In this document: one piece after another, positions 1-43,848 of the stretch
Layout of the letters: every line of letters starts with the position of its first letter
Numbering within the stretch: the stretch's first letter is position 1
DNA from: Candidatus Heimdallarchaeota archaeon
GTDB lineage: Archaea; Asgardarchaeota; Heimdallarchaeia; Heimdallarchaeales; Heimdallarchaeaceae
Direction of reading: 5' to 3'
DNA: 43,848 nucleotides
NCBI GenBank assembly: GCA_016840095.1
Contig: JAEOSZ010000034.1
Location: 1-43,848, forward strand
Position numbers and translations under genes: made by a program
The notes under the pieces: generated by a model
The model's input: the letters and a program-made list of their open reading frames with translations, nothing else
Told to the model about the DNA's origin: nothing
The model's database searches: none

Positions 1-2
1 AT

Positions 3-140
3 GTTGTCTCATATCTGAAAGATCACAAAATTGTTCACTTTGAAGATAAAAACAAGATTGAAGATTGGTTATTTGATTTAGCAATCGAACAAGGATTCGA
101 AGATATTGTCAAAAAAGTTAGAAAAACTAAAAAGAAATAG
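3..140 (+). CDS. 3' end of a CDS truncated by the window start (VVSYLKDHKIVHFEDKNKIEDWLFDLAIEQGFEDIVKKVRKTKKK*), function unknown
   Basis: Open frame from the window edge to TAG at 138-140, followed by a T-rich tract; not in the ORF track. Confidence 0.6.
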   Translation, partial: VVSYLKDHKIVHFEDKNKIEDWLFDLAIEQGFEDIVKKVRKTKKK

Positions 141-283
141 AAAAATTCATTTTTATTTTTTGTCGGCATTCTTTTTCATTTTCATGTGTCAAAGCCTCAC
201 AATCTCCAAAATCGGGATTCATGGCCTTTTTGTATAAATATTTATAGCTCAAAACCGTCGTTTTAGTTTAAGGAGTGTTTAAA

Positions 284-1204
284 ATGGAAGAAGAATTTAA
301 AGATGAAATTCCAGAAGAAACCGAAGATGAAATTACTGAAGAAGAACTCGAAGAAGAGCTCACAGAAGAAGAAAAAGAAGAAGTAGAAGATGAACTTGAA
401 GAGCTTGAAAAGGAAGATTATGGACTTCCAGATGATGTTGAAGAGGAACTTGAAGAAGAACTTGAAGAAATAAAAGAAGAGCTTGAAGAAGAGCTTGAAG
501 AAGAGCTTGAAGAAAAGGAAGACGATGCTGAAGATTATTTTGATACACTTAAACAAATTTCTACTGATAAAGATGACATTGAAGAGATAGAAGAAGAAGC
601 AGCTGAAGAACTAATTGAAGAAGCTGTTGAAGATGTAGTTGAAGACTTAGTTGAAGAGATGGGAGAAGAAGTTGCTGAAGACGATCTTGAAGATGTTGTT
701 GAGGAAGTTACAGAAGATGTGCTAGATGAACCGGAAGAGGAGATCATACAGGAGGTTGAAGAAATCGAAGAAGACGTCGAAGAAGTTGTTGCTGAACATG
801 TATACAAACCTACACCAGTTGATGATGTGATTCCTGATGAACTTGAGAAAAGTGGCGGTGATATCCAGATTATTTTGAAAGATGTTGATGGAGCTTTGAT
901 TCCATATGGTTACGATCTAATCAAAGGTAAAATTGCTATACAACATGATGAAGCAATGAAGGTTAAGCTTGCCTTCTCCTGGTTTTACAAGCAAAACAAG
1001 AACGTTGAAGAGATATTTGGTGCTACAAGACTAAACATTGATTTGATTAATGAAATTCTCATAAACCCGTTCTACTTTGGTAAAGTTTATTTCCAAGGAG
1101 CTCTAGTTAAGGGAAACTTTGAACCAATTTTAACAGAAAGATATTGCAATTTAAACAATATAAATACTGAAGAAATTGAAGAGAAATATCTATCTACAAA
1201 ATAA
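284..1204 (+). CDS. Hyperacidic low-complexity protein with a C-terminal Recombinase (PF07508-like) domain
   Basis: GGAG at 272-275 favours ATG 284 over GTG 275; ~175 aa D/E-rich N-terminus; C-terminal PYGY...EA..V...F...IL.NPFY.G...G.FEPIL pattern. Confidence 0.75.
   Translation: MEEEFKDEIPEETEDEITEEELEEELTEEEKEEVEDELEELEKEDYGLPDDVEEELEEELEEIKEELEEELEEELEEKEDDAEDYFDTLKQISTDKDDIEEIEEEAAEELIEEAVEDVVEDLVEEMGEEVAEDDLEDVVEEVTEDVLDEPEEEIIQEVEEIEEDVEEVVAEHVYKPTPVDDVIPDELEKSGGDIQIILKDVDGALIPYGYDLIKGKIAIQHDEAMKVKLAFSWFYKQNKNVEEIFGATRLNIDLINEILINPFYFGKVYFQGALVKGNFEPILTERYCNLNNINTEEIEEKYLSTK
476..511 (+). repeat. Coding tandem repeat GAAGAGCTTGAA x3 (EELE units), with degenerate copies at about 340-365 and 440-469
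   Basis: Read directly from the sequence. Confidence 0.9.
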
Positions 1205-1243
1205 TTTAACAAACCTATTGGAAGACTTTCTTCCAGTTATTTT

Positions 1244-2053
1244 TTACTTTTCTAACCCATAAGCTTGTTCAATTAATTCAGCTAGTCTCGCTACAAATCT
1301 AGTAGCGGGACCACCATCAACAATATTGTGGTCAATTTGGATAGTAAGGTTCAAAAACTCGTGTTCTACCATTTTACCCGCAGATATTACTGGTTTGTTT
1401 TTTATTCCACCTATAGCAATATTCATAGTATTACTAGGAAAAGGAATACCCCATCCAGCTATGTTTTTTCCAAACATTCCTAATGCAGTGACACCAATTG
1501 TTCCAGCATTTTCTAAAAAGAATTTAGTATTTGTCAGTTTTCTTTTAACAACAATCTTCCTAGCGAACTTAGGAATAAGTGAATAGATTTTCATGAAGAA
1601 TTTTGGGGTTCCTTCAACTAATTGATTTCCCTCTTCCACTTCTATTTCTTGAGCTTCCCTTATTTCATTAGTGATTTCTTGTACAGTTTTTGTATTGGCA
1701 AATTTAATGAGATAATTAATAGGTACTTTCTTTCCAGATCGGGTCGTACGCTCAACCATTGTTCTAACATGAGCATTATCAAAGATTATCAGTTTGTTTT
1801 TTTTGGTCCTAAATGCATGAACTTCTTTGTGTTCACTTACTGCTTGGGCAATACATTTTATTATCCAACCTGTAAATGATAATCTGCTTCCAGTTTGTTT
1901 TTCATATTGTTTGATCCTTTTTCTGGCTTTATCTACATCTAGTTCGACTAAACCAACCATTGATGTTCGTTTAGTAGTTATCTCATAGACCTCTGTTAAT
2001 GCTTGCCGAATCTTTGAAAACTCTTTTAGTTCATAATTGCCAAATTCCTTCAT
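1244..2053 (-). CDS. Stand-alone 2-oxoacid dehydrogenase E2 acyltransferase catalytic domain protein (CAT-like fold)
   Basis: LSFTGWIIKCIAQAVSEHKEVHA, GTIGVTALG and the DHNIVDGG (HxxxDG) catalytic motif; no lipoyl domain. Confidence 0.85.
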   Translation of the reverse strand: MKEFGNYELKEFSKIRQALTEVYEITTKRTSMVGLVELDVDKARKRIKQYEKQTGSRLSFTGWIIKCIAQAVSEHKEVHAFRTKKNKLIIFDNAHVRTMVERTTRSGKKVPINYLIKFANTKTVQEITNEIREAQEIEVEEGNQLVEGTPKFFMKIYSLIPKFARKIVVKRKLTNTKFFLENAGTIGVTALGMFGKNIAGWGIPFPSNTMNIAIGGIKNKPVISAGKMVEHEFLNLTIQIDHNIVDGGPATRFVARLAELIEQAYGLEK

Positions 2054-2333
2054 TAGTTCAATTCCTTTCCTTATTAAGAATAAAACACTATGTTGAATTA
2101 AAATTTTTGTTCTTTCAAAATAAAAACAAGCCTTTATTAGTTGATCTTACACTGATTTAATCAAAACAGGGGAGTTAATTTGAAAAAGAAAACTGAAAGA
2201 CAGAGACGAATAATCTCATAACAAAATAGAATTTTACCGAATGCTAATTCTAGTCAAAGAAGGAAAAGATTTAGTTATAAAGTGAATGCTAACATTTTTT
2301 AATACTTTCAGCTTATTTTTCTATTGAGGGAAA

Positions 2334-2636
2334 ATGGAAAAATATATTTATTGTAATCAATGTAACGCTAAGAATGATTCTTTTAATGAATTCTGTACTG
2401 AATGTGGAAAAAGAATTGATGATTCTACTGCTGGTTCTCATACTGTGTATACTAATAATACTAGAGAACGTGTGATGTCTGGTTCTTTTGATGCATTACC
2501 TGGAGCTCCTAAATATGGAAAGGAAAGAAATAAGACGAAAAATATTCTCAGTATACTTGCTGTTCTAATATTTGGTGCAGTTGCTGCTATTGTATTTTGG
2601 CAAGTTTATGAAAATGTTGTAAATAACTTTCCTTAA
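2334..2636 (+). CDS. Zinc-ribbon protein with a C-terminal transmembrane helix
   Basis: CNQC...FCTECG; hydrophobic ILSILAVLIFGAVAAIVFW. Confidence 0.75.
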   Translation: MEKYIYCNQCNAKNDSFNEFCTECGKRIDDSTAGSHTVYTNNTRERVMSGSFDALPGAPKYGKERNKTKNILSILAVLIFGAVAAIVFWQVYENVVNNFP

Positions 2637-2666
2637 CCTGAAGCTCCATATCTCTTTGGAATAATC

Positions 2667-3008
2667 TCAACTTACTCCTTCTGCAAGAAGCTCTCCTATT
2701 GTATCTGCTGTCATGCTAAAAAAAGAAACGAGATCTTCTCTAGAGTGTAAGAGATCATATAGGTTCTTCATAGGTAAGTCTCGTCCATAGTCATCTACAA
2801 AAACAATTTCATATCCCAACCCTTTACCAAGGTTGCTTTGTTCCTTTAACCACTCTCTTTGTTCCTCAAAGAAGTTCTGCAGGAAATCCTTGACATTAGT
2901 GATGTTGCTCAATTTATATCTAGTTAATTCCAGTTTCTTTTCCTTATCTTCTGCATAGATTTTGAATACCATTTTCCAAGTCAAATCAAACACCCAAATG
3001 AGTTTCAT
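2667..3008 (-). CDS. Hypothetical protein, possibly beta-grasp fold
   Basis: 113-aa ORF filling the gap between neighbours; no firm family match. Confidence 0.6.
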   Translation of the reverse strand: MKLIWVFDLTWKMVFKIYAEDKEKKLELTRYKLSNITNVKDFLQNFFEEQREWLKEQSNLGKGLGYEIVFVDDYGRDLPMKNLYDLLHSREDLVSFFSMTADTIGELLAEGVS

Positions 3009-3158
3009 CTACTTATATAGCATTTAGTATATAAAGCGATGAATTACTTTCTCGAGTTTAAATATGAATCTATACGGATTTTCATTCTTGTATGAACGAA
3101 AAACTATAAGTTTTTAAACACACCATCGACCTCTAGAGTAGACAAGAAAGGTGATTAA

Positions 3159-3341
3159 ATGGGTCACGGTTCGCTCCAAAAAGCAGGAAAAGTTAGAAAA
3201 CAAACTCCCAAAGTTGAAGGAAAAGTAAGACACAGTCCTATTCCAAGAAGGGGCTTAAGAAATAAATACGTTAAACGAGTTATTCTAGGTCGTTTTCCAG
3301 GTCAAGCTCAGAGTATGGGAGCTAAGCGTCGTTCCAGATAA
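3159..3341 (+). CDS. rps30e: 30S ribosomal protein S30e
   Basis: HGSLQKAGKVRKQTPKV signature; AGGTGA SD immediately upstream. Confidence 0.97.
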   Translation: MGHGSLQKAGKVRKQTPKVEGKVRHSPIPRRGLRNKYVKRVILGRFPGQAQSMGAKRRSR

Positions 3342-3373
3342 CATTTTCTATTTATTTTATAGATTGTTTTCAA

Positions 3374-4963
3374 ATGAATATTCGTGATAGAGCTCTATTT
3401 GAAATTAAAGAAAAACTACTATTTTTAGATGAACCTAATAAGAAAATTCTAGATCAAGTTAAACGTGATGTTGCTAAAAAGTATAAACTCAAAGATTTTC
3501 CTAAGAATAGCGAGATTCTAGCTATTTGTGATATTGAGGAGAGAGATTTACTCCTACCGATACTTATGAAGAGGATTGTGCGAACACTATCTGGAGTTGC
3601 AGTTATAGCAGCAATGACCCGTCCTTGGGAATGCCCCCATGGGAAATGCATAATGTGTCCAGGAGGTCCAGATATTGAACGACCTCAGAGCTATACCGGT
3701 TATGAACCTACAACAATGAGGGGTATACGAAACAATTTCGACCCATATCTTCAGGTTATTGACAGAATTAAACAACTTGAGTCTATTGGACATTCAACAG
3801 AGAAAATTGATGCAATTATAATGGGTGGAACTTTCACTAACCAACCCACTGAATATCAGCAATGGTTTATTCAAAGAATGTTTGATGCCTTTAATGAAGT
3901 TGACTCAAAAGATATTCATAAAGCCCATGAAATAAACGAAACAGCTGTTCATAGATGTATAGGTTTGACAGCTGAGACAAGACCTGATCAGATTAATCAA
4001 GAGAAAATTAATCACCTTATTGATTATGGAGTTACTAGATTAGAAGTTGGAGTTCAATCAGTTTTTGACGATGTTCTAGAAAAAATGCAACGTGGTCATG
4101 GAGTAAAAGAGACAACTGAAGCTTTTCAATTCATCAAAGATTCCGGACTCAAAATTACTGCTCACATGATGCCTGGATTACCTGGTTCAACAATAGATAG
4201 AGATATTGAATCTTTCAAGATTTTGTTCAATGATTCTAGATTTCGTCCAGATGAACTAAAAATCTATCCTACAATGGTTATACCTGGAACAAAATTATTT
4301 GACGACTATCAAAATGGTGATTATTCGCCTCTTACAAATGAATCAGCTGCACGATTGATAGCGAAGATAAAAGAATTTGTACCTCCTTATGTTAGAATTA
4401 AGAGGGTTCTTAGAGATATTCCAGCTCATCAAATAGCAGCTGGTCCGAATAAAAGTGATTTGAGATTAGATGTTCAAGCTATTCTTGAAAAAGAAGGGAA
4501 GAAATGTCAGTGTATTCGATGTAGAGAAGTGGGGCATTTAATTTACAAGAAGAATATGCAGATAGATCAGAACAAAATTGAATTAATTGAGAGATCATAT
4601 GAAGCAAGTGGCGGTGTAGATCATTTTCTGTCTTTTGAAGAGACTGAAAACAATGCTTTAATTGGATTTTTGAGATTAAGAGAACTGAGTGAAAATATAA
4701 TTCGTCCAGAGTTTGATAATTCGACAATTGTTGTTAGGGAATTACATGTCTATGGAGAACTTCTTGGATTGAGAGCATTGAAGAAGAGTTATCTCCAGTG
4801 GCAGCATAAAGGTTACGGAAAGGAACTTATGTCAAGAGCTGAAGAAATTGGAAGAGAAAGAGGTAATGCAAAAATCTCAGTAATATCAGGTGTTGGAGTA
4901 AGAGAATATTATCAAAAGCAAGGCTACTCGAAAGATGGTCCTTACATGTCGAAAAAATTGTGA
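3374..4963 (+). CDS. elp3: tRNA uridine(34) acetyltransferase Elp3 (radical SAM + GNAT)
   Basis: RTLSGVAVIA, CPHGKCIMCPGG, QSYTGYEP, ETRPD, KIYPT, RELHVYG, QHKGYG, ISGVGVREYY. Confidence 0.97.
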   Translation: MNIRDRALFEIKEKLLFLDEPNKKILDQVKRDVAKKYKLKDFPKNSEILAICDIEERDLLLPILMKRIVRTLSGVAVIAAMTRPWECPHGKCIMCPGGPDIERPQSYTGYEPTTMRGIRNNFDPYLQVIDRIKQLESIGHSTEKIDAIIMGGTFTNQPTEYQQWFIQRMFDAFNEVDSKDIHKAHEINETAVHRCIGLTAETRPDQINQEKINHLIDYGVTRLEVGVQSVFDDVLEKMQRGHGVKETTEAFQFIKDSGLKITAHMMPGLPGSTIDRDIESFKILFNDSRFRPDELKIYPTMVIPGTKLFDDYQNGDYSPLTNESAARLIAKIKEFVPPYVRIKRVLRDIPAHQIAAGPNKSDLRLDVQAILEKEGKKCQCIRCREVGHLIYKKNMQIDQNKIELIERSYEASGGVDHFLSFEETENNALIGFLRLRELSENIIRPEFDNSTIVVRELHVYGELLGLRALKKSYLQWQHKGYGKELMSRAEEIGRERGNAKISVISGVGVREYYQKQGYSKDGPYMSKKL

Positions 4964-5043
4964 ATCTTTCAATACTTGTTTACAAGGCTAAACTTATAAT
5001 TGCTTCCTCTTCATGGATTTTAGAAAGAATTAAGGGTTGAAAT

Positions 5044-6036
5044 ATGTCTCAGAGCAATAGGTTATCAATTCTATCAAATGTGGAACACATTCTACATGCA
5101 AATGGATATGCTATAACCACATTATCTGCTGGTAGCAAAGCTTGCTTTGATATTATTGCAAAGAAAAGAGATCAATTAATTATTATCAAAGTTGAACCTT
5201 ACATTGACAATTTCAATCGAGACAATTCATATGAACTGAAGAATATTGCTTCTTTTCTAAATGCATCCCCATTAATTATAGGTGAACGAGGAAGACGTTT
5301 CTCTGAAATTGATGATGGTTTAGTTCTCCTTAGATATGGTATCCCTGTTGTTAGCAGTGAAACTTTTACCAATCTAATCTCTCATGGAGTCCCCCCTATA
5401 GTTTATTGCAGTAAAGGTGGCTACTTCGTTCAGATTAACAGGAAAATACTTAGACAAGCTAGAATAGAGAAGAATCTAAGTTATGCAGATTTAGCACATC
5501 TTGTAGGTGTATCTAGAAGAACAATTTATGAATATGAACATTCGATAAACCCAACTCCCACTACAGCTGCAAAATTAGAAGAAATACTCGATTCTCCAAT
5601 TGCTCAAGGAATTAAGATCTTCAACATAGACATTGAGAAAGAAGAAAGACCTCAATTTTCAACAGAAAATCTTTCTGGTTTCAAAGAAGAAATCTCAGGG
5701 ATTCTTGAAGAACTAGGATTTTTTACTCAATTCTGGACTCGCCAATCTCCTTTCGATGCTTTTGGAGAACAAAAGAATCTTGATTTTCATAGTGGAATGA
5801 ATATTTTAGTTTGTGTTGATGAACTTCAGCAGAAAAACGTCGTTGAAAGAGCTATTTTAACACAAGATATAGCCTCCTTAACTAAACGCAGAGCTGTAAT
5901 GATAGTAGAAGATTCTGACGATTCTTTGACTCAGAGTATCCCAACATTTACTGTTGACGAACTTAATCAAATGAAGAAAGCTTTTGATCTAGTTAAGAAT
6001 TGGGTTAAAAAGTATTCAAATATAAAAGAAAGTTAA
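5044..6036 (+). CDS. Archaeal HTH transcriptional regulator (COG1395-like: nuclease-like fold plus Cro/C1 HTH)
   Basis: CFDIIAKK, PLIIGER, RYGIPV, GGYFVQI, LSYADLAHLVGVSRRTIYEYE, PFDA. Confidence 0.88.
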   Translation: MSQSNRLSILSNVEHILHANGYAITTLSAGSKACFDIIAKKRDQLIIIKVEPYIDNFNRDNSYELKNIASFLNASPLIIGERGRRFSEIDDGLVLLRYGIPVVSSETFTNLISHGVPPIVYCSKGGYFVQINRKILRQARIEKNLSYADLAHLVGVSRRTIYEYEHSINPTPTTAAKLEEILDSPIAQGIKIFNIDIEKEERPQFSTENLSGFKEEISGILEELGFFTQFWTRQSPFDAFGEQKNLDFHSGMNILVCVDELQQKNVVERAILTQDIASLTKRRAVMIVEDSDDSLTQSIPTFTVDELNQMKKAFDLVKNWVKKYSNIKES

Positions 6037-6045
6037 GTTGAGCAG

Positions 6046-6729
6046 TTATTTTTGCCCAACAATCATAATATGGTCTTTTTCATAAGGTTCAAGATTTATA
6101 GTTTCAAGAACTTTCAAACCATATGATTCTAGTTTGTCAATTACTTCTTTGAAAATTATTTTAGGGTCCTTAGTAACATCTATGCTTCGAGCTTTAACAG
6201 CTAAGAAGAAGTATCCACCATCTTTGAGATAGGTCTTAATGTTGTTATTTAGAATCTCTGCTTGAAATGGTTGCGCAACATCCTCGTAAACAATATCTAC
6301 TTGTAGAACGGTATTACTATATTCTTCAGGAAATCTTGCATCTGCATGAAGAGGAATAATATTTTTTCTTCTTTCAGCAACAACTATAAGATCACTCATT
6401 GATCTTGCAGAAAACTCCACAGCAAAGATCAGACCTTCATCTCCAACTATATCTGATATGTGAGAGACAGTTGTTCCAGATGCAGCCCCTAAGTATAAGA
6501 TTTTGGTTCCTTTATTTAGAGGAAATGTTTTAAGCTTCTTGAAAATAGCCGCACCTAGTTTACTCTTGTAGGGATCAAAAGTTCTGTATTCAATCCCTTC
6601 TTCTGTCAGTAATCTTTCAGTATAGACTTTCTTTCCTGGGTCAGCATTAACTGTTGCTAACCTTTTGTTTCCGTCTTTTGTTGTTAGCCAATATAGATTT
6701 TCAAATTGGTGTTTTTCTGGGTTTGACAT
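6046..6729 (-). CDS. flpA: Fibrillarin-like rRNA/tRNA 2'-O-methyltransferase
   Basis: SKLGAAI, LYLGAASGTTVSHISD, AVEFS, DVAQP, LEPYEKDH. Confidence 0.97.
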   Translation of the reverse strand: MSNPEKHQFENLYWLTTKDGNKRLATVNADPGKKVYTERLLTEEGIEYRTFDPYKSKLGAAIFKKLKTFPLNKGTKILYLGAASGTTVSHISDIVGDEGLIFAVEFSARSMSDLIVVAERRKNIIPLHADARFPEEYSNTVLQVDIVYEDVAQPFQAEILNNNIKTYLKDGGYFFLAVKARSIDVTKDPKIIFKEVIDKLESYGLKVLETINLEPYEKDHIMIVGQK

Positions 6730-6731
6730 TT

Positions 6732-8021
6732 TTATTTCCTCCTTGGATATTGTTTCTTATATTGAGGTTTTCTTTGACCTCCTTGCTGTCCGCTTCTTTG
6801 TCCACCTTTGTAACTTCCTCGTTTAGGTCTTGGTTGTGATGGTTGAAAGCTTCTATCAACAGGTGGTTTCTTCCCTTCGGGTGGGTTCTTGTATTTTTCT
6901 TTAATCTCAGCAATTTTTTGTTCAACTTCTAATCTTAATTGATCACCAATGAAGTCTCCTTGGAATGCATCTACTCTAGCAGCAATTGTTAATTTTCCTG
7001 CTATAGCTCTTGAGATGTTTCCTCTTTGCCACCAAGAGCAACTATGCAGTTCAGGCATTTGATATATTATTCCATGCTTAGGTGGTTTGGCACCTGTTTT
7101 TAGTGCTCTGAATAAGGCTTTTTCTGCACCTAAAAGTTGAACAGTACTTGCAGGTTTCATAGCAATCTCTCTTAACCCTCCAGCCAATGCTATTAATCTA
7201 GCAGCTATTGCAGATCCAACTACTGCTTTCATGTTTGGAGCAATTCTTCCCATCTCTCTTTCAATCCAATTGTCTAACTTGTCTCGTTCTTCATAGAGAT
7301 CAAGTGTTTTCTGAGTCATTTCTTGTAGAGGAAGTAAATCCTTATCTTCGTAGTGTGCACCCATGGATTTAGATGCTAATTCAACAAGTTTCTTACTTCG
7401 TTCGATGGAAAACCCATAATCTTTGATACTATTTTCTGTGAAGTTTTGTCTAGTTCCAATTTCAGTTATTATTTTACACAAGGTTACATGATTTTGGACT
7501 TCTTTCAGAATTTCTGGAAAATGAACCCCATACCATTCTCTAATTCTGGATGTAAAAAGGTTGGTTGTTTTATCTATATCATCCATGGTTAGAATAGCAT
7601 GTACAACGTTTTTATCTATTCTCTGAGAACTATATGCAATACTTTTCTTTGAAAGACCTATACTCACATCTTTTAGTATTTGATTGTATTCTATTTCATC
7701 TTTGATGTAATTTTTTTGGATAAGTATTTCTGGAATCTGTGAAATTAGATTCTGATAGTTTTCAGATTTGATAATAAGTTCACTCTTTATTCCCTTACTT
7801 CTAGAGAAGTTTTGAATATCTACGGAATTGGTTTCTATTGTTTCCTCTTTTAAGTCAGAATAAATCTTTTCCAACTCATCAGATATATTGTACTTTGATA
7901 AATTGTGAATTTTTTCAGCTATTTTTTCAGGGTTCTTTTCATATGCAGTAAACTCTACTAATTTGTCTTGATTATCGAAGATAAAAAATCCTGAAATATT
8001 AGCTATAATTTTAATTGTCAT
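6732..8021 (-). CDS. nop5: Box C/D RNP protein Nop5 (Nop56/58)
   Basis: RIREWYGVHFPE, APN, PASTVQLLGAEKALF, PPKHGIIYQ; basic tail; adjacent to fibrillarin. Confidence 0.96.
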   Translation of the reverse strand: MTIKIIANISGFFIFDNQDKLVEFTAYEKNPEKIAEKIHNLSKYNISDELEKIYSDLKEETIETNSVDIQNFSRSKGIKSELIIKSENYQNLISQIPEILIQKNYIKDEIEYNQILKDVSIGLSKKSIAYSSQRIDKNVVHAILTMDDIDKTTNLFTSRIREWYGVHFPEILKEVQNHVTLCKIITEIGTRQNFTENSIKDYGFSIERSKKLVELASKSMGAHYEDKDLLPLQEMTQKTLDLYEERDKLDNWIEREMGRIAPNMKAVVGSAIAARLIALAGGLREIAMKPASTVQLLGAEKALFRALKTGAKPPKHGIIYQMPELHSCSWWQRGNISRAIAGKLTIAARVDAFQGDFIGDQLRLEVEQKIAEIKEKYKNPPEGKKPPVDRSFQPSQPRPKRGSYKGGQRSGQQGGQRKPQYKKQYPRRK

Positions 8022-8089
8022 CTATCTTTCACAAAAACTGAAAAATAAGAGATAAAAAAGATTTTGTTGCTAATCTTATTTCTCGAAAG

Positions 8090-8368
8090 TTATGCTAAAG
8101 CAATAATCCTTTCCTTACTTTGAGTTATTAGATCCTTTAGATTGTTATCCATTTCAGGGTTTAGTCCAATTAAAGAAGATCTCATGTCTTCAAAATTAGC
8201 TCTGTTAACAAGAACGGTTCTTTCTAATAACTGTCTTACAGTATATCTAATTGCTCGTGGCTTGGTTTCTATTAAGCTGTCAATTATCTCTTTTTGGGTT
8301 AGTGCTCCCTTATCCTCTAATAATTCAATTACTTCAACTGATCCTTTTGGTAGTCTTTCCCTTTTCAT
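8090..8368 (-). CDS. Small winged-helix (MarR/ArsR-like) DNA-binding protein
   Basis: VIELLEDKGALTQKEII...PRAIRYTVRQLLE...DMR; start moved to ATG 8368 because a GTGAT SD-like motif lies upstream. Confidence 0.8.
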   Translation of the reverse strand: MKRERLPKGSVEVIELLEDKGALTQKEIIDSLIETKPRAIRYTVRQLLERTVLVNRANFEDMRSSLIGLNPEMDNNLKDLITQSKERIIALA

Positions 8369-8501
8369 TCCAATCACTTTCTTTGAGCGTATGTGTAAAT
8401 TTTTTCCACATGTGTATATATTTTGCACAGTATTTAAACCTTTCGGAAAACGCTGTGTAAATGCTTACACACTTGAAATGGAAAAAGTGAGAGAAGAAAG
8501 A

Positions 8502-11408
8502 TTATGTCGGCATTTTTCTAAATCGATGTCTGATTATAGGAATCATGACAATTGAAATTATGACAAAGGCAAGAACCCAATTAACAATCGTTCTTATTGT
8601 ATCTAGTTGATTCCAGAACAAAACATCTACAAAGAATTCAATACGACCATCTGAAGGAGTATAACCTGTGAATCTTAGTGGAATATACAAAGTATGTACT
8701 CCATACTCATCGAATGTAAATTCAATATTGTATTTGCCAGTTGTAACATTATATTCTATTTCAAGATGTTCAAAAGTATGATTAGGATATAGCAAAGTTG
8801 CATTAAGTTTATTATTTTCACTTATGTAAGAGCTGCCGTTTCTAAAATAAACTTCTACATCTAAAGATAGTTGTTTTCTGATAAGCACTCTTTCAGGAAT
8901 ACTTTCTATAAGTAACTCTGGTCTATGTGTATCTATAAGCCAATTGAATGTTTCATTCACTAATTGGGAGTTTTTCTCATCCAGACCAAAAATGTCTTTA
9001 TAAGAATGATCCAATCCAGCTCTAGAAGGTTTTTCTTCATAGGAATCAGATAACAATCCATGATCAGTAAATGGGTAACCCGAACCGAAAACCATTACCC
9101 TTCCACTGTAATACTCTTTTGCTAAAGCTGCATTGAACGTATACTTCTCTTTATCTATTACCGTCTCAAAAGTTGCTAAAACGCTATTGTTTACATTTGG
9201 ATTATCATTAAAACCAACAGGTCTACCCCAGAACATGAAGGAATCTACTTCTAGGATATTGTTTGTTAGATCAACTTGAGCTTCATATGGAACATAATCA
9301 ATAGGTATATTCTCTCCAACACTTGCATTAAACATTCCAAGTAGCTCATCACAAGCATAATAGTTACTAGAAATTAAAGGTTCATTATCAATTGATGTTG
9401 CATCAATAAACCTGATACTATCAATTAGAAATAGGAGAGAACCTCCTCCTTGAACAAAACTATGAATATTATCTAATTCGCTTGATGTAAAATTGAGTTC
9501 TGGATCAGAGATAACTAAAATATCTACTCCTGTAAATGAATAATTACCTTGAAAATGATTGCGTATTCTAAATCCTCTATCTTTCAATATTCGGGTTAGA
9601 TAAGTATGTGTTCCTACAGAAGAAGAAGCATCGAACCATCTATTTTCGGTGTCATTCTCATGTGAGTTATCAAAAAGGATTGTGCCTCCCAGGTATCTCG
9701 TTTGAATTGAGATACTCATTGAAGTGGTTATTCCATCCGTATTCTCAAAAGAAATCGCTGTAATTATTTCTCTCATCGGTGTATCAAGAGGAATTGTGAT
9801 ATTGAAAGCAAAATGGTTCCATCCTGAATAAACAACAATCTGATCTGGTATTTTAATAAACTGTGAATCCCCAATAATAGAAGTATTAATCTGTCCATCA
9901 AATGATGAAATAAGTTTTATGAAAAATTCAGAAGTTTCTCCTTCTACACAAGAATAGAAGTACTCATTTTCAGGAGAGATTCTTTTAGGTAATATTGTAA
10001 AGAGGTCATTAGTACGATAGTTTTCTAGATAATTATATGCAGCTAAAGGATTAATCATTCCATTACCTTGATAGATAATTGGAAAGTTCATATCGATTGC
10101 AGTTTCTAAGATAGCAGCTTCATATTTGTGAGTACTAAGTCCTGGAAAAGCTCCAACTAATAAAGCAAAAACTCCAGCAACAATTGGAGCAGAAACAGAA
10201 GTACCTGATACCCATCTTGATCCTCCTGTTGTAGCATCACTACCCTGTATTGCCACCCCAGGAGCTAATATATCTATTCCTGCAGAGAAATTTCTGTTTA
10301 AACCTTTAGAAGTAAAAATTGCTAAATCATTCATATATTCTGAAGCACCCACAGAGATAACATGATCCCAAATCGCAGGTGCACCAATAGAAGCTCCTGA
10401 AGGACCATAGTTTCCTGCAGATGCAATAACAGGAATATTTTGTCTAGCAGCTTCATAGATTAGTTCTTCAATAGGATCTCCCATAGCTGCAAAAGTAACT
10501 GAGGTTAAGCTTGCAGAAATCAAGTGGGGACCATATAGAATTGCTTCATCAAAACCAATAATAAGCCATTCATCTTTACCGTAACCAGTTTTATCGAGAA
10601 CCTTGATATTGTATAACTTAGCATCAGGTGCAATCCCATAATTATCAGTTATCTCTACTATGCCATCAGCATTTCTATATTTACCGTTGCCAGCCAATAT
10701 TGATGCTATATGAGTCCCATGACCACTCAAGTCATCAGAATCTTCAACAGCTGGAATTAGATTAACATCAATAGCAATTTTATCTTCTTCAGGATAATTT
10801 CTTAATTTATCTAGAGATGGAGCTACAGAGAAATTCAAACCACTGTCTAAAATTGCAATATTGACCCCATAACCTGTAAAATTAGCATTATGAATTGCAT
10901 CTATTTCAAGTGCTTGACGAAGAACACTGAGATCTACAGAACCAGAAAAATCCATATCAACGTTCTGAGGAATGTGAAAGTCATATGTCCCAATAGGGTA
11001 TGTATATTTCACTCTAAAATCTAAGAAATTCAATTGGTGTAGAGCCATCTCTGTATATGAAAAAGAAACAGCAGGTATCGATTTGAAAATTCTATCAATT
11101 GATATGTCATATTTGATGGAATCCTCAATAAATAAGTCTCTTTCTTCAAATGAGAAAAATGATATCATAACTCTCCCATTAAAATCCATCAAATCCTTGT
11201 ATATCTGATTCATAGTCATTGGAGCTATCCATCTTTGAGTCTCAAGAATATTACTAGCCTTTACTACAGAAAAACTAGCTTCGTTGGAATAATTAATTGA
11301 CTTGATTAGTGCAGGATTGTTAATGTGTGTAGATTTTGCTTGTATTAACATAGGTATTGGGAGAATAATAATTGAGACTAAAAAAAAGATGAATAGCTTA
11401 TTTCTCAT
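8502..11408 (-). CDS. Membrane-anchored S8 subtilisin-like serine protease with a GATase-like (DUF4350/ABC_transp_aux-type) domain
   Basis: Signal peptide; triad ILDSG / GHGTH / SGTSVSAP, oxyanion SAGN; ILFDNSH...ILVISDPE...FVQGGGSLL; C-terminal TM plus basic tail. Confidence 0.92.
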   Translation of the reverse strand: MRNKLFIFFLVSIIILPIPMLIQAKSTHINNPALIKSINYSNEASFSVVKASNILETQRWIAPMTMNQIYKDLMDFNGRVMISFFSFEERDLFIEDSIKYDISIDRIFKSIPAVSFSYTEMALHQLNFLDFRVKYTYPIGTYDFHIPQNVDMDFSGSVDLSVLRQALEIDAIHNANFTGYGVNIAILDSGLNFSVAPSLDKLRNYPEEDKIAIDVNLIPAVEDSDDLSGHGTHIASILAGNGKYRNADGIVEITDNYGIAPDAKLYNIKVLDKTGYGKDEWLIIGFDEAILYGPHLISASLTSVTFAAMGDPIEELIYEAARQNIPVIASAGNYGPSGASIGAPAIWDHVISVGASEYMNDLAIFTSKGLNRNFSAGIDILAPGVAIQGSDATTGGSRWVSGTSVSAPIVAGVFALLVGAFPGLSTHKYEAAILETAIDMNFPIIYQGNGMINPLAAYNYLENYRTNDLFTILPKRISPENEYFYSCVEGETSEFFIKLISSFDGQINTSIIGDSQFIKIPDQIVVYSGWNHFAFNITIPLDTPMREIITAISFENTDGITTSMSISIQTRYLGGTILFDNSHENDTENRWFDASSSVGTHTYLTRILKDRGFRIRNHFQGNYSFTGVDILVISDPELNFTSSELDNIHSFVQGGGSLLFLIDSIRFIDATSIDNEPLISSNYYACDELLGMFNASVGENIPIDYVPYEAQVDLTNNILEVDSFMFWGRPVGFNDNPNVNNSVLATFETVIDKEKYTFNAALAKEYYSGRVMVFGSGYPFTDHGLLSDSYEEKPSRAGLDHSYKDIFGLDEKNSQLVNETFNWLIDTHRPELLIESIPERVLIRKQLSLDVEVYFRNGSSYISENNKLNATLLYPNHTFEHLEIEYNVTTGKYNIEFTFDEYGVHTLYIPLRFTGYTPSDGRIEFFVDVLFWNQLDTIRTIVNWVLAFVIISIVMIPIIRHRFRKMPT

Positions 11409-11575
11409 AGGTATAAAATGGTAATGAGACTTTTAGATTTTTCTCTAGTGTTAATCATTTTATCACAATTTTTGTCGGGATATCAAATGCAATGGATTAG
11501 ATTTTGCTTAATCACTATAAAATGGAAACTCTTATATTAGAACAATATGGATGATTTCCAAGGTGAAATAACACA

Positions 11576-11971
11576 ATGCCATACCAATGGTTAAAACGCT
11601 CAAGAAGGAAATTATCAGGTGGTCTTATCAGAAGAGCAGCGTCAAAAAAGAAAAGAGATATGGGTAGATATCCAGCTGAAACTCACATAGGTCCAAGAGT
11701 ACTCAAACCAATTAGAACACGTGGAGGAAATCTCAAATATAGAGTACTTAGAGAAGAGCACGCTAATGTCTTAGATCAAGAGACAGGAATTTCTCAAAAA
11801 GTCAAGATCCTCAATGTCCTTGAAAACAAAGCAAACCGTGAGTATGCAAGAAGAAGAATTATTACAAAAGGCTGTGTTATTGATACAGAACTCGGAAAAG
11901 CAATGGTAACTAGCAGACCCGGTCAACATGGTAATATAAACTGTGTACTTATTGAACGAAAGGAAGAATAG
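11576..11971 (+). CDS. rps8e: 30S ribosomal protein S8e
   Basis: [25 protein letters not shown]; AGGTGA SD. Confidence 0.97.
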
Positions 11972-12017
11972 GTTAATCTTCCAAATCTTTTAAAAACAAT
12001 TTGAGTAAGGCTATATT

Positions 12018-12350
12018 ATGCTACGCAAAAAGCGTTATTTTGTACTCTATCCAGAATATTTTGATAAGAATCTCACTCGTAAACAAGGGAGGAAAATTCC
12101 TAAGAACAAAGCTGTAGCAGATTGTAATCTATCTAAAATAGCATATGCATGCAAATATCTAGAGCTTGATTATGAAATTGAAAAAGATAAGAAATATACA
12201 AAGAATTGGTGGTCGAGTGAAGGTAGAGTTGTAGTTAATCCAGAAGGTATAGCAAGTAAAACTGAGTTAATTCGAAGAATTGCTAATGTATCTAGAAAAC
12301 TCAAGAAAGTTGAGAAATCTGGAGATGCAAAAAAATCAAAGTCCAAATAA
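12018..12350 (+). CDS. srp19: Signal recognition particle protein SRP19
   Basis: LYPEYFDKNLTRKQGRKIPK..AV, KKY...WW...GRV, KTELIR. Confidence 0.93.
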   Translation: MLRKKRYFVLYPEYFDKNLTRKQGRKIPKNKAVADCNLSKIAYACKYLELDYEIEKDKKYTKNWWSSEGRVVVNPEGIASKTELIRRIANVSRKLKKVEKSGDAKKSKSK

Positions 12351-12358
12351 TTTGAGAT

Positions 12359-12703
12359 TTGAAGAAATCAGAGTTGATTAAATTGGAGCGAGAAAGAATA
12401 AAAAAACTCGGTGCTATTGAATTTTTTAGTGACTTAGGAAATGCAATAATTCATGACCCTCCAAAACTCCCAAAAATTGGGTCGAATGTTGTCACCGAAA
12501 GAATGGAACACATTGGACGAATTGCAGACATCTTTGGACCTGTTAAATCACCATATGTTAGTATTAGAATCAAACCACAATACAAAGATATTATTGAGGT
12601 TAATACTACACTTTATGTAATTGATCGAAAACCAGCTAATGTAAGGCAGAGAAAGAAATCATACTCTCATAGGTATAGCAAAACAGCGGAAAAGAGAAGT
12701 TAA
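12359..12703 (+). CDS. gar1: H/ACA RNP protein Gar1
   Basis: PKIG..V......IGRIADIFGPVKSPYVSI; TTG start uncertain. Confidence 0.9.
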   Translation: MKKSELIKLERERIKKLGAIEFFSDLGNAIIHDPPKLPKIGSNVVTERMEHIGRIADIFGPVKSPYVSIRIKPQYKDIIEVNTTLYVIDRKPANVRQRKKSYSHRYSKTAEKRS

Positions 12704-12848
12704 ACGAACCTTACTTTACTTATTATTGTCGTAATAATATGTTATATTTTCTTTTTCAATTTTTCTTGAAATTTCCATTTGAAATTGAACGGTATTAACA
12801 CTTAAATATGCTAATGGAGAAGGTATAATAAGACGATAACATTGCTGT

Positions 12849-13370
12849 TTGAGTTCTTCAATATCAGAAATAAATAGTGAAGAGATTCGACAACAATTCG
12901 CTGGTGTGATGAGAATGATACCTGTTCAAAGAATAAAGACAGAGAAGAATTATAGTATTGCCCTTGGGGATGAAATAATTGAGCTTATTGGGCGAACTCA
13001 GAATAAGAATTTGCTCTATAGAGAAGTGTTAGATATACTTGGAAATCATGAATCTATCGTTCTCAAACTAGATGAACTTCTTTACACAAATCGAATTTTG
13101 AAAATACCTATTCAAGTTGGCAATGTTAAGGACTATGTTCTAACAATACCAAAGAAGAAAGAAACTGGCTGGATGACTATGGTATGTCCATGCTTTACAT
13201 GTGACAGAATTAGTGAATGTGCAGTTAATAATCCAGTTAATCCCGTGTCATGTAGACTTCATAATGAATGGTTGATTGAAGAAGACGATTCGAAGAAGAT
13301 TCAACCATTCAAGTTCATTGAATATGATATCTTGGATGATGATGACACAGTTAAAATTCCCTTGAAGTAA
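12849..13370 (+). CDS. Transcription factor E beta subunit (RPC34/RPC6-like: wHTH plus 4Fe-4S motif)
   Basis: PCFTCDRISECAVNNPVNPVSCRLHNEWL = Cx2Cx5Cx10Cx4EWL, preceded by a wHTH-like segment; next to gar1. Confidence 0.85.
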   Translation: MSSSISEINSEEIRQQFAGVMRMIPVQRIKTEKNYSIALGDEIIELIGRTQNKNLLYREVLDILGNHESIVLKLDELLYTNRILKIPIQVGNVKDYVLTIPKKKETGWMTMVCPCFTCDRISECAVNNPVNPVSCRLHNEWLIEEDDSKKIQPFKFIEYDILDDDDTVKIPLK

Positions 13371-13439
13371 TAAATTAATCGGGAGAGAGGACACAATTTT
13401 TATCAATACTAGATTTTTATAAGATTCAAATAACACTAT

Positions 13440-14048
13440 GTGATTACTTTGAGTGCTGACCCTTATGCAAGAAAAGCTAGAGCAAGTGGATTTAGATCAA
13501 GAGCTGCTTACAAGCTTTTTGAGATAAACGATAAATTTAGTATTTTCAAAAAGGGGCAACAGATTATAGATTTAGGTGCATCTCCAGGAGGATGGTCTCA
13601 AGTAGCATCAAGAAAAGTTGGGAGTAATGGACTAGTTATTGCAGTAGATAAAGCATACCTACAAGAATTCAAAGAGAAAAATATAATCATTGTTTTTGAA
13701 GATATTTTTAAGAAAAATCTGGATGAGATTATAGTTGGTGATTACGGTAAATCAGATGTTTTAATTTCTGATTGTGCTCCGAATATTTCAGGAAATTATG
13801 ATAAAGATCATGCTATACAATCAATGCTAGCTCACCGAGCTTTTGAATTGTCTATCAAAGTTCTCTATATGGGTGGTTCCTTTGTTTGTAAAATATTTCA
13901 AGGAAGTGAAACCCAAGAATTTGTTAAATCTGTTAAGGAACGATTTGGAACAGTAAAGTTATTCAAACCAAAATCATCAAGAAAACAGAGTTCAGAAATT
14001 TATTTGGTAGCTAAAGATTTCATTCCAGAATCAGAATTATTTACTTAA
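13440..14048 (+). CDS. rlmE: 23S rRNA Um2552 2'-O-methyltransferase RlmE/FtsJ
   Basis: FRSRAAYKL, DLGASPGGWSQ, SDCAPN, KIFQG, KPKSSRKQSSEIY. Confidence 0.95.
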   Translation: MITLSADPYARKARASGFRSRAAYKLFEINDKFSIFKKGQQIIDLGASPGGWSQVASRKVGSNGLVIAVDKAYLQEFKEKNIIIVFEDIFKKNLDEIIVGDYGKSDVLISDCAPNISGNYDKDHAIQSMLAHRAFELSIKVLYMGGSFVCKIFQGSETQEFVKSVKERFGTVKLFKPKSSRKQSSEIYLVAKDFIPESELFT

Positions 14049-14057
14049 AGTGATAAA

Positions 14058-15233
14058 ATGACAACAGATAGTTGGAAGAAAGTGAAAGAAGGGAAAACAC
14101 AGTTTGAAATAATTCAAGATGCTGAAAGAATATATGATGCATCTGTTTTTTACAATCCTAAAATGACAATTAACAGAGATATCACCCTTCTGATGATCGA
14201 GACTATTTCAAAATTACAAAACAGAGCGTTGTTTTTTGTAGATGCCCTTGCAGGGACTGGAGTCAGAAGTTTTAGATTATTAAATGAGCTGAGCAAAACT
14301 ACTATAGATTCTTTAATCATTAATGATAAGAATCCAAAAGCGGTAGAGATTATATCAAAAAATATTTCCTCATATGAAGCAAGTGAAAAATTAGAACTTG
14401 TTCACTCTGATGCATTAGATTTATTATATAACATTATCAAAGAAAGGAAACCAATAGATGTAATTGATATAGATCCTTTCGGTTCTCCGATATCTTTTAT
14501 CGAAACATCCCTTAATGCACTCAAACGCAATTCAGGATATCTCTTTGCAACTGCAACAGACCTGCAAGTTTTATGTGGTAAATATTCAGAAGCATGTTTC
14601 AGAATCTATAATTCACATCCAACACGGTATTATCTATGTCACGAAGTTGCTCTAAGAATTCTTATCTATAATGCTATTACTAGTGCAGGTAGACTAGGTC
14701 TCGAAATTGTTCCAATTCTAAGTTATCATTTTGAACATTATTTGAGAGTCAAAGTAAAGATAGAAAAAAGCAAAGAAGCAGCAAATGAACAACACAAGCA
14801 AATTGGATTTGTAATTTTCTGCCCCCATTGTTCTTACCATGGTACTTACACTTTAAACGAAAATTATGCAAAAGCAAATTGTCCAATTTGCAATAATCTT
14901 CTGGAAAAAGCTGGACCACTATGGTTAGGAAAATTATATAGTAAGAAATACTTAATTCAAATGCAAGAGCTTCTAGAGGGATTGGAGCTTCCTAATGAGA
15001 AGAAGATCGCAAAATTACTAGAATTTGTTTTAGGAGAAATCGATAACCTTCCTTTCTTCTATGATTTTCCACTTGTTACCAGGCAATCTGAAAAGAAAGG
15101 TATCAAAATACATGACATAATTGATACACTTCTTGATGCAGGTTTCGAAGCTTCCAGAACTGTTTTTAGTCCTGAAGGATTAAAAACAAATGCTAATTAT
15201 GAGGAGTTAGTTAAATTAATTAAGAAATTCTAA
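14058..15233 (+). CDS. trm1: tRNA (guanine-26-N2)-dimethyltransferase Trm1
   Basis: VFYNPKM..NRD, DALAGTGVR, DIDPFGSP, TATD, CPHC/CPIC, GPLWLG, KTNA. Confidence 0.95.
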   Translation: MTTDSWKKVKEGKTQFEIIQDAERIYDASVFYNPKMTINRDITLLMIETISKLQNRALFFVDALAGTGVRSFRLLNELSKTTIDSLIINDKNPKAVEIISKNISSYEASEKLELVHSDALDLLYNIIKERKPIDVIDIDPFGSPISFIETSLNALKRNSGYLFATATDLQVLCGKYSEACFRIYNSHPTRYYLCHEVALRILIYNAITSAGRLGLEIVPILSYHFEHYLRVKVKIEKSKEAANEQHKQIGFVIFCPHCSYHGTYTLNENYAKANCPICNNLLEKAGPLWLGKLYSKKYLIQMQELLEGLELPNEKKIAKLLEFVLGEIDNLPFFYDFPLVTRQSEKKGIKIHDIIDTLLDAGFEASRTVFSPEGLKTNANYEELVKLIKKF

Positions 15234-15250
15234 GTTGAGTGATGATATAA

Positions 15251-15928
15251 ATGAATAACCAGGATGATATTATAGTTGGAATTGATGAAGCTGGAAGAGG
15301 ACCAGTAATAGGTCCTTTGGTAATCTGTGCTTATGCTTTACCAAGAAAAGATTTGGATCAACTAAGAAAACACAGAGTAAAGGATTCAAAAACACTGTCG
15401 AAGAAAAGAAGATTTGAGTTATATGCAGTACTAGTTTCAATTGCTACTGATTTTCAAACCAAACATCTCTCTGCTGCTGAAATTGATGAATTAAGAAAGA
15501 ATTATACACTGAATGTTATTGAACAAAAAATGATGTTAAAACTGGCTAAAAAAATTAAACCTACTCCTTCAGAGATTTACATTGATGCTGCTGACGTTAA
15601 TGAAAAACGATTTGGAAAGGTGTTTGAAACAGAATTTCCTAAAGCTAAGATAGTATCTAAACATAAAGCAGACATACTATTTCCTATTGTTTCTGCAGCA
15701 TCAATTATAGCAAAGAAACAGAGGGATGATGAAATAGCTAAATTATCAGAAAAAATTGGAGAAAATATAGGTTCAGGGTATCCAGCAGATCCAATCACTA
15801 AGAAGTTTTTGAATAACTATTATAGAAAGCACAAGAAATTCCCTCCATATGTTAGAGAATCGTGGGATACAGCTAAGAAAATAAAAAAGGAATTAAGTGA
15901 AACAAAAAAACTATCTGACTATTTCTAA
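15251..15928 (+). CDS. rnhB: Ribonuclease HII
   Basis: GIDEAGRGPVIGPLV, DSK, IDA, HKAD, VSAASIIAK, GSGYPAD. Confidence 0.97.
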   Translation: MNNQDDIIVGIDEAGRGPVIGPLVICAYALPRKDLDQLRKHRVKDSKTLSKKRRFELYAVLVSIATDFQTKHLSAAEIDELRKNYTLNVIEQKMMLKLAKKIKPTPSEIYIDAADVNEKRFGKVFETEFPKAKIVSKHKADILFPIVSAASIIAKKQRDDEIAKLSEKIGENIGSGYPADPITKKFLNNYYRKHKKFPPYVRESWDTAKKIKKELSETKKLSDYF

Positions 15929-16578
15929 GCAGAAGTTTCTATATCATTTGTCTGCCTTCTTTTCTTGAAAATAAATGGTATAATTGCTCCTGTTACTAAA
16001 CCAATTGCATGTGCAAATAGATTGACGTTGGGACTTCCAAACGACATTATTAGGAAAAAGATTACTCCTGATGCAACATATCCCCAGAAAGATTTTGTCC
16101 TCTCATGCTGATACATCAATATAAGATCGGCACCTAGTAACCCAAATATTGCACCACTTGCTCCTGCAGAAATTGAAATTGGTCCATAAACAAAGGAGAG
16201 TATTCCTCCCATTAAACCGGAAATTATGAAAACAAAATAATACTGCCAAGATAACAAACGTTCTTCTGCTTTTAAACCGAACACAAGTAAAAATAGGCAG
16301 TTAGAAAGTAAGTGTAACAAATCTACATGAACAAAGATAGAGGTAATTAACTGATATACATGCCCCTGAAAAACAAGAAGATTAAATTGTCCTACAACAA
16401 CTAAAATATCATCTGAAATTGAAATTGCATCTCTAAAAGATACAATGTTTCCTTGGGTCAAAGTAATAATCCATAAAATTAAGTGAATTAGTAAAAGTAA
16501 TACTAAGATGTTTCGAGTAGGTAGATTTGTTTTCCAAAATGAGCTCATAGAAAAACTATCTTCTTCTTTGTTATTCAC
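15925..16578 (-). CDS. Rhomboid family intramembrane serine protease
   Basis: TSIFVH...HLLSN, GASGAIFG (catalytic Ser), AHAIG (catalytic His); multiple TM helices. Confidence 0.93.
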   Translation of the reverse strand: MNNKEEDSFSMSSFWKTNLPTRNILVLLLLIHLILWIITLTQGNIVSFRDAISISDDILVVVGQFNLLVFQGHVYQLITSIFVHVDLLHLLSNCLFLLVFGLKAEERLLSWQYYFVFIISGLMGGILSFVYGPISISAGASGAIFGLLGADLILMYQHERTKSFWGYVASGVIFFLIMSFGSPNVNLFAHAIGLVTGAIIPFIFKKRRQTNDIETSA

Positions 16579-16698
16579 AAATTAGTTGATGATTGATGAT
16601 TAATAAACTCTTTTCATTTTGTGAAAGTAATTTTTAGCTGAACCCAAGAATAGACAAGCTTTTTATCCATTGTTAGAAGATCAATTAAGGAAATCAAA

Positions 16699-17205
16699 AT
16701 GGATATTAGTGGAACAGAAATTGCTTCGATAAACGAATTTGGAGAAATTCACACTGTTAGACATATCAATTTTGAGTGCACTAGTTGTTCGAAATGTTGT
16801 AAGCTAAACAATATACCAGTCACAGAACATGATATTGATCAACTACAAAAAAATGGATTGGAAATTGATCAAATTCTTGAAGAAATAAGTCCAGTTCTTA
16901 TAGCAAATAAGAATCTAGAACATGACGGTTTGGTAAAGGCTTATATTTTGCGACAAAAACCTTTCAGGAGAGAATGTGTTTTTCTTGAAGAAGATGGATT
17001 GTGCAAAGTTCATAATTTCAAACCTTTAACTTGTCAATTGTATCCATTCTCTGTTAAAAAGAATGAAAAAAAACTTCTAGTAATAGTTCATCCAAAAAAC
17101 ATTTGTGAATTTATTGAAATTGATGTGGATGAAAATAAATCCAATACTACTAAAATAGTTGAAAATCTTATGACTTATCTTTTTGGGGAAAAACAAACAT
17201 CTTAA
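16699..17205 (+). CDS. YkgJ-family cysteine cluster (CxxCxxCC) protein
   Basis: CTSCSKCC, CVFL, CKVH..KP..CQLYPF. Confidence 0.88.
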   Translation: MDISGTEIASINEFGEIHTVRHINFECTSCSKCCKLNNIPVTEHDIDQLQKNGLEIDQILEEISPVLIANKNLEHDGLVKAYILRQKPFRRECVFLEEDGLCKVHNFKPLTCQLYPFSVKKNEKKLLVIVHPKNICEFIEIDVDENKSNTTKIVENLMTYLFGEKQTS

Positions 17206-17243
17206 TGATAAACTTTATGTGTTATAATATCTGATATACCTTC

Positions 17244-18614
17244 ATGAGCTTGTTTAAAACAAATTTTATGAAGCTCGTTGAAGCATTCCTTCAAGACAAA
17301 GGCTTTAGAGTAGAGATGTGCAATATTTACACAAGAAATGTAGATTTCTTTGAAAGCTACAAGAGAGTAATCATGTGCGCATATAAAGATGATTTACTTC
17401 TAACTATCCGTGCAAGGAGTGGAGAAGCATCAGATCCTTTCAAAGGGACAGATGAACAAATAGAAGCTAAACTCCAAGAACCTGCTCTTAAACTATTAAG
17501 TTGTGTTCTTTCTTTGAATTCGGGAATGGATTCAGTCTTTTGTGAGAAATTCAAAGGGATGAAAGCTATACCAGTAATTATTATGGAAAAATCTTCTAGA
17601 AATCATCCACTTTACTATTATTTTGATGGAGAGACTAGAGAATCTAAAGAATGGTATAAGAAGAAAAACGTTGTTTATCTTCCATGGGAGTGGGTTAAAG
17701 AATTCTGGAATAGAGATTTTGAACTATCTCTTTTGGACCAAGGATATGAGGTTTTAAAACCAATTATACATGAGCCAGAGCTTCATATAAAACAAGCAAT
17801 AACTGAAATTGAAGAAGTACTAGCATCTAGAAGAATCGGGATTATGAAATCCGTTCATCTAGATAAACCCACTCTTCCTCCATTAGCTCTTACTCTCACT
17901 CAAAATGATCAGATGATGATTTTTGTTGTAGATGAACCTGATGATAATGTACATCCAAAGCTAATGGATTTTGCAATATATCATTTTGGAACAAAAATAG
18001 ATAAGTTTCCAACTACTGTTAAAGCCATATTTTTCAACATTTCAATTATTGATAAAGAAAAAAGCTACATGATTCCATATGTTCCTAAAGATAACAAATT
18101 TGTTGAGAAACATTTTGAACATCCAATAGTTATCAAGACAACAACCAAAGGCTTTCAATTGCTTTTGGAAGCTGCTACTGTTGAAGAATTATCTGCTCTC
18201 CCTCAGTTAAGTCCACTTACAAGTCTCGAAATGGAGGATTTATTGTTAACTTCCTCTGGATATTGGTTCTCAAATGTTTTTGAAGAAGCTAAAAAAAGAT
18301 TGAAGAATTTCTATCATTCGAAATGTCCATTCTGTTCAAATGCAAACATATTACATCAAATTCCTCATTATGTTATAAATCATCTGAAGATGGAATTAAA
18401 TATAACTAAGGAGAATTCATATACTGTTTTCTGTGATGACACAAGAAATGGTTGTGGTTTTGGTTTTCTTATTGTTAAAGACAGAATCCAAGGCGGAGTT
18501 CACGGATTTTTCGTTGGTGGAGATCAACAATATGCTCATGAATTAGATAGTGCAAAAAGACAAATCCAGACTATTGGATTAAGAGCACAGTCATTCACAC
18601 ACATAAAGCAGTGA
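17244..18614 (+). CDS. Hypothetical protein with a C-terminal putative zinc ribbon
   Basis: 456-aa ORF; CPFC...FCDDTRNGCG near the C-terminus. Confidence 0.7.
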   Translation: MSLFKTNFMKLVEAFLQDKGFRVEMCNIYTRNVDFFESYKRVIMCAYKDDLLLTIRARSGEASDPFKGTDEQIEAKLQEPALKLLSCVLSLNSGMDSVFCEKFKGMKAIPVIIMEKSSRNHPLYYYFDGETRESKEWYKKKNVVYLPWEWVKEFWNRDFELSLLDQGYEVLKPIIHEPELHIKQAITEIEEVLASRRIGIMKSVHLDKPTLPPLALTLTQNDQMMIFVVDEPDDNVHPKLMDFAIYHFGTKIDKFPTTVKAIFFNISIIDKEKSYMIPYVPKDNKFVEKHFEHPIVIKTTTKGFQLLLEAATVEELSALPQLSPLTSLEMEDLLLTSSGYWFSNVFEEAKKRLKNFYHSKCPFCSNANILHQIPHYVINHLKMELNITKENSYTVFCDDTRNGCGFGFLIVKDRIQGGVHGFFVGGDQQYAHELDSAKRQIQTIGLRAQSFTHIKQ

Positions 18615-19004
18615 TTAGCTAGGTATAAATTTGAATCCATATCCAATTAATCCTTCTTCTCCATTTTTTGATAGAATCCTGAATACTGTTTTGACCTTCA
18701 TCCCATACTTAAGATCTTCAATTTTAGTATCTGTAATTTGTCCTGTTACTCTAGTCCCATCATCCAATTCAATGAGACCTATGATGTATGGAGTGTTAAA
18801 CATCATTACATCAGCTGTTTGTGTCACTCTTGTGAAATGTAGAACCTTACCTGTTTGAGCAAGTTTGATCTCTTCAATATCGTTACTAGAACACTCTGGA
18901 CAAAAATCAGTAACTGGAAAACTCTTCATCTGACATTTATTGCACAAGATTCCTAGAGTAAGATATCTTTGTCTTCTTTCTCTCCATATTTTTGGTGGCT
19001 CCAT
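18615..19004 (-). CDS. DUF35 Zn-ribbon/OB-fold scaffold of the thiolase/HMG-CoA synthase complex
   Basis: CNKC...FP..FCPEC, PYIIGLIEL, GQITD, GMKV..VFR, YGFKF; operon context. Confidence 0.93.
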   Translation of the reverse strand: MEPPKIWRERRQRYLTLGILCNKCQMKSFPVTDFCPECSSNDIEEIKLAQTGKVLHFTRVTQTADVMMFNTPYIIGLIELDDGTRVTGQITDTKIEDLKYGMKVKTVFRILSKNGEEGLIGYGFKFIPS

Positions 19005-20185
19005 TAATTATCATCCTCCATATTAGAAAAAATATTCACCACTACATTGGCACCTGTTCCCATTACATTCTGCGTTAAACCAAATTTTGCTTCATCGACT
19101 TGTCGTTTGTCTGCCTCTCCATTGAGCTGCTGTACGATTTCTATTATTTGAGCAATACCTGTTGCACCGAAAGGATCACCTCTAGCTTTGAGACCCCCAC
19201 TTGTATTCACACTAATTTCAGAATTAGTTTGGGTTTTTCCTTCTGTAGTAGCATGACCTCCCTCTCCTTTTGGAAAGAATCCTAAATCTTCAATCGCTAG
19301 AATTTCCCCAATTGGGAAAGAGTCATGTACTTCTGCTAGACTAATATCTTCTGGAGATTTTTTTGCCATAGAATATGCTTTTTTTGCAGCAGCTTTTGTT
19401 GCTGAAAGAGATGTTAAGGTCTTTCTATGGTGTAAAGCTAGTTTATCTGAAGCTTGAGCTGATCCCACTACTTTGGTTTTAAGCTCTATTTCTGAATGTT
19501 TTCTAACAAATTCCTTAGAAGCAATAATTACTGCAGCACTTCCATCACAATGAGTTGCTGGATCAAATCTACCAATAGGGTCAGAGATTCTTTTGGCATT
19601 AAGGAATCTTTCTAATGAAATCTCTCTCCGATATTGAGCTATTGGATTATTCACACCATTCTTGTGGTTCTTAACTGGAACAGATGCTAATTGTTCTAAT
19701 GTTGTTTTATACTCCTTCATATGAGCCTGAGTCAACCAAGCATAGAGACTTGTCAGTGTTGCTCCTTGTTCAAATTCCCATTGATAATCAATAGTACCTC
19801 CAAGAATTTCTTCTATTGTGCTACTATCAACATAGTCACTAGTCTTTTCAGTACCAAGAACTACTATACAATCAAGAAGACCACTCTTCACAGCCAAATA
19901 AGCTTGATGAAATGCTCCTGCACCACTAGCATTTCCTAAATCAATTTTTGAAATTGTTACATCTAAGTTACACTCTCTAGCAGCTTCAGCTCCGATGAAA
20001 GATTGGAGATTACTGTTAGATAATAATGAACCAAAGTAAAGAGCTTGAATTGAATCTTTGCTTATTTTTGAGTTTTGAATTGCTGAAGTTATTGCTTTTG
20101 TTGCGCTAGAACTAGGCTTCGTACTATATTGTTCTCCAAACTTTGTTATTCCATATCCTATTATGAAAACATCACTGTTACTCAT
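19004..20185 (-). CDS. Archaeal SCP2-type thiolase homologue with substituted catalytic residues
   Basis: GITKFGE, KNHKNG..NP.AQ, DGSAAVI, EVHDSF, VNTSGGLKARGDPFGATG. Confidence 0.9.
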   Translation of the reverse strand: MSNSDVFIIGYGITKFGEQYSTKPSSSATKAITSAIQNSKISKDSIQALYFGSLLSNSNLQSFIGAEAARECNLDVTISKIDLGNASGAGAFHQAYLAVKSGLLDCIVVLGTEKTSDYVDSSTIEEILGGTIDYQWEFEQGATLTSLYAWLTQAHMKEYKTTLEQLASVPVKNHKNGVNNPIAQYRREISLERFLNAKRISDPIGRFDPATHCDGSAAVIIASKEFVRKHSEIELKTKVVGSAQASDKLALHHRKTLTSLSATKAAAKKAYSMAKKSPEDISLAEVHDSFPIGEILAIEDLGFFPKGEGGHATTEGKTQTNSEISVNTSGGLKARGDPFGATGIAQIIEIVQQLNGEADKRQVDEAKFGLTQNVMGTGANVVVNIFSNMEDDN

Positions 20186-20189
20186 TTGA

Positions 20190-21230
20190 TCACCTCAGAA
20201 TTCCTTTGTATCTAGAATAAACACCATAGCTAACTTCCTCCATATTATCAACGTAGTAATCCACTGTTAATGGATAAGTTTTGACACTTTCTATTTCATC
20301 AGTAACTAAGAATGAAAATGAATCACTACCGGCTCCACTGCCATAAGAAGTTATGAATACTCTATCGCCAGGGTTGGAATTATTCAGAATCGTTGATAAT
20401 CCTAACATTGATGAAGCAGAATATGCATTCCCAATTTTCTTACAAATAAGGCTGATATCAACTTGATCTACTGTAAATCCAAGCATCTTTGCTACTGCTA
20501 GTGGAAATTTAGTATTAGGTTGGTGGAATGTAGCAAATTTATAATCTGTTGGTTTAGTTCCGAGTTTCTCCATTAATCCTTTAGAAGCATCCACAATATG
20601 CTGAAAATATGCTGGTTGTCCAGTAAATCTGTTTCCATGAGATGGATATATAGCTCCTTCTCTTCTCCAGAAATCTGGTGTGTCAGTAGTTACTGAATAT
20701 GTACCTTCTAGTTCTGCAACAACTCTTTCTGAACCAATTAAAAATGCAGCACTTCCAGCACCAGCAGTATATTCAAGAGGATCTCTTGGTTTAGCTTGAC
20801 TGTCATCAGAACCTATTGCTAGCCCAAACTTGATCATATTAGATTTGACTAGACCAAAGCACATCTGCATCCCAGCTGTTCCTGCTTTGCATGCAAATTC
20901 CAAATCAGCAGCTGTTAATTCCTTTTCTGAATCTATTGCTGAAGCAACTATTGTTGCTGTAGGTTTAACTGCATAAGGATGCGATTCACTCCCAACATAA
21001 ATAGCTCCAATATCTTGAGGATCCCCCTTCCATCTTTTCAATGCATTTCTTGCAGCTTCGACCGACATCGTAGCTACATCTTCATCAGGCCCTAGTACTG
21101 ATTTAAACTGAACCTGCAATTGCGTTTTAATTTCATTTGGATCTTCACCCCATACCTTTGCTATTTCTTCAACAGCTATTCGGTATTTGGGGATATACGA
21201 ACCATAGGATACTATTCCTACTTTGCTCAT
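20190..21230 (-). CDS. Hydroxymethylglutaryl-CoA synthase (archaeal type)
   Basis: GSESHPYAVKP, DLEFACKAGT, DTPDFWRR, FHQPN, SYGSGAGSD; catalytic E/C/H intact. Confidence 0.96.
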   Translation of the reverse strand: MSKVGIVSYGSYIPKYRIAVEEIAKVWGEDPNEIKTQLQVQFKSVLGPDEDVATMSVEAARNALKRWKGDPQDIGAIYVGSESHPYAVKPTATIVASAIDSEKELTAADLEFACKAGTAGMQMCFGLVKSNMIKFGLAIGSDDSQAKPRDPLEYTAGAGSAAFLIGSERVVAELEGTYSVTTDTPDFWRREGAIYPSHGNRFTGQPAYFQHIVDASKGLMEKLGTKPTDYKFATFHQPNTKFPLAVAKMLGFTVDQVDISLICKKIGNAYSASSMLGLSTILNNSNPGDRVFITSYGSGAGSDSFSFLVTDEIESVKTYPLTVDYYVDNMEEVSYGVYSRYKGILR

Positions 21231-21356
21231 GTTAATACCTTGAAAGAGTTGATTTATTCTAGATGTAATAGAAACTATTAGCGAATTCTAGTTTTTTGCT
21301 ATGGTAATCATACTCTAGCTAATAATTAAAACTTCCTACAGAAAGATAAAAGGCCA

Positions 21357-22043
21357 TTAATCATCTTCTTTTTCTTCTTTAATCTTTTGAGGAACTTTAG
21401 ATATAACAACTCTAGCTGGTTTGAGTAAAGAACCTTCTAATATGAAACCTTTGGATACAACTTCAATTATTTGGTTGTTAGTCTTTTTTGCATCTTCAAT
21501 TGTATATAGAACCTCATGAAATTTAGGATCAAAAATCTCGTTGATTGGATTAATAACTTTCATACCCAGTGTTTCGAAAGTCGATTTTGTATTTTCGAAA
21601 ATCATTTTGATAGCTTTCTTAGAAGATTTCAAATCATCATTTTCGATTATTTCTTTCTGAGTTCTTTCTAAATCTTCATACAAAGTTGTAAATTTCTGAA
21701 GAACGCTACTCTTACTTTGAAAATTAGAGAATTCTTGATCCTTTTGAACTCTCTTCTTGAAATTTTCGAAGTCAGCTTGAACCCTTTGAGCAGTATAAAG
21801 ATATTCATCTTGTTTTACCTTAGCTTCTTTGAGCTCTTCTTGTAATGACCAGATTAGTTCAGTTAAATCTTCTACCTTATTGTTATTAACTAAATTTAGA
21901 ATTTCAACAGATAACTGATTCTTTTTCTCTTCATCAGGGTTTGGCTCAATTTCCTTTTGAGAGCTTTTTTCCTCTGGTTCACTATCTACATCTACTTCGA
22001 TGAATTCTTCTTCATTATTAGGGTCGTTTTTCTTCTCATACAT
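21357..22043 (-). CDS. grpE: Nucleotide exchange factor GrpE
   Basis: RVQADFENFKKR, FDPKFHE, KGF......LKPARV; start moved to ATG 22043 (AGGTGG SD upstream). Confidence 0.93.
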   Translation of the reverse strand: MYEKKNDPNNEEEFIEVDVDSEPEEKSSQKEIEPNPDEEKKNQLSVEILNLVNNNKVEDLTELIWSLQEELKEAKVKQDEYLYTAQRVQADFENFKKRVQKDQEFSNFQSKSSVLQKFTTLYEDLERTQKEIIENDDLKSSKKAIKMIFENTKSTFETLGMKVINPINEIFDPKFHEVLYTIEDAKKTNNQIIEVVSKGFILEGSLLKPARVVISKVPQKIKEEKEDD

Positions 22044-22196
22044 GGGAAATATCCACCTATGAATCTCGTTTTTCAGCCCAATTACTGACATTTAAAATCT
22101 TCGATTTAACCAATATAAATCTAGTTTTCACTGTTACAGAAAAAGATAAGTTTTGGTCGAACTAAACGTTTATTTAGTAAACACATAAAAATGGCA

Positions 22197-22215
22197 TCTA
22201 TAGGCCCCCTATAGA
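22197..22215. promoter_or_regulatory. Palindromic operator candidate TCTATAGG-CCC-CCTATAGA
   Basis: Perfect 8-3-8 inverted repeat about 26 nt upstream of the DUF438 gene. Confidence 0.55.
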
Positions 22216-22241
22216 GGTATTAAAATCAATTTAAGGATCGT

Positions 22242-23471
22242 GTGAAAATGCATGAAAAAATAAGTGAAAAATCTAAACAAAACAAAGAGTTGATCAAAAA
22301 GCTCATCAAGAAACTGCATGATGGAGAAGACCCTCAAAAAGTGAAAGAGGAATTCAAAGAAGTCATCAAAAATCTATCTTCTCTTGAAATAGCTCAAGCT
22401 GAAGAACAACTCATAAAAGAAGGAATGCCAGCTGAAGAAATCCATCATATGTGCGATGTGCATTTAGCTGTTTTAGAAGAAACACTCATAGAAGATCAAG
22501 ATTTAGCTCCAGAAGGACATCCAATTCACATTCTTATGCAAGAGCATGCAATACTCCTTGAAAATGTAAATAGATTAAGAGATATTCATAAGGAAATCAG
22601 TCAAAAGAATAATTTTCCAGAAGTTTTGGAAGAATTAGCAGAAATTGAAAATATAGTTGAGATGATTAAGAAATCAGAAAATCACTACCTTAGAGAAGAG
22701 AATGTTCTTTTTTCATATTTGGAAAGATATGGAGTAACACAACCACCTAAAATTATGTGGATGGAACATGATAGAATTCGTGATTTAGAAAAGAATTTAA
22801 TCAATCTAATTGAGAAAAAAGGTGAAAATGATTTTCCAACATTTCTAGAAAAATATCATTTGTATGTGCATGGTTTAGCAGAAATGCTAGCAAGTCATTT
22901 TCCTAAAGAAAACAAAATTCTCTTTCCAACTGCAATGAAATTAATTAGTGAGACAGACTGGAATGAAATTAGACAACAATTTGATGATATTGGTTATTTC
23001 TATCTAACCCCAGATATTGTTCCAGAAAAGGATCTAGTAGTTGAGAAAACTGAAACTACAGTTGTTGGAGATAAACAAGTAGATTTAGGGACAGGAGCTA
23101 TAGATCTAGAGATTCTTCAGAAGATATTCAAAACTCTCCCTATTGATACAACATTTGTTGATGAGGATAACATAGTTAGATTCTACAGTGAAGGACCTGA
23201 TAGAGTGTTTGTTCGAACCCCAAGTGTAATTGGAAGATTAGTTGAAAATTGCCATCCTTCTAAAAGTGTAGATAAAGTGTTAGAAATTATTGATGGTTTC
23301 AGAAATAATACTCTTGATCAAGCTGAATTCTGGTTAGATTTCGGTGGTAGAAAAATCTACATTAGATATTTTCCTGTGAGAAATAAAAATGGAGACTATC
23401 AGGGAGTTTTAGAAGTTACACAAGACATTACTGAAATTCAAAAAATTGAAGGCGAAAAAAGATTACTTTAA
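22242..23471 (+). CDS. DUF438 / hemerythrin / PAS domain protein
   Basis: EQLIKEG...MCDVH, GHPIHILMQEH, HYLREENVLF, MWMEHD, HFPKENKILFP, VENCHP, GVLEVTQDIT. Confidence 0.92.
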   Translation: MKMHEKISEKSKQNKELIKKLIKKLHDGEDPQKVKEEFKEVIKNLSSLEIAQAEEQLIKEGMPAEEIHHMCDVHLAVLEETLIEDQDLAPEGHPIHILMQEHAILLENVNRLRDIHKEISQKNNFPEVLEELAEIENIVEMIKKSENHYLREENVLFSYLERYGVTQPPKIMWMEHDRIRDLEKNLINLIEKKGENDFPTFLEKYHLYVHGLAEMLASHFPKENKILFPTAMKLISETDWNEIRQQFDDIGYFYLTPDIVPEKDLVVEKTETTVVGDKQVDLGTGAIDLEILQKIFKTLPIDTTFVDEDNIVRFYSEGPDRVFVRTPSVIGRLVENCHPSKSVDKVLEIIDGFRNNTLDQAEFWLDFGGRKIYIRYFPVRNKNGDYQGVLEVTQDITEIQKIEGEKRLL

Positions 23472-23506
23472 CCTTCTTCTCTTTTTCAATGTTAGACCAC
23501 TGATTT

Positions 23507-23514
23507 TTTAAATA
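23507..23514 (+). promoter_or_regulatory. TATA box (TTTAAATA) positioned to start transcription near 23532-23535
   Basis: Archaeal TATA consensus at typical spacing from the 5' end of the structured element. Confidence 0.5.
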
Positions 23515-23531
23515 ACTTGATTTTATGTAAT

Positions 23532-23610
23532 TTGGCCAGAGCTTATCATAGACCTCTCAGAGCAATGTTATGGCTAGCAGTGAAGAGAGCGAGCTCTCTG
23601 GCCAAGAAAT
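23532..23610 (+). ncRNA. Putative single-hairpin box H/ACA guide sRNA with K-turn
   Basis: 10-bp basal stem TTGGCCAGAG/CTCTGGCCAA, internal pocket, upper stem CTCTC/GAGAG, K-turn CAGA...AGTGAAG, AGA box at 23605-23607. Confidence 0.7.
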
Positions 23611-23621
23611 AGATAGGTGAA

Positions 23622-24236
23622 ATGATGAAAATAGTGGTTCTCTCTGGATTACCTTTAAGTGGTAAAACAACTTATGCTAAAATTATCGGACCAAAATATA
23701 ATATGCCTTTATACGAAACAGGCACTGAAGTTCTAGAAGAAGTAACAAGTAGGGGATTTGAATTTACTCCTGAAAATATCAAAAAAGTTACTGATGAATG
23801 TAAGAAAATTTCTGATAGTTTTTTTACTGAAAGATTAATGAAAAAAATAGATAAACTACCAGCTGATGTTCCTGGTGCTTTTATTTCTGGTATTAGAGCT
23901 GTGTCAGAAGTTGAGATACTGAGAAAACATTATGGAGATGATAATGTTTTCGTTATTGCTTTTCACACATCAATGAAAACTAGATTCAAGAGATTAGATA
24001 ATCCAGATCGTATTGAAGAAACAAAAGGTGCAAAAGCAAAAGAAGATGCTTTATTGAGAAATTTTGATAATTTCCTTGCTCGAAATAAAAAAGAACTAGG
24101 CTATGGTGTTGGAGATGTTATTGCTCTAGCTGAATATGTTATGAGCACAGAAAACAGGATCTGGCCATATGTTACAGTAAATGAAAATGAGGCTAGTTTT
24201 GAGACAATTGTCAGAGAGATATTGAATCTTGATTAA
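23622..24236 (+). CDS. UPF0200-like P-loop kinase, probable archaeal dephospho-CoA kinase
   Basis: SGLPLSGKT, GIRA..EVE, TRFKRL, ELGYGVGDVIALAE; AGGTGA SD. Confidence 0.75.
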   Translation: MMKIVVLSGLPLSGKTTYAKIIGPKYNMPLYETGTEVLEEVTSRGFEFTPENIKKVTDECKKISDSFFTERLMKKIDKLPADVPGAFISGIRAVSEVEILRKHYGDDNVFVIAFHTSMKTRFKRLDNPDRIEETKGAKAKEDALLRNFDNFLARNKKELGYGVGDVIALAEYVMSTENRIWPYVTVNENEASFETIVREILNLD

Positions 24237-24335
24237 CTCAATCAAGCTTGTTTCTTTCACTTTTACTTCTATTTTTAAGAAATAAATGAATAACTTTATT
24301 TGCATTAGTTCCATAAAACCACTTGGTGATTTGGG

Positions 24336-25292
24336 ATGGTTTTCAATCCATTTGACAATGAAGATTCCAAGGATGATTCTAAGAAAGCAAAGCTAAGAAA
24401 TCAAGCTCAAGAACAGTTTATTCAGCAATTACAACAAAGAATAGCAGCTCAATCTAGTAAGATAGAAGAATTGCAAGTCGAGATTTCTAAATTGAATCAA
24501 GTTATTCAAAATAAGGATTCGGAATTAGGGATTTACTCCAAAAAAGTAGAAGAAGAGAGAATGTTTTTCGAACAAGATAAGAAAGCTAGAGATGATCGGG
24601 AATATGAACTTCAGAAGATAGTTCAACAAAAAGAAATAGAGCTGAAAAAGGTACAAGAAAGTGCCCCAACAACAACTTTTACTCCTCCAACACCTCCAGT
24701 TGATTCTAGTGTTTCTGATATTCCAGAAATAGATTTGGGACCTGTAAATAACTATGTGGATACCTTAATGGCTTATTATAAGAAGCCAACAGATGATATT
24801 TTCGTTACTTCTCTTAGAGATTTAGTTATACACTGTAGCGAAAATGGAACACCGGATCAATTGATTTTAGGAATTCTTCTCAAAGCAGAAATGCCACTAA
24901 CTGAAGAAGAATTAAAACAGAAAATTAGGATTGAACCTCAAGATATTTCTAGGGCAGTTTTCAGATTATTACAGAAGAACTTTATTAAAAAGGTTGGTCG
25001 AGGGTATGCTGTCGTATCCTCTGAATTTGCTGAGATGACTGATATCTCAAAAAATTGGGGTGGCTTAACACCTGAACAAGTTTACGAGAATTTACTTTCT
25101 GTTGTGTATGTTGAGTCTGACAAAGATGAGTTAGTTCTAGCTTTTACCAAAGCAAGAGATGCTCTGATGGAGATGGGTGTTTTAGCTACTTCTAGAAGAC
25201 ACGAAATAAGTCAAATAATTGAGAAAATAAAAAGACATCCTTTCACAAATAATGAATTGACAGAAACAATCAAAACATGGATTGAATCATAG
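24336..25292 (+). CDS. Coiled-coil protein with Pro-rich linker, wHTH and C-terminal helical domain
   Basis: Q/E/K heptads at about aa 15-108; PTTTFTPPTPP; ILGILLKAEMPLTEEEL...DISRAVFRLLQKNFIKK..RGY. Confidence 0.75.
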   Translation: MVFNPFDNEDSKDDSKKAKLRNQAQEQFIQQLQQRIAAQSSKIEELQVEISKLNQVIQNKDSELGIYSKKVEEERMFFEQDKKARDDREYELQKIVQQKEIELKKVQESAPTTTFTPPTPPVDSSVSDIPEIDLGPVNNYVDTLMAYYKKPTDDIFVTSLRDLVIHCSENGTPDQLILGILLKAEMPLTEEELKQKIRIEPQDISRAVFRLLQKNFIKKVGRGYAVVSSEFAEMTDISKNWGGLTPEQVYENLLSVVYVESDKDELVLAFTKARDALMEMGVLATSRRHEISQIIEKIKRHPFTNNELTETIKTWIES

Positions 25293-27077
25293 TATTATTT
25301 TCATACCAAAAGGTCCTCTGAAAATAAACTTTGCTTCCTTTTCTTCAACTTCCATTATCAAATCTATTGGAAAACCATCTATTGTAGATTCTTTTGGAAT
25401 TCCTACCTTTACCTTACCTTCATACAGCTTTACCTGTCTCCCAGGGCTAATGTCATAGGTTGAAAATGGTGTTTTCAAAATTAATCCAATTCTTGGTGAA
25501 TAGTAAGGATTTTTCAAAAGTATAAATGAATATACTTCCCCTTCCTTAATTATAGTACCACTGTGATAGATGTAAAACCAATCTTGAAGAAATACATTCA
25601 ATTCTTCCTTAGGTACAAATTCGTGTGAAACAAGTCGCTGCAGCTCATTTATATTTGCAATATTTATTACTGGAATTTGGAATATTCCCAATTCTTGCAA
25701 ATCTTCAATTCCTTGGTAAATCTCTTCTGTACATCTTTCCTTTATCGCATAGTGTAAAACAACTAATAATTCCAGAGTATCCTTAGAGAGAATTTGATCC
25801 TTAAGATTCAATGCGAGATAATGAGATTGAAGAAGTATCAGTAATGCATGTTCAAATTTCTTTTTCTGCAATAGAATATAACCGATTTGAATAAGTAAAG
25901 CAACTTCATCTTTACCTTCAATTACAGCTCTCTTATCTATTAAGCCACTTTCCATTATGGTGGAAGCTAATATAACCGCTCTTGTCAAACCTAACAGATC
26001 AAGTCGATCCTGCTTTTCACAAAGAAATAGGAATTTCTCTGAATAATATCCTCCTAGTCTTTCATGATTGTCTGTTACAAGGAAATAAACCATTCTTAAG
26101 AAATGAAGATCCATAAAGATATCTGAAACAAGTTTTGGGAATATCGTTGAAACCTCAGTAATGATATTAAGGTGTCCATCTAGTTTTTCGAAATCAAGGA
26201 GAGTGAATTCAACTATACTAAGTAGATATAGTATTCTAGCTTTCAGGCGTATAGATAATTCTTCTATATAGCTTTCTTTTTCCAAAAGTGCTACTCTAAG
26301 TTCTAATGATAAATCAGACAATACAGTATATGCTTCTTCTAATTCTAATCTAAGAACCTCAAGATTACCCTTTTCCATTTCCTCAATATAGTTTGGAAAT
26401 TCGAATTCAATTTCATTCATTACTTCTATTAGTTTATTTTCTTCTTCCAATGTGTGATATTGAGAGGTGTCTTTTTCAGGAGAAATTTGATTAGCTGCAG
26501 TAATATTTTGAAGAACATTAATTGCGTGTTCTTGAATTTTCTTGATTCTAGTTACAGGATCATACATTTGTCTTTTTTCGACTGAATGTCTTATTTCATC
26601 TGACAAAACAGTATCATGAATCTTTTCCAAAGTTTCGTTATGAACCTCATGAAAACAAGTATTTCTGAGTAGGAAGACAAAAGAAGAACATATTAGAACA
26701 GGAACATCTAGAGTCTCACAAGTCTTTACTAATTTCAAATCACTAGAAACTACAACAGCGTTGATTTGTTTTGCTGCGACTATATTTGATAAATCATTTA
26801 TCTGGGGGGAAGAAAGCTCCTCTTTATCTAAATTGTCCTTATAATCTCTAATCTCCTTTATTGGCACTTTCAATATTTGAATAGGAGTTTTTATTCTTCT
26901 TCGAAGATACCAACGAATTTCCTGTAATATGTATGTCGTAATATAAAGTTCAATACCCATCTCTGTTACAATATCTAAGAATAAGCCAAAATCTGAAGGA
27001 TTAGTTTCAAAACCACTGATAAAGAAATTTGCATCTAGAACGAATTTGTTGTTCTGCACTCTTTTTGTGGAAATCAT
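25287..27077 (-). CDS. PIN-domain protein with long helical (TPR-like) region and beta-rich C-terminal domain
   Basis: FVLDANFF, ILQEI, QINDLS, VVSSDLKL acidic tetrad. Confidence 0.8.
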   Translation of the reverse strand: MISTKRVQNNKFVLDANFFISGFETNPSDFGLFLDIVTEMGIELYITTYILQEIRWYLRRRIKTPIQILKVPIKEIRDYKDNLDKEELSSPQINDLSNIVAAKQINAVVVSSDLKLVKTCETLDVPVLICSSFVFLLRNTCFHEVHNETLEKIHDTVLSDEIRHSVEKRQMYDPVTRIKKIQEHAINVLQNITAANQISPEKDTSQYHTLEEENKLIEVMNEIEFEFPNYIEEMEKGNLEVLRLELEEAYTVLSDLSLELRVALLEKESYIEELSIRLKARILYLLSIVEFTLLDFEKLDGHLNIITEVSTIFPKLVSDIFMDLHFLRMVYFLVTDNHERLGGYYSEKFLFLCEKQDRLDLLGLTRAVILASTIMESGLIDKRAVIEGKDEVALLIQIGYILLQKKKFEHALLILLQSHYLALNLKDQILSKDTLELLVVLHYAIKERCTEEIYQGIEDLQELGIFQIPVINIANINELQRLVSHEFVPKEELNVFLQDWFYIYHSGTIIKEGEVYSFILLKNPYYSPRIGLILKTPFSTYDISPGRQVKLYEGKVKVGIPKESTIDGFPIDLIMEVEEKEAKFIFRGPFGMKIIL

Positions 27078-28690
27078 ACTAGCTCCTTCTTACGTTTATT
27101 CTTAATAATTGAATAGACGAGTATACAATAAAAAATTATCTGCTCAAAATGAAAAGGATATGGTGTTTCTGATATATTTTCGAATTCAGGCTTAGTTATA
27201 TTCTCTAGTACTGATTCAATATAATACTCGAAGTAGTAATAATTCCCTAAATCTACTTCTGGAGGATCATAAAATGAATGATACATTTCTTGAAACTCTA
27301 CCGCAAAGGATTGCAGCTGTCCATTGTCAGAATATGCTAGCCAGCCATTCATAAATACTGCTGTGTCTTGAACAAAAATCCTTGGGACAACAGTTTGAGT
27401 GTTATTAGATTGAAAATCAAAAGAAAATTCCCATATAAGATGGTGAAGATTTTCTTTTTGTTGATATTCTATTTGTAAATCTATTTCTCGAATGGTATAA
27501 AGAGAACTTGTTACTCCTGTCAAAGTGAATTGGAATCCATTGAATACTTCACTTAATTGGTTCCACAGAGTTTGTGCTAATAACGCTAATCCTGAATATC
27601 TATCCCATGTGGGGATTAAAGCTGGGGGTACTTGGGCAACCCATGAACCATGTATGGGTGTAGAAGTAAAATATGATTCAAGTAGAGCATTATAAACATA
27701 GAGTGTTTTTTGAAAATTTAAACCAGATTTAGTAAACAAATAGTGTAATCCTAATGTCTGATTGAGTTGATTTACCCATTCATCGAAATCTTCAAGCTGT
27801 TCTTGAGTAGAGTTTCTTTGTTGATAAATTTCATGGTTAGCATAGCTGTTAGTAATGAAGAAATCAGCTTGTGTTGAATCTAGTGGAGAAAGAATTTCCT
27901 CGTAATTTTCCAAAGCCATCACTAAGACACTACTCTTACCTTCATAGATAAGGTGAAGCGAGAGAGCTAGTAAAACACCACTAGTTTTGCTCCAGGTTGC
28001 TCTCATCGAAATAGCAGTATCCATATCAATATCCAATGATACTGTAAATTCTTCATCATCCTGGTTGTAAATATTGACAGAGAAAGATTCATCTAGAAGC
28101 AATGAAGCAAATTCAGCTTCAAATCTATCATAGTTGTCATCTAATATTATTGGCAAGAAATCTAAGTAATCAGCATCTTTAATCATTGCTCCAAAGTTTG
28201 GTCGAGTAATGTTTGCAAATATATTTGGTAATATTATTACTGTATCTTGTGGCAATACTGCTTGTATTGTTTCCTGTTCTATTGGTTCAAAATTGAAGCC
28301 TATGAAATCTGCTATAAAATCACTACCAGTGTTGATTTCAGCAGTTAGAGGTTCTTCAATTACCAAATAACTTTCTGTCAAGAATACTTCTTCTTGGGTA
28401 AGAATAAACTGATCTGATTCTATAAAGTAGATCTCTCTAAATTCAGAAATTCTATCTTTAAGAAGTATCTTAAAATTAGCATTTGAAAAAGATCCTTCTA
28501 AATTGAAACCTAAGTTCTGGAACATATTTTCAAGATTTTCACCTTGTGCAATCTTATAGTTGAGAAGATATCCTTTATCATCAAAACTAGCATCTCTAAA
28601 GTCTATACTATTTTCTGCTTCTGTTCTTGAAAAAGATAGACTAAGAACGAAGAGAATCAATGCTAGTGATAATATCTTCTTATTTCTCAT
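27074..28690 (-). CDS. Secreted, C-terminally anchored cell-surface protein
   Basis: Signal peptide MRNKKILSLALILF...; C-terminal ETPYPF + hydrophobic helix + KNKRKK. Confidence 0.75.
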   Translation of the reverse strand: MRNKKILSLALILFVLSLSFSRTEAENSIDFRDASFDDKGYLLNYKIAQGENLENMFQNLGFNLEGSFSNANFKILLKDRISEFREIYFIESDQFILTQEEVFLTESYLVIEEPLTAEINTGSDFIADFIGFNFEPIEQETIQAVLPQDTVIILPNIFANITRPNFGAMIKDADYLDFLPIILDDNYDRFEAEFASLLLDESFSVNIYNQDDEEFTVSLDIDMDTAISMRATWSKTSGVLLALSLHLIYEGKSSVLVMALENYEEILSPLDSTQADFFITNSYANHEIYQQRNSTQEQLEDFDEWVNQLNQTLGLHYLFTKSGLNFQKTLYVYNALLESYFTSTPIHGSWVAQVPPALIPTWDRYSGLALLAQTLWNQLSEVFNGFQFTLTGVTSSLYTIREIDLQIEYQQKENLHHLIWEFSFDFQSNNTQTVVPRIFVQDTAVFMNGWLAYSDNGQLQSFAVEFQEMYHSFYDPPEVDLGNYYYFEYYIESVLENITKPEFENISETPYPFHFEQIIFYCILVYSIIKNKRKKELV

Positions 28691-31604
28691 TTTTGGTTCC
28701 TCTCTTTTTCTTCTTCTTATCTCCTTTGAAAGTTATTACAATTGCAGGAGGGACAATGAATAATCTAGAAACAAACACATCGATTAAGATACCTATTCCC
28801 AATCCTAGACCCAGCTGTTTCATGTGGATAGATGATGTAAACAACAAGCTAAAATATGTAGCTGCCATAATAATTCCTGCAACAGATATATTATTCATTG
28901 TTTGATCTACGGCATCTACAATTGCTTTTTCTGAATCCTTAACATTAGTGTAGATGTCTTGAAAAATACCTAGAAAAAGCACATCAAAATCTAGTCCTAA
29001 AGCAGTTAAAACTGCATAAGCTAGTAATGGTACTATCCAGTATACTGATCCTCCTAAGAATAGGAAACTGAATAAACTGAACAATCCTAAGCTTATCCCA
29101 AGTGAGAGAAGTATAGTAATTAGAACCCTAACGGACATGAAGAATTTTCTAAGAAATAAAAATAACAACAGTGTAATAGTAAGAGATACAAACATGAAGA
29201 TAAGATTGAAATCTCGGGAAATTCCTGTTTTTGAATCATATAAGACTGGTGCAAAACCTGTTGCATATACAACCCACTCTGGGATATCTCTTTGTTCAAT
29301 TATATCTGAAATCATCGTTCTAATTGTTTTGATTTGATCATCTAGTTTCTTGTCTCCTTCTGTAAAAGAAGAACCACAATATACAATTGCATATGTTTCA
29401 TCTGGGAAAACGAAATTCTTCATAAGAATATGGATTTCCTCTGTGATAAACAGAGAATTGTTAACAAGAGTATCTTCGTATGGTTTACCCATAGGATGAC
29501 TTATACCTGCTAGTACCGTGATATTCGTTGCAATCGTTATTGCTTCAATGATAAATAGAACTTCATTAATAGAATCAAAATTCAAACTTCCATTACTTAG
29601 AATAAATGGATCCAAATCTGTTGTTTTGAAAAGCAAAGAGATTTGACTAATATATTCAACTCCCATATGTTGATTTATGGCATCTAATCCCTGTTTAGAT
29701 TGATATGCTTGTGGGGCTGAAGAAATTTGAGCATAATCTGTAGGAACTGCTAGAAAAACTCCTAATCCTATAAGGGAGATTATAACTGAAGCAATCAAAA
29801 CCTTCTTAGGTTTCTTGACTGCTTTTCTAACATATTTCATGAGAGTACCTCTTCTCTTCTTGAGAATCTTAATATTAATTTTCCATTTTGATAATATATT
29901 TTGATTAAGCAAAATCAATATCGAAGGAACTAGTGTTAGTGAAACAACCATACTTGTTAAGAAACCTATTATTCCACTTATTCCCATACCTGTTGCTAAA
30001 GCAAAACTGCTTAGAACTAACCCCCCAAAACCAAATGACAAGGACACGGAAGCTATAATTATGCTCTTGGAGGTGCGTCTAAGTGTAGTTCTGATTGCAC
30101 CATATTTTGTTTCAGTCTTCTTCAGATTTAAGAGGTAATCTCCTATGAGAAATACACAATAATCTGTTGTTGCCCCTAGGAGAGTTACACTTAGAATAAT
30201 AAGACTCGTGGAATCTAATCCTCCTGTTATGGTTCCAAATCCTATGAATAAGAGTCTTGAAACAGCAAAAGCAATTGCTAGAACTGAGAGTTGAATAAGC
30301 GGTAAGATAGGTGATCTATAAACTAATAGTAGAATAATTACAATTGTTATTATGACTATCAAATCGGTTCTCTTTGCTTGAATTTGATAATCTAATGAGA
30401 TTTCAACAATGAAGAAATCAATGCCTGTACAATGAATTTCTAAAGGCAGATTTACCTCTTTTATCTGTGGGAGAATATTTAGCAGTTCAAGATAAGCTTC
30501 CTTCCCTTCTACATTCAAGTGATTGAGTGCCATGTTAAAAGTAACTAATGTAGTATCAGCATCTCCAATTTCCTCTTTGAAATTTGTATACTGTTTAAGA
30601 AAAATCATAATAATATCATCTGTTATTGGAGGTATAGATGTCGTCATTGTTAATACTGGAATAAGATATTTATTTTTAGCATCAATGAAACCTTGTATAT
30701 TCCCATCATCATACACTTCCTCAACAAAATCTACTTCTGCTGAGTTATTCGTCCCATAGAGAAATTCAGCTGTTTTTTCGTAAGAGTATGTGGTATTTTG
30801 CCATTTGCTTGAATTGAAGTTATTAGAGAGCAATGTTAGAAGTTCTGTTTGTCTAACGTCCGCTGATACCTCGGAAATAAATGAAGAATTAGAATTGATT
30901 ATGTTACTTAACAGGTTGAGAACATCTGTCTCATTAGAAGGTAAAGTTAAGCTAGCAAAATGATTAAAACTCTTCGAAATTTCTTGGTAAAAAACATCTA
31001 CAAACTCAATATATCTTGATTCATTGAAAGATGTTAAAAGAGAATCTAAGTAGTTTTCAGTTAGAGTTTTAGTAATAGTAGTTGCTAATGGAATGTCACC
31101 TGTGCTATTATACTGATCCAACCAGATTGTACTGAAATATTGGATGCCACCCCAAACATAATGTATTGATGCAAAGGATAATTGTGTTGCATACCATTGG
31201 AGACTTAGAATTGTTCTAAGGAGATTATCTGCATCATCATACAACGATGAATAGGGTTTGCTTGATGATAAAAATGGACCGATTTTTGGGTTGTGCGTTA
31301 TATTGTAAATTAAACTTGATACTTTTTGATACATGGATTCAGATATCGTAGTACCATTAGGATTATGAATTATGATTTGAAACGAACTATTTGTTTCACT
31401 GAAAGAAGATAAAATTTCTGTACCGATCGTAGATTCAGATTTTCTAGTAGTAGACAGATTATCTCCTTCATCAGTTACGTAATCAGAAACATTGAGTATT
31501 TTGTTAATATTTATTGAAACAAGCAATATCCAAAATAGAATAATTGCTGAAGCAACGATTTTAGGTCTCTTCCAGAGCTTATCCCAAATTTTCAAATTAC
31601 TCAA
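28680..31604 (-). CDS. MMPL family (RND superfamily) transporter
   Basis: Two RND repeats with large extracytoplasmic loops; LLLVYRS, GATTDY, GLDFD, AGIIMA, DVFVSRLFIVP. Confidence 0.9.
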   Translation of the reverse strand: MSNLKIWDKLWKRPKIVASAIILFWILLVSININKILNVSDYVTDEGDNLSTTRKSESTIGTEILSSFSETNSSFQIIIHNPNGTTISESMYQKVSSLIYNITHNPKIGPFLSSSKPYSSLYDDADNLLRTILSLQWYATQLSFASIHYVWGGIQYFSTIWLDQYNSTGDIPLATTITKTLTENYLDSLLTSFNESRYIEFVDVFYQEISKSFNHFASLTLPSNETDVLNLLSNIINSNSSFISEVSADVRQTELLTLLSNNFNSSKWQNTTYSYEKTAEFLYGTNNSAEVDFVEEVYDDGNIQGFIDAKNKYLIPVLTMTTSIPPITDDIIMIFLKQYTNFKEEIGDADTTLVTFNMALNHLNVEGKEAYLELLNILPQIKEVNLPLEIHCTGIDFFIVEISLDYQIQAKRTDLIVIITIVIILLLVYRSPILPLIQLSVLAIAFAVSRLLFIGFGTITGGLDSTSLIILSVTLLGATTDYCVFLIGDYLLNLKKTETKYGAIRTTLRRTSKSIIIASVSLSFGFGGLVLSSFALATGMGISGIIGFLTSMVVSLTLVPSILILLNQNILSKWKINIKILKKRRGTLMKYVRKAVKKPKKVLIASVIISLIGLGVFLAVPTDYAQISSAPQAYQSKQGLDAINQHMGVEYISQISLLFKTTDLDPFILSNGSLNFDSINEVLFIIEAITIATNITVLAGISHPMGKPYEDTLVNNSLFITEEIHILMKNFVFPDETYAIVYCGSSFTEGDKKLDDQIKTIRTMISDIIEQRDIPEWVVYATGFAPVLYDSKTGISRDFNLIFMFVSLTITLLLFLFLRKFFMSVRVLITILLSLGISLGLFSLFSFLFLGGSVYWIVPLLAYAVLTALGLDFDVLFLGIFQDIYTNVKDSEKAIVDAVDQTMNNISVAGIIMAATYFSLLFTSSIHMKQLGLGLGIGILIDVFVSRLFIVPPAIVITFKGDKKKKKRGTKNEK

Positions 31605-31838
31605 ATGACTATCGTATTTTCCTACTTATAATTCTATTTCTTGTGTTACTCGAATTTAAGCCAAAGGAATGTATCAAATAACAATCAGATTATTGTTTAC
31701 TTAAGCTTTCAAATATTTCCAAATAGAGTCTCTTTAGAAAACCGAGTAATTTAAAAGACACAGAGTTATAGAGAGCTTAGCAAGCAGTAAGTACAATTTA
31801 GTTAGTTGTTTGGTTATTGATCCGGAAAGTTGTAAAAA

Positions 31839-32510
31839 ATGGCTAAGAAGAAACAAAATAAGAAGAAACAGGTAGTATCTGACGAAAGCATCAAGGAACT
31901 AGCTAATTATACAGAAAAACCTGCGATTTTTCGAGCTATGGATTTGATGGTCTCTAATCTAGAAGATAACATCCAACATATGACAGAGCATTATGAATAT
32001 GTTCAGCAAGTGAGAGATAGATTAATGGTTGATATTGAGAGTAAAAGGAGAATCTATATTCTAGCTAGTGGAAGAAGTGCCTATGTTGGTCAAATGTTTC
32101 AAACAAGACTAGAGCATTTTGGTGTTGAAAGTCGCTTTATTACAAATACAAGATCAGTACCTCGAGTGAGAGAAGATGATACGATCATTGTTATCAGCGG
32201 ATCAGGTACTACTCCAATTGTAAAAGCTATGTTAGAGACATATTTTGTTTATAATCCATTTGTAATTGTTGTAACAAGTTATCCCAAGAGTGTAATCGGA
32301 CGTCTAGGAAATGTTACTGTTAAACTCAAAGGTAGAACAAAATCTGATTTGGAAAGAAGAGATCAGGGATTGGATAGTACTTTAGCTCCTGAAGGAACAG
32401 CTTTTGAACAAGCTGCATTAGCTTTTTTGGATGGAATTGTTGCAGAATTGGCTGTTTCCCTTCATAGAGATGAAAAAAGTCTTTTAGATCTGCACAATCA
32501 AGGTTTGTAA
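31839..32510 (+). CDS. SIS-domain protein, 6-phospho-3-hexuloisomerase-like
   Basis: IYILASGRS, RLEHFG, ISGSGTT, TSYPKS, LAPEGTAFE, final H-N. Confidence 0.85.
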   Translation: MAKKKQNKKKQVVSDESIKELANYTEKPAIFRAMDLMVSNLEDNIQHMTEHYEYVQQVRDRLMVDIESKRRIYILASGRSAYVGQMFQTRLEHFGVESRFITNTRSVPRVREDDTIIVISGSGTTPIVKAMLETYFVYNPFVIVVTSYPKSVIGRLGNVTVKLKGRTKSDLERRDQGLDSTLAPEGTAFEQAALAFLDGIVAELAVSLHRDEKSLLDLHNQGL

Positions 32511-32678
32511 ACTTGAGTTTCATTTGTGTTCTATCTTCAGAGAGATACTTTTATAGTGAAATTATAGCAAAGTTTAATAGAATTTCATTCTAATGAAGAC
32601 ATATACTAAAGCAAGAAAGGGTTTAGGAAATATCACCTAAAAACCCATTAAACAAAAATCTTAGCGGCTAGGGATAAG

Positions 32679-33446
32679 ATGTCAAGCGGTCTAACAATAA
32701 AAGATATTTTCAAAGTTGATGGTTCTGGAGTACCATATCTAAAAATCGTAATTTATGGTCCTTCATTAGCTGGAAAAACAAGTATGCTAACAGTGTACAA
32801 TGTTCTAAGAAAAGTTGAGGATCCTGAAACAATTTATTCTTCCTTGAAGAAAATTGACGATCCTAGTGGAAGAACTATTTTTTATGATCAGAGCACTTTT
32901 GAACTGCCAAAGGGACAAGGTGTAAGTGTTCCTAAACTGCGATACCAAGTTTGGACAGTTGCTGGTCAGAAAAGACATTATATACAAAGAAAAGTTGTTC
33001 TTGAAGGTGCTGATGGGTTGATATTCATGTTCGATCCTAGCAAAAACATGTGGGAAGATAATGTTGAAAGTCTTACAGAGCTCATTGCACTTAAAGGAGA
33101 TGTCTTAGGAAAATCTCTACCATTCTTGATTGTTCTAAATAAGATTGATCTTCCAGCAGAAGAACGTACTCCAACAGATAAGTTTCTAGATTTATTAATT
33201 GAGAAAAAACTTTCCAACAATAAAGGTGATGCTTACATGAGAGTAGTTGAAACATCATGTCTTCAAGCTCGAAATGAGTTAATGACTCTATTGAGGAGTC
33301 CTGATATTAAATCAAAATTAGATGAATATGGACGACTTAAGAAAGGAGCTAGACCTTTAAGTGTTCAAAAAACTGCTCAACCTATTGAGCAAATAACTAG
33401 AGAAATTGTTATTCATAGAGTCAAGTCTGCCAAAACTGAAGATTAA
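32679..33446 (+). CDS. MglA-like small GTPase
   Basis: G1 KIVIYGPSLAGKTS, G2 GRTIFYD, G3 WTVAGQ, GADGLIFMFD, G4 NKID. Confidence 0.88.
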   Translation: MSSGLTIKDIFKVDGSGVPYLKIVIYGPSLAGKTSMLTVYNVLRKVEDPETIYSSLKKIDDPSGRTIFYDQSTFELPKGQGVSVPKLRYQVWTVAGQKRHYIQRKVVLEGADGLIFMFDPSKNMWEDNVESLTELIALKGDVLGKSLPFLIVLNKIDLPAEERTPTDKFLDLLIEKKLSNNKGDAYMRVVETSCLQARNELMTLLRSPDIKSKLDEYGRLKKGARPLSVQKTAQPIEQITREIVIHRVKSAKTED

Positions 33447-33478
33447 TAATCTCTTCTTTCTTTTCTGTTAAATTAAGA

Positions 33479-34156
33479 ATGGACGACTCTATAGCTATTA
33501 TTCTGAATCATTTGCTTAATATCAAGAAGGTTGATGTTGCCAATATTTCTGCTTTAGATAAAGCTAGATGCAAAACAAAACTTGCTTCGTGGAATTATTC
33601 ATATGAAGAGTTTTTCAAAAGAAGCGCTTTTACTGAAAAAGATAAAGGTAAGATTCTGTTAGCATTATTATTTGAAGGTGTCAATGTAAAATCAATCTTT
33701 GAGTTTTTAGATTGGAAAGGCTTTGAAATAATAATAGCTTCACTTTTTGATGAATTGGGTTTTTCTGTTCTTTCAAATTATCGATTTAAGGATGAGTTTA
33801 CAAGATATGAAATCGATGTAATAGCTTTTAATTTTCCATATCTTTTCTTAATTGATTGTAAGTATTATAAGCAACCTTCATCTTCTATTATGAAAGATGC
33901 TGCTTCTAAACAGAAAGAAAGAACAGAAGTAATCTATGAAGTGTTTCCTTTAATTTCAGAAGAGCTTATCAAAAAACTTGCATTACCATTGAAAAGGGAA
34001 ATTAGGCTTTATCCTTTAATCATCTCCTGGAAAGATCACAACATACAATTTTCTTCCGATGTACCAGTTATTCCCTTTAATCAATTATCTGGTTTTCTTC
34101 AAGAAATTGATGAGTACCGTGAAGTTATATTCAATATACCATTACTCATGAATTAA
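33479..34156 (+). CDS. PD-(D/E)xK restriction-endonuclease-like protein (Mrr_cat/NERD-like)
   Basis: LDWKGFE......F...GF, EIDVIA, LIDCK. Confidence 0.82.
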   Translation: MDDSIAIILNHLLNIKKVDVANISALDKARCKTKLASWNYSYEEFFKRSAFTEKDKGKILLALLFEGVNVKSIFEFLDWKGFEIIIASLFDELGFSVLSNYRFKDEFTRYEIDVIAFNFPYLFLIDCKYYKQPSSSIMKDAASKQKERTEVIYEVFPLISEELIKKLALPLKREIRLYPLIISWKDHNIQFSSDVPVIPFNQLSGFLQEIDEYREVIFNIPLLMN

Positions 34157-34252
34157 ATCATATTTGTTTAATTATTTAAGTGAAAACAACTGAAAAACTC
34201 ATATATATCATTAACTTAATATCTTGTATAGGAAAGCTATGAGCTGAATTAA

Positions 34253-35887
34253 ATGGCTGTAGAAACACAAAGTCCTTTTAGTGTAGTGCGTTCTCTGGTA
34301 AAAAAATTCCTAGGTGAAATGAGAGTTATTCGCACAACTTCTGAAGAACAGGCAAAAGCAAGAGCTGAAGAAATAAAAAGTGGTTCTTTAGCACCTGGTA
34401 AAGCCCAATATTCGGTATCTGAAGTTGATGGAATCATTAGAAATTTCAAAGATAGTTATGTAGGACTGCTTCGAGATATTCATCTAATGGTTGTTACAGA
34501 GAGTACTAGTAAAATACGTCAAGGCATAGAACAGGGTTATATTGATGCAGGTATGATTACTCAAGAAATGCTCGATGAGCTTGAAAAATTGAGAGTAGAG
34601 GCTGCTAAAATTCCTGGATATGAAACAAAAATTCAAGATGATGCATTAAAAATTGATGAATTGAATGATCAAATAGGATCTCTTAAAGCTGAGACTATTT
34701 CTCTTCAAAACGAATTAACAGATGTTCAATCTGTTCTCAAGAGCAAGGATCAAGCTATAGGTGAATTGTCAGAAAAAGCAACAACAATGGGTGTTGATCA
34801 GACAATAATTGAAGCAAGAGATCAAGTTATAATGGATAAGGACAGAACAATTCATCAATTAAGTCTGGAAAAGAACAACCTTCAATCAGAGTTTAATAGA
34901 ATAAAAATTGAACGAGATGCAATGTCTCAGCACGTTGAAGAAATGGAAACACGTCTAAGGTCTGTCTCTTCTGAAGCTCTATCAAAAGAAGATCAATTGT
35001 TTGAGGAATTACAAAAACAACTTGATGGAGCTAGACAAACAATTTTCAATCTTAGAAATCAAGTTGCTGAACACGAAGACACAGTTCGTAATCAAAAGAT
35101 TGACATTCAGCAAAAAGCATCCCAGATTGATTCATTGAAAAAACAGATTGAAGATATTCAAGATCAAGCTGCAGGTCAAGCAGAAGATACAACTCAAGTT
35201 GAAGAACTTCGAAAACAAATCCATCAAAGAGATGAGGATATGGAGAGGCTAGCAGAAACCATGGTAGAGCTTCAACAAGATATTAGTTCGAAGGAACAAG
35301 AAGCCCATAAATTACAAACAACAGCAGATGAGATGATGCTGCAATTTGCTGAAAAAGAAACTGAACTCCAAGAACTCAGAGACATAGCAGAGAAAGCCAC
35401 TACTGAAAGAGAAAAAGTCGAAGAACAGATGTTGGAAAAACAAGATTCCATAGAAGATCTGAAAGCAAGACTTGAAGAATCTACTAAAGAATTAAACGAG
35501 ACAAAGAATACTTTACTAACCATGGAGAAACAAGGAACAATCTCTTCTGAAGAGAAGTATAAATACGAACTTGATATACAAAAAATGAGGAAGAAGGTTG
35601 ATAATCTTAACAAAACTCTGAAATCAGTTGAAGCATTCTTGAACACAGATCCTAAATATAGAGTCTTATATCTTCTCAATGACTTTCAGAGACCTATGGC
35701 AAAAGAAGAACTCTCTAAAATGCTTAATGTACCTGAAGAAGTTGCTTCTAAATACATTTTTGAATTAGACTATTTCGGTTACATCAGACAAAATATCGAT
35801 GCTGGTAAAACATTCATTGAATCAACAGCTTTGTTAACTCCTCCTCTTACATATGAAGACGAAGAAGAGGAAAAAGAGTCTGAGTAA
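34253..35887 (+). CDS. Long coiled-coil protein with C-terminal winged helix and acidic tail
   Basis: About 350 aa of heptads; DPKYRVLYLL....PMAKEELSKML.VPEE.....IFEL...GYI; no Walker motifs. Confidence 0.8.
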   Translation: MAVETQSPFSVVRSLVKKFLGEMRVIRTTSEEQAKARAEEIKSGSLAPGKAQYSVSEVDGIIRNFKDSYVGLLRDIHLMVVTESTSKIRQGIEQGYIDAGMITQEMLDELEKLRVEAAKIPGYETKIQDDALKIDELNDQIGSLKAETISLQNELTDVQSVLKSKDQAIGELSEKATTMGVDQTIIEARDQVIMDKDRTIHQLSLEKNNLQSEFNRIKIERDAMSQHVEEMETRLRSVSSEALSKEDQLFEELQKQLDGARQTIFNLRNQVAEHEDTVRNQKIDIQQKASQIDSLKKQIEDIQDQAAGQAEDTTQVEELRKQIHQRDEDMERLAETMVELQQDISSKEQEAHKLQTTADEMMLQFAEKETELQELRDIAEKATTEREKVEEQMLEKQDSIEDLKARLEESTKELNETKNTLLTMEKQGTISSEEKYKYELDIQKMRKKVDNLNKTLKSVEAFLNTDPKYRVLYLLNDFQRPMAKEELSKMLNVPEEVASKYIFELDYFGYIRQNIDAGKTFIESTALLTPPLTYEDEEEEKESE

Positions 35888-35935
35888 CATCCCTTTCTTT
35901 TTATTTTTCTAATTTTGAATAATTGGTGAAGTTTA

Positions 35936-37165
35936 CTAAATTAGGTCAGTAATACTCTCAAGTCTAACATGTGTCTCTTTTTGTTCAAAACTTTTCATTA
36001 GATACGTATCAGCAAGAGTTTTTAGTTCAGTTCTCAACCTATAGAATGCTTTTCGGTTTACTGTTCTTTTACTCAGATATCTTTTATCTTGAAGTTGTTT
36101 TAAGTGATGAGAAGCTGAAGTTTTCTGAATTCCTAGATTATTAACAATATCATCATATGTAATGCCAAAGTCATGGGCAGTCGATTTCATCGCTATTAAG
36201 GCAAGAATAAAAGTTTGAGTATTATCATTGAGTGTTACTAAATCGAAGAATTCTTTATTAACGTCTATAAATAGCCGAGACGTTATGTCATTCACTGAAG
36301 CAATGGAACCAACATCCAATCCATTATAGAAGCACTCCTCACATAATTTTGAACAAATTTTAATTGCATTAAGTAAACTTCCACTTGAATTCTTAGCTAT
36401 TAATTTAAGAATATTTTTCGAAAAAGGATTCTGAATTTGATTATTTTTTGAAAGTTTCAAACTTAAAATCTCATAAATTTCTTCTTCATTTAATGGACTG
36501 ATTTGTTGACTTGGAACCATATGGGTAATCAAATCGTAGTCTGAAAAGGCTAATTGGTTTTTTAATCGAACCCATCCTGATTGTGAAAAGATGAAAACGA
36601 TTGGCACATTCTGAAAATCTCTATCTAATGCATATCTGAAATCTTCAAAGAACTCTGTTAAGAAATCAGCATGGTCGATGACAATTAAAGGGATTGAATC
36701 ACTCTTTGCACTTTGTCTGCCAAGGAAAGTTCTGAAGTTCTGAAAGGTTTGAGCAATATGGTACTGATTGTTATTGAATTCTACTAGCTCTTTAGCATCA
36801 ACAAGAACAGAATCAGAAAGTTCTTTGGAAATCTTAACTAAATATTGATGAGCTAATGTGATTAATGTGCTTACACCTGATTGATTTACACCATACATAA
36901 CTCCATCTAAAATGAAAGTTTCTTCTTTGTTCTTCTTACTAAAATTATCTGTAAAACTCTTGTATACTGAAGTAAAATATCTTACAACAGCTTTAAACCT
37001 GGGCTCAATAAATTCTTCCTTCTGAAGCTCTTCTAGATTCGTTTCCATGAATGGATTAGCTGAGAAACCAAATGAAACAAAAGGATCTTGAGGTGTATAA
37101 GAAATCTTCTTACCCTCTTCTATTGCCTCTAAAGCTAGTTTCTCAAATTTGTCCATATTCCTCAC
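35936..37165 (-). CDS. Degenerate AAA+ ATPase domain fused to a C-terminal wHTH
   Basis: FGFSANPF, Walker A-like GVNQSGVST, Walker B-like LIVIDHAD, lid SGSLLNAIKIC, wHTH ITYDDIV..LGIQKTSASHHLKQL...YL......RKAFY; ATG 37156 is an alternative start. Confidence 0.8.
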   Translation of the reverse strand: MRNMDKFEKLALEAIEEGKKISYTPQDPFVSFGFSANPFMETNLEELQKEEFIEPRFKAVVRYFTSVYKSFTDNFSKKNKEETFILDGVMYGVNQSGVSTLITLAHQYLVKISKELSDSVLVDAKELVEFNNNQYHIAQTFQNFRTFLGRQSAKSDSIPLIVIDHADFLTEFFEDFRYALDRDFQNVPIVFIFSQSGWVRLKNQLAFSDYDLITHMVPSQQISPLNEEEIYEILSLKLSKNNQIQNPFSKNILKLIAKNSSGSLLNAIKICSKLCEECFYNGLDVGSIASVNDITSRLFIDVNKEFFDLVTLNDNTQTFILALIAMKSTAHDFGITYDDIVNNLGIQKTSASHHLKQLQDKRYLSKRTVNRKAFYRLRTELKTLADTYLMKSFEQKETHVRLESITDLI

Positions 37166-37185
37166 AAAAATATTATGTAGATAAC

Positions 37186-37238
37186 ATCTGAACTATTCGA
37201 ATATTTGAACTTTTCGTATTATTCGAATTATTCGAATT
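37186..37238. repeat. Six tandem 8-9 bp units, consensus ATTCGAAYT (palindromic TTCGAA core)
   Basis: ATCTGAACT ATTCGAAT ATTTGAACT TTTCGTATT ATTCGAATT ATTCGAATT read directly. Confidence 0.75.
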
Positions 37239-37328
37239 GTCGGCAAAAATGAAAAACTAATAAGGAAACTATGTTTTTTCTCTGGTCAAAGAAAAAGGCT
37301 TATAGGTGTATGTAGATGTCTGAGGATA

Positions 37329-40300
37329 ATGAAGAGAGCAATCGATATTCCTAGGAAATCACGTAGACATATTTTCCAAAATTTCTTTGCTTTAACTAAG
37401 ACTTATCTCAGAACTCTTTCAGAAACAAAACTATCTGGAAAGAAGGATTATCAAATAGTCTTTGACATTCTCCTATGGTTATTTCTTCCAGTTTGTGTTG
37501 TAGTTATTCCAGTGACTGATGTTTTCCTCCTCTTCTTTTCTCCAGGTCTTCATCTTTTCAGACCACTCTTCAAAGCAGGATGGAAATATGCACTAATTTC
37601 TGCAATAGGAGTGACTCTTGCAGTATCTGTGATTACACAATATGTTTTCTTCATTTATTCATATCAATTTCAAGCGTTTGACCTGTATCTAGAAGCTGAA
37701 CCTCGAAGGTTTATTCAAGTTCAATTAGACGATATTTATATTGAGCCATCATATCATCAGTATAACAGTATTGACAATGTAGCTAGGTTTGCATTAGAAT
37801 TTATTGACATGTCTCATCGAGTTCCACAAAGAGACCTGTTTTTCAGATTTCCAACGTTTACGCAATCCTATGATCCGATAGATAATGTAACGTCTTTACC
37901 AAATATGCCTTTATATGGATCAGATATAAAGCTCAGATATTTTGTCGAAAATAATATTGCTGAAGGATATGCTGCTGAAAGTAATAATGAAGCAATAGCG
38001 TTGATGACCAGAGATTTCTATGACCATACTACAATACGAAATGGATCGATTATTTCAGTCTATGTTCCAATAGCTTTGGATAAGAGTGCATCTCTTCCTG
38101 TTCCATCAGCTCAAACAGAAGTTAATGTTACAGGTATTGTGTTTCTAGATGAGATTCCTATCTATAATGTAGTTGAATCATCTTTGGGAATATCTCTAGA
38201 ACATTTGTTAGGATTAGAAGATAATGCTGCTTTATTTTCCAGATGGATTCCTGCTGCTAACATCTTAAATGCTATTACAATTACTGGTGGTCAGGGAAGT
38301 GCATACGAAAACTTGTTTTATGATCTCTCTTTGATAGATTCATTTCAAATTGATCAAGAAATAAATATTCTCAAAACTATCGGCATTCAGATAAAGGAAT
38401 GGTATCAGACTCTTTCTGGAATAAATAATGCTAGAATTGTATCCTATCTAGTAGATTTAATGGAAAGTTTCAAAGATGAGTATGGATTATACCAAACTTT
38501 CATGTTTTCTTTCCTAGCTCCCATTATGGCTTTAACTATTATACTTACCATATACGCTGCGAATCTTGTTAGAAAGAAGAGAGATAGACAATTGACAATT
38601 TTAACCGAAAGAGGGAGTAACAGAAGAGAGATAGGAGCTTATCTTGCTTTAGAATCGCTAATAGTGGGTGGAGTAGCTTTAATTGCAGGTATTTTTCTAG
38701 GTACTCCGATTGCTAGTTTACTAACAAGAAGTTCAGGTTTTTTGAGATTTTCGAACTCCTCCTCTCCCTTACAAATTGAGCTTTCTTCAGTTGTTGTAGC
38801 TCTACTAGGAAGTATTGGAGCAATAATATTTATTCAACTGTTTAACACTGTAACACTCTTAAAAAAGAGAAATATAGAGGATTATGGCAAAGTAGAGAAA
38901 TCTCTTCCTCGCTTCTACAAATATTTTGTTGATATTATATTCTTAGTTATGGCAGGAACAGTTTGGATCGTATATCAATTACCAGTACTCTCACCTTACA
39001 AAAACGACACAGCAAGATACATAGGTATTCCTGCAACAATTTTAATGATTTTTGGGGTAATACTATTCTGTCAAAGATTTTTACCATTATTTTCAAGATT
39101 ATTGATTAAAGTTACTGCAAAACTTAAAATGGATATTTCATCTCTAAGCGTTAGAGAAATTGATAGGTATCAGAAAAGTTTCATTAGATCTTCAATAATC
39201 TTGAGTCTGTCTTTTTCACTAGTAGTAGCTTCCATTGTAGTACCTTTTACATATCAAAATTATAATCAGAATAGTGCATATTATGATCTCGGATCAGATA
39301 TCATGATAAGGGATTTTCCTGCTGATAACACTGCTTTGAAAGCAAGTGTAGAAAATATAACAAATGTTGAATCAATATCAATTGGTTATCTAGTTAACCT
39401 AGATAATGTTCAAGGTGATTTAGCTTTAACGTATTCAGTTTTACTTGTTGACCCAGTTAGTTACAATAAAACGGCATATTTTAGAGATGATTTTAGCAAA
39501 TTTGAGTTTATCAACCTGATGAACGATCTAAATACTTCTAATTACGAACGTCCATTATCTGTTCATGCACAAGAGGATGAGTTAGCTGCATATGATATTC
39601 CAACTCATGCAGACAAACCAATAACCTATAGAGCTTATAATGAAAGCATGCGTCCAATTTTAGGGACTCCTTACTGGAATGAGAACATTACTATTAGAAT
39701 TATGGACACATTCAAGTATTGGCCAGTTCTTGTAAATGAGATAGACACAACTAGTGTACGATCGCAGGTCTTTCATTTTGTTGCTCCTGTAAACTTCCTA
39801 AATTATGTTCAATTAGCTCCGTTTGAGTTAATCAGTTTTCTTTTTGTAAAAGTAGCTGATGGTGCAATTATTTCTGAAGTTGCAGATGAGATATCACAAT
39901 TAGGATTGGGCTTCATTTATGATGTTGATAGGGAAGTATTTGTTAGACCTGATAGTGCAAGATCATCTATTTTATACTCTGCAATAAATTCAACTTTATT
40001 AATGGCATTTACAATTAATGCAATAATTTTGGCATTATTTGCATCCATACAGTTAATCGATAAATCGAAAGAAATTGCTACTATGAAAGCAATTGGTATC
40101 TCTTCACGTCAGTTATTAAGATATTACCTCTCTGTGTATATTTCATTACTAGTATTCACAACTATAGTAGGATTAATTGTTGGTTATGTAGCTTCAACAA
40201 TGCTTATGGCAATTTTAGCCATTAATAGAACAATACCTCCTTATTTCATGGCTTTTCCAGCTGGACAAATAGCACTAGTGCTTTCAATTCTCTTTATAAC

Positions 40301-40379
40301 TGCTCTAGTTGGCGCAGCGATACCAACGATAAGTTCATCGAAACAAGAAATCGGAACTGAATTAAGACAATCTGCTTAG
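37329..40379 (+). CDS. FtsX/MacB-like ABC transporter permease (two repeats)
   Basis: RDRQLTILTERG...ESL, GSDI, KEIATMKAIG; two TM bundles with large extracytoplasmic domains. Confidence 0.9.
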   Translation: MKRAIDIPRKSRRHIFQNFFALTKTYLRTLSETKLSGKKDYQIVFDILLWLFLPVCVVVIPVTDVFLLFFSPGLHLFRPLFKAGWKYALISAIGVTLAVSVITQYVFFIYSYQFQAFDLYLEAEPRRFIQVQLDDIYIEPSYHQYNSIDNVARFALEFIDMSHRVPQRDLFFRFPTFTQSYDPIDNVTSLPNMPLYGSDIKLRYFVENNIAEGYAAESNNEAIALMTRDFYDHTTIRNGSIISVYVPIALDKSASLPVPSAQTEVNVTGIVFLDEIPIYNVVESSLGISLEHLLGLEDNAALFSRWIPAANILNAITITGGQGSAYENLFYDLSLIDSFQIDQEINILKTIGIQIKEWYQTLSGINNARIVSYLVDLMESFKDEYGLYQTFMFSFLAPIMALTIILTIYAANLVRKKRDRQLTILTERGSNRREIGAYLALESLIVGGVALIAGIFLGTPIASLLTRSSGFLRFSNSSSPLQIELSSVVVALLGSIGAIIFIQLFNTVTLLKKRNIEDYGKVEKSLPRFYKYFVDIIFLVMAGTVWIVYQLPVLSPYKNDTARYIGIPATILMIFGVILFCQRFLPLFSRLLIKVTAKLKMDISSLSVREIDRYQKSFIRSSIILSLSFSLVVASIVVPFTYQNYNQNSAYYDLGSDIMIRDFPADNTALKASVENITNVESISIGYLVNLDNVQGDLALTYSVLLVDPVSYNKTAYFRDDFSKFEFINLMNDLNTSNYERPLSVHAQEDELAAYDIPTHADKPITYRAYNESMRPILGTPYWNENITIRIMDTFKYWPVLVNEIDTTSVRSQVFHFVAPVNFLNYVQLAPFELISFLFVKVADGAIISEVADEISQLGLGFIYDVDREVFVRPDSARSSILYSAINSTLLMAFTINAIILALFASIQLIDKSKEIATMKAIGISSRQLLRYYLSVYISLLVFTTIVGLIVGYVASTMLMAILAINRTIPPYFMAFPAGQIALVLSILFITALVGAAIPTISSSKQEIGTELRQSA

Positions 40380-40387
40380 GTGATAAA

Positions 40388-41263
40388 ATGACGTTTATAG
40401 AAGTACGAGACTTGATAAAAATCTACTACACAAAGGAATACAATGTTAGGGTTCCTGCACTTAGAGGGATTGAACTAGAAATAAAAGAAGGAGAATTCAT
40501 TTCAATTATTGGTCCTTCAGGAAGTGGCAAGACTACACTTCTACTTGTTCTTGCTGGAATGGCAGAGCCTTCTGCAGGTTATCTTAGGGTAGGAGATGTT
40601 AGACTAGACCAATTAACTGATGATTCAAGAAGCCTGTATAGAAGATTCAAAGTTGGAACTTTATGGCAAATACCTAATAGGAACTTAATTTGGGAAATTA
40701 GTATTTTGGAAAATGTAGAAATTCCGATGAGATTACTCGGAGTTCCTCGAGAAAAAAGAATCAAGGATGCAAAAGAACTTCTCAGTGAAGTTGGGTTGAG
40801 TAAAAGGTATATGCATAAGCCAAGTCAACTTTCGGGGGGAGAAGTTCAGCGAGCCGGTTTAGCTTGTGCTCTTGCACATAATCCAATCCTTCTGCTTGCA
40901 GATGAACCTACCGGAGAACTTGATTCCAAAACCGCTGGAGAGCTTTTAAGATATTTCAAAGAACTTAATGAAACACATGGAATCACTGCAGTTATGGTTA
41001 CACATGATTTTGATGTAGCAAAGTCTACTGACAGGTTAATTCAGATTGTAGATGGAAGAATATCAGGATATTCTCCAACAGAGAAACTGAAGACTATTCG
41101 AGATATGCACCACGTTTATCTTGATCGTTATGGAGGAATTCAATTACCTAGGCATATCGTTGATAAACTAAAAGTACGAAGAGAGATTTTAATTGAAGAA
41201 GAAGATGGTAAAATCTTCATGCACCAAAATGATAAGAATAATATGAAAAAAGCAAAGAAATAA
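40388..41263 (+). CDS. ABC transporter ATP-binding protein (LolD/MacB type) with AbrB-like C-terminal extension
   Basis: GPSGSGKT, LSGGE, LLADEPTGELDS, VTHD; tail LDRYGGIQLP; AGGTGA SD. Confidence 0.93.
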   Translation: MTFIEVRDLIKIYYTKEYNVRVPALRGIELEIKEGEFISIIGPSGSGKTTLLLVLAGMAEPSAGYLRVGDVRLDQLTDDSRSLYRRFKVGTLWQIPNRNLIWEISILENVEIPMRLLGVPREKRIKDAKELLSEVGLSKRYMHKPSQLSGGEVQRAGLACALAHNPILLLADEPTGELDSKTAGELLRYFKELNETHGITAVMVTHDFDVAKSTDRLIQIVDGRISGYSPTEKLKTIRDMHHVYLDRYGGIQLPRHIVDKLKVRREILIEEEDGKIFMHQNDKNNMKKAKK

Positions 41264-41362
41264 AAAATGAGTGTGCAGTATTAGTTAATAACATCTCAAA
41301 TGAAGACTTTCAAATCAGAATTAAGCAACATTAAAATTCAGAGAACATAAAATGTGATGTAG

Positions 41363-41638
41363 ATGTCAGAAAGAACACAAGAAGTGGTTCAAAAACCTCC
41401 TCCAAGCAAGCAAAAACCTGATAGGCAGTTTGACTTAGTAGTCATAAAAATGATGGCAGCCCTTACAATAAGTGTTGCTTTGTTATTTGGGGGTGGAACA
41501 ATCTTTGTTTATGCTGCTGCTGGGAACATTGCAGTAGGTTCTTACGATTCAACAGTTGGAACAGTTTTAGGTATCCATTTGGCTTTACTAATGTTTTATT
41601 ATTCTGTCGCTCTTTTCAGATACATTATCAGTGATTAA
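41363..41638 (+). CDS. Small membrane protein (2 TM)
   Basis: Two hydrophobic segments; overlaps the start of the next ORF. Confidence 0.65.
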   Translation: MSERTQEVVQKPPPSKQKPDRQFDLVVIKMMAALTISVALLFGGGTIFVYAAAGNIAVGSYDSTVGTVLGIHLALLMFYYSVALFRYIISD

Positions 41639-42455
41639 AATGCGACTTCCATTTACAAAAGAAAAGAAGAAAAAAGAAGATACAGATTATTTGAGTCTTA
41701 CTCTAAAAGAAAAAGTAAGGTCAATACTTTTCTTCCTCCTGAAATGGGGTCTTCCGATTTTTGTATTTGAAACATTGATTTGGGTGATTTTGGAAATAGC
41801 AGTAGGTGGTTTCTTCTTTGAAACATCGGTATTGATGACTATGGGTGGATACTTCTATTCAAGTGGTCTTGTAGGTTTCAATGGAGGAGCTATTATTGAA
41901 AATACTCTTCTATATCTTCCTGCTGCATCATTGATAATAGGTGGGTGTATGGGAGGACTTAGCAGATATAACATACCCCCTAAACTGAGGATCATAGAAC
42001 CCGATGATCAAGCTGTTACTCCTGTCGATTTTCAGATTAGAATAAGGTATGATGATAAACGAGTAGATCCTAAGTCTATATCTGTTCAAATAAATGAAAA
42101 AGTTATTCCTAGTAAGATTAGTGAAGAAGATAGTGTCGTTTTCGTTTCAGGAATTTTCAAAACTCCTCCGAAAAAAGCTGTTTCTCTTTCTCTCACTACA
42201 AATGCTATTGATGAGAAAGGAAAAGAGATTAAGGATAAAATCAGAGTAATCTGTGATCCAGACGCAGATGAGGAAGATTATCTTGATTACTGGGAGTTCA
42301 AACGAGAAGATGAAACTTTCTGGGGAAAAGAGATGATTGCAGCAAACAAGCATGCAAAAAGAAGTTTGAATTCTATTAAACTAATTGTCATTGCTGTAGT
42401 TTTAATGCTATTTAGTTACATATTGAGCCTTGTAATCAGAGCTATTTCTACATAA
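41631..42455 (+). CDS. Membrane protein with a central Ig-like beta domain
   Basis: N-terminal TMs, PPKLRIIEP...VDPKSISVQIN beta pattern, C-terminal TM. Confidence 0.65.
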   Translation: MIKMRLPFTKEKKKKEDTDYLSLTLKEKVRSILFFLLKWGLPIFVFETLIWVILEIAVGGFFFETSVLMTMGGYFYSSGLVGFNGGAIIENTLLYLPAASLIIGGCMGGLSRYNIPPKLRIIEPDDQAVTPVDFQIRIRYDDKRVDPKSISVQINEKVIPSKISEEDSVVFVSGIFKTPPKKAVSLSLTTNAIDEKGKEIKDKIRVICDPDADEEDYLDYWEFKREDETFWGKEMIAANKHAKRSLNSIKLIVIAVVLMLFSYILSLVIRAIST

Positions 42456-42532
42456 TTCTGAAATTGTATTTTGCTTGATTGTGAACATTTTTAATAGTTT
42501 TTGTCCCATTAGATATAAAGAGGTCACCTTCT

Positions 42533-43848
42533 ATGAAAAGAACTTCAAAAAAGATTATTTACATTAGTGTTAGTTTGGTGTTTGTGTTTCTCTTAGGAAA
42601 TTCTTATACCACTTTAGGTATTAATTCTGAAATTAGCGAGAATCAAATAAATTATAGTGAGATTGCAAGTGATTTGTTCAGAAGTGATCCAACAAATCCT
42701 ACACAGGTTCTGAAATATACCTATCTTTCAAAGGAACTAGAAACTGTTTCTGAAACTCCAAAATTAGGTGTTCCAATTAAAGCGGATGTTTTAGATGAAG
42801 TCAGAGATTTTTGGATAATTAGTACTTTTGCATCTTATCCTTACACCTATGTAGAGCAATCCGCCAAGCTACTGGCAATAGGAACTAATTCTTATGTTTA
42901 CGTAACAAATAGCCTAATTTCTTCTGAAGGCTTATCAAATGCAAGATTAAAAGCAGAAGATTGGAGAGACGAATTTGAGGCAAACATTTATCCAAATGTT
43001 GTACTTTACTTTGGAAATCCTGATGGTATTCTAGGTGATATTGATGGTGATTCTCGAGTAACAATATTACTATCAGCATTAGACGGTGGAGTAGCAGGAT
43101 ACTTTGACCCTAATAATGAAGGTTCAAGTGGCACCTCCAACCAAAGAGAAATGGTTTATGTTGATTATCATACAACATATGGAGTTTTGGCTCACGAACT
43201 ACAACATTTAATCCATTTCAACTATGATTCAGATGAATTTTGGTGGATTGATGAAGGATGTTCAGAGTATACTAAGTACCTTAATGGTTATGATCTTGAT
43301 GGAAACAATCTAACATCTTTTGCACGAGATTATTTTGCATATAATATCGATGATTCATTATTATATTGGAATTATGAAAGTGTAGGTGGTAAGGATGTAC
43401 GAATTGATTATGGAGGAGCATATCTTTTCGTCTTTTACTTAGCTGAGAAATATGGAATAAGTGCAATAACTAATTTAGTAAGTGAATCAGCAGGTGGAGC
43501 TCCAAGTGTAGAAGCTGCTCTTTTATCTGTTGGTCATAGTATAGCATTTAATAATCTATTTTTGAACTGGGCAACAGCACTTTATGTGGATGATACTTCA
43601 TTTGGAGGAGGATTGTATGGTTTTGAAAACTTAGACATCTCAATGGATTATGAGTTTGTTAACACATTTCCAGCATCAAAAAGCAATAAATTGAACCGAT
43701 TCTATGGTCTTTATGTAGCCAAATTAGGAACTCCTCCTGACTATTTAATTTTTGAACCAACTGATCCATCTTCTGATTATCTAGGAATTTCTATAGCTGT
43801 TCATGATATGGATGGTTGGAATGTTTCTCAAAGCGTTCAGAATTCTAA
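42533..43848 (+). CDS. Secreted zinc metallopeptidase (M30/M6-like gluzincin), truncated by the window end
   Basis: Hand translation: MKRTSKKIIYISVSLVFVFLLG signal, DIDGDSRVTIL, GVAGYF, SNQREMVY, VLAHELQHLIH (HELQH at 43193-43207), WIDEGCSEY; no stop before the edge, so absent from the ORF track. Confidence 0.88.
   Translation, partial: MKRTSKKIIYISVSLVFVFLLGNSYTTLGINSEISENQINYSEIASDLFRSDPTNPTQVLKYTYLSKELETVSETPKLGVPIKADVLDEVRDFWIISTFASYPYTYVEQSAKLLAIGTNSYVYVTNSLISSEGLSNARLKAEDWRDEFEANIYPNVVLYFGNPDGILGDIDGDSRVTILLSALDGGVAGYFDPNNEGSSGTSNQREMVYVDYHTTYGVLAHELQHLIHFNYDSDEFWWIDEGCSEYTKYLNGYDLDGNNLTSFARDYFAYNIDDSLLYWNYESVGGKDVRIDYGGAYLFVFYLAEKYGISAITNLVSESAGGAPSVEAALLSVGHSIAFNNLFLNWATALYVDDTSFGGGLYGFENLDISMDYEFVNTFPASKSNKLNRFYGLYVAKLGTPPDYLIFEPTDPSSDYLGISIAVHDMDGWNVSQSVQNS

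What the first reader, a model, noticed from the sequence alone, without database searches (positions are those of the whole stretch)
284..1204. Hyperacidic protein fused to an orphan serine-recombinase DNA-binding domain
Seen: the first ~175 aa are more than half Asp/Glu by eye (EELE repeats). The last ~100 aa read IPYGYDLIKGKIAIQHDEAMKVKLAF...INEILINPFYFGKV..QGALVKGNFEPIL. Knowledge: PYGY / EA..V..IF / IL.NP.Y.G / G.HEPI is the signature of the Recombinase domain (PF07508) of large serine integrases, which normally follows a catalytic resolvase domain. Here there is no catalytic domain, no zinc ribbon/coiled coil and no mobile element nearby, and the putative recognition helix is acidic (IDLINEIL). 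Inference: a domesticated integrase domain joined to a polyanionic DNA-mimic or histone-chaperone-like tail, possibly a chromatin factor or an integrase inhibitor.
Basis: partly seen in the sequence, partly recalled or inferred. Interest (0 to 1): 0.72.

Follow-up and report, generated by a model that had tools for sequence, protein, structure and literature searches.

The report
Acidic dimer from integrase DNA-binding domain
One genus of Asgard archaea keeps a gene that joins the DNA-reading domain of a phage-type integrase, apparently turned into a pairing module, to a very long negatively charged arm, so it probably acts as a DNA-like decoy or chaperone for DNA-binding proteins and not as an enzyme.

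Summary
Confirmed. Window 284-1204 encodes a 306-aa protein: an arm that is 56% Asp/Glu (net -90, the most acidic stretch in the genome) plus a compact serine-integrase recombinase domain (profile vs LI integrase E=5e-9; Foldseek E=7e-5; Z 9.3). Catalytic, zinc-ribbon and coiled-coil parts are missing in all orthologues read. It is a vertically inherited gene under purifying selection in one Heimdallarchaeaceae genus (18 of 24 other genomes; not found in other genera among 400 phylum genomes), with a conserved promoter. The scan saw this family before (e1-925866).
New here: (1) a family-specific strand replacing helix alphaE makes a predicted homodimer (ipSAE 0.87, best control 0.00); (2) the recognition helix and minor-groove linker are acidic family-wide, unlike 137 of 139 other such domains; (3) the arm grew inside a short, basic, catalysis-free sister protein, so it did not directly replace a catalytic domain.
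Best reading: a dimeric polyanion that binds basic DNA-binding proteins (0.45); rival: acidic-tailed regulator (0.25). No partner is shown. In passing: the family mostly lacks XerA (2/30) but carries two conserved mini serine recombinases (28/30).

The parts
221..247 (+). Conserved promoter block (TATA-like core; holds the palindrome TATAAATATTTATA at 234-247)
   Evidence: Same 27-nt motif at the same distance from the start in 14 of 14 main-clade orthologues despite different upstream genes; single strong hit in the genome (39.8 bits, next 16.9, shuffles up to 20.5); the motif found a contig-cut orthologue in G018
270..275 (+). Shine-Dalgarno AAGGAG
   Evidence: Conserved in orthologues; AGGAG peaks at -15 genome-wide
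284..1204 (+). Gene, 306 aa, net charge -97
284..847 (+). Polyanionic arm, residues 1-188: 54-56% D/E, hydrophobic residue every fourth position, 12-nt DNA periodicity, variable length, low-confidence helices
857..886 (+). Family-specific hydrophobic strand (residues 192-201) in place of helix alphaE; core of the predicted dimer interface
902..1132 (+). Compact recombinase domain core (residues 207-283): hairpin, three-helix HTH, second hairpin
1037..1060 (+). Helix alphaH equivalent (recognition helix, residues 252-259), acidic across the family
   Evidence: PMC3783163 for its role in LI integrase
1136..1198 (+). Two conserved C-terminal helices (residues 285-305) where integrases continue into the zinc ribbon
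1217..1237 (+). Terminator-like hairpin with T run, between this gene and the convergent gene at 1244-2053
   Evidence: 2 found, 1.0 expected by chance, so weak alone; similar hairpins or T runs follow orthologues

Best explanation
A host-encoded, non-catalytic, dimeric polyanion. SHOWN: the C-terminal module is a serine-integrase recombinase domain without catalytic, zinc or coiled-coil parts; the gene is vertically kept under purifying selection; helix alphaE and the basic minor-groove linker are replaced by a hydrophobic strand followed by acidic residues; the recognition helix is acidic. PREDICTED: two copies pair through that strand and the second hairpin. INFERRED: the domain has largely stopped reading DNA and now serves as the dimer core that holds two arms of about -90 each. 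INFERRED, weakest step: the arms act as a nucleic-acid decoy or chaperone, binding basic DNA- or RNA-binding proteins of the cell (for example the alpha3-truncated histone or DNA-binding regulators) and buffering or stripping their non-specific binding, in the manner of nucleoplasmin, NAP1 or the acidic tail of the RNA polymerase delta subunit.
For: Domain identity. Conservation: 18/24 genus genomes match; dN/dS 0.09-0.47 for the domain and 0.10-0.36 for alignable arm; 12 of the 18 acidic loci read sit in the Elp3-fibrillarin-Nop5 block. Charge: recognition helix net -1.1 vs +1.0 in the short sister proteins and +1.6 to +2.5 in other classes; only 2 of 139 other domains are at -1 or lower; core +0.3 vs +9.0 in the sister clade. 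The base-reading Asn of LI integrase (PMC3783163) aligns to D253 or N256, acidic in 83% and 94% of the family. Dimer: ipSAE 0.87, best control 0.00, runs agree in 100% of contacts, pLDDT at least 93; the mark is reached by 20 of 30 solved pairs and 1 of 23 single chains; in the monomer model the same strand is unpaired and low-confidence. Arm length varies widely but its composition stays 54-67% D/E, as expected if charge, not sequence, is selected.
Against: No partner was identified or tested. Seven basic positions (K214, K216, K226, K228, K239, R249, K267) are invariant or nearly so, which could be a retained or new nucleic-acid surface. A conserved palindrome in its own promoter fits a dimeric DNA binder. 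The gene is not found outside one genus, including a closed genome of a sister genus, so the job is accessory. The dimer is a model. The acidic sequences are close kin, so the charge shift is one event, not 18.
Confidence: 0.45

Rival explanations
1. A dimeric DNA-binding regulator or nucleoid protein whose acidic arm autoinhibits, speeds target search or recruits partners, as D/E repeats do in HMGB1; it may bind the palindrome in its own promoter.
For: Intact HTH fold; invariant lysines; two-fold dimer model and conserved, genome-unique promoter palindrome; recombinase domains are used without catalysis in HTH-RD-RD-wHTH, zinc-finger-RD and solo proteins; mechanism precedent PMC10250230.
Against: The module is not basic (residues 191-306 net -3) against an arm of -94; recognition helix, alphaG and linker are acidic; the palindrome overlaps the TATA position and is imperfect in half of the orthologues.
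Confidence: 0.25
2. A dedicated regulator or inhibitor of serine recombinases: either of the two chromosomal mini recombinases of this family or of incoming integrases.
For: The genome encodes two catalytic resolvase+compact-RD proteins, present in 28/30 family genomes, while XerA is found in 2/30; the same domain type is shared (E=7.8e-6); earlier scan notes describe headless RD proteins beside XerA in DPANN (unchecked).
Against: The recombinases occur in all five genera, the acidic protein in one; the genes are unlinked; the tree does not join them; their upstream motifs differ; no acidic form in viral contigs.
Confidence: 0.12
3. A cation-binding, condensate-forming or spacer protein in which the domain is only an anchor and the arm works like other acidic V/E repeats of this genome.
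For: Another protein (C32:12889-14193) has a similar periodic acidic repeat on an unrelated domain; arm length is free to vary.
Against: No signal peptide or membrane anchor seen; no metal or stress genes nearby; it does not explain the conserved lysines.
Confidence: 0.14
4. A decaying integrase remnant, or an assembly or annotation artefact.
For: The single sequence falls under the Pfam cut-off; the domain evolves faster than its housekeeping neighbours (51-76% vs 69-92% identity).
Against: Intact frame in the orthologues read, dN/dS well below 1, conserved promoter and ribosome site, same architecture in independent assemblies.
Confidence: 0.02

Closest known systems
Recombinase domain (RD, Pfam PF07508) of large serine recombinases: Listeria LI/A118 integrase (4kis, 6dnw), SPbeta SprA (9dxd), Bxb1 (9iu2), phiC31
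   Same: Fold and signature motifs; HTH core alphaF-alphaH with two hairpins
   Different: No catalytic domain, alphaE, zinc ribbon or coiled coil; shorter HTH; acidic recognition helix; new N-terminal strand and C-terminal helices; host gene
Short catalysis-free RD proteins of the same genus (L022, L020/L041, P0012, P0013; 148-178 aa)
   Same: Sister clade (99/99 support); same strand pattern and C-terminal helices; N-terminal charged helix retained in two acidic members
   Different: Basic core (+9), no acidic arm, patchy (2 of 25 genus genomes), other loci
Nucleoplasmin/NPM1 and NAP1 histone chaperones; Firmicutes RNA polymerase delta subunit; HMGB1 D/E tail (from own knowledge, except HMGB1: PMC10250230)
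   Same: Folded, often oligomeric core with long polyanionic arms
   Different: No sequence or fold relation; the arm here has i,i+4 hydrophobic periodicity; partner unknown
DNA-mimic proteins such as T7 Ocr and ArdA (own knowledge)
   Same: Strongly acidic, dimeric (predicted)
   Different: Those display carboxylates on a rigid fold and are carried by mobile elements; here the charge is on a variable-length, low-confidence arm of a host gene

Membership tests
Large serine recombinase / integrase | N-terminal catalytic resolvase domain (PF00239, YxRxS) | tested here: not met
   No Pfam hit or motif in this protein or in any acidic orthologue; longer-length search returned only acidic forms (weak for absence)
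Large serine recombinase / integrase | Recombinase domain | tested here: met
Large serine recombinase / integrase | Zinc ribbon and coiled coil after the RD | tested here: not met
   Protein ends 23 residues after EPIL; no CxxC
Large serine recombinase / integrase | Location in a mobile element with att sites | tested here: not met
   Housekeeping neighbourhood, vertical synteny; acidic form not found in viral contigs; contig edge limits the upstream view
PF07508 recombinase domain | Score over the curated cut-off | tested here: inconclusive
   This copy 13.7 bits vs 21.1; sister proteins pass (21.5-29.5 bits); 18/20 members hit
PF07508 recombinase domain | HTH subdomain alphaF-alphaG-alphaH with beta hairpins | tested here: met
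   Model pLDDT 87; Z 8.8-9.3 to LSR structures
PF07508 recombinase domain | alphaE and minor-groove linker; polar or basic recognition helix (PMC3783163) | tested here: not met
   Replaced by a strand and acidic linker; alphaH net -1.1
PF07508 recombinase domain | Binds DNA | not testable with these tools
   Needs EMSA
Nucleoplasmin/NAP1-type histone chaperone | Oligomeric core with long acidic tracts | tested here: met
   Arm 56% D/E; homodimer predicted, not shown
Nucleoplasmin/NAP1-type histone chaperone | Nucleoplasmin or NAP fold | tested here: not met
   The folded part is positively identified as an RD
Nucleoplasmin/NAP1-type histone chaperone | Binds histones and promotes their deposition | not testable with these tools
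   Canonical histone not found in own genome (89% complete), 3/31 in family; alpha3-truncated histone present
DNA-mimic protein (Ocr/ArdA type) | Rigid surface with phosphate-like carboxylate spacing that occupies a DNA-binding site | tested here: inconclusive
   Full-length model pLDDT 44; target unknown
D/E-tail autoinhibited DNA-binding protein (HMGB1 type) | Basic DNA-binding domain balanced by an acidic tail | tested here: not met
   Domain net -3, arm -94

The most novel reading that the evidence does not exclude
An Asgard lineage independently built a nucleoplasmin-like chaperone or DNA mimic from an integrase DNA-binding domain, by turning the domain into a strand-paired dimer core and growing polyanionic arms. 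It acts on the alpha3-truncated histones or on the serine-recombinase pair that appears to stand in for XerA in this family.
Probability: 0.2. Interest if true: 0.8.

Novelty: new variant of a known kind. Interest (0 to 1): 0.52.

Why it matters
It is a traceable case of a mobile-element DNA-binding domain being recruited and then charge-reversed: basic sister, intermediate and derived forms all survive in one genus, so the switch from DNA reader to polyanionic scaffold can be tested directly. If it chaperones the non-nucleosomal histones, it would be an acidic-arm chromatin chaperone in Heimdallarchaeia, convergent with eukaryotic ones. Its restriction to one genus makes it unlikely to be ancestral to any eukaryotic protein. 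The side result, two highly conserved serine recombinases where XerA is missing, may matter more than the gene itself.

Tried and rejected
Truncated integrase: rejected. Halophilic acidity: rejected, proteome median best window is 18% D/E. Asgard-wide or eukaryote-related gene: not found in other genera among 83 class and 400 phylum genomes, nor at the Elp3 locus of three sister genera. Direct descent from the genome's own mini recombinases: not supported, the tree is unresolved at that depth with 90 columns. Regulon box: the promoter motif has no second site above shuffles. Dominant-negative partner of the basic sister protein: sister not found in this genome and in most others. Full-length fold prediction failed (pLDDT 44). 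Homology of the arm to the C32 acidic protein: score 268 vs 171 for shuffles, but shuffling destroys the shared periodicity, so not counted. ESM Atlas gave only recombinase-domain clusters. Literature searches found no description of this architecture; the library is incomplete. The one complex job went to the homodimer; histone and recombinase pairings were not modelled. LI residue numbering in the alignment rests partly on my memory of the A118 sequence; both possible registers give an acidic residue.

Full report
OBSERVATION. The ORF runs 284-1204 (+) and gives 306 aa from an ATG behind AAGGAG. Residues 1-175 are 56% Asp/Glu with net charge -90, and the protein has the most acidic 100-residue window among 3151 ORFs of the genome (60, next 49, median 18), so this is not general proteome acidity. 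The arm has a hydrophobic residue every fourth position (autocorrelation 0.33 at lag 4) and a 12-nt DNA period; it is predicted as broken, low-confidence helices. The last 116 residues are a recombinase domain. Alone they score under the Pfam cut-off, but the family profile hits LI/A118 integrase at E=5e-9 and SPbeta integrase at 5e-4, 18 of 20 members hit PF07508, and the model (pLDDT 87) finds only large serine recombinases at the top by Foldseek and VIA-align (Z 9.3, 9.3, 8.8; first unrelated 5.2). There is no resolvase motif and no CxxC.

DISTRIBUTION. Relatives are labelled Heimdallarchaeota; two of them, C4.bin.14 and C4.bin.22, are Heimdallarchaeaceae (PMC11193907). The domain is found in 18 of 24 other genomes of the genus, including all three that are at least 90% complete. 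One of these holds only a short form; another genome was added by finding the promoter motif in front of a contig-cut acidic start. In at least two negatives the Elp3 anchor gene lies at a contig end, so some absences may be assembly gaps. It was not found in the four sister genera, including two closed genomes, nor in other genera among 400 phylum genomes. Orthologues are about 250-330 aa, always acidic arm plus domain. Twelve of the 18 acidic loci read lie upstream of the Elp3-HTH-fibrillarin-Nop5 block, and one subclade has moved. dN/dS is 0.09-0.47 in the domain and 0.10-0.36 in the alignable arm (arm alignments are gap-prone). A 27-nt promoter block is kept at a fixed distance in 14 of 14 main-clade genes and is unique in the genome. 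The window holds housekeeping genes and no element among the ORFs scanned. This is a domesticated gene, not a remnant.

ORIGIN. A search of 1.84 billion representatives shows that compact recombinase domains are often used without catalysis: HTH-RD-RD-wHTH proteins, zinc-finger-RD and solo RD proteins. The nearest relatives are short (148-178 aa), basic proteins of the same genus; acidic and short forms make one clade (99/99) and are sisters (90 columns, deeper forks unresolved, tandem and solo rows subsampled). Two acidic members (L039, L040) still begin with the 37-residue charged helix of the short proteins (scores 92-102, best shuffle 60-65). So the arm grew as a linker expansion inside an already headless protein, and the first helix was later lost or eroded. 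The donor integrase cannot be named.

WHAT CHANGED IN THE DOMAIN. In LI integrase the RD contacts DNA through alphaE and its linker in the minor groove and through alphaH (Tyr207, Asn208) in the major groove (PMC3783163). Here alphaE is gone and a conserved hydrophobic strand followed by D200, D202 and a family-acidic position 204 stands in its place. alphaH has net -1.1 in the family against +1.0 in the short sisters and +1.6 to +2.5 in all other classes; 2 of 139 other domains are as acidic. The core is +0.3 against +9.0 in the sister clade. These 18 sequences are kin, so this is one fixed change. Seven basic residues remain invariant or nearly so. Two copies of the module fold as a dimer: ipSAE 0.87 in three runs, best control 0.00, 100% contact agreement, pLDDT at least 93; that mark is reached by 20 of 30 solved pairs and 1 of 23 single chains. 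The interface is the new strand pairing with itself and with the second hairpin, elements that do not form the dimer in solved integrases (own knowledge), so recall from a known complex is unlikely. It remains a model.

MECHANISM. Most likely (0.45) the domain is now a dimer core carrying two arms, about -194 in total, which act as a nucleic-acid decoy or chaperone for basic proteins. Domain identity, loss of catalysis, selection and charge reversal are shown; the dimer is predicted; loss of DNA binding and the client are inferred. Canonical histones were not found in this genome and pass the cut-off in 3 of 31 family genomes; short histones ending right after the RxTxxxxD motif occur in several, and a fragment lies at C10:15446-15535, in line with a report of alpha3-truncated histones in a related lineage (10.64898/2026.07.02.735847). 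These are the likeliest chromatin client. The main rival (0.25) is a dimeric regulator with a D/E tail (PMC10250230) binding the promoter palindrome; against it, the domain is not basic. A recombinase regulator (0.12) is possible because the family carries two conserved catalytic mini recombinases (28/30 genomes, 73-98% identity for one orthologue set, 0/52 outside) and mostly lacks XerA (2/30 vs 14/16 in sister families), but the distributions differ and the genes are unlinked. A cation-binding or spacer role (0.14) cannot be excluded.

COMPARISON AND VERDICT. It is not a large serine recombinase: catalytic domain, zinc ribbon, coiled coil and element context all fail. It carries a true but remodelled PF07508 domain. 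It works, if the inference holds, like nucleoplasmin, NAP1 or RNA polymerase delta, with no homology to them. I found no paper on this architecture. The scan noted the same family on other genomes, with function left open; the dimer, the charge reversal against a basic sister clade, the route of origin and the promoter are added here. New variant of a known kind, genus-restricted, function unproven: interest 0.52.

Noticed in passing
G000 C31:9183-9929 (L002, L088) and C163:109632-110318 (L086): Two catalytic mini serine recombinases (resolvase + compact RD, about 245 aa) are found in 28/30 Heimdallarchaeaceae genomes, the C31 type at 73-98% identity, and in 0/52 other class genomes, while a XerA orthologue is found in 2/30 against 14/16 in sister families; one closed genome has no tyrosine recombinase hit. 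Candidate serine replacement of Xer/dif. Family f7 also misses the XerA query but has other tyrosine recombinases.
   Followed up: partly
L086 and L088-L107, just upstream of the recombinase starts: A GACCTT/CACCTT motif is conserved right before the start codon of both recombinase types; in L086 it forms the dyad AAGGTCGCGACCTT. Candidate recombination or autoregulatory site.
   Followed up: partly
P0015-P0023, P0025-P0027 and others (L071, L114-L116): About 30 diverse proteins of 350-570 aa with HTH + two or three tandem recombinase domains + winged helix and no catalytic domain; one sits near a tyrosine integrase and a helicase/methylase cluster.
   Followed up: partly
L022:1288-1821, L041:7797-8306, L072, L073: Short basic RD-only sister proteins; L041 follows Trm56 and DUF2110 in an operon; L022 and L073 are divergent from a 2-oxoacid-dehydrogenase-like gene, a family that also flanks the window gene.
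   Followed up: partly
G000 C10:15446-15535; L077-L084: alpha3-truncated (face-to-face type) histones appear to be the common histone of this family; canonical histones pass the Pfam cut-off in only 3 of 31 genomes.
   Followed up: partly
G000 C32:12889-14193: 435-aa protein with an unrelated N-terminal domain, a Pro/Glu linker and a V/E periodic acidic tail (net -96) much like the arm described here.
   Followed up: no
window 1244-2053 (-): Stand-alone 2-oxoacid dehydrogenase acyltransferase-like catalytic domain (PF00198) without lipoyl domain, present at this spot in only some relatives.
   Followed up: no
window 2667-3008 (-): 113-aa protein without a known family, conserved at 80-86% identity next to S30e and Elp3 in part of the genus.
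   Followed up: no
G017 C121 and C141 (L036, L037): Two acidic copies, each before the same downstream genes; duplication or strain mixture in the bin.
   Followed up: no

Follow-up and report, generated by a model that had tools for sequence, protein, structure and literature searches.

The window, a stretch of 43,848 nucleotides from a Candidatus Heimdallarchaeota archaeon, carries a subtilase gene at 8502..11408 on the minus strand. This is a genuine open reading frame with an ATG start, encoding 968 amino acids before the stop codon. Every motif quoted for it in the initial annotation is recovered in its translation: VSGTSVSAP at residues 400-408, YQGNG...AAYNYL at 446-461, ILFDNSH at 577-583, ILKDRGF at 606-612, ILVISDPELNFTSSELDNIHSFVQGGGSLLFLID at 631-664 and GRVMVFG at 768-774. 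At the C-terminus, a hydrophobic stretch leads into RHRFRKMPT. The sequence, Pfam and an AlphaFold2 model also bear out the part plan first proposed, which runs from signal peptide, prodomain and S8 domain through a sandwich, a GATase-like domain and a further beta domain to a transmembrane (TM) helix and basic tail. These parts, and the other genes of the window that enter the argument, are as follows.

11337..11408, minus strand: signal-peptide-like segment, residues 1-24, with a basic start, a hydrophobic core and ...IQA, as read from the sequence
10959..11267, minus strand: I9-like inhibitory/chaperone prodomain, residues 48-150, beta-alpha-beta-beta-alpha-beta in the model
10005..10937, minus strand: peptidase S8 catalytic domain, residues 158-468, from Pfam PF00082 and structure matches
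10845..10847, minus strand: catalytic Asp188, invariant in 46/46 sequences
10719..10721, minus strand: catalytic His230, invariant in 46/46 sequences
10410..10412, minus strand: oxyanion-hole Asn333, invariant in 46/46 sequences
10197..10199, minus strand: catalytic Ser404 in VSGTSVSAP, invariant in 46/46 sequences
9693..10001, minus strand: first beta-sandwich, residues 470-572, placed like the 'P-like' subdomain of S1P, from the AlphaFold2 model
8919..9692, minus strand: GIFT (GATase1-like) domain, residues 573-830, lacking a catalytic Cys, from profile and structure matches
8619..8918, minus strand: second beta-sandwich (putative stalk), residues 831-930, from the AlphaFold2 model
8532..8597, minus strand: predicted transmembrane helix, residues 938-959, a hydrophobic stretch within a modelled helix at 935-962
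8505..8531, minus strand: basic, predicted cytoplasmic tail RHRFRKMPT, residues 960-968, from the sequence
8090..8428, minus strand: winged-helix-like gene of 112 amino acids, directly downstream on the same strand
15925..16578, minus strand: rhomboid, window context
18615..21230, minus strand: thiolase/HMG-CoA-synthase-like/OB-fold genes, window context
28680..31604, minus strand: MMPL transporter, window context

Sequence and model together predict a type I topology, with a signal peptide at one end and one TM helix plus a short basic tail at the other. The AlphaFold2 model (pLDDT 85.9, pTM 0.83), on which any statement about domain packing depends, has a helix at residues 4-22 of the signal-peptide-like segment at low pLDDT and an alpha/beta domain at 573-830.

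The S8 domain and prodomain

Peptidase_S8 (PF00082) matches residues 180-437 with E 6.9e-39, and the domain has the Asp-His-Ser order, the oxyanion Asn and the fold of a subtilisin. NCBIfam models yield matches far below their cut-offs; the mycosin model, for one, scores 113 bits where 279 are required. VIA superimposes subtilisins, including subtilisin BPN', on the model with Z 38 and an rmsd of 1.5 A over 270 aligned residues. In VIA alignments the single modelled prodomain matches the propeptides of pro-Tk-subtilisin and of pro-subtilisin E (3whi_A, model 76-459). No RxxL/K-type motif is evident on reading residues 150-160 at the prodomain/S8 junction.

Judged by sequence, S8 shows no special closeness to S1P: Tk-SP and the subtilisins outscore S1P, though S1P matches over more domains. 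In a PDB search with the family profile (A1), Tk-SP reaches 318 bits, as against about 232 for subtilisin BPN' and 224 for S1P, and profile residues 71-456 lie on Tk-SP 30-418, which is prodomain plus S8. Single-sequence phmmer likewise prefers nattokinase (7.1e-26) to S1P (1.4e-20), with the match limited to the S8 part. Tk-SP is a secreted degradative enzyme. It comes from the archaeon Thermococcus kodakarensis (PDB 3AFG, 9UES), is the top solved S8 for the family profile and also has a beta-sandwich-type domain after S8 (9ues_B, Z 40.0, model 155-561). However, it has no match past model residue 561, so that its aligned chains are devoid of the GIFT domain, second sandwich and TM anchor.

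The SGTSV motif was set aside as an S1P signature because the Val after Ser404 is restricted to one family of relatives, f1; order-level and other Asgard relatives have SGTSM or SGTSA.

Likeness to S1P and the C-terminal half

SREBP, ATF6 and several further eukaryotic pathways depend on S1P (SKI-1, MBTPS1) as their gatekeeper protease, which cuts membrane-bound regulators after R-x-hydrophobic-L/K ahead of S2P; its motifs include SGTSVASP, EQGHG and GRIVLYG. The initial annotation proposed that the archaeal subtilase shares its domain plan, and in the model three domains do match as one body. Foldseek ranks human S1P first in the PDB (9csd_A, E 1.8e-38, 716 columns of the 744-residue chain, TM 0.64) and second (8uw8_A, E 2.0e-37), with Tk-SP third at 1.1e-27. 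VIA aligns model residues 158-827 with 190-873 of 8uw8_A (Z 42.4, 594 residues at 4.1 A), a match that spans S8, sandwich and GIFT; other VIA entries align 376 residues or fewer. The C-terminal half superimposes on S1P by itself, which the initial annotation had made a test of its proposal: S1P is among its top Foldseek matches (E 7.9e-14), and VIA places residues 1-359 of the C-terminal model, sandwich plus GIFT, on S1P 482-874 (Z 18.2, 309 residues).

Profile alignments run the same way. Profile A1 and S1P align collinearly as a single segment through S8, sandwich and GIFT (162-674 of the profile, 199-741 of S1P), and a profile of the sandwich and early GIFT aligns with S1P 604-732 across the sandwich-GIFT junction (E 0.0031). 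There riLfDishd pairs with S1P RVLWDQYHN and iLvIaDpelnyts with LLMVDSEEEYFP; the S1P motifs VLWDQYH and LLMVDSEEEYFPEE are both found in the profile alignment. The S1P-specific Pfam models are less responsive. At E<=1, MBTPS1_4th matches 12/46 family members, with 2.2e-5 as the lowest E-value and 24.5 bits as the highest score; no member reaches the 27-bit cut-off, and the subtilase of this window has no match to the model at E<=1. MBTPS1_3rd was found in 0/19 members scanned singly and is absent from the 25 of 38 families listed for the 46 members. In the ESM Atlas, the nearest cluster to the whole protein is one from Thorarchaeota (0.96), followed by nine eukaryotic S1P clusters at 0.94; no bacterial S8 cluster scores above 0.88.

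Set beside S1P (PDB 8UW8, 8UWC, 9CSD), the archaeal protein has in common the signal peptide, prodomain and S8, a sandwich wedged on S8 and a GIFT domain packed on S8 in the model, the single C-terminal TM helix with a short basic tail, and aligned Asp/His/Glu positions (LFD.SH with LWDQYH, DPE with DSEEE), all at an identity of about 18-21%. It differs in that its S8 is of the compact classical subtilisin type, an extra beta-sandwich lies between GIFT and membrane, neither a SPRING partner nor an RxxL-type site is recognised, the S1P-specific Pfam models are not reached, and it would work at an archaeal cell surface whereas S1P works in the ER/Golgi. It also has one I9-like prodomain where S1P has an A/B pair, according to the accessible part of PMC11231238. 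The same part of that paper names the 'P-like' subdomain, describes the GIFT subdomain of S1P as unique among proprotein convertases, and has it pack on loops 338-348 and 372-384, stabilising N338. Overall, the model supports an S1P-like three-part ectodomain build. Descent in common with the S1P ectodomain is plausible, and the shared three-domain arrangement makes it the most economical reading. Against a specific tie to S1P stand the S8 scores, the closer match of GIFT to IFT52 and the second S8 lineage that carries GIFT.

The GIFT domain has other relatives as well. It is of the GATase1-like alpha/beta fold and has no Cys-His-Glu triad; GIFT-clan profiles match it, and alignment A2 of the C-terminal module contains no conserved Cys. 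In the subtilase itself ABC_transp_aux, DUF4350 and IFT52_GIFT match at 605-788 below their cut-offs, and these Pfam models match 42-43 of the 46 family members. Among solved chains, the GIFT profile finds the IFT52 GIFT at E 1.2e-17, OST48 at 4.9e-5 and S1P at 0.0043, a value that would lack significance in a large database. At the sequence level, then, the GIFT domain is far nearer IFT52 than S1P. The N-terminal GIFT of IFT52 (PDB 5FMR, 5FMS, 8BD7) is the closest solved relative in both sequence and fold (VIA against the C-terminal model: Z 20.9, rmsd 2.6 A, 196 residues), but IFT52, a cytosolic subunit of intraflagellar transport, has neither protease, sandwich nor TM helix, and this one domain is all that the two share. 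Prokaryotic GIFT/DUF4350/ABC_transp_aux proteins of the GldG type have the same GIFT-clan domain.

OST48/WBP1 (PDB 6S7O, 6S7T, 8B6L) resembles the subtilase over residues 575-968 in its order of GIFT, beta-sandwich, TM helix and short tail. The C-terminal model, which comprises these domains and the helix, retrieves OST48 chains at Foldseek ranks 1, 2 and 4 (E 2.2e-14, 456-466 columns), and VIA aligns its residues 106-499 with OST48 45-451 (Z 18.0, 346 residues); the profile match covers the end of GIFT and the second sandwich. In contrast to the subtilase, OST48/WBP1 has no protease, and the rmsd of about 21 A indicates that the domains are arranged differently. No OST48 Pfam match occurs in the subtilase at E<=1, and the protein is not placed in the OST48/WBP1 family.

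Among the named clusters of the ESM Atlas, residues 470-932 by themselves lie nearest to third/fourth-domain proteins of plant S1P (0.82) and to OST48 (0.78); with both scores below the 0.9 level, these are leads only.

Family, neighbourhood and function

The subtilase family is widespread in Asgard archaea. Its C-terminal module occurs in 222/400 Asgard genomes at E<=1e-20, and named relatives come from Heimdall-, Thor-, Odin-, Hod-, 'Ran-' and 'Asgardarchaeia'. Across family f1 synteny is retained, and this conservation is evidence for vertical inheritance within that family. Next to the orthologues, S8e, SRP19, the small winged-helix-like gene and Nop5 are conserved, with no lipid genes among them. 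The winged-helix-like gene adjoins the orthologue in 24/29 family-f1 loci and in 0/18 loci of other families; its 112-residue product has no Pfam match at 1e-5 and no TM segment. Cytoplasmic tails are conserved within subfamilies, as with the R.RFRK motif of family f1. Among seven sequencing runs listed for the stretch none is of RNA; two DNA runs contain most of it, one of which may be its source.

The genome holds eight S8 open reading frames, three of which carry GIFT and a TM helix, and for a paralogue on another contig S1P is absent from its 30 PDB matches at E<=1e-20. The GIFT set of the genome consists of protease-linked copies, copies with GIFT, sandwich and TM helix, and one cytosolic copy whose GIFT is N-terminal and whose tail is long and charged. 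GIFT is very common in general: profile A2 finds 6209 representatives at E<=0.001 in a 1.84-billion library, and by length and Ser motif none of the 150 matches listed out of these 6209 looks like eukaryotic S1P. S8 and GIFT also occur together in the cohesin/dockerin/CARDB proteins P0089, P0092 and P0166, of which P0092 reaches the MBTPS1_4th cut-off with 33.8 bits. For P0092, genome contigs yield 22 pattern matches, none of them confirmed as a relative. Unlike the subtilase family, these proteins have no C-terminal TM anchor and their S8 stands apart; it is thermitase-type and groups with GIFT-less S8s of the Heimdall genome (SH-aLRT 96) in a tree without eukaryotic S1P. Since S8 and GIFT have met on this second S8 lineage, the combination is not unique to one lineage.

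On balance, the evidence tips towards a catalytically competent type I membrane-anchored zymogen of S1P-like build, with a selective processing or shedding role suggested by the model and by analogy with S1P. Such an enzyme would be exported by Sec through its N-terminal signal, and its I9-like prodomain would fold, inhibit S8 and then be removed autocatalytically. The mature form would sit on the outer face of the membrane, anchored by the C-terminal helix and leaving the short basic tail inside the cell. In the model, the non-catalytic GIFT packs on S8 at the place it takes in S1P, and the sandwich is wedged against S8. By analogy with S1P, GIFT may brace the loops around the oxyanion-hole Asn and narrow access to the active site, which would make the enzyme selective for the processing or shedding of cell-surface proteins instead of bulk digestion. 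The second beta-sandwich may serve as a stalk, and the stretch from GIFT through sandwich and TM helix to the tail would be the part that resembles OST48/WBP1. The sheddase of the initial annotation had been deduced from topology alone and is unsupported.

A possible, though rather doubtful, alternative is an ordinary cell-anchored digestive subtilase that serves to gain peptides from sediment protein. Its resemblance to S1P would then reflect convergent or repeated joining of S8, an Ig-like sandwich, GIFT and a TM anchor, with GIFT as a spacer or an envelope- or glycan-binding module. This would fit the closeness of the S8 sequence to secreted degradative enzymes such as Tk-SP and the subtilisins, as well as the low rmsd to BPN'. 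The eight S8 genes, including the three that carry GIFT plus a TM helix, would suit a nutritional repertoire, and both the abundance of GIFT and its presence on a thermitase-type S8 are compatible with repeated joining. However, the modelled rigid-body match to S1P over three domains and the collinear HMM alignment through the domain junctions speak against it. So does the retention of the orthologue in one syntenic place among housekeeping genes across family f1, and tails conserved within subfamilies argue for more than a spacer-anchored digestive enzyme.

It is improbable that the subtilase performs the first step of an S1P/S2P-type regulated intramembrane proteolysis that frees a membrane-tethered regulator and is tied to mevalonate lipid control. 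In favour of this, the protein has the topology of S1P, and the rhomboid, MMPL and thiolase/HMG-CoA-synthase-like genes that suggested an SREBP-type lipid link do exist in the same 44-kb window. However, they lie 4.5-20 kb from the subtilase, with rRNA/tRNA-modification and ribosomal genes between, and are not kept beside its orthologues in other genomes, whose conserved neighbours are not lipid genes; the proposed link is unsupported. The search for S2P that had been recommended did turn up one S2P-family gene (Peptidase_M50) in the genome, but the gene is uninformative, as this family also matches 14/14 control genomes. The analysis identified no transcription factor tethered to the membrane, and the adjacent winged-helix-like protein lacks a TM segment.

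Still less probable is that the C-terminal half docks the protease to the archaeal oligosaccharyltransferase or translocon, as OST48/WBP1 does in the eukaryotic OST, to act on newly exported glycoproteins: the OST48 matches described above and the WBP1 homologues reported from Heimdallarchaeia in the accessible part of PMC10307638 count in its favour, but the domains are arranged differently from those of OST48 and there is no evidence of contact with AglB. Pfam OST48_N finds no match in the genome at E<=0.01, a search made uninformative by its equal failure in the control genomes (0/14).

No published Asgard counterpart of S1P was found in the literature searched, whose supplementary tables could list the family. 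The accessible part of the MEROPS 2017 paper gives S8 only as a universal family, and a 2026 preprint on Asgard-eukaryote structural clusters, its supplementary tables aside, makes no mention of S1P, subtilisin, protease, GIFT or IFT52.

Beyond the selective, S1P-like processing enzyme favoured here, a more tentative proposal is that the TM-anchored Asgard family of S8, sandwich and GIFT is the prokaryotic ancestor of eukaryotic S1P, and that the GIFT set of this genome could be the reservoir that supplied S1P, OST48/WBP1 and IFT52. S1P might then be a eukaryotic signature protein from the archaeal host, formerly a juxtamembrane processing protease with GIFT gating its active site. If this descent is confirmed, a secretory-pathway protease would be added to the archaeal inheritance of eukaryotes, and the family would offer a simple SPRING-free system for the control of a subtilase by GIFT.

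An intact and conserved protease gene

The protease is encoded by the ORF 8502..11408 (-), which has an ATG start and specifies 968 residues, in DNA whose G+C content is ~0.32-0.35 across the whole length of the window. Its translation contains all of the strings quoted in the initial annotation. The Pfam family Peptidase_S8 matches residues 180-437 (E 6.9e-39), and three members of the GIFT (GATase1-like) clan, ABC_transp_aux, DUF4350 and IFT52_GIFT, match at 605-788, each under its own cut-off; an NCBIfam search of the protease returned nothing specific. Databases label these proteins "S8 family serine peptidase." A full-length AlphaFold2 model based on a 46-row alignment (pLDDT 85.9, pTM 0.83) displays the domains listed below, and the C-terminal 499 residues modelled separately yield an identical domain set (pLDDT 88.5).

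Domains of the protease in the AlphaFold2 model
N-terminus: hydrophobic helix, then disordered linker
Residues 48-150: beta-alpha prodomain
Residues 158-468: S8 domain
Residues 470-572: first beta-sandwich
Residues 573-830: alpha/beta (GIFT) domain
Residues 831-930: second beta-sandwich
Residues 935-962: long helix

The gene is intact and conserved, and its catalytic set is complete. D188, H230, N333 and S404 are invariant in the alignment of 46 sequences, and these enzymes should therefore be active.

Superposition on S1P, OST48 and IFT52

In the model, three domains of the ectodomain superpose as one body on eukaryotic site-1 protease (S1P, MBTPS1). Human S1P occupies the first two ranks of a Foldseek search with the full model (9csd_A, E 1.8e-38, 716 columns of the 744-residue chain; 8uw8_A, E 2.0e-37), followed by the Thermococcus kodakarensis subtilisin-like protease Tk-SP at 1.1e-27. 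VIA-align places model residues 158-827 on 8uw8_A residues 190-873 (Z 42.4, rmsd 4.1 Å, 594 aligned residues). Entries other than S1P reach Z 36-40 over at most 376 aligned residues, a score contributed by the S8 domain, in some with the prodomain or one sandwich; the lead of S1P is thus small in Z, but about twofold in aligned length.

The C-terminal half also superimposes on S1P, which structurally supports the S1P domain plan proposed initially. With this half as Foldseek query, OST48 takes ranks 1, 2 and 4, with E-values between 2.2e-14 and 7.2e-13 but an rmsd of ~21 Å; S1P ranks 3 and 5 (7.9e-14 and 1.0e-12), and IFT52 is found at 1.9e-8. In an independent search with VIA against 48,161 chains, IFT52 reaches a Z of 20.9, limited to the GIFT domain. 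S1P follows at 18.2 over 309 residues, with residues 1-359 of the half on chain 482-874 (sandwich and GIFT), and OST48 at 18.0, with 106-499 on chain 45-451 (GIFT, second sandwich and TM helix).

In a structural account of S1P, the prodomains and S8 domain are followed by a "P-like" sandwich (479-616) and the GIFT subdomain (617-998), and then by the TM and tail; the GIFT subdomain is described as packed on S8 loops 338-348 and 372-384, stabilizing the oxyanion Asn (PMC11231238). The modelled Asgard protein follows this order, with a second sandwich added between GIFT and TM.

Sequence relationships and the S8 + GIFT combination

At the sequence level, a profile of the C-terminal half finds IFT52 at E 1.2e-17, OST48 at 4.9e-5 and S1P at 0.0043. 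A profile of the sandwich and first half of GIFT finds S1P at E 0.0031 in an alignment crossing the sandwich-GIFT junction. In it riLfDishd stands opposite RVLWDQYHN, and iLvIaDpelnyts opposite LLMVDSEEEYFP, which confirms two of the S1P motifs named initially. Within the GIFT domain, Asp580 and Asp635 are conserved. The S1P-specific GATase-like family MBTPS1_4th (Pfam) matches at E<=1 in 12 of the 46 family sequences (best 24.5 bits, below the cut-off of 27). The window's own protein has no match to it at E<=1, and the Pfam Ig-like S1P model matches none of the 19 family members scanned singly. In the ESM Atlas, a Thorarchaeota cluster (0.96) is followed directly by nine eukaryotic S1P clusters (0.94) for the whole protein, with all bacterial S8 clusters under these at <=0.88. 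Residues 470-932 by themselves lie nearest, among named clusters, to plant proteins with the third and fourth domains of S1P (0.82) and to OST48 (0.78), matches that serve as leads only.

Of the proposed archaeal S1P-like sheddase, the S1P-like build is supported by the model, but the S8 domain scores higher with Tk-SP and subtilisins than with S1P. The full-length family profile aligns with S1P as a single block (162-674 on 199-741, 224 bits), as against 318 bits for Tk-SP and ~232 bits for subtilisin BPN' from the S8 part alone, and searching with the single sequence puts subtilisins ahead of S1P as well.

Nor is the S8 + GIFT combination unique to one lineage. GIFT domains are very common, with 6209 representatives at E<=0.001 and 105 at E<=1e-30. 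Three representatives (P0089, P0092 and P0166) combine S8 and GIFT domains with modules of the CARDB, cohesin or dockerin type and lack a TM anchor; the S8 domain of P0092 is thermitase-type (225 bits to AK.1 protease). A quick, unrooted maximum-likelihood S8 tree (LG+G4, SH-aLRT only) holds 105 domains, after one of 106 collected rows, own_C135, was dropped as too short. Here these three cluster at support 96 with two S8 domains from the window's own genome that lack GIFT. Such S8+GIFT proteins on the thermitase-type side indicate that S8 and GIFT were joined, or separated, more than once, which weakens the argument from same architecture to same descent. Drawn with a midpoint root, although the data are unrooted, the tree separates 96 of the other 99 S8+GIFT rows from these three by a branch of support 90; R_P0129, R_P0112 and R_P0123 are the exceptions and are placed with the thermitase-type group (support 90), their finer placement being ambiguous. 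Five giant proteins (P0074, P0076, P0079, P0098 and P0105; 3000-4000 aa), each with 6-9 GIFT-like stretches, end in "...RKMTLLK," which resembles the sorting tails of type IX secretion.

An ordinary anchored digestive subtilase with a convergent architecture would accommodate both the S8 scores and this repeated shuffling; set against the superposition as one body, we regard it as rather unlikely. We lean toward an S1P-like processing protease, for which shared descent with S1P is likely, yet putative. A literature search found no Asgard S1P-like protease in print, supplementary tables being outside its scope.

Distribution, genomic setting and putative function

The family is widely, although not universally, present in Asgard archaea. 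With residues 470-968 as query, 5693 candidates yield 44 proteins at E<=0.001; almost all have 940-1010 aa, and wherever a source is named it is Heimdallarchaeota/Heimdallarchaeaceae or "Asgard group." The whole protein matches 358 of 400 same-phylum genomes at E<=1e-10, for which the S8 domain by itself is enough. Full-length matches (39-83% identity) occur in 30/30 other genomes of the window's family, f1; other families of the order show 27-32% identity, extending to about residue 955. The C-terminal profile A2 (27 sequences) at E<=1e-20 finds 222/400 genomes. Each family in the order and class is represented at least in part; further counts are 74/89 in the last three family codes, 0/19 in f12 and 27/135 in f20. 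Named representatives of more distant S8+GIFT matches are Odin-, Thor-, Hod-, "Ran-" and "Asgardarchaeia."

The gene is flanked by those for fibrillarin, Nop5, a winged-helix-like protein, S8e, SRP19 and Gar1.

Other features of the window
3374..4963 (+): ELP3-like radical-SAM protein, typical for Asgard genomes
8090..8428 (-): winged-helix-like gene, 112 aa, same strand, 74 nt downstream of the protease gene
8142..8555 (+): 137-aa TTG-started ORF antisense to the winged-helix-like gene and protease 3' end, most likely a chance frame
32679..33446 (+): small Roc/Arf/Ras-like GTPase, typical for Asgard genomes

Within f1 the position is fixed: S8e adjoins in 25/29 loci and the winged-helix-like gene, whose product has no match in a Pfam search, in 24/29, some loci ending at a contig edge. 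Neither neighbor stands beside relatives in other families (0/18 loci).

The window's genome (89% complete) contains 8 S8 ORFs (9 matches), and the C-terminal profile matches 7 ORFs in it. Among these 7 are two further S8 + sandwich + GIFT + TM paralogues, L050 (G000:C36, ORF 1096-4089 (-)) with 998 aa and L055/L061 (G000:C45) with 936 aa or more; in the S8 tree, each lies on a long branch. L051 (G000:C95:15397-18942, ORF 703-2106 (-)) encodes 468 aa without a signal peptide, with GIFT at the extreme N-terminus (A2 positions 131-322, E 5.3e-14) and a long charged low-complexity tail, a cytosolic layout similar to that of IFT52. L052 (G000:C102:54042-57620, ORF 1357-2637 (+)) encodes 427 aa, comprising an N-terminal hydrophobic segment, GIFT, a TM helix and a cytoplasmic tail, and is about equal in size to OST48/WBP1. 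Pfam OST48_N matches nothing in this genome, but nothing in the control genomes either, so it carries no information here.

The SREBP-like lipid link suggested at first and a role in OST docking both have little to recommend them. The rhomboid, MMPL and thiolase/HMG-CoA-synthase-like/OB-fold genes exist but lie 4.5-20 kb off and are not kept near orthologues, and the S2P family (Peptidase_M50) has one gene in this genome but also matches 14/14 control genomes.

As an S1P-like processing protease, the enzyme would be exported, would remove its prodomain autocatalytically and would be anchored in the membrane with the protease facing outward. Among the A2 rows (L031-L047), cytoplasmic tails are subfamily-specific and conserved inside each subfamily: a short R.RFRK in f1, "W.W..NEGGR" adjoining the membrane in order-level relatives, "EWE.P...PP.IE" at the end in the L039-L044 group, and a C-terminal zinc ribbon in L045/L046 and many 1240-1340-aa forms. 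This pattern suggests different intracellular partners. By analogy with S1P, the GIFT domain may brace the oxyanion loop and restrict substrate access, which would make the enzyme a selective surface processing protease.

Follow-up and report, generated by a model that had tools for sequence, protein, structure and literature searches.

In archaea, isoprenoid lipid synthesis is accepted to begin with a complex of thiolase, HMG-CoA synthase (HMGCS) and DUF35 protein; the complex of Methanothermococcus thermolithotrophicus is among the known systems closest to the locus described here. According to section 8 of a published account that cites Voegeli 2018, archaeal HMGS shows no activity by itself and ACAT on its own is not soluble; in the same account, the His of the HDxF motif is essential, with the H284A substitution abolishing HMG-CoA formation (PMC12960953). 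A tripartite architecture, in which one of the two thiolase-superfamily subunits is catalytically inactive but indispensable to assembly and activity, is also known from the acyltransferases PhlACB (P. protegens, 5M3K) and MucABC (S. macacae, 9VBO) and from the P. fluorescens ACAT/HMGS-DUF35 complex, PhlA and MucA being dead HMGS subunits retained in the same architecture (PMC12960953). The steroid side-chain retro-aldolases Ltp2-ChsH2(DUF35) and Sal-Shy(DUF35) (6OK1, 9MYR) combine an SCP2-thiolase fold without nucleophile Cys, which is replaced by Gly in Sal, with a DUF35 partner, and use the Tyr of YD(H/C)F/Y together with Tyr344 or Cys304 (PMC12329534). No published description of a Cys-less thiolase in the archaeal operon was found, and no publication was found for the P. 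furiosus thiolase structure 7YVY / PFC_04095.

The window, that is, the whole stretch of DNA analysed (43,848 nucleotides), belongs to a Heimdallarchaeaceae MAG (89% complete, 7.8% estimated contamination) and contains, on the reverse strand, the same three genes as the Methanothermococcus complex in the same order and with similarly tight coupling. The first gene, for HMGCS (346 aa, 20190 to 21230), scored 530 bits against NF003274 and 516 bits against TIGR00748, both above the cut-off, and 432 bits against 6esq_I; its product shares approximately 62% identity with its counterpart from M. thermolithotrophicus, and the E-C-H-N tetrad was aligned and kept (SESHPY, EFACKAG, FHQPN, GNAYS), so that the catalytic E, C and H reported in the first-pass annotation were borne out. 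The second gene (19004 to 20185) encodes P0001, a Cys-less protein of 393 aa with an SCP2-type thiolase fold, which is the candidate for a non-catalytic subunit, and the third (18615 to 19004) a free-standing DUF35 zinc-ribbon/OB protein of 129 aa (PF01796, 8e-14; 86 bits against 6esq_E) with the zinc ribbon CxxC...CxxC kept. The thiolase-fold ORF is full length and coupled to its neighbours, as had been noted at first pass: it starts 4 nt past the stop of HMGCS and shares 1 nt of its own stop with the start of DUF35 (TAATG). The gene order HMGCS-thiolase-DUF35 together with the intact HMGCS tetrad and DUF35 zinc ribbon is that of a tripartite-complex locus.

The thiolase-fold protein itself was assigned to the thiolase superfamily and the SCP2-type, five-layer fold by PF22691 (Thiolase_C_1, 140.9 bits, 3e-41) and PF00108 (Thiolase_N, 53.5 bits, 3e-14), both above the Pfam gathering score, and by an AF2 model (pLDDT 94.2) of which the best fold match was 6et9_C, the thiolase subunit of the Methanothermococcus complex (TM 0.93, rmsd 1.6 Å); Ltp2 (6ok1), Sal (9myr), PhlC (5m3k) and MucB (9vbo) were also among the fold matches, at 20-23% identity. 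Against NF053570, the equivalog model of the M. thermolithotrophicus thiolase, the protein scored 364.8 bits, below the cut-off of 600, and against its best model, PRK06064 'thiolase domain-containing protein', 402.7 bits, with a cut-off of 420.

Residues were placed by HMMER alignment to two archaeal thiolases of known structure, 6esq_A (M. thermolithotrophicus) and 7yvy_A (P. furiosus). The translated motifs read KIDLGNASGAG, AEVHDSFPIGE and KARGDPFGATG. Asn85 (AAT, 19931 to 19933, reverse strand) aligned with the nucleophile Cys, Ser289 (TCT, 19319 to 19321) with the Cys of HDCF, and Asp337 (GAT, 19175 to 19177) with the His of GHP, which forms oxyanion hole 1 and activates the nucleophile; two residues expected of an archaeal operon-type acetoacetyl-CoA thiolase (EC 2.3.1.9), the nucleophile Cys of the (E/N)xACASG loop and the GHP His, are replaced. 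The first-pass annotation had described all three catalytic motifs as substituted. At codon level the changes of Cys to Asn85, Cys to Ser289 and His to Asp337 stood, and the alignment with the Methanothermococcus thiolase confirmed them; the HDxF motif is only partly substituted, since within its loop (HDS, 19319 to 19327) His287 (CAT, 19325 to 19327) is retained, as is Asp288. In 51 canonical operon thiolases the nucleophile column is Cys in 100%, the GHP column His in 100% and the x of HDxF Cys in 100%, the last being absent from 7yvy (HDAF), whereas the Heimdall clade has N (77%) or T (20%) at the first and D (98%) at the second.

The changes extend beyond these motifs. The 51 canonical operon thiolases have 111 columns with at least 90% conservation; the Heimdall protein keeps 84 of these, and the changed columns fall in known thiolase active-site loops (84-85, 115-116, 209-210, 289-290, 337 and 375). 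Compared with the Methanothermococcus enzyme, the Heimdall subunit is without both motif Cys residues (nucleophile and HDCF), without the GHP His and without other residues of the active-site loops. Cys213 (TGT, 19547 to 19549, reverse strand), in the loop preceding the DG(A/S)AA strand, is a clade-specific conserved Cys (96%); canonical enzymes have T/S there, and their own Cys209 corresponds to Pro in the Heimdall protein. The P. furiosus thiolase 7yvy likewise has Cys at position 213. With these catalytic residues lost, the Heimdall complex could not channel acetoacetyl-CoA produced in place by the known mechanism.

The substitutions recur in relatives. The same residues (N/T, S/A, D) were present in all 22 orthologues found among 24 other species of the genus, and the same three substitutions in every one of 60 database proteins that are 55-84% identical, so that close relatives carry the substitutions and not the C/C/H that an error or recent decay would have left. 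The dN/dS of the thiolase-like gene was 0.07-0.22 (median 0.13), compared with 0.11 for HMGCS and 0.14 for DUF35, and the gene is under purifying selection. The synteny HMGCS-thiolase-DUF35 was kept in 29 of the 29 Cys-less loci of the Heimdall order examined and in most Cys-less Thermoplasmata loci. Identity of the DUF35 protein was 0.36 between canonical and genus sequences versus 0.48 among canonical ones, a divergence that parallels that of the thiolase-like subunit and indirectly favours assembly of the two in one complex.

In the Heimdall order, as in Thermoplasmata, operon thiolases are as a rule Cys-less. The Thermoplasmata/Methanomassiliicoccales proteins are 46-49% identical to the Heimdall protein and share its operon position and the loss of the nucleophile Cys, many of them also having GDP and the Ser210-to-Ala change, which affects a conserved Ser independently in both Cys-less groups; they differ in forming a separate clade and in keeping His63, Met115, Cys209 and Gly375. 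The annotation of this group's members reads 'thiolase domain-containing protein' or 'acetyl-CoA C-acetyltransferase'. At least four changes are needed on the free tree, and its well-supported branches force at least two, which speaks against a single origin of all Cys-less forms; the Heimdall genus and the other Heimdall families as one clade were not rejected (AU p = 0.54). Judged from this tree, Cys loss is an event that occurred independently at least twice. At the nucleophile position the Heimdall genus clade has N/T/A, the other Heimdall families have E/G and Thermoplasmata have G/D/E/S; at the GHP position these three groups have D/N, A/Y and D/F/Q/R/Y/N/H, respectively. Such drift between lineages is as expected of positions without a catalytic role.

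In some lineages the missing activity is encoded elsewhere. In five Methanomassiliicoccales genomes the Cys-less operon gene is accompanied by an intact classical thiolase (318-337 bits to PF00108); the one examined scored 439 bits against 4dd5, had Cys/NEAF/GHP/CxG intact and lay among archaeal core genes. The sister Heimdall genus g13 has Cys-less operon copies and a canonical thiolase-DUF35 pair. This pattern looks like displaced catalysis with a retained subunit: where a dead subunit stands beside a separate active thiolase, it has been retained without needing to be catalytic.

In the Heimdall genus, unlike the five Methanomassiliicoccales genomes, no second thiolase was found in 25 genomes searched with PF22691, PF00108, PF02803 and the protein itself, the weak PF00108 matches being the KS domain of a megasynthase, and the suggestion at first pass that the subunit pairs with an active paralogue is therefore unsupported here. 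Three sister genera likewise yielded no active thiolase of any kind, so that a scaffold role requires a second assumption on the source of acetoacetyl-CoA. Among the 25 genomes, no NphT7/KAS III-like acetoacetyl-CoA synthase was found (PF08541 matched only HMGCS and type III PKS), and acetoacetate-CoA ligase (TIGR01217) was found in none. A 4-hydroxybutyryl-CoA dehydratase route was rejected, with the enzyme in 1 of 25, and neither the lysine-fermentation enzyme Kce (BKACE) nor a class I CoA-transferase was found in this 89% complete genome. Single-copy Hbd and crotonase were present in 25/25 genomes each and acyl-CoA dehydrogenase (ACAD) in 23/25, scattered and unlinked to the operon, and ETF was present in this genome. 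HMG-CoA reductase (HMGR) was found in 24/25 genomes, and the mevalonate pathway downstream is intact. By its gene content, the set of Hbd, crotonase and ACAD would be offering a C4 route to acetoacetyl-CoA.

Taken together, the thiolase-like gene probably encodes a pseudoenzyme subunit that is needed by HMGCS, with acetoacetyl-CoA supplied from a C4 route. The thiolase-fold subunit, which we infer to be "dead", would no longer perform thiolase chemistry and would serve as the core of the complex and as half of the shared CoA-binding chamber, being kept because archaeal HMGCS works only inside the thiolase/HMGCS/DUF35 assembly. The three proteins would still assemble, presumably into the heterododecamer with its fused CoA-binding chamber, and HMGCS would use acetyl-CoA and ready-made acetoacetyl-CoA, the latter arising by oxidation of 3-hydroxybutyryl-CoA by the single Hbd and not by Claisen condensation of two acetyl-CoA; Hbd might in turn be fed by crotonase and short-chain ACAD/ETF from crotonyl- or butyryl-CoA. 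A dead scaffold within an intact operon, with acetoacetyl-CoA from outside, had been proposed in the first-pass annotation, and it is the reading best supported by the dN/dS, the fold, the drifting catalytic positions, the displacement lineages and the dependence of HMGS on its partners; a supply from fatty-acid or amino-acid catabolism, as proposed there, fits the genus-wide set of single Hbd, crotonase and ACAD genes.

A subunit or complex that is still catalytic by another mechanism, with a site remodelled around His287, Cys213 and Asp337, no acetyl-Cys85 intermediate, and conversion of acetyl-CoA to HMG-CoA by the operon alone, is unlikely. It would account for the absence of another thiolase, NphT7-like enzyme and acetoacetate-CoA ligase from the 25 genomes and for the intact downstream pathway, and it draws on the conservation of Cys213, Asp337 and His287 in the clade and on the active P. 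furiosus enzyme 7yvy, which shares Cys213 and is also without the HDCF Cys. Several of the replacement residues are themselves highly conserved in the Heimdall clade (D337 98%, C213 96%, S116 100%, G84 100%, E139 100%), which may point to a newly formed active site and not to a pocket that has been filled in. However, the Cys-less operons of Thermoplasmata differ at these positions (Ser/Thr at 213; Q/R/F/Y/D/N/H at 337), and some lineages pair the dead subunit with a separate active thiolase. The positions of His337 and Gly375 provide both oxyanion holes in the established thiolase mechanism, and their loss removes both; to our knowledge, there is no precedent for a Cys-independent Claisen thiolase. 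That the complex makes HMG-CoA from acetyl-CoA by a new non-covalent or relocated-residue Claisen mechanism involving His287, Cys213 and Asp337 is accordingly quite doubtful; if true, it would place a new Claisen mechanism on the thiolase fold at the isoprenoid entry in close archaeal relatives of eukaryotes.

Neofunctionalisation, in which the protein would catalyse another reaction such as retro-aldol cleavage (Ltp2/Sal) or C-acyl transfer (PhlC/MucB) and the operon would no longer be just the mevalonate entry, has a low probability. DUF35-partnered rewired thiolase folds are known in Ltp2, Sal, PhlC and MucB, all of them among the fold matches, and Sal has Gly at the nucleophile position (PMC12329534), but identity to these enzymes is low throughout. 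The aldolases need the Tyr of YD(H/C)F, for which the Heimdall motif has HDSF, and their DUF35 partner forms a fusion with a MaoC hydratase in steroid catabolic clusters, whereas the Heimdall DUF35 is not fused; identity to Ltp2 and Sal is 20-21%. For lack of the defining Tyr, membership of the aldolases was rejected, and the Ltp2 precedent cited at first pass finds no support here (PMC12329534). PhlACB and MucABC are a mirror image: their HMGS-like subunit is dead and the ACAT-like one keeps its Cys, whereas the Heimdall HMGS is intact, above the NCBIfam equivalog cut-offs, and the ACAT-like subunit appears dead. All three marks of the PhlC/MucB type (nucleophile Cys88/87 kept, HDxF lost, HMGS partner without tetrad) are opposite in the Heimdall operon. 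These two complexes and that of P. fluorescens are, moreover, bacterial and mostly of secondary metabolism, unlike the primary archaeal mevalonate entry, and the Heimdall operon holds the only HMGCS locus, with HMGR present.

NphT7 in Streptomyces forms acetoacetyl-CoA by decarboxylative condensation, and a variant of the scaffold role in which an acetoacetyl thioester would come from malonyl-CoA was considered, with ACC genes and a 3361-aa type I FAS/PKS-like megasynthase, or a type III PKS, giving acetoacetyl-ACP/-CoA. The megasynthase (domains ER-KS-AT-ACP-KR-DH-PPTase) has carboxyltransferase and biotin carboxylase genes on its flanks, and its KS was found in 21/25 genomes of the genus; being fully reducing, however, it would take the chain beyond the acetoacetyl stage, and HMGCS is a CoA-type archaeal enzyme, not a member of an ACP-dependent HMGS cassette. 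A type III PKS is also encoded in the genome analysed here, but only 10/25 genomes have one and the three best assemblies all lack it, by which it was rejected as a universal substitute, and no standalone KAS III/NphT7-like gene was found among the 25. A malonyl-CoA source is thus also improbable.

An assembly or sequencing error or a recently inactivated, decaying pseudogene, suggested by the single-nucleotide nature of the H-to-D and C-to-S changes and by the estimated contamination of the MAG, was ruled out by recurrence of the substitutions across 22 further species and some 60 clusters of database sequences, the open frame with dN/dS of about 0.13, the high-confidence model and the at least two changes required from Cys (TGT/TGC) to AAT.

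In databases the thiolase-like gene carries the annotation acetyl-CoA acetyltransferase. Should the subunit be dead, this annotation would be wrong for the Heimdall order and for much of Thermoplasmata, including gut Methanomassiliicoccales; archaeal HMGCS would need its partner for structure, not chemistry, and the subunit would offer a natural separation-of-function variant for study of the fused CoA site. Heimdallarchaeaceae are close relatives of the eukaryotic ancestor, and with a dead subunit they would have to feed the mevalonate pathway from a non-thiolase source, which would bear on reconstructions of Asgard lipid metabolism and on the 'lipid divide'.

Three tightly packed genes on the reverse strand (18615-21230) encode, in order, HMG-CoA synthase (HMGCS, 20190-21230), the 393-aa thiolase-fold protein P0001 (19004-20185) and a DUF35 protein (18615-19004); the HMGCS stop lies 4 nt from the P0001 start, and the P0001 stop overlaps the DUF35 start (TAATG). 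Residues were assigned by HMMER alignments to two solved archaeal thiolases, 6esq_A (Methanothermococcus thermolithotrophicus) and 7yvy_A (Pyrococcus furiosus), in which P0001 carries Asn85 (codon AAT, 19931-19933) in the column of the nucleophile Cys, Ser289 (TCT, 19319-19321) in that of the HDCF Cys and Asp337 (GAT, 19175-19177) in that of the GHP His. The alignments and codons confirmed all three substitutions called in the first-pass annotation, but its description of three substituted catalytic motifs holds for these residues only, as the HDxF motif still has His287. The HMGCS tetrad (Glu, Cys, His, Asn) is complete, with a score of 432 bits against the HMGCS of the complex, and both CxxC pairs of the DUF35 protein are intact.

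Just upstream of the operon lies grpE (21357-22091, -) and, divergent from it, a gene for a DUF438-hemerythrin-PAS protein (22242-23471, +), possibly an O2/NO or iron sensor. The ORF at 17244-18614 (+), of 456 aa and unmatched in Pfam and NCBIfam, runs towards the operon, and its end directly abuts that of the DUF35 gene (18614/18615). At 25287-31604 (-), a gene for an MMPL-family transporter of 974 aa precedes two large ORFs, of 538 and 596 aa, that have no Pfam match; together they may form a lipid-export module.

The names carried by the closest database proteins place the organism in Heimdallarchaeaceae (Asgard). Twenty-two orthologues of P0001 (62-79% identity) were found in the 24 other species of the genus, all situated between HMGCS and DUF35 and all carrying Asn or Thr, Ser (once Ala) and Asp at the three sites; the same pattern was present in sixty database proteins with 55-84% identity to P0001. 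Pairwise dN/dS (NG86, pairs with dS of 0.05-1.5) had a median of 0.13 (range, 0.07-0.22) for the thiolase-like gene, 0.11 for HMGCS and 0.14 for DUF35. The AlphaFold2 model of P0001 (mean pLDDT, 94.2; pTM, 0.94) gave as its best PDB match 6et9_C, the thiolase chain of the M. thermolithotrophicus complex (TM, 0.93; rmsd, 1.6 Å; 36% identity). Sequencing or assembly error and gene decay were therefore ruled out by the shared substitutions, the purifying selection and the confident model.

The extent of change was determined by comparing columns among 51 canonical operon thiolases (Cys, His, Cys and His at the nucleophile, HDxF, HDCF and GHP positions; C-H-C-H), 81 sequences of the Heimdall clade and 22 Thermoplasmata sequences without the nucleophile Cys (Cys-less). 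At least 90% conservation in the canonical set was found for 111 columns, 84 of which are kept in both Cys-less groups. Canonical residues are replaced in the Heimdall clade at positions 84 (Ala by Gly), 85 (Cys by Asn/Thr), 115 (Met by Leu), 116 (Thr by Ser), 209 (Cys by Pro), 210 (Ser by Ala), 289 (Cys by Ser), 290 (Phe by Tyr), 337 (His by Asp) and 375 (Gly by Met/Ser/Leu); Phe-Pro at 144-145 is changed, and His63 is variable. We take these columns to be the classical active-site loops (nucleophile, post-N-beta-4, pantetheine, HDCF, GHP and C-terminal), the last of which gives oxyanion hole 2 in thiolases. A catalytic role of side chains 63, 85 and 375 is argued against by their variation within the Heimdall clade; Asp337 is fixed there (98%). 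Median identities for HMGCS, thiolase and DUF35 were 0.62, 0.61 and 0.48 between canonical sequences, and 0.56, 0.43 and 0.36 between canonical sequences and the window genus; divergence of the thiolase-like subunit thus far exceeds that of the HMGCS it is partnered with. Two other cysteines, Cys213 (19547-19549, -) and Cys106 (19868-19870, -), both reach 96% conservation within the Heimdall clade, at positions where canonical thiolases have Thr/Ser and Ile/Val, respectively; position 209 is four residues upstream of the former.

Operon thiolases were compared at 110 loci, of which relatives contributed 30 and a one-genome-per-species scan 80. C-H-C-H forms were found in methanogens, DPANN groups, Wukongarchaeum and several bacteria. 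Every Heimdall-order operon thiolase was Cys-less (N/T-H-S-D in the window genus; E/G-H-I/S-A/Y in two other families), as were most of those of Thermoplasmata, including Methanomassiliicoccales and Methanomethylophilaceae, which have G/D/E/S at the nucleophile position and D/F/Q/R/Y/N/H at the GHP position and retain HMGCS and DUF35 as neighbours. The maximum-likelihood tree (93 rows) requires at least four state changes, at least two of them forced by well-supported branches. A single clade of all Heimdall-order operon thiolases was not rejected (AU p = 0.54), so the Cys may have been lost there once, long ago. Sister sequences (support, 100) from two Methanophagales MAGs have D-H-I-H (L086) versus C-H-S-H (L038), as though an ANME-1 relative had recently and independently lost its nucleophile Cys. 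Thiolase-fold proteins from Thorarchaeota and Thermoplasmatota (loci L112 and L116; P-H-A-H, with Pro at the nucleophile position) form a clade of their own and have no adjacent HMGCS.

The most informative new result came from lineages with displaced thiolases. Both the Cys-less operon gene and a classical bacterial-type thiolase (318-337 bits to PF00108) occur in each of five genomes of Methanomassiliicoccales, which include a complete chromosome of 1.66 Mb. The classical copy examined, on the complete Methanomethylophilaceae chromosome OY781044.1 (L165:4056-5234, -), scored 439 bits against the Clostridioides thiolase 4dd5, has Cys88, NEAF, GHP and CxG all intact, and is set among the archaeal core genes tiaS, ftsY and orc1, together with a peptidase gene; this Clostridia-like gene appears to have been acquired from bacteria long ago and to have taken over the synthesis of acetoacetyl-CoA in Methanomassiliicoccales. 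In the sister Heimdallarchaeaceae genus g13, which has two closed genomes, HMGCS-thiolase is tandemly duplicated (L178, G053:C1:1294000-1306000; HMGCS-THL ... HMGCS-THL-DUF35) with both thiolases Cys-less, and about 420 kb from there a thiolase-DUF35 pair is fully canonical (C/C/H; L179:5182-6664). Genomes of the two other families in the Heimdall order have 3-9 thiolase homologues each, C-H-C-H forms included. Since the Cys-less subunit is kept with or without another thiolase, it is probably retained for something other than thiolase activity. According to the citation of Voegeli 2018 in PMC12960953, expression of the archaeal proteins singly gives inactive HMGS and insoluble ACAT; PhlACB and MucABC are the mirror case, as they keep an HMGS-like subunit that is dead (PMC12960953).

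Besides the operon gene, no thiolase-domain gene over the cut-off was found in any of the genus's 25 genomes, which are 72-92% complete and include one in 20 contigs, or in four genomes of three sister genera; the pairing with an active paralogue considered in the first-pass annotation is not supported for this genome. Since 24 of the 25 encode HMG-CoA reductase, the mevalonate pathway appears to be in use. Single genes for a 3-hydroxybutyryl-CoA dehydrogenase-like protein (Hbd; 25/25; best NCBIfam model PRK05808, 332 bits), a short-chain enoyl-CoA hydratase (crotonase, 25/25) and a short-chain acyl-CoA dehydrogenase (23/25) were detected, scattered and with no linkage to the operon, and the window genome has two EtfAB pairs. 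In a genome without a thiolase, HMGCS would be the obvious consumer of acetoacetyl-CoA made by Hbd, and we therefore propose a C4 route in which butyryl- or crotonyl-CoA would be converted via 3-hydroxybutyryl-CoA to acetoacetyl-CoA and then to HMG-CoA. The second candidate is a malonyl-CoA-dependent supply by a type I FAS/PKS-like megasynthase of 3361 aa (window genome, G000:C57; L135:5847-15932, +) with NMO-type ER, KS, AT, second weak KS-like, ACP, KR, DH and PPTase domains, which is flanked by acetyl-CoA carboxylase genes (carboxyltransferase and biotin carboxylase; L135:4260-5837, +, and L135:17186-18556, -) and whose KS occurs in 21 of the 25 genomes. Type III PKS (10/25), the 4-hydroxybutyryl-CoA dehydratase route (1/25), acetoacetate-CoA ligase (0/25), a KAS III/NphT7-like source (no such gene found) and BKACE or class I CoA-transferase (neither found in the window genome) were rejected as substitutes.

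By synteny, the window operon belongs to the archaeal thiolase/HMGCS/DUF35 module and would work like it. P0001 differs from acetoacetyl-CoA thiolase in the defining features, being without the nucleophile Cys and the GHP His and scoring below the NCBIfam equivalog cut-off. An Ltp2/Sal-type aldolase was ruled out, as P0001 is without the Tyr of YD(H/C)F, and so was a PhlC/MucB-type acyltransferase, as in PhlC and MucB the Cys is intact and the partner HMGS is dead. Full-text literature searches found no paper noting that the mevalonate operons of archaea can hold a Cys-less thiolase; a survey of the Asgard genes for this pathway, from 2024, begins at acetoacetyl-CoA, with the thiolase outside its scope (PMC11052028). 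The conserved substitutions, purifying selection, fold and displacement cases support the original reading of a dead scaffold in an intact operon, and P0001 is best regarded, from its sequence, as a pseudoenzyme subunit of a known complex and a new variant of it. In this close relative of eukaryotes, the first step of isoprenoid synthesis would then need an explanation other than the thiolase reaction.

Follow-up and report, generated by a model that had tools for sequence, protein, structure and literature searches.

A small RNA gene of one Heimdallarchaeia family as a candidate guide for pseudouridine 1911 in 23S helix 69

The hairpin at positions 23533-23605 (plus strand) of the window, the 43,848-nucleotide stretch of DNA analysed here, is, on comparative evidence, a genuine small RNA gene, so far uncatalogued, that belongs to one Heimdallarchaeia family. 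Judged by its conserved pocket, it is probably an H/ACA-type guide for pseudouridine 1911 of 23S rRNA, one that leaves a three-base spacer in its target and has no conserved ACA box; this assignment is held with moderate confidence.

Distribution and architecture of the hairpin

The element differs from its surroundings in composition: its G+C content is 50%, whereas the spacer has 25% and the genome 33%. It is single-copy in the host genome, so that a reading as a repeat or mobile element is rejected, and a descriptor scan of that genome returned this RNA as the sole match. An Rfam search of the element gave nothing that reached the gathering score or an E-value of any use. DNA searches recovered the RNA in 23 of 24 congeners with a mean identity of 93% across the genus, against 56% ungapped identity in the 40 nt upstream, and its core is identical in AB_125. 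A covariance model added five genomes from three other genera of the same Heimdallarchaeia family, which brings the RNA to 29 of 31 family genomes, upstream of the same kinase-like gene. When covariance models were run over the order and the class, matches outside the family came only at E-values of at least 0.02 and without a like fold. Three pattern searches, directed at this RNA or at canonical U1911 guides in 271-400 Asgard genomes, gave counts outside the family that were about those of reversed controls. Metagenome and viral scans yielded one further family member, with no viral copy of the RNA among the loci screened. One record carrying the RNA is titled Thorarchaeota (L066); by sequence it groups with the Heimdallarchaeia genus, and the title is probably wrong.

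Elsewhere in the window, genes for RNA modification and for the ribosome are clustered at positions 3374-15928 (Elp3, fibrillarin, Nop5, S8e, SRP19, Gar1, FtsJ/RlmE, Trm1, RNase HII). Positions 18615-21230 hold one operon with HMG-CoA synthase, thiolase and DUF35-type genes, upstream of grpE and a hemerythrin-PAS gene.

The preliminary description of this locus had drawn an H/ACA-type RNA of one hairpin that contains a K-turn and has a promoter of its own. That outline is supported by covariation and by the presence in the host genome of all four core proteins: Cbf5 with an intact PUA domain, Nop10, Gar1 (encoded, as had been reported, within the window, at 12359-12703) and L7Ae (recognised by motif only). 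The archaeal TATA box, described at 23507-23514, is present and spans 23505-23514 on the plus strand; it lies 20-21 nt before the start of the lower stem (P1) in 27 of 29 genomes, and the RNA probably starts at 23533-23534. Because the folding energy is no better than that of shuffled sequences (z = -0.64), the case for the hairpin rests on comparison. In an alignment of 17 diverse sequences, 95.6% of the cells are paired, against 37-46% in slid controls. Covariation, proposed earlier as a check on the fold, was found at 7 of 19 pairs, which change on both sides, against 0 of 500 shuffles, a ratio to be read with the kinship of the sequences in mind, as kin are not independent. P1, the pocket strands, the upper stem (P2) and the tandem G.A pairs with their GC/GC closing stem all occupy the positions first assigned to them.

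The lower stem P1 (7-9 bp) is present and covaries. Its 5' strand (23533-23539, plus strand, as are all features of the RNA) forms a 7-bp core that extends to 23541 in the free RNA, with compensatory changes at three pairs; its 3' strand spans 23598-23605, and conservation stops at its end. The pocket is also present. On its 5' side, an AGC followed by a variable insert (23540-23545; 3, 1 or 0 nt according to genus, UUA here) leads into the core UCAUAG (23546-23551), which is invariant in the family. On its 3' side (23592-23597), an A or U at 23592, opposite A23552, precedes GCUCU, also family-invariant. The upper stem covaries; its 5' side (23552-23561) comprises A23552 at the pocket top, C23553-C23558 and the K-turn GA at 23560-23561, of which A23552 and the GA are invariant. 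Its 3' side (23579-23591) opens with the three-nucleotide K-turn bulge, which ends in an invariant U, continues with the tandem GA at 23582-23583 and contains a bulged base at 23590; the K-turn UGA is likewise invariant. The stem thus has 6 bp and one bulge, with 10 nt on the 3' side, and the distance from G23582 to G23591 is 10 nt in 29 of 29 genomes. Active guides show the same upper-stem spacing (PMC4652768), and their upper stems consist of 5-6 bp and carry no more than one bulge (PMC2377435). P2 as originally drawn is present but one pair too short, since C23553-G23591 is held in 16 of 17 aligned sequences. The K-turn closing stem and the apical hairpin with its YAUG loop occupy 23562-23578, where the closing pair varies between C-G, U-A and U-G with pairing kept. 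Within this region, AUGGCU (23570-23575) is family-invariant though mostly loop, an invariance that the pocket model leaves unexplained.

Guides of this type usually end in a conserved ACA tail, which this RNA lacks. The AGA at 23605-23607, earlier read as an ANA box, does occur, but it is not conserved: ANA is found at 23605 in 16 of 29 genomes, and ACA at 23604-23610 in none of the 29. Elsewhere in the A-rich tail, ANA is less frequent (10/29 at 23607, 4/29 at 23608), and the family shows no conserved ACA or ANA at the classic distance of 14-16 nt from the target position. Single-hairpin guides can act without ACA (PMC7075261, PMC11077068); the evidence comes from single hairpins of Haloferax with typical pairing (PMC7075261) and from atypical guides of Sulfolobus (PMC11077068), and the box has been reported as needed for atypical pairings (PMC7075261). 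The conserved block ends at a CCA (23602-23604) inside P1, altered in G044-G046; one Pyrobaculum guide has been described with CCA replacing ANA (PMC4652768), and the CCA of the present RNA might conceivably anchor Cbf5.

Other classes of RNA were considered and rejected. A box C/D sRNA would have a 5' C box, a 3' D box and single-stranded guides of 10-12 nt ahead of D/D'; seen here is a single internal pair of D-like and C-like boxes, the sequence 5' of the D-like box is base-paired and varies between genomes, and Rfam C/D models matched only at E-values of at least 3.6. A SECIS element is rejected on the orientation of the K-turn and because the reading frame of the upstream ORF stays open as far as a TAA stop.

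Complementarity to helix 69 of 23S rRNA

As the host assembly contains no rRNA genes, the rRNA of congeners was used for the target tests. UCAUAG has a single exact complement in 16S and 23S rRNA, at positions 1914-1919 of helix 69, and GCUCU is complementary to positions 1906-1910. The two duplexes, of 6 and 5 bp, flank U1911 and leave U1911-A1912-A1913 unpaired as a UAA spacer, the bipartite complementarity of a classic guide. The AGC block could extend the pairing to 1920-1922, and in a genome with no insert (G044) the 5' guide gives ten contiguous pairs. Among the 1098 uridines of the 16S and 23S rRNA of a relative (G013), U1911 ranks first with all four guide variants, at energies of -19.0 to -27.9 kcal/mol against -13.6 kcal/mol at the next site. 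A strict bipartite match occurs in 3 of 2000 shuffled rRNAs, rising to 113-455 of 2000 (6-23%) when wobble pairs are allowed, and shuffled guides reach an equally good score in 13, 11, 8 and 0 of 150 trials (5-9% for three of the four variants). Strict-complement sites elsewhere in the genome number five. No target was found in 34 tRNAs, and helix 89 of 23S rRNA, considered for the 3' strand, was rejected as the 5' strand misfits.

These single-genome statistics are suggestive without being decisive; further weight comes from two comparative facts. Within the family, the invariant single-stranded bases are the bases that pair with helix 69, and the sole length variation of the 5' strand (0, 1 or 3 nt) falls exactly between the UCAUAG and AGC blocks. 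Across the Asgard archaea, the helix-69 stem GGAGC/GCUUC is found in 16 of 16 family rRNAs and in 0 of 69 other Asgard genomes with a match, where the stem is mostly GGGAG or GGGAC; the guide fits the stem of its own family and mismatches the common Asgard stem at both pocket-top positions. Since helix 69 is invariant within the family, guide-target covariation offers nothing to count.

These features suggest the following course of events. An RNA of about 75 nt with a single hairpin would be transcribed from its own TATA promoter, L7Ae would bind the K-turn, and Cbf5, Nop10 and Gar1 would contact the stems and the pocket. Once the inner base pairs of P1 had opened, the two guide strands would invade helix 69: GCUCU would anneal to 1906-1910 and UCAUAG to 1914-1919, and the pairing could optionally be prolonged to 1920-1922. 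Beneath the upper stem, U1911-A1912-A1913 would remain unpaired, and there Cbf5 could isomerise U1911 to pseudouridine, and the modification would proceed without a conserved ACA box. The RNA would be released from a transcript that probably continues into the kinase gene.

The three-nucleotide spacer may count as an atypical pairing. A spacer of the form UNN combined with a long 5' guide is known from Pab19, which is active in vitro (PMC2377435). A23552 faces A1913, a mismatch at n+2, a position where a mismatch has been treated as unfavourable (PMC4652768), and 13 of 29 genomes have an A23592 that might pair with U1911 itself. Confidence in the guide assignment is held at a moderate level because of these two features and because atypical pairings reportedly require ACA. 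In E. coli, position 1911 carries a modification (PMC2794176); human U3737 is listed as a target of SNORA23 (PMC3511933), its equivalence to 1911 being derived from a table in PMC2794176; no report of pseudouridine 1911 in archaea was found in the literature examined.

The congener rRNA genes themselves contain insertions, of about 31-33 nt near the 3' end of 16S (L022, L024, L025, L027) and of 157, 682 and 871 nt in 23S (L032-L038). Two of the rRNA insertions hold ORFs, one of 185 aa with a LAGLIDADG-like start (G016) and one of 256 aa (G020), and the insertions are probably introns with homing endonucleases. An insert of about 400 nt near the peptidyl-transferase region, seen in G004, is apparently common to the six 23S genes compared.

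Alternative readings and the downstream kinase-like gene

The complementarity that points to a guide would equally suit a non-catalytic RNP that binds helix 69, holding it open or chaperoning it during 50S assembly, with the ACA box and a productive pocket lost. To such a role we assign a small chance. The RNA has no conserved ACA, pairs to both strands of the helix-69 stem and, in the 13 genomes noted above, has an A23592 able to pair with U1911, and yeast snR30 offers a precedent for a non-modifying H/ACA RNA (PMC7991803). Against it, the base found precisely at the top of the pocket is a uridine, and the spacing of the K-turn has been preserved at the length that catalysis requires.

The position of the RNA raises the question of a role in cis. 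A Shine-Dalgarno sequence (23615-23620) and a gene for a 204-aa P-loop nucleotide-kinase-like protein of the AAA_17 type (together 23615-24236, plus strand) always follow directly downstream; the gap from the AGA to the Shine-Dalgarno sequence, given as about 5 nt in the preliminary description, is actually 7 nt. The host genome contains two paralogues of the kinase-like gene, and a kinase paralogue adjoins cbf5 in convergent orientation (G000:C63:16214-17862). The genome also has a separate gene of DUF359, which we take to be the archaeal dephospho-CoA kinase family. Assignment of the downstream gene to the CoA pathway, as first proposed, is unsupported because its protein matches generic AAA_17/P-loop kinase models only, because of the separate DUF359 gene, and because bacterial-type homologues in T. 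kodakarensis are without dephospho-CoA kinase activity (PMC6650551).

Here the stem lies 16-19 nt from the start codon, and one transcript from the promoter of the RNA is therefore likely. The RNA could be imagined to act in cis as the 5' leader of the kinase mRNA, with L7Ae at the K-turn controlling translation or stability; the rRNA match would then be incidental. Its constant place directly upstream of the same gene fits a leader, as does the distance from stem end to start codon, about 13-22 nt in most genomes and too short for a second promoter. This reading is nevertheless improbable: the Shine-Dalgarno sequence lies outside the hairpin, and with the R2 model nothing was found upstream of kinase orthologues in other families. 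The competing GAGAG-CGAG-CTCTC hairpin that had been put forward as a switch has a pair probability of 0.002 and is lost in other genera. The link between RNA and kinase is also not obligatory, because the gap widens to about 43 nt in G041/G042 and is U-rich in G045/G046, and an incidental match would leave the family-specific fit to helix 69 unexplained. The two functions might also be combined, in a guide that kept its lower stem and shed its ACA because the RNA stays at, or is cut from, the 5' end of the kinase mRNA. It would then act both as a helix-69 guide tracking the family-specific stem change and as an L7Ae/Cbf5-bound leader linking kinase expression to ribosome assembly, an idea we regard as speculative and rather unlikely.

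A different uridine of helix 69, U1923 (yeast 2266), is doubtful as a target instead of or besides U1911. In that register, A23592 would be the first base of the 3' guide and the spacer would have two bases; AGCUC pairs with 1918-1922 over 5 bp at -11.9 kcal/mol, and the site ranks fourth for A-type guides. Yeast and human both modify U1923 (PMC2794176), and S. islandicus does so through the short 3' guide of sR148 (PMC11077068). With U at 23592, as in 16 of 29 genomes, the site leaves the top ranks, and the invariant UCAUAG has little role in the U1923 register.

The target first proposed for the RNA, pseudouridine at the equivalent of E. coli U1073 in 16S rRNA, is very improbable, even though CGAGCU pairs perfectly with it over 6 bp in this genome and its closest relative and the unanchored duplex sum of -12.6 kcal/mol approaches the -14.4 kcal/mol of helix 69. 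In the genus, each of the eight 16S genes that include the site carries CCGUGA in place of the assumed YUGUGA, so that the 5' duplex contains an A-C mismatch at a distance of two bases from the pocket top; at the pocket top itself, two guide bases would in addition stay unpaired; the supposed 3' guide CGAGCU occurs in just 2 of 29 genomes; 23590-23592 is the most variable part of the RNA (six variants, CGA in 2 of 29) and carries a further mismatch in 16 of 29; and the site fails to appear in the anchored pocket-top scan. As a side target in this species, U1073 is just conceivable.

Relation to known guides and significance

The predicted helix-69 guide is closest in layout to Pab19 of Pyrococcus abyssi (PMC2377435), with which it shares a single hairpin, a K-turn, a long 5' guide and three unpaired target bases (UNN), a likeness of architecture; unlike the present RNA, Pab19 has an ANA box and targets U1017 of 16S rRNA. 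A K-turn without an ACA box is likewise found in S. islandicus sR109, sR136, sR148 and sR563 (PMC11077068) and in Pyrobaculum guides (PMC4652768), and sR148 also acts on helix 69, at 1917 and the yeast-2266 equivalent (PMC11077068). Whereas these atypical Sulfolobus and Pyrobaculum guides are without a lower stem, the present RNA keeps a covarying P1 of 7-9 bp and would modify a different uridine. In its working it would resemble an archaeal H/ACA guide. Since it has neither the conserved ACA of the classic guides nor the absent or truncated lower stem of the atypical ones, it is filed as a variant of both classes and a member of neither.

In the proposed duplex, positions 1915 and 1917, which we take to be Haloferax 1940 and 1942, are paired to the guide. 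Other archaeal H/ACA motifs directed at helix 69 are the 3' hairpin of Haloferax sR-h45 (PMC7075261) and motif 3 of Pab40/HgcG (PMC2377435), which act on loop uridines (Haloferax 1940/1942; P. abyssi 2016) and, unlike the present RNA, belong to multi-hairpin RNAs with ACA or ANA present. Known archaeal helix-69 guides act on loop uridines or on 1923. The site predicted here, E. coli 1911, is instead that of human SNORA23/ACA23 (28S U3737; PMC3511933) and of bacterial RluD; SNORA23 is a eukaryotic snoRNA hosted in an intron, RluD works as a stand-alone enzyme, and no homology of either to the present RNA is claimed.

The candidate remains one guide of a well-known class, known here from its sequence. 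Heimdallarchaeia are the Asgard class usually placed nearest the eukaryotes, and the prediction would bring pseudouridine 1911, a site that is modified in bacteria and that a human snoRNA targets, into an Asgard class. If true, it would add a third guide architecture, with the lower stem kept and the ACA box lost, of a kind missed by ACA-based searches, and it would provide an example of a guide fitted to an rRNA helix whose sequence is specific to its lineage.
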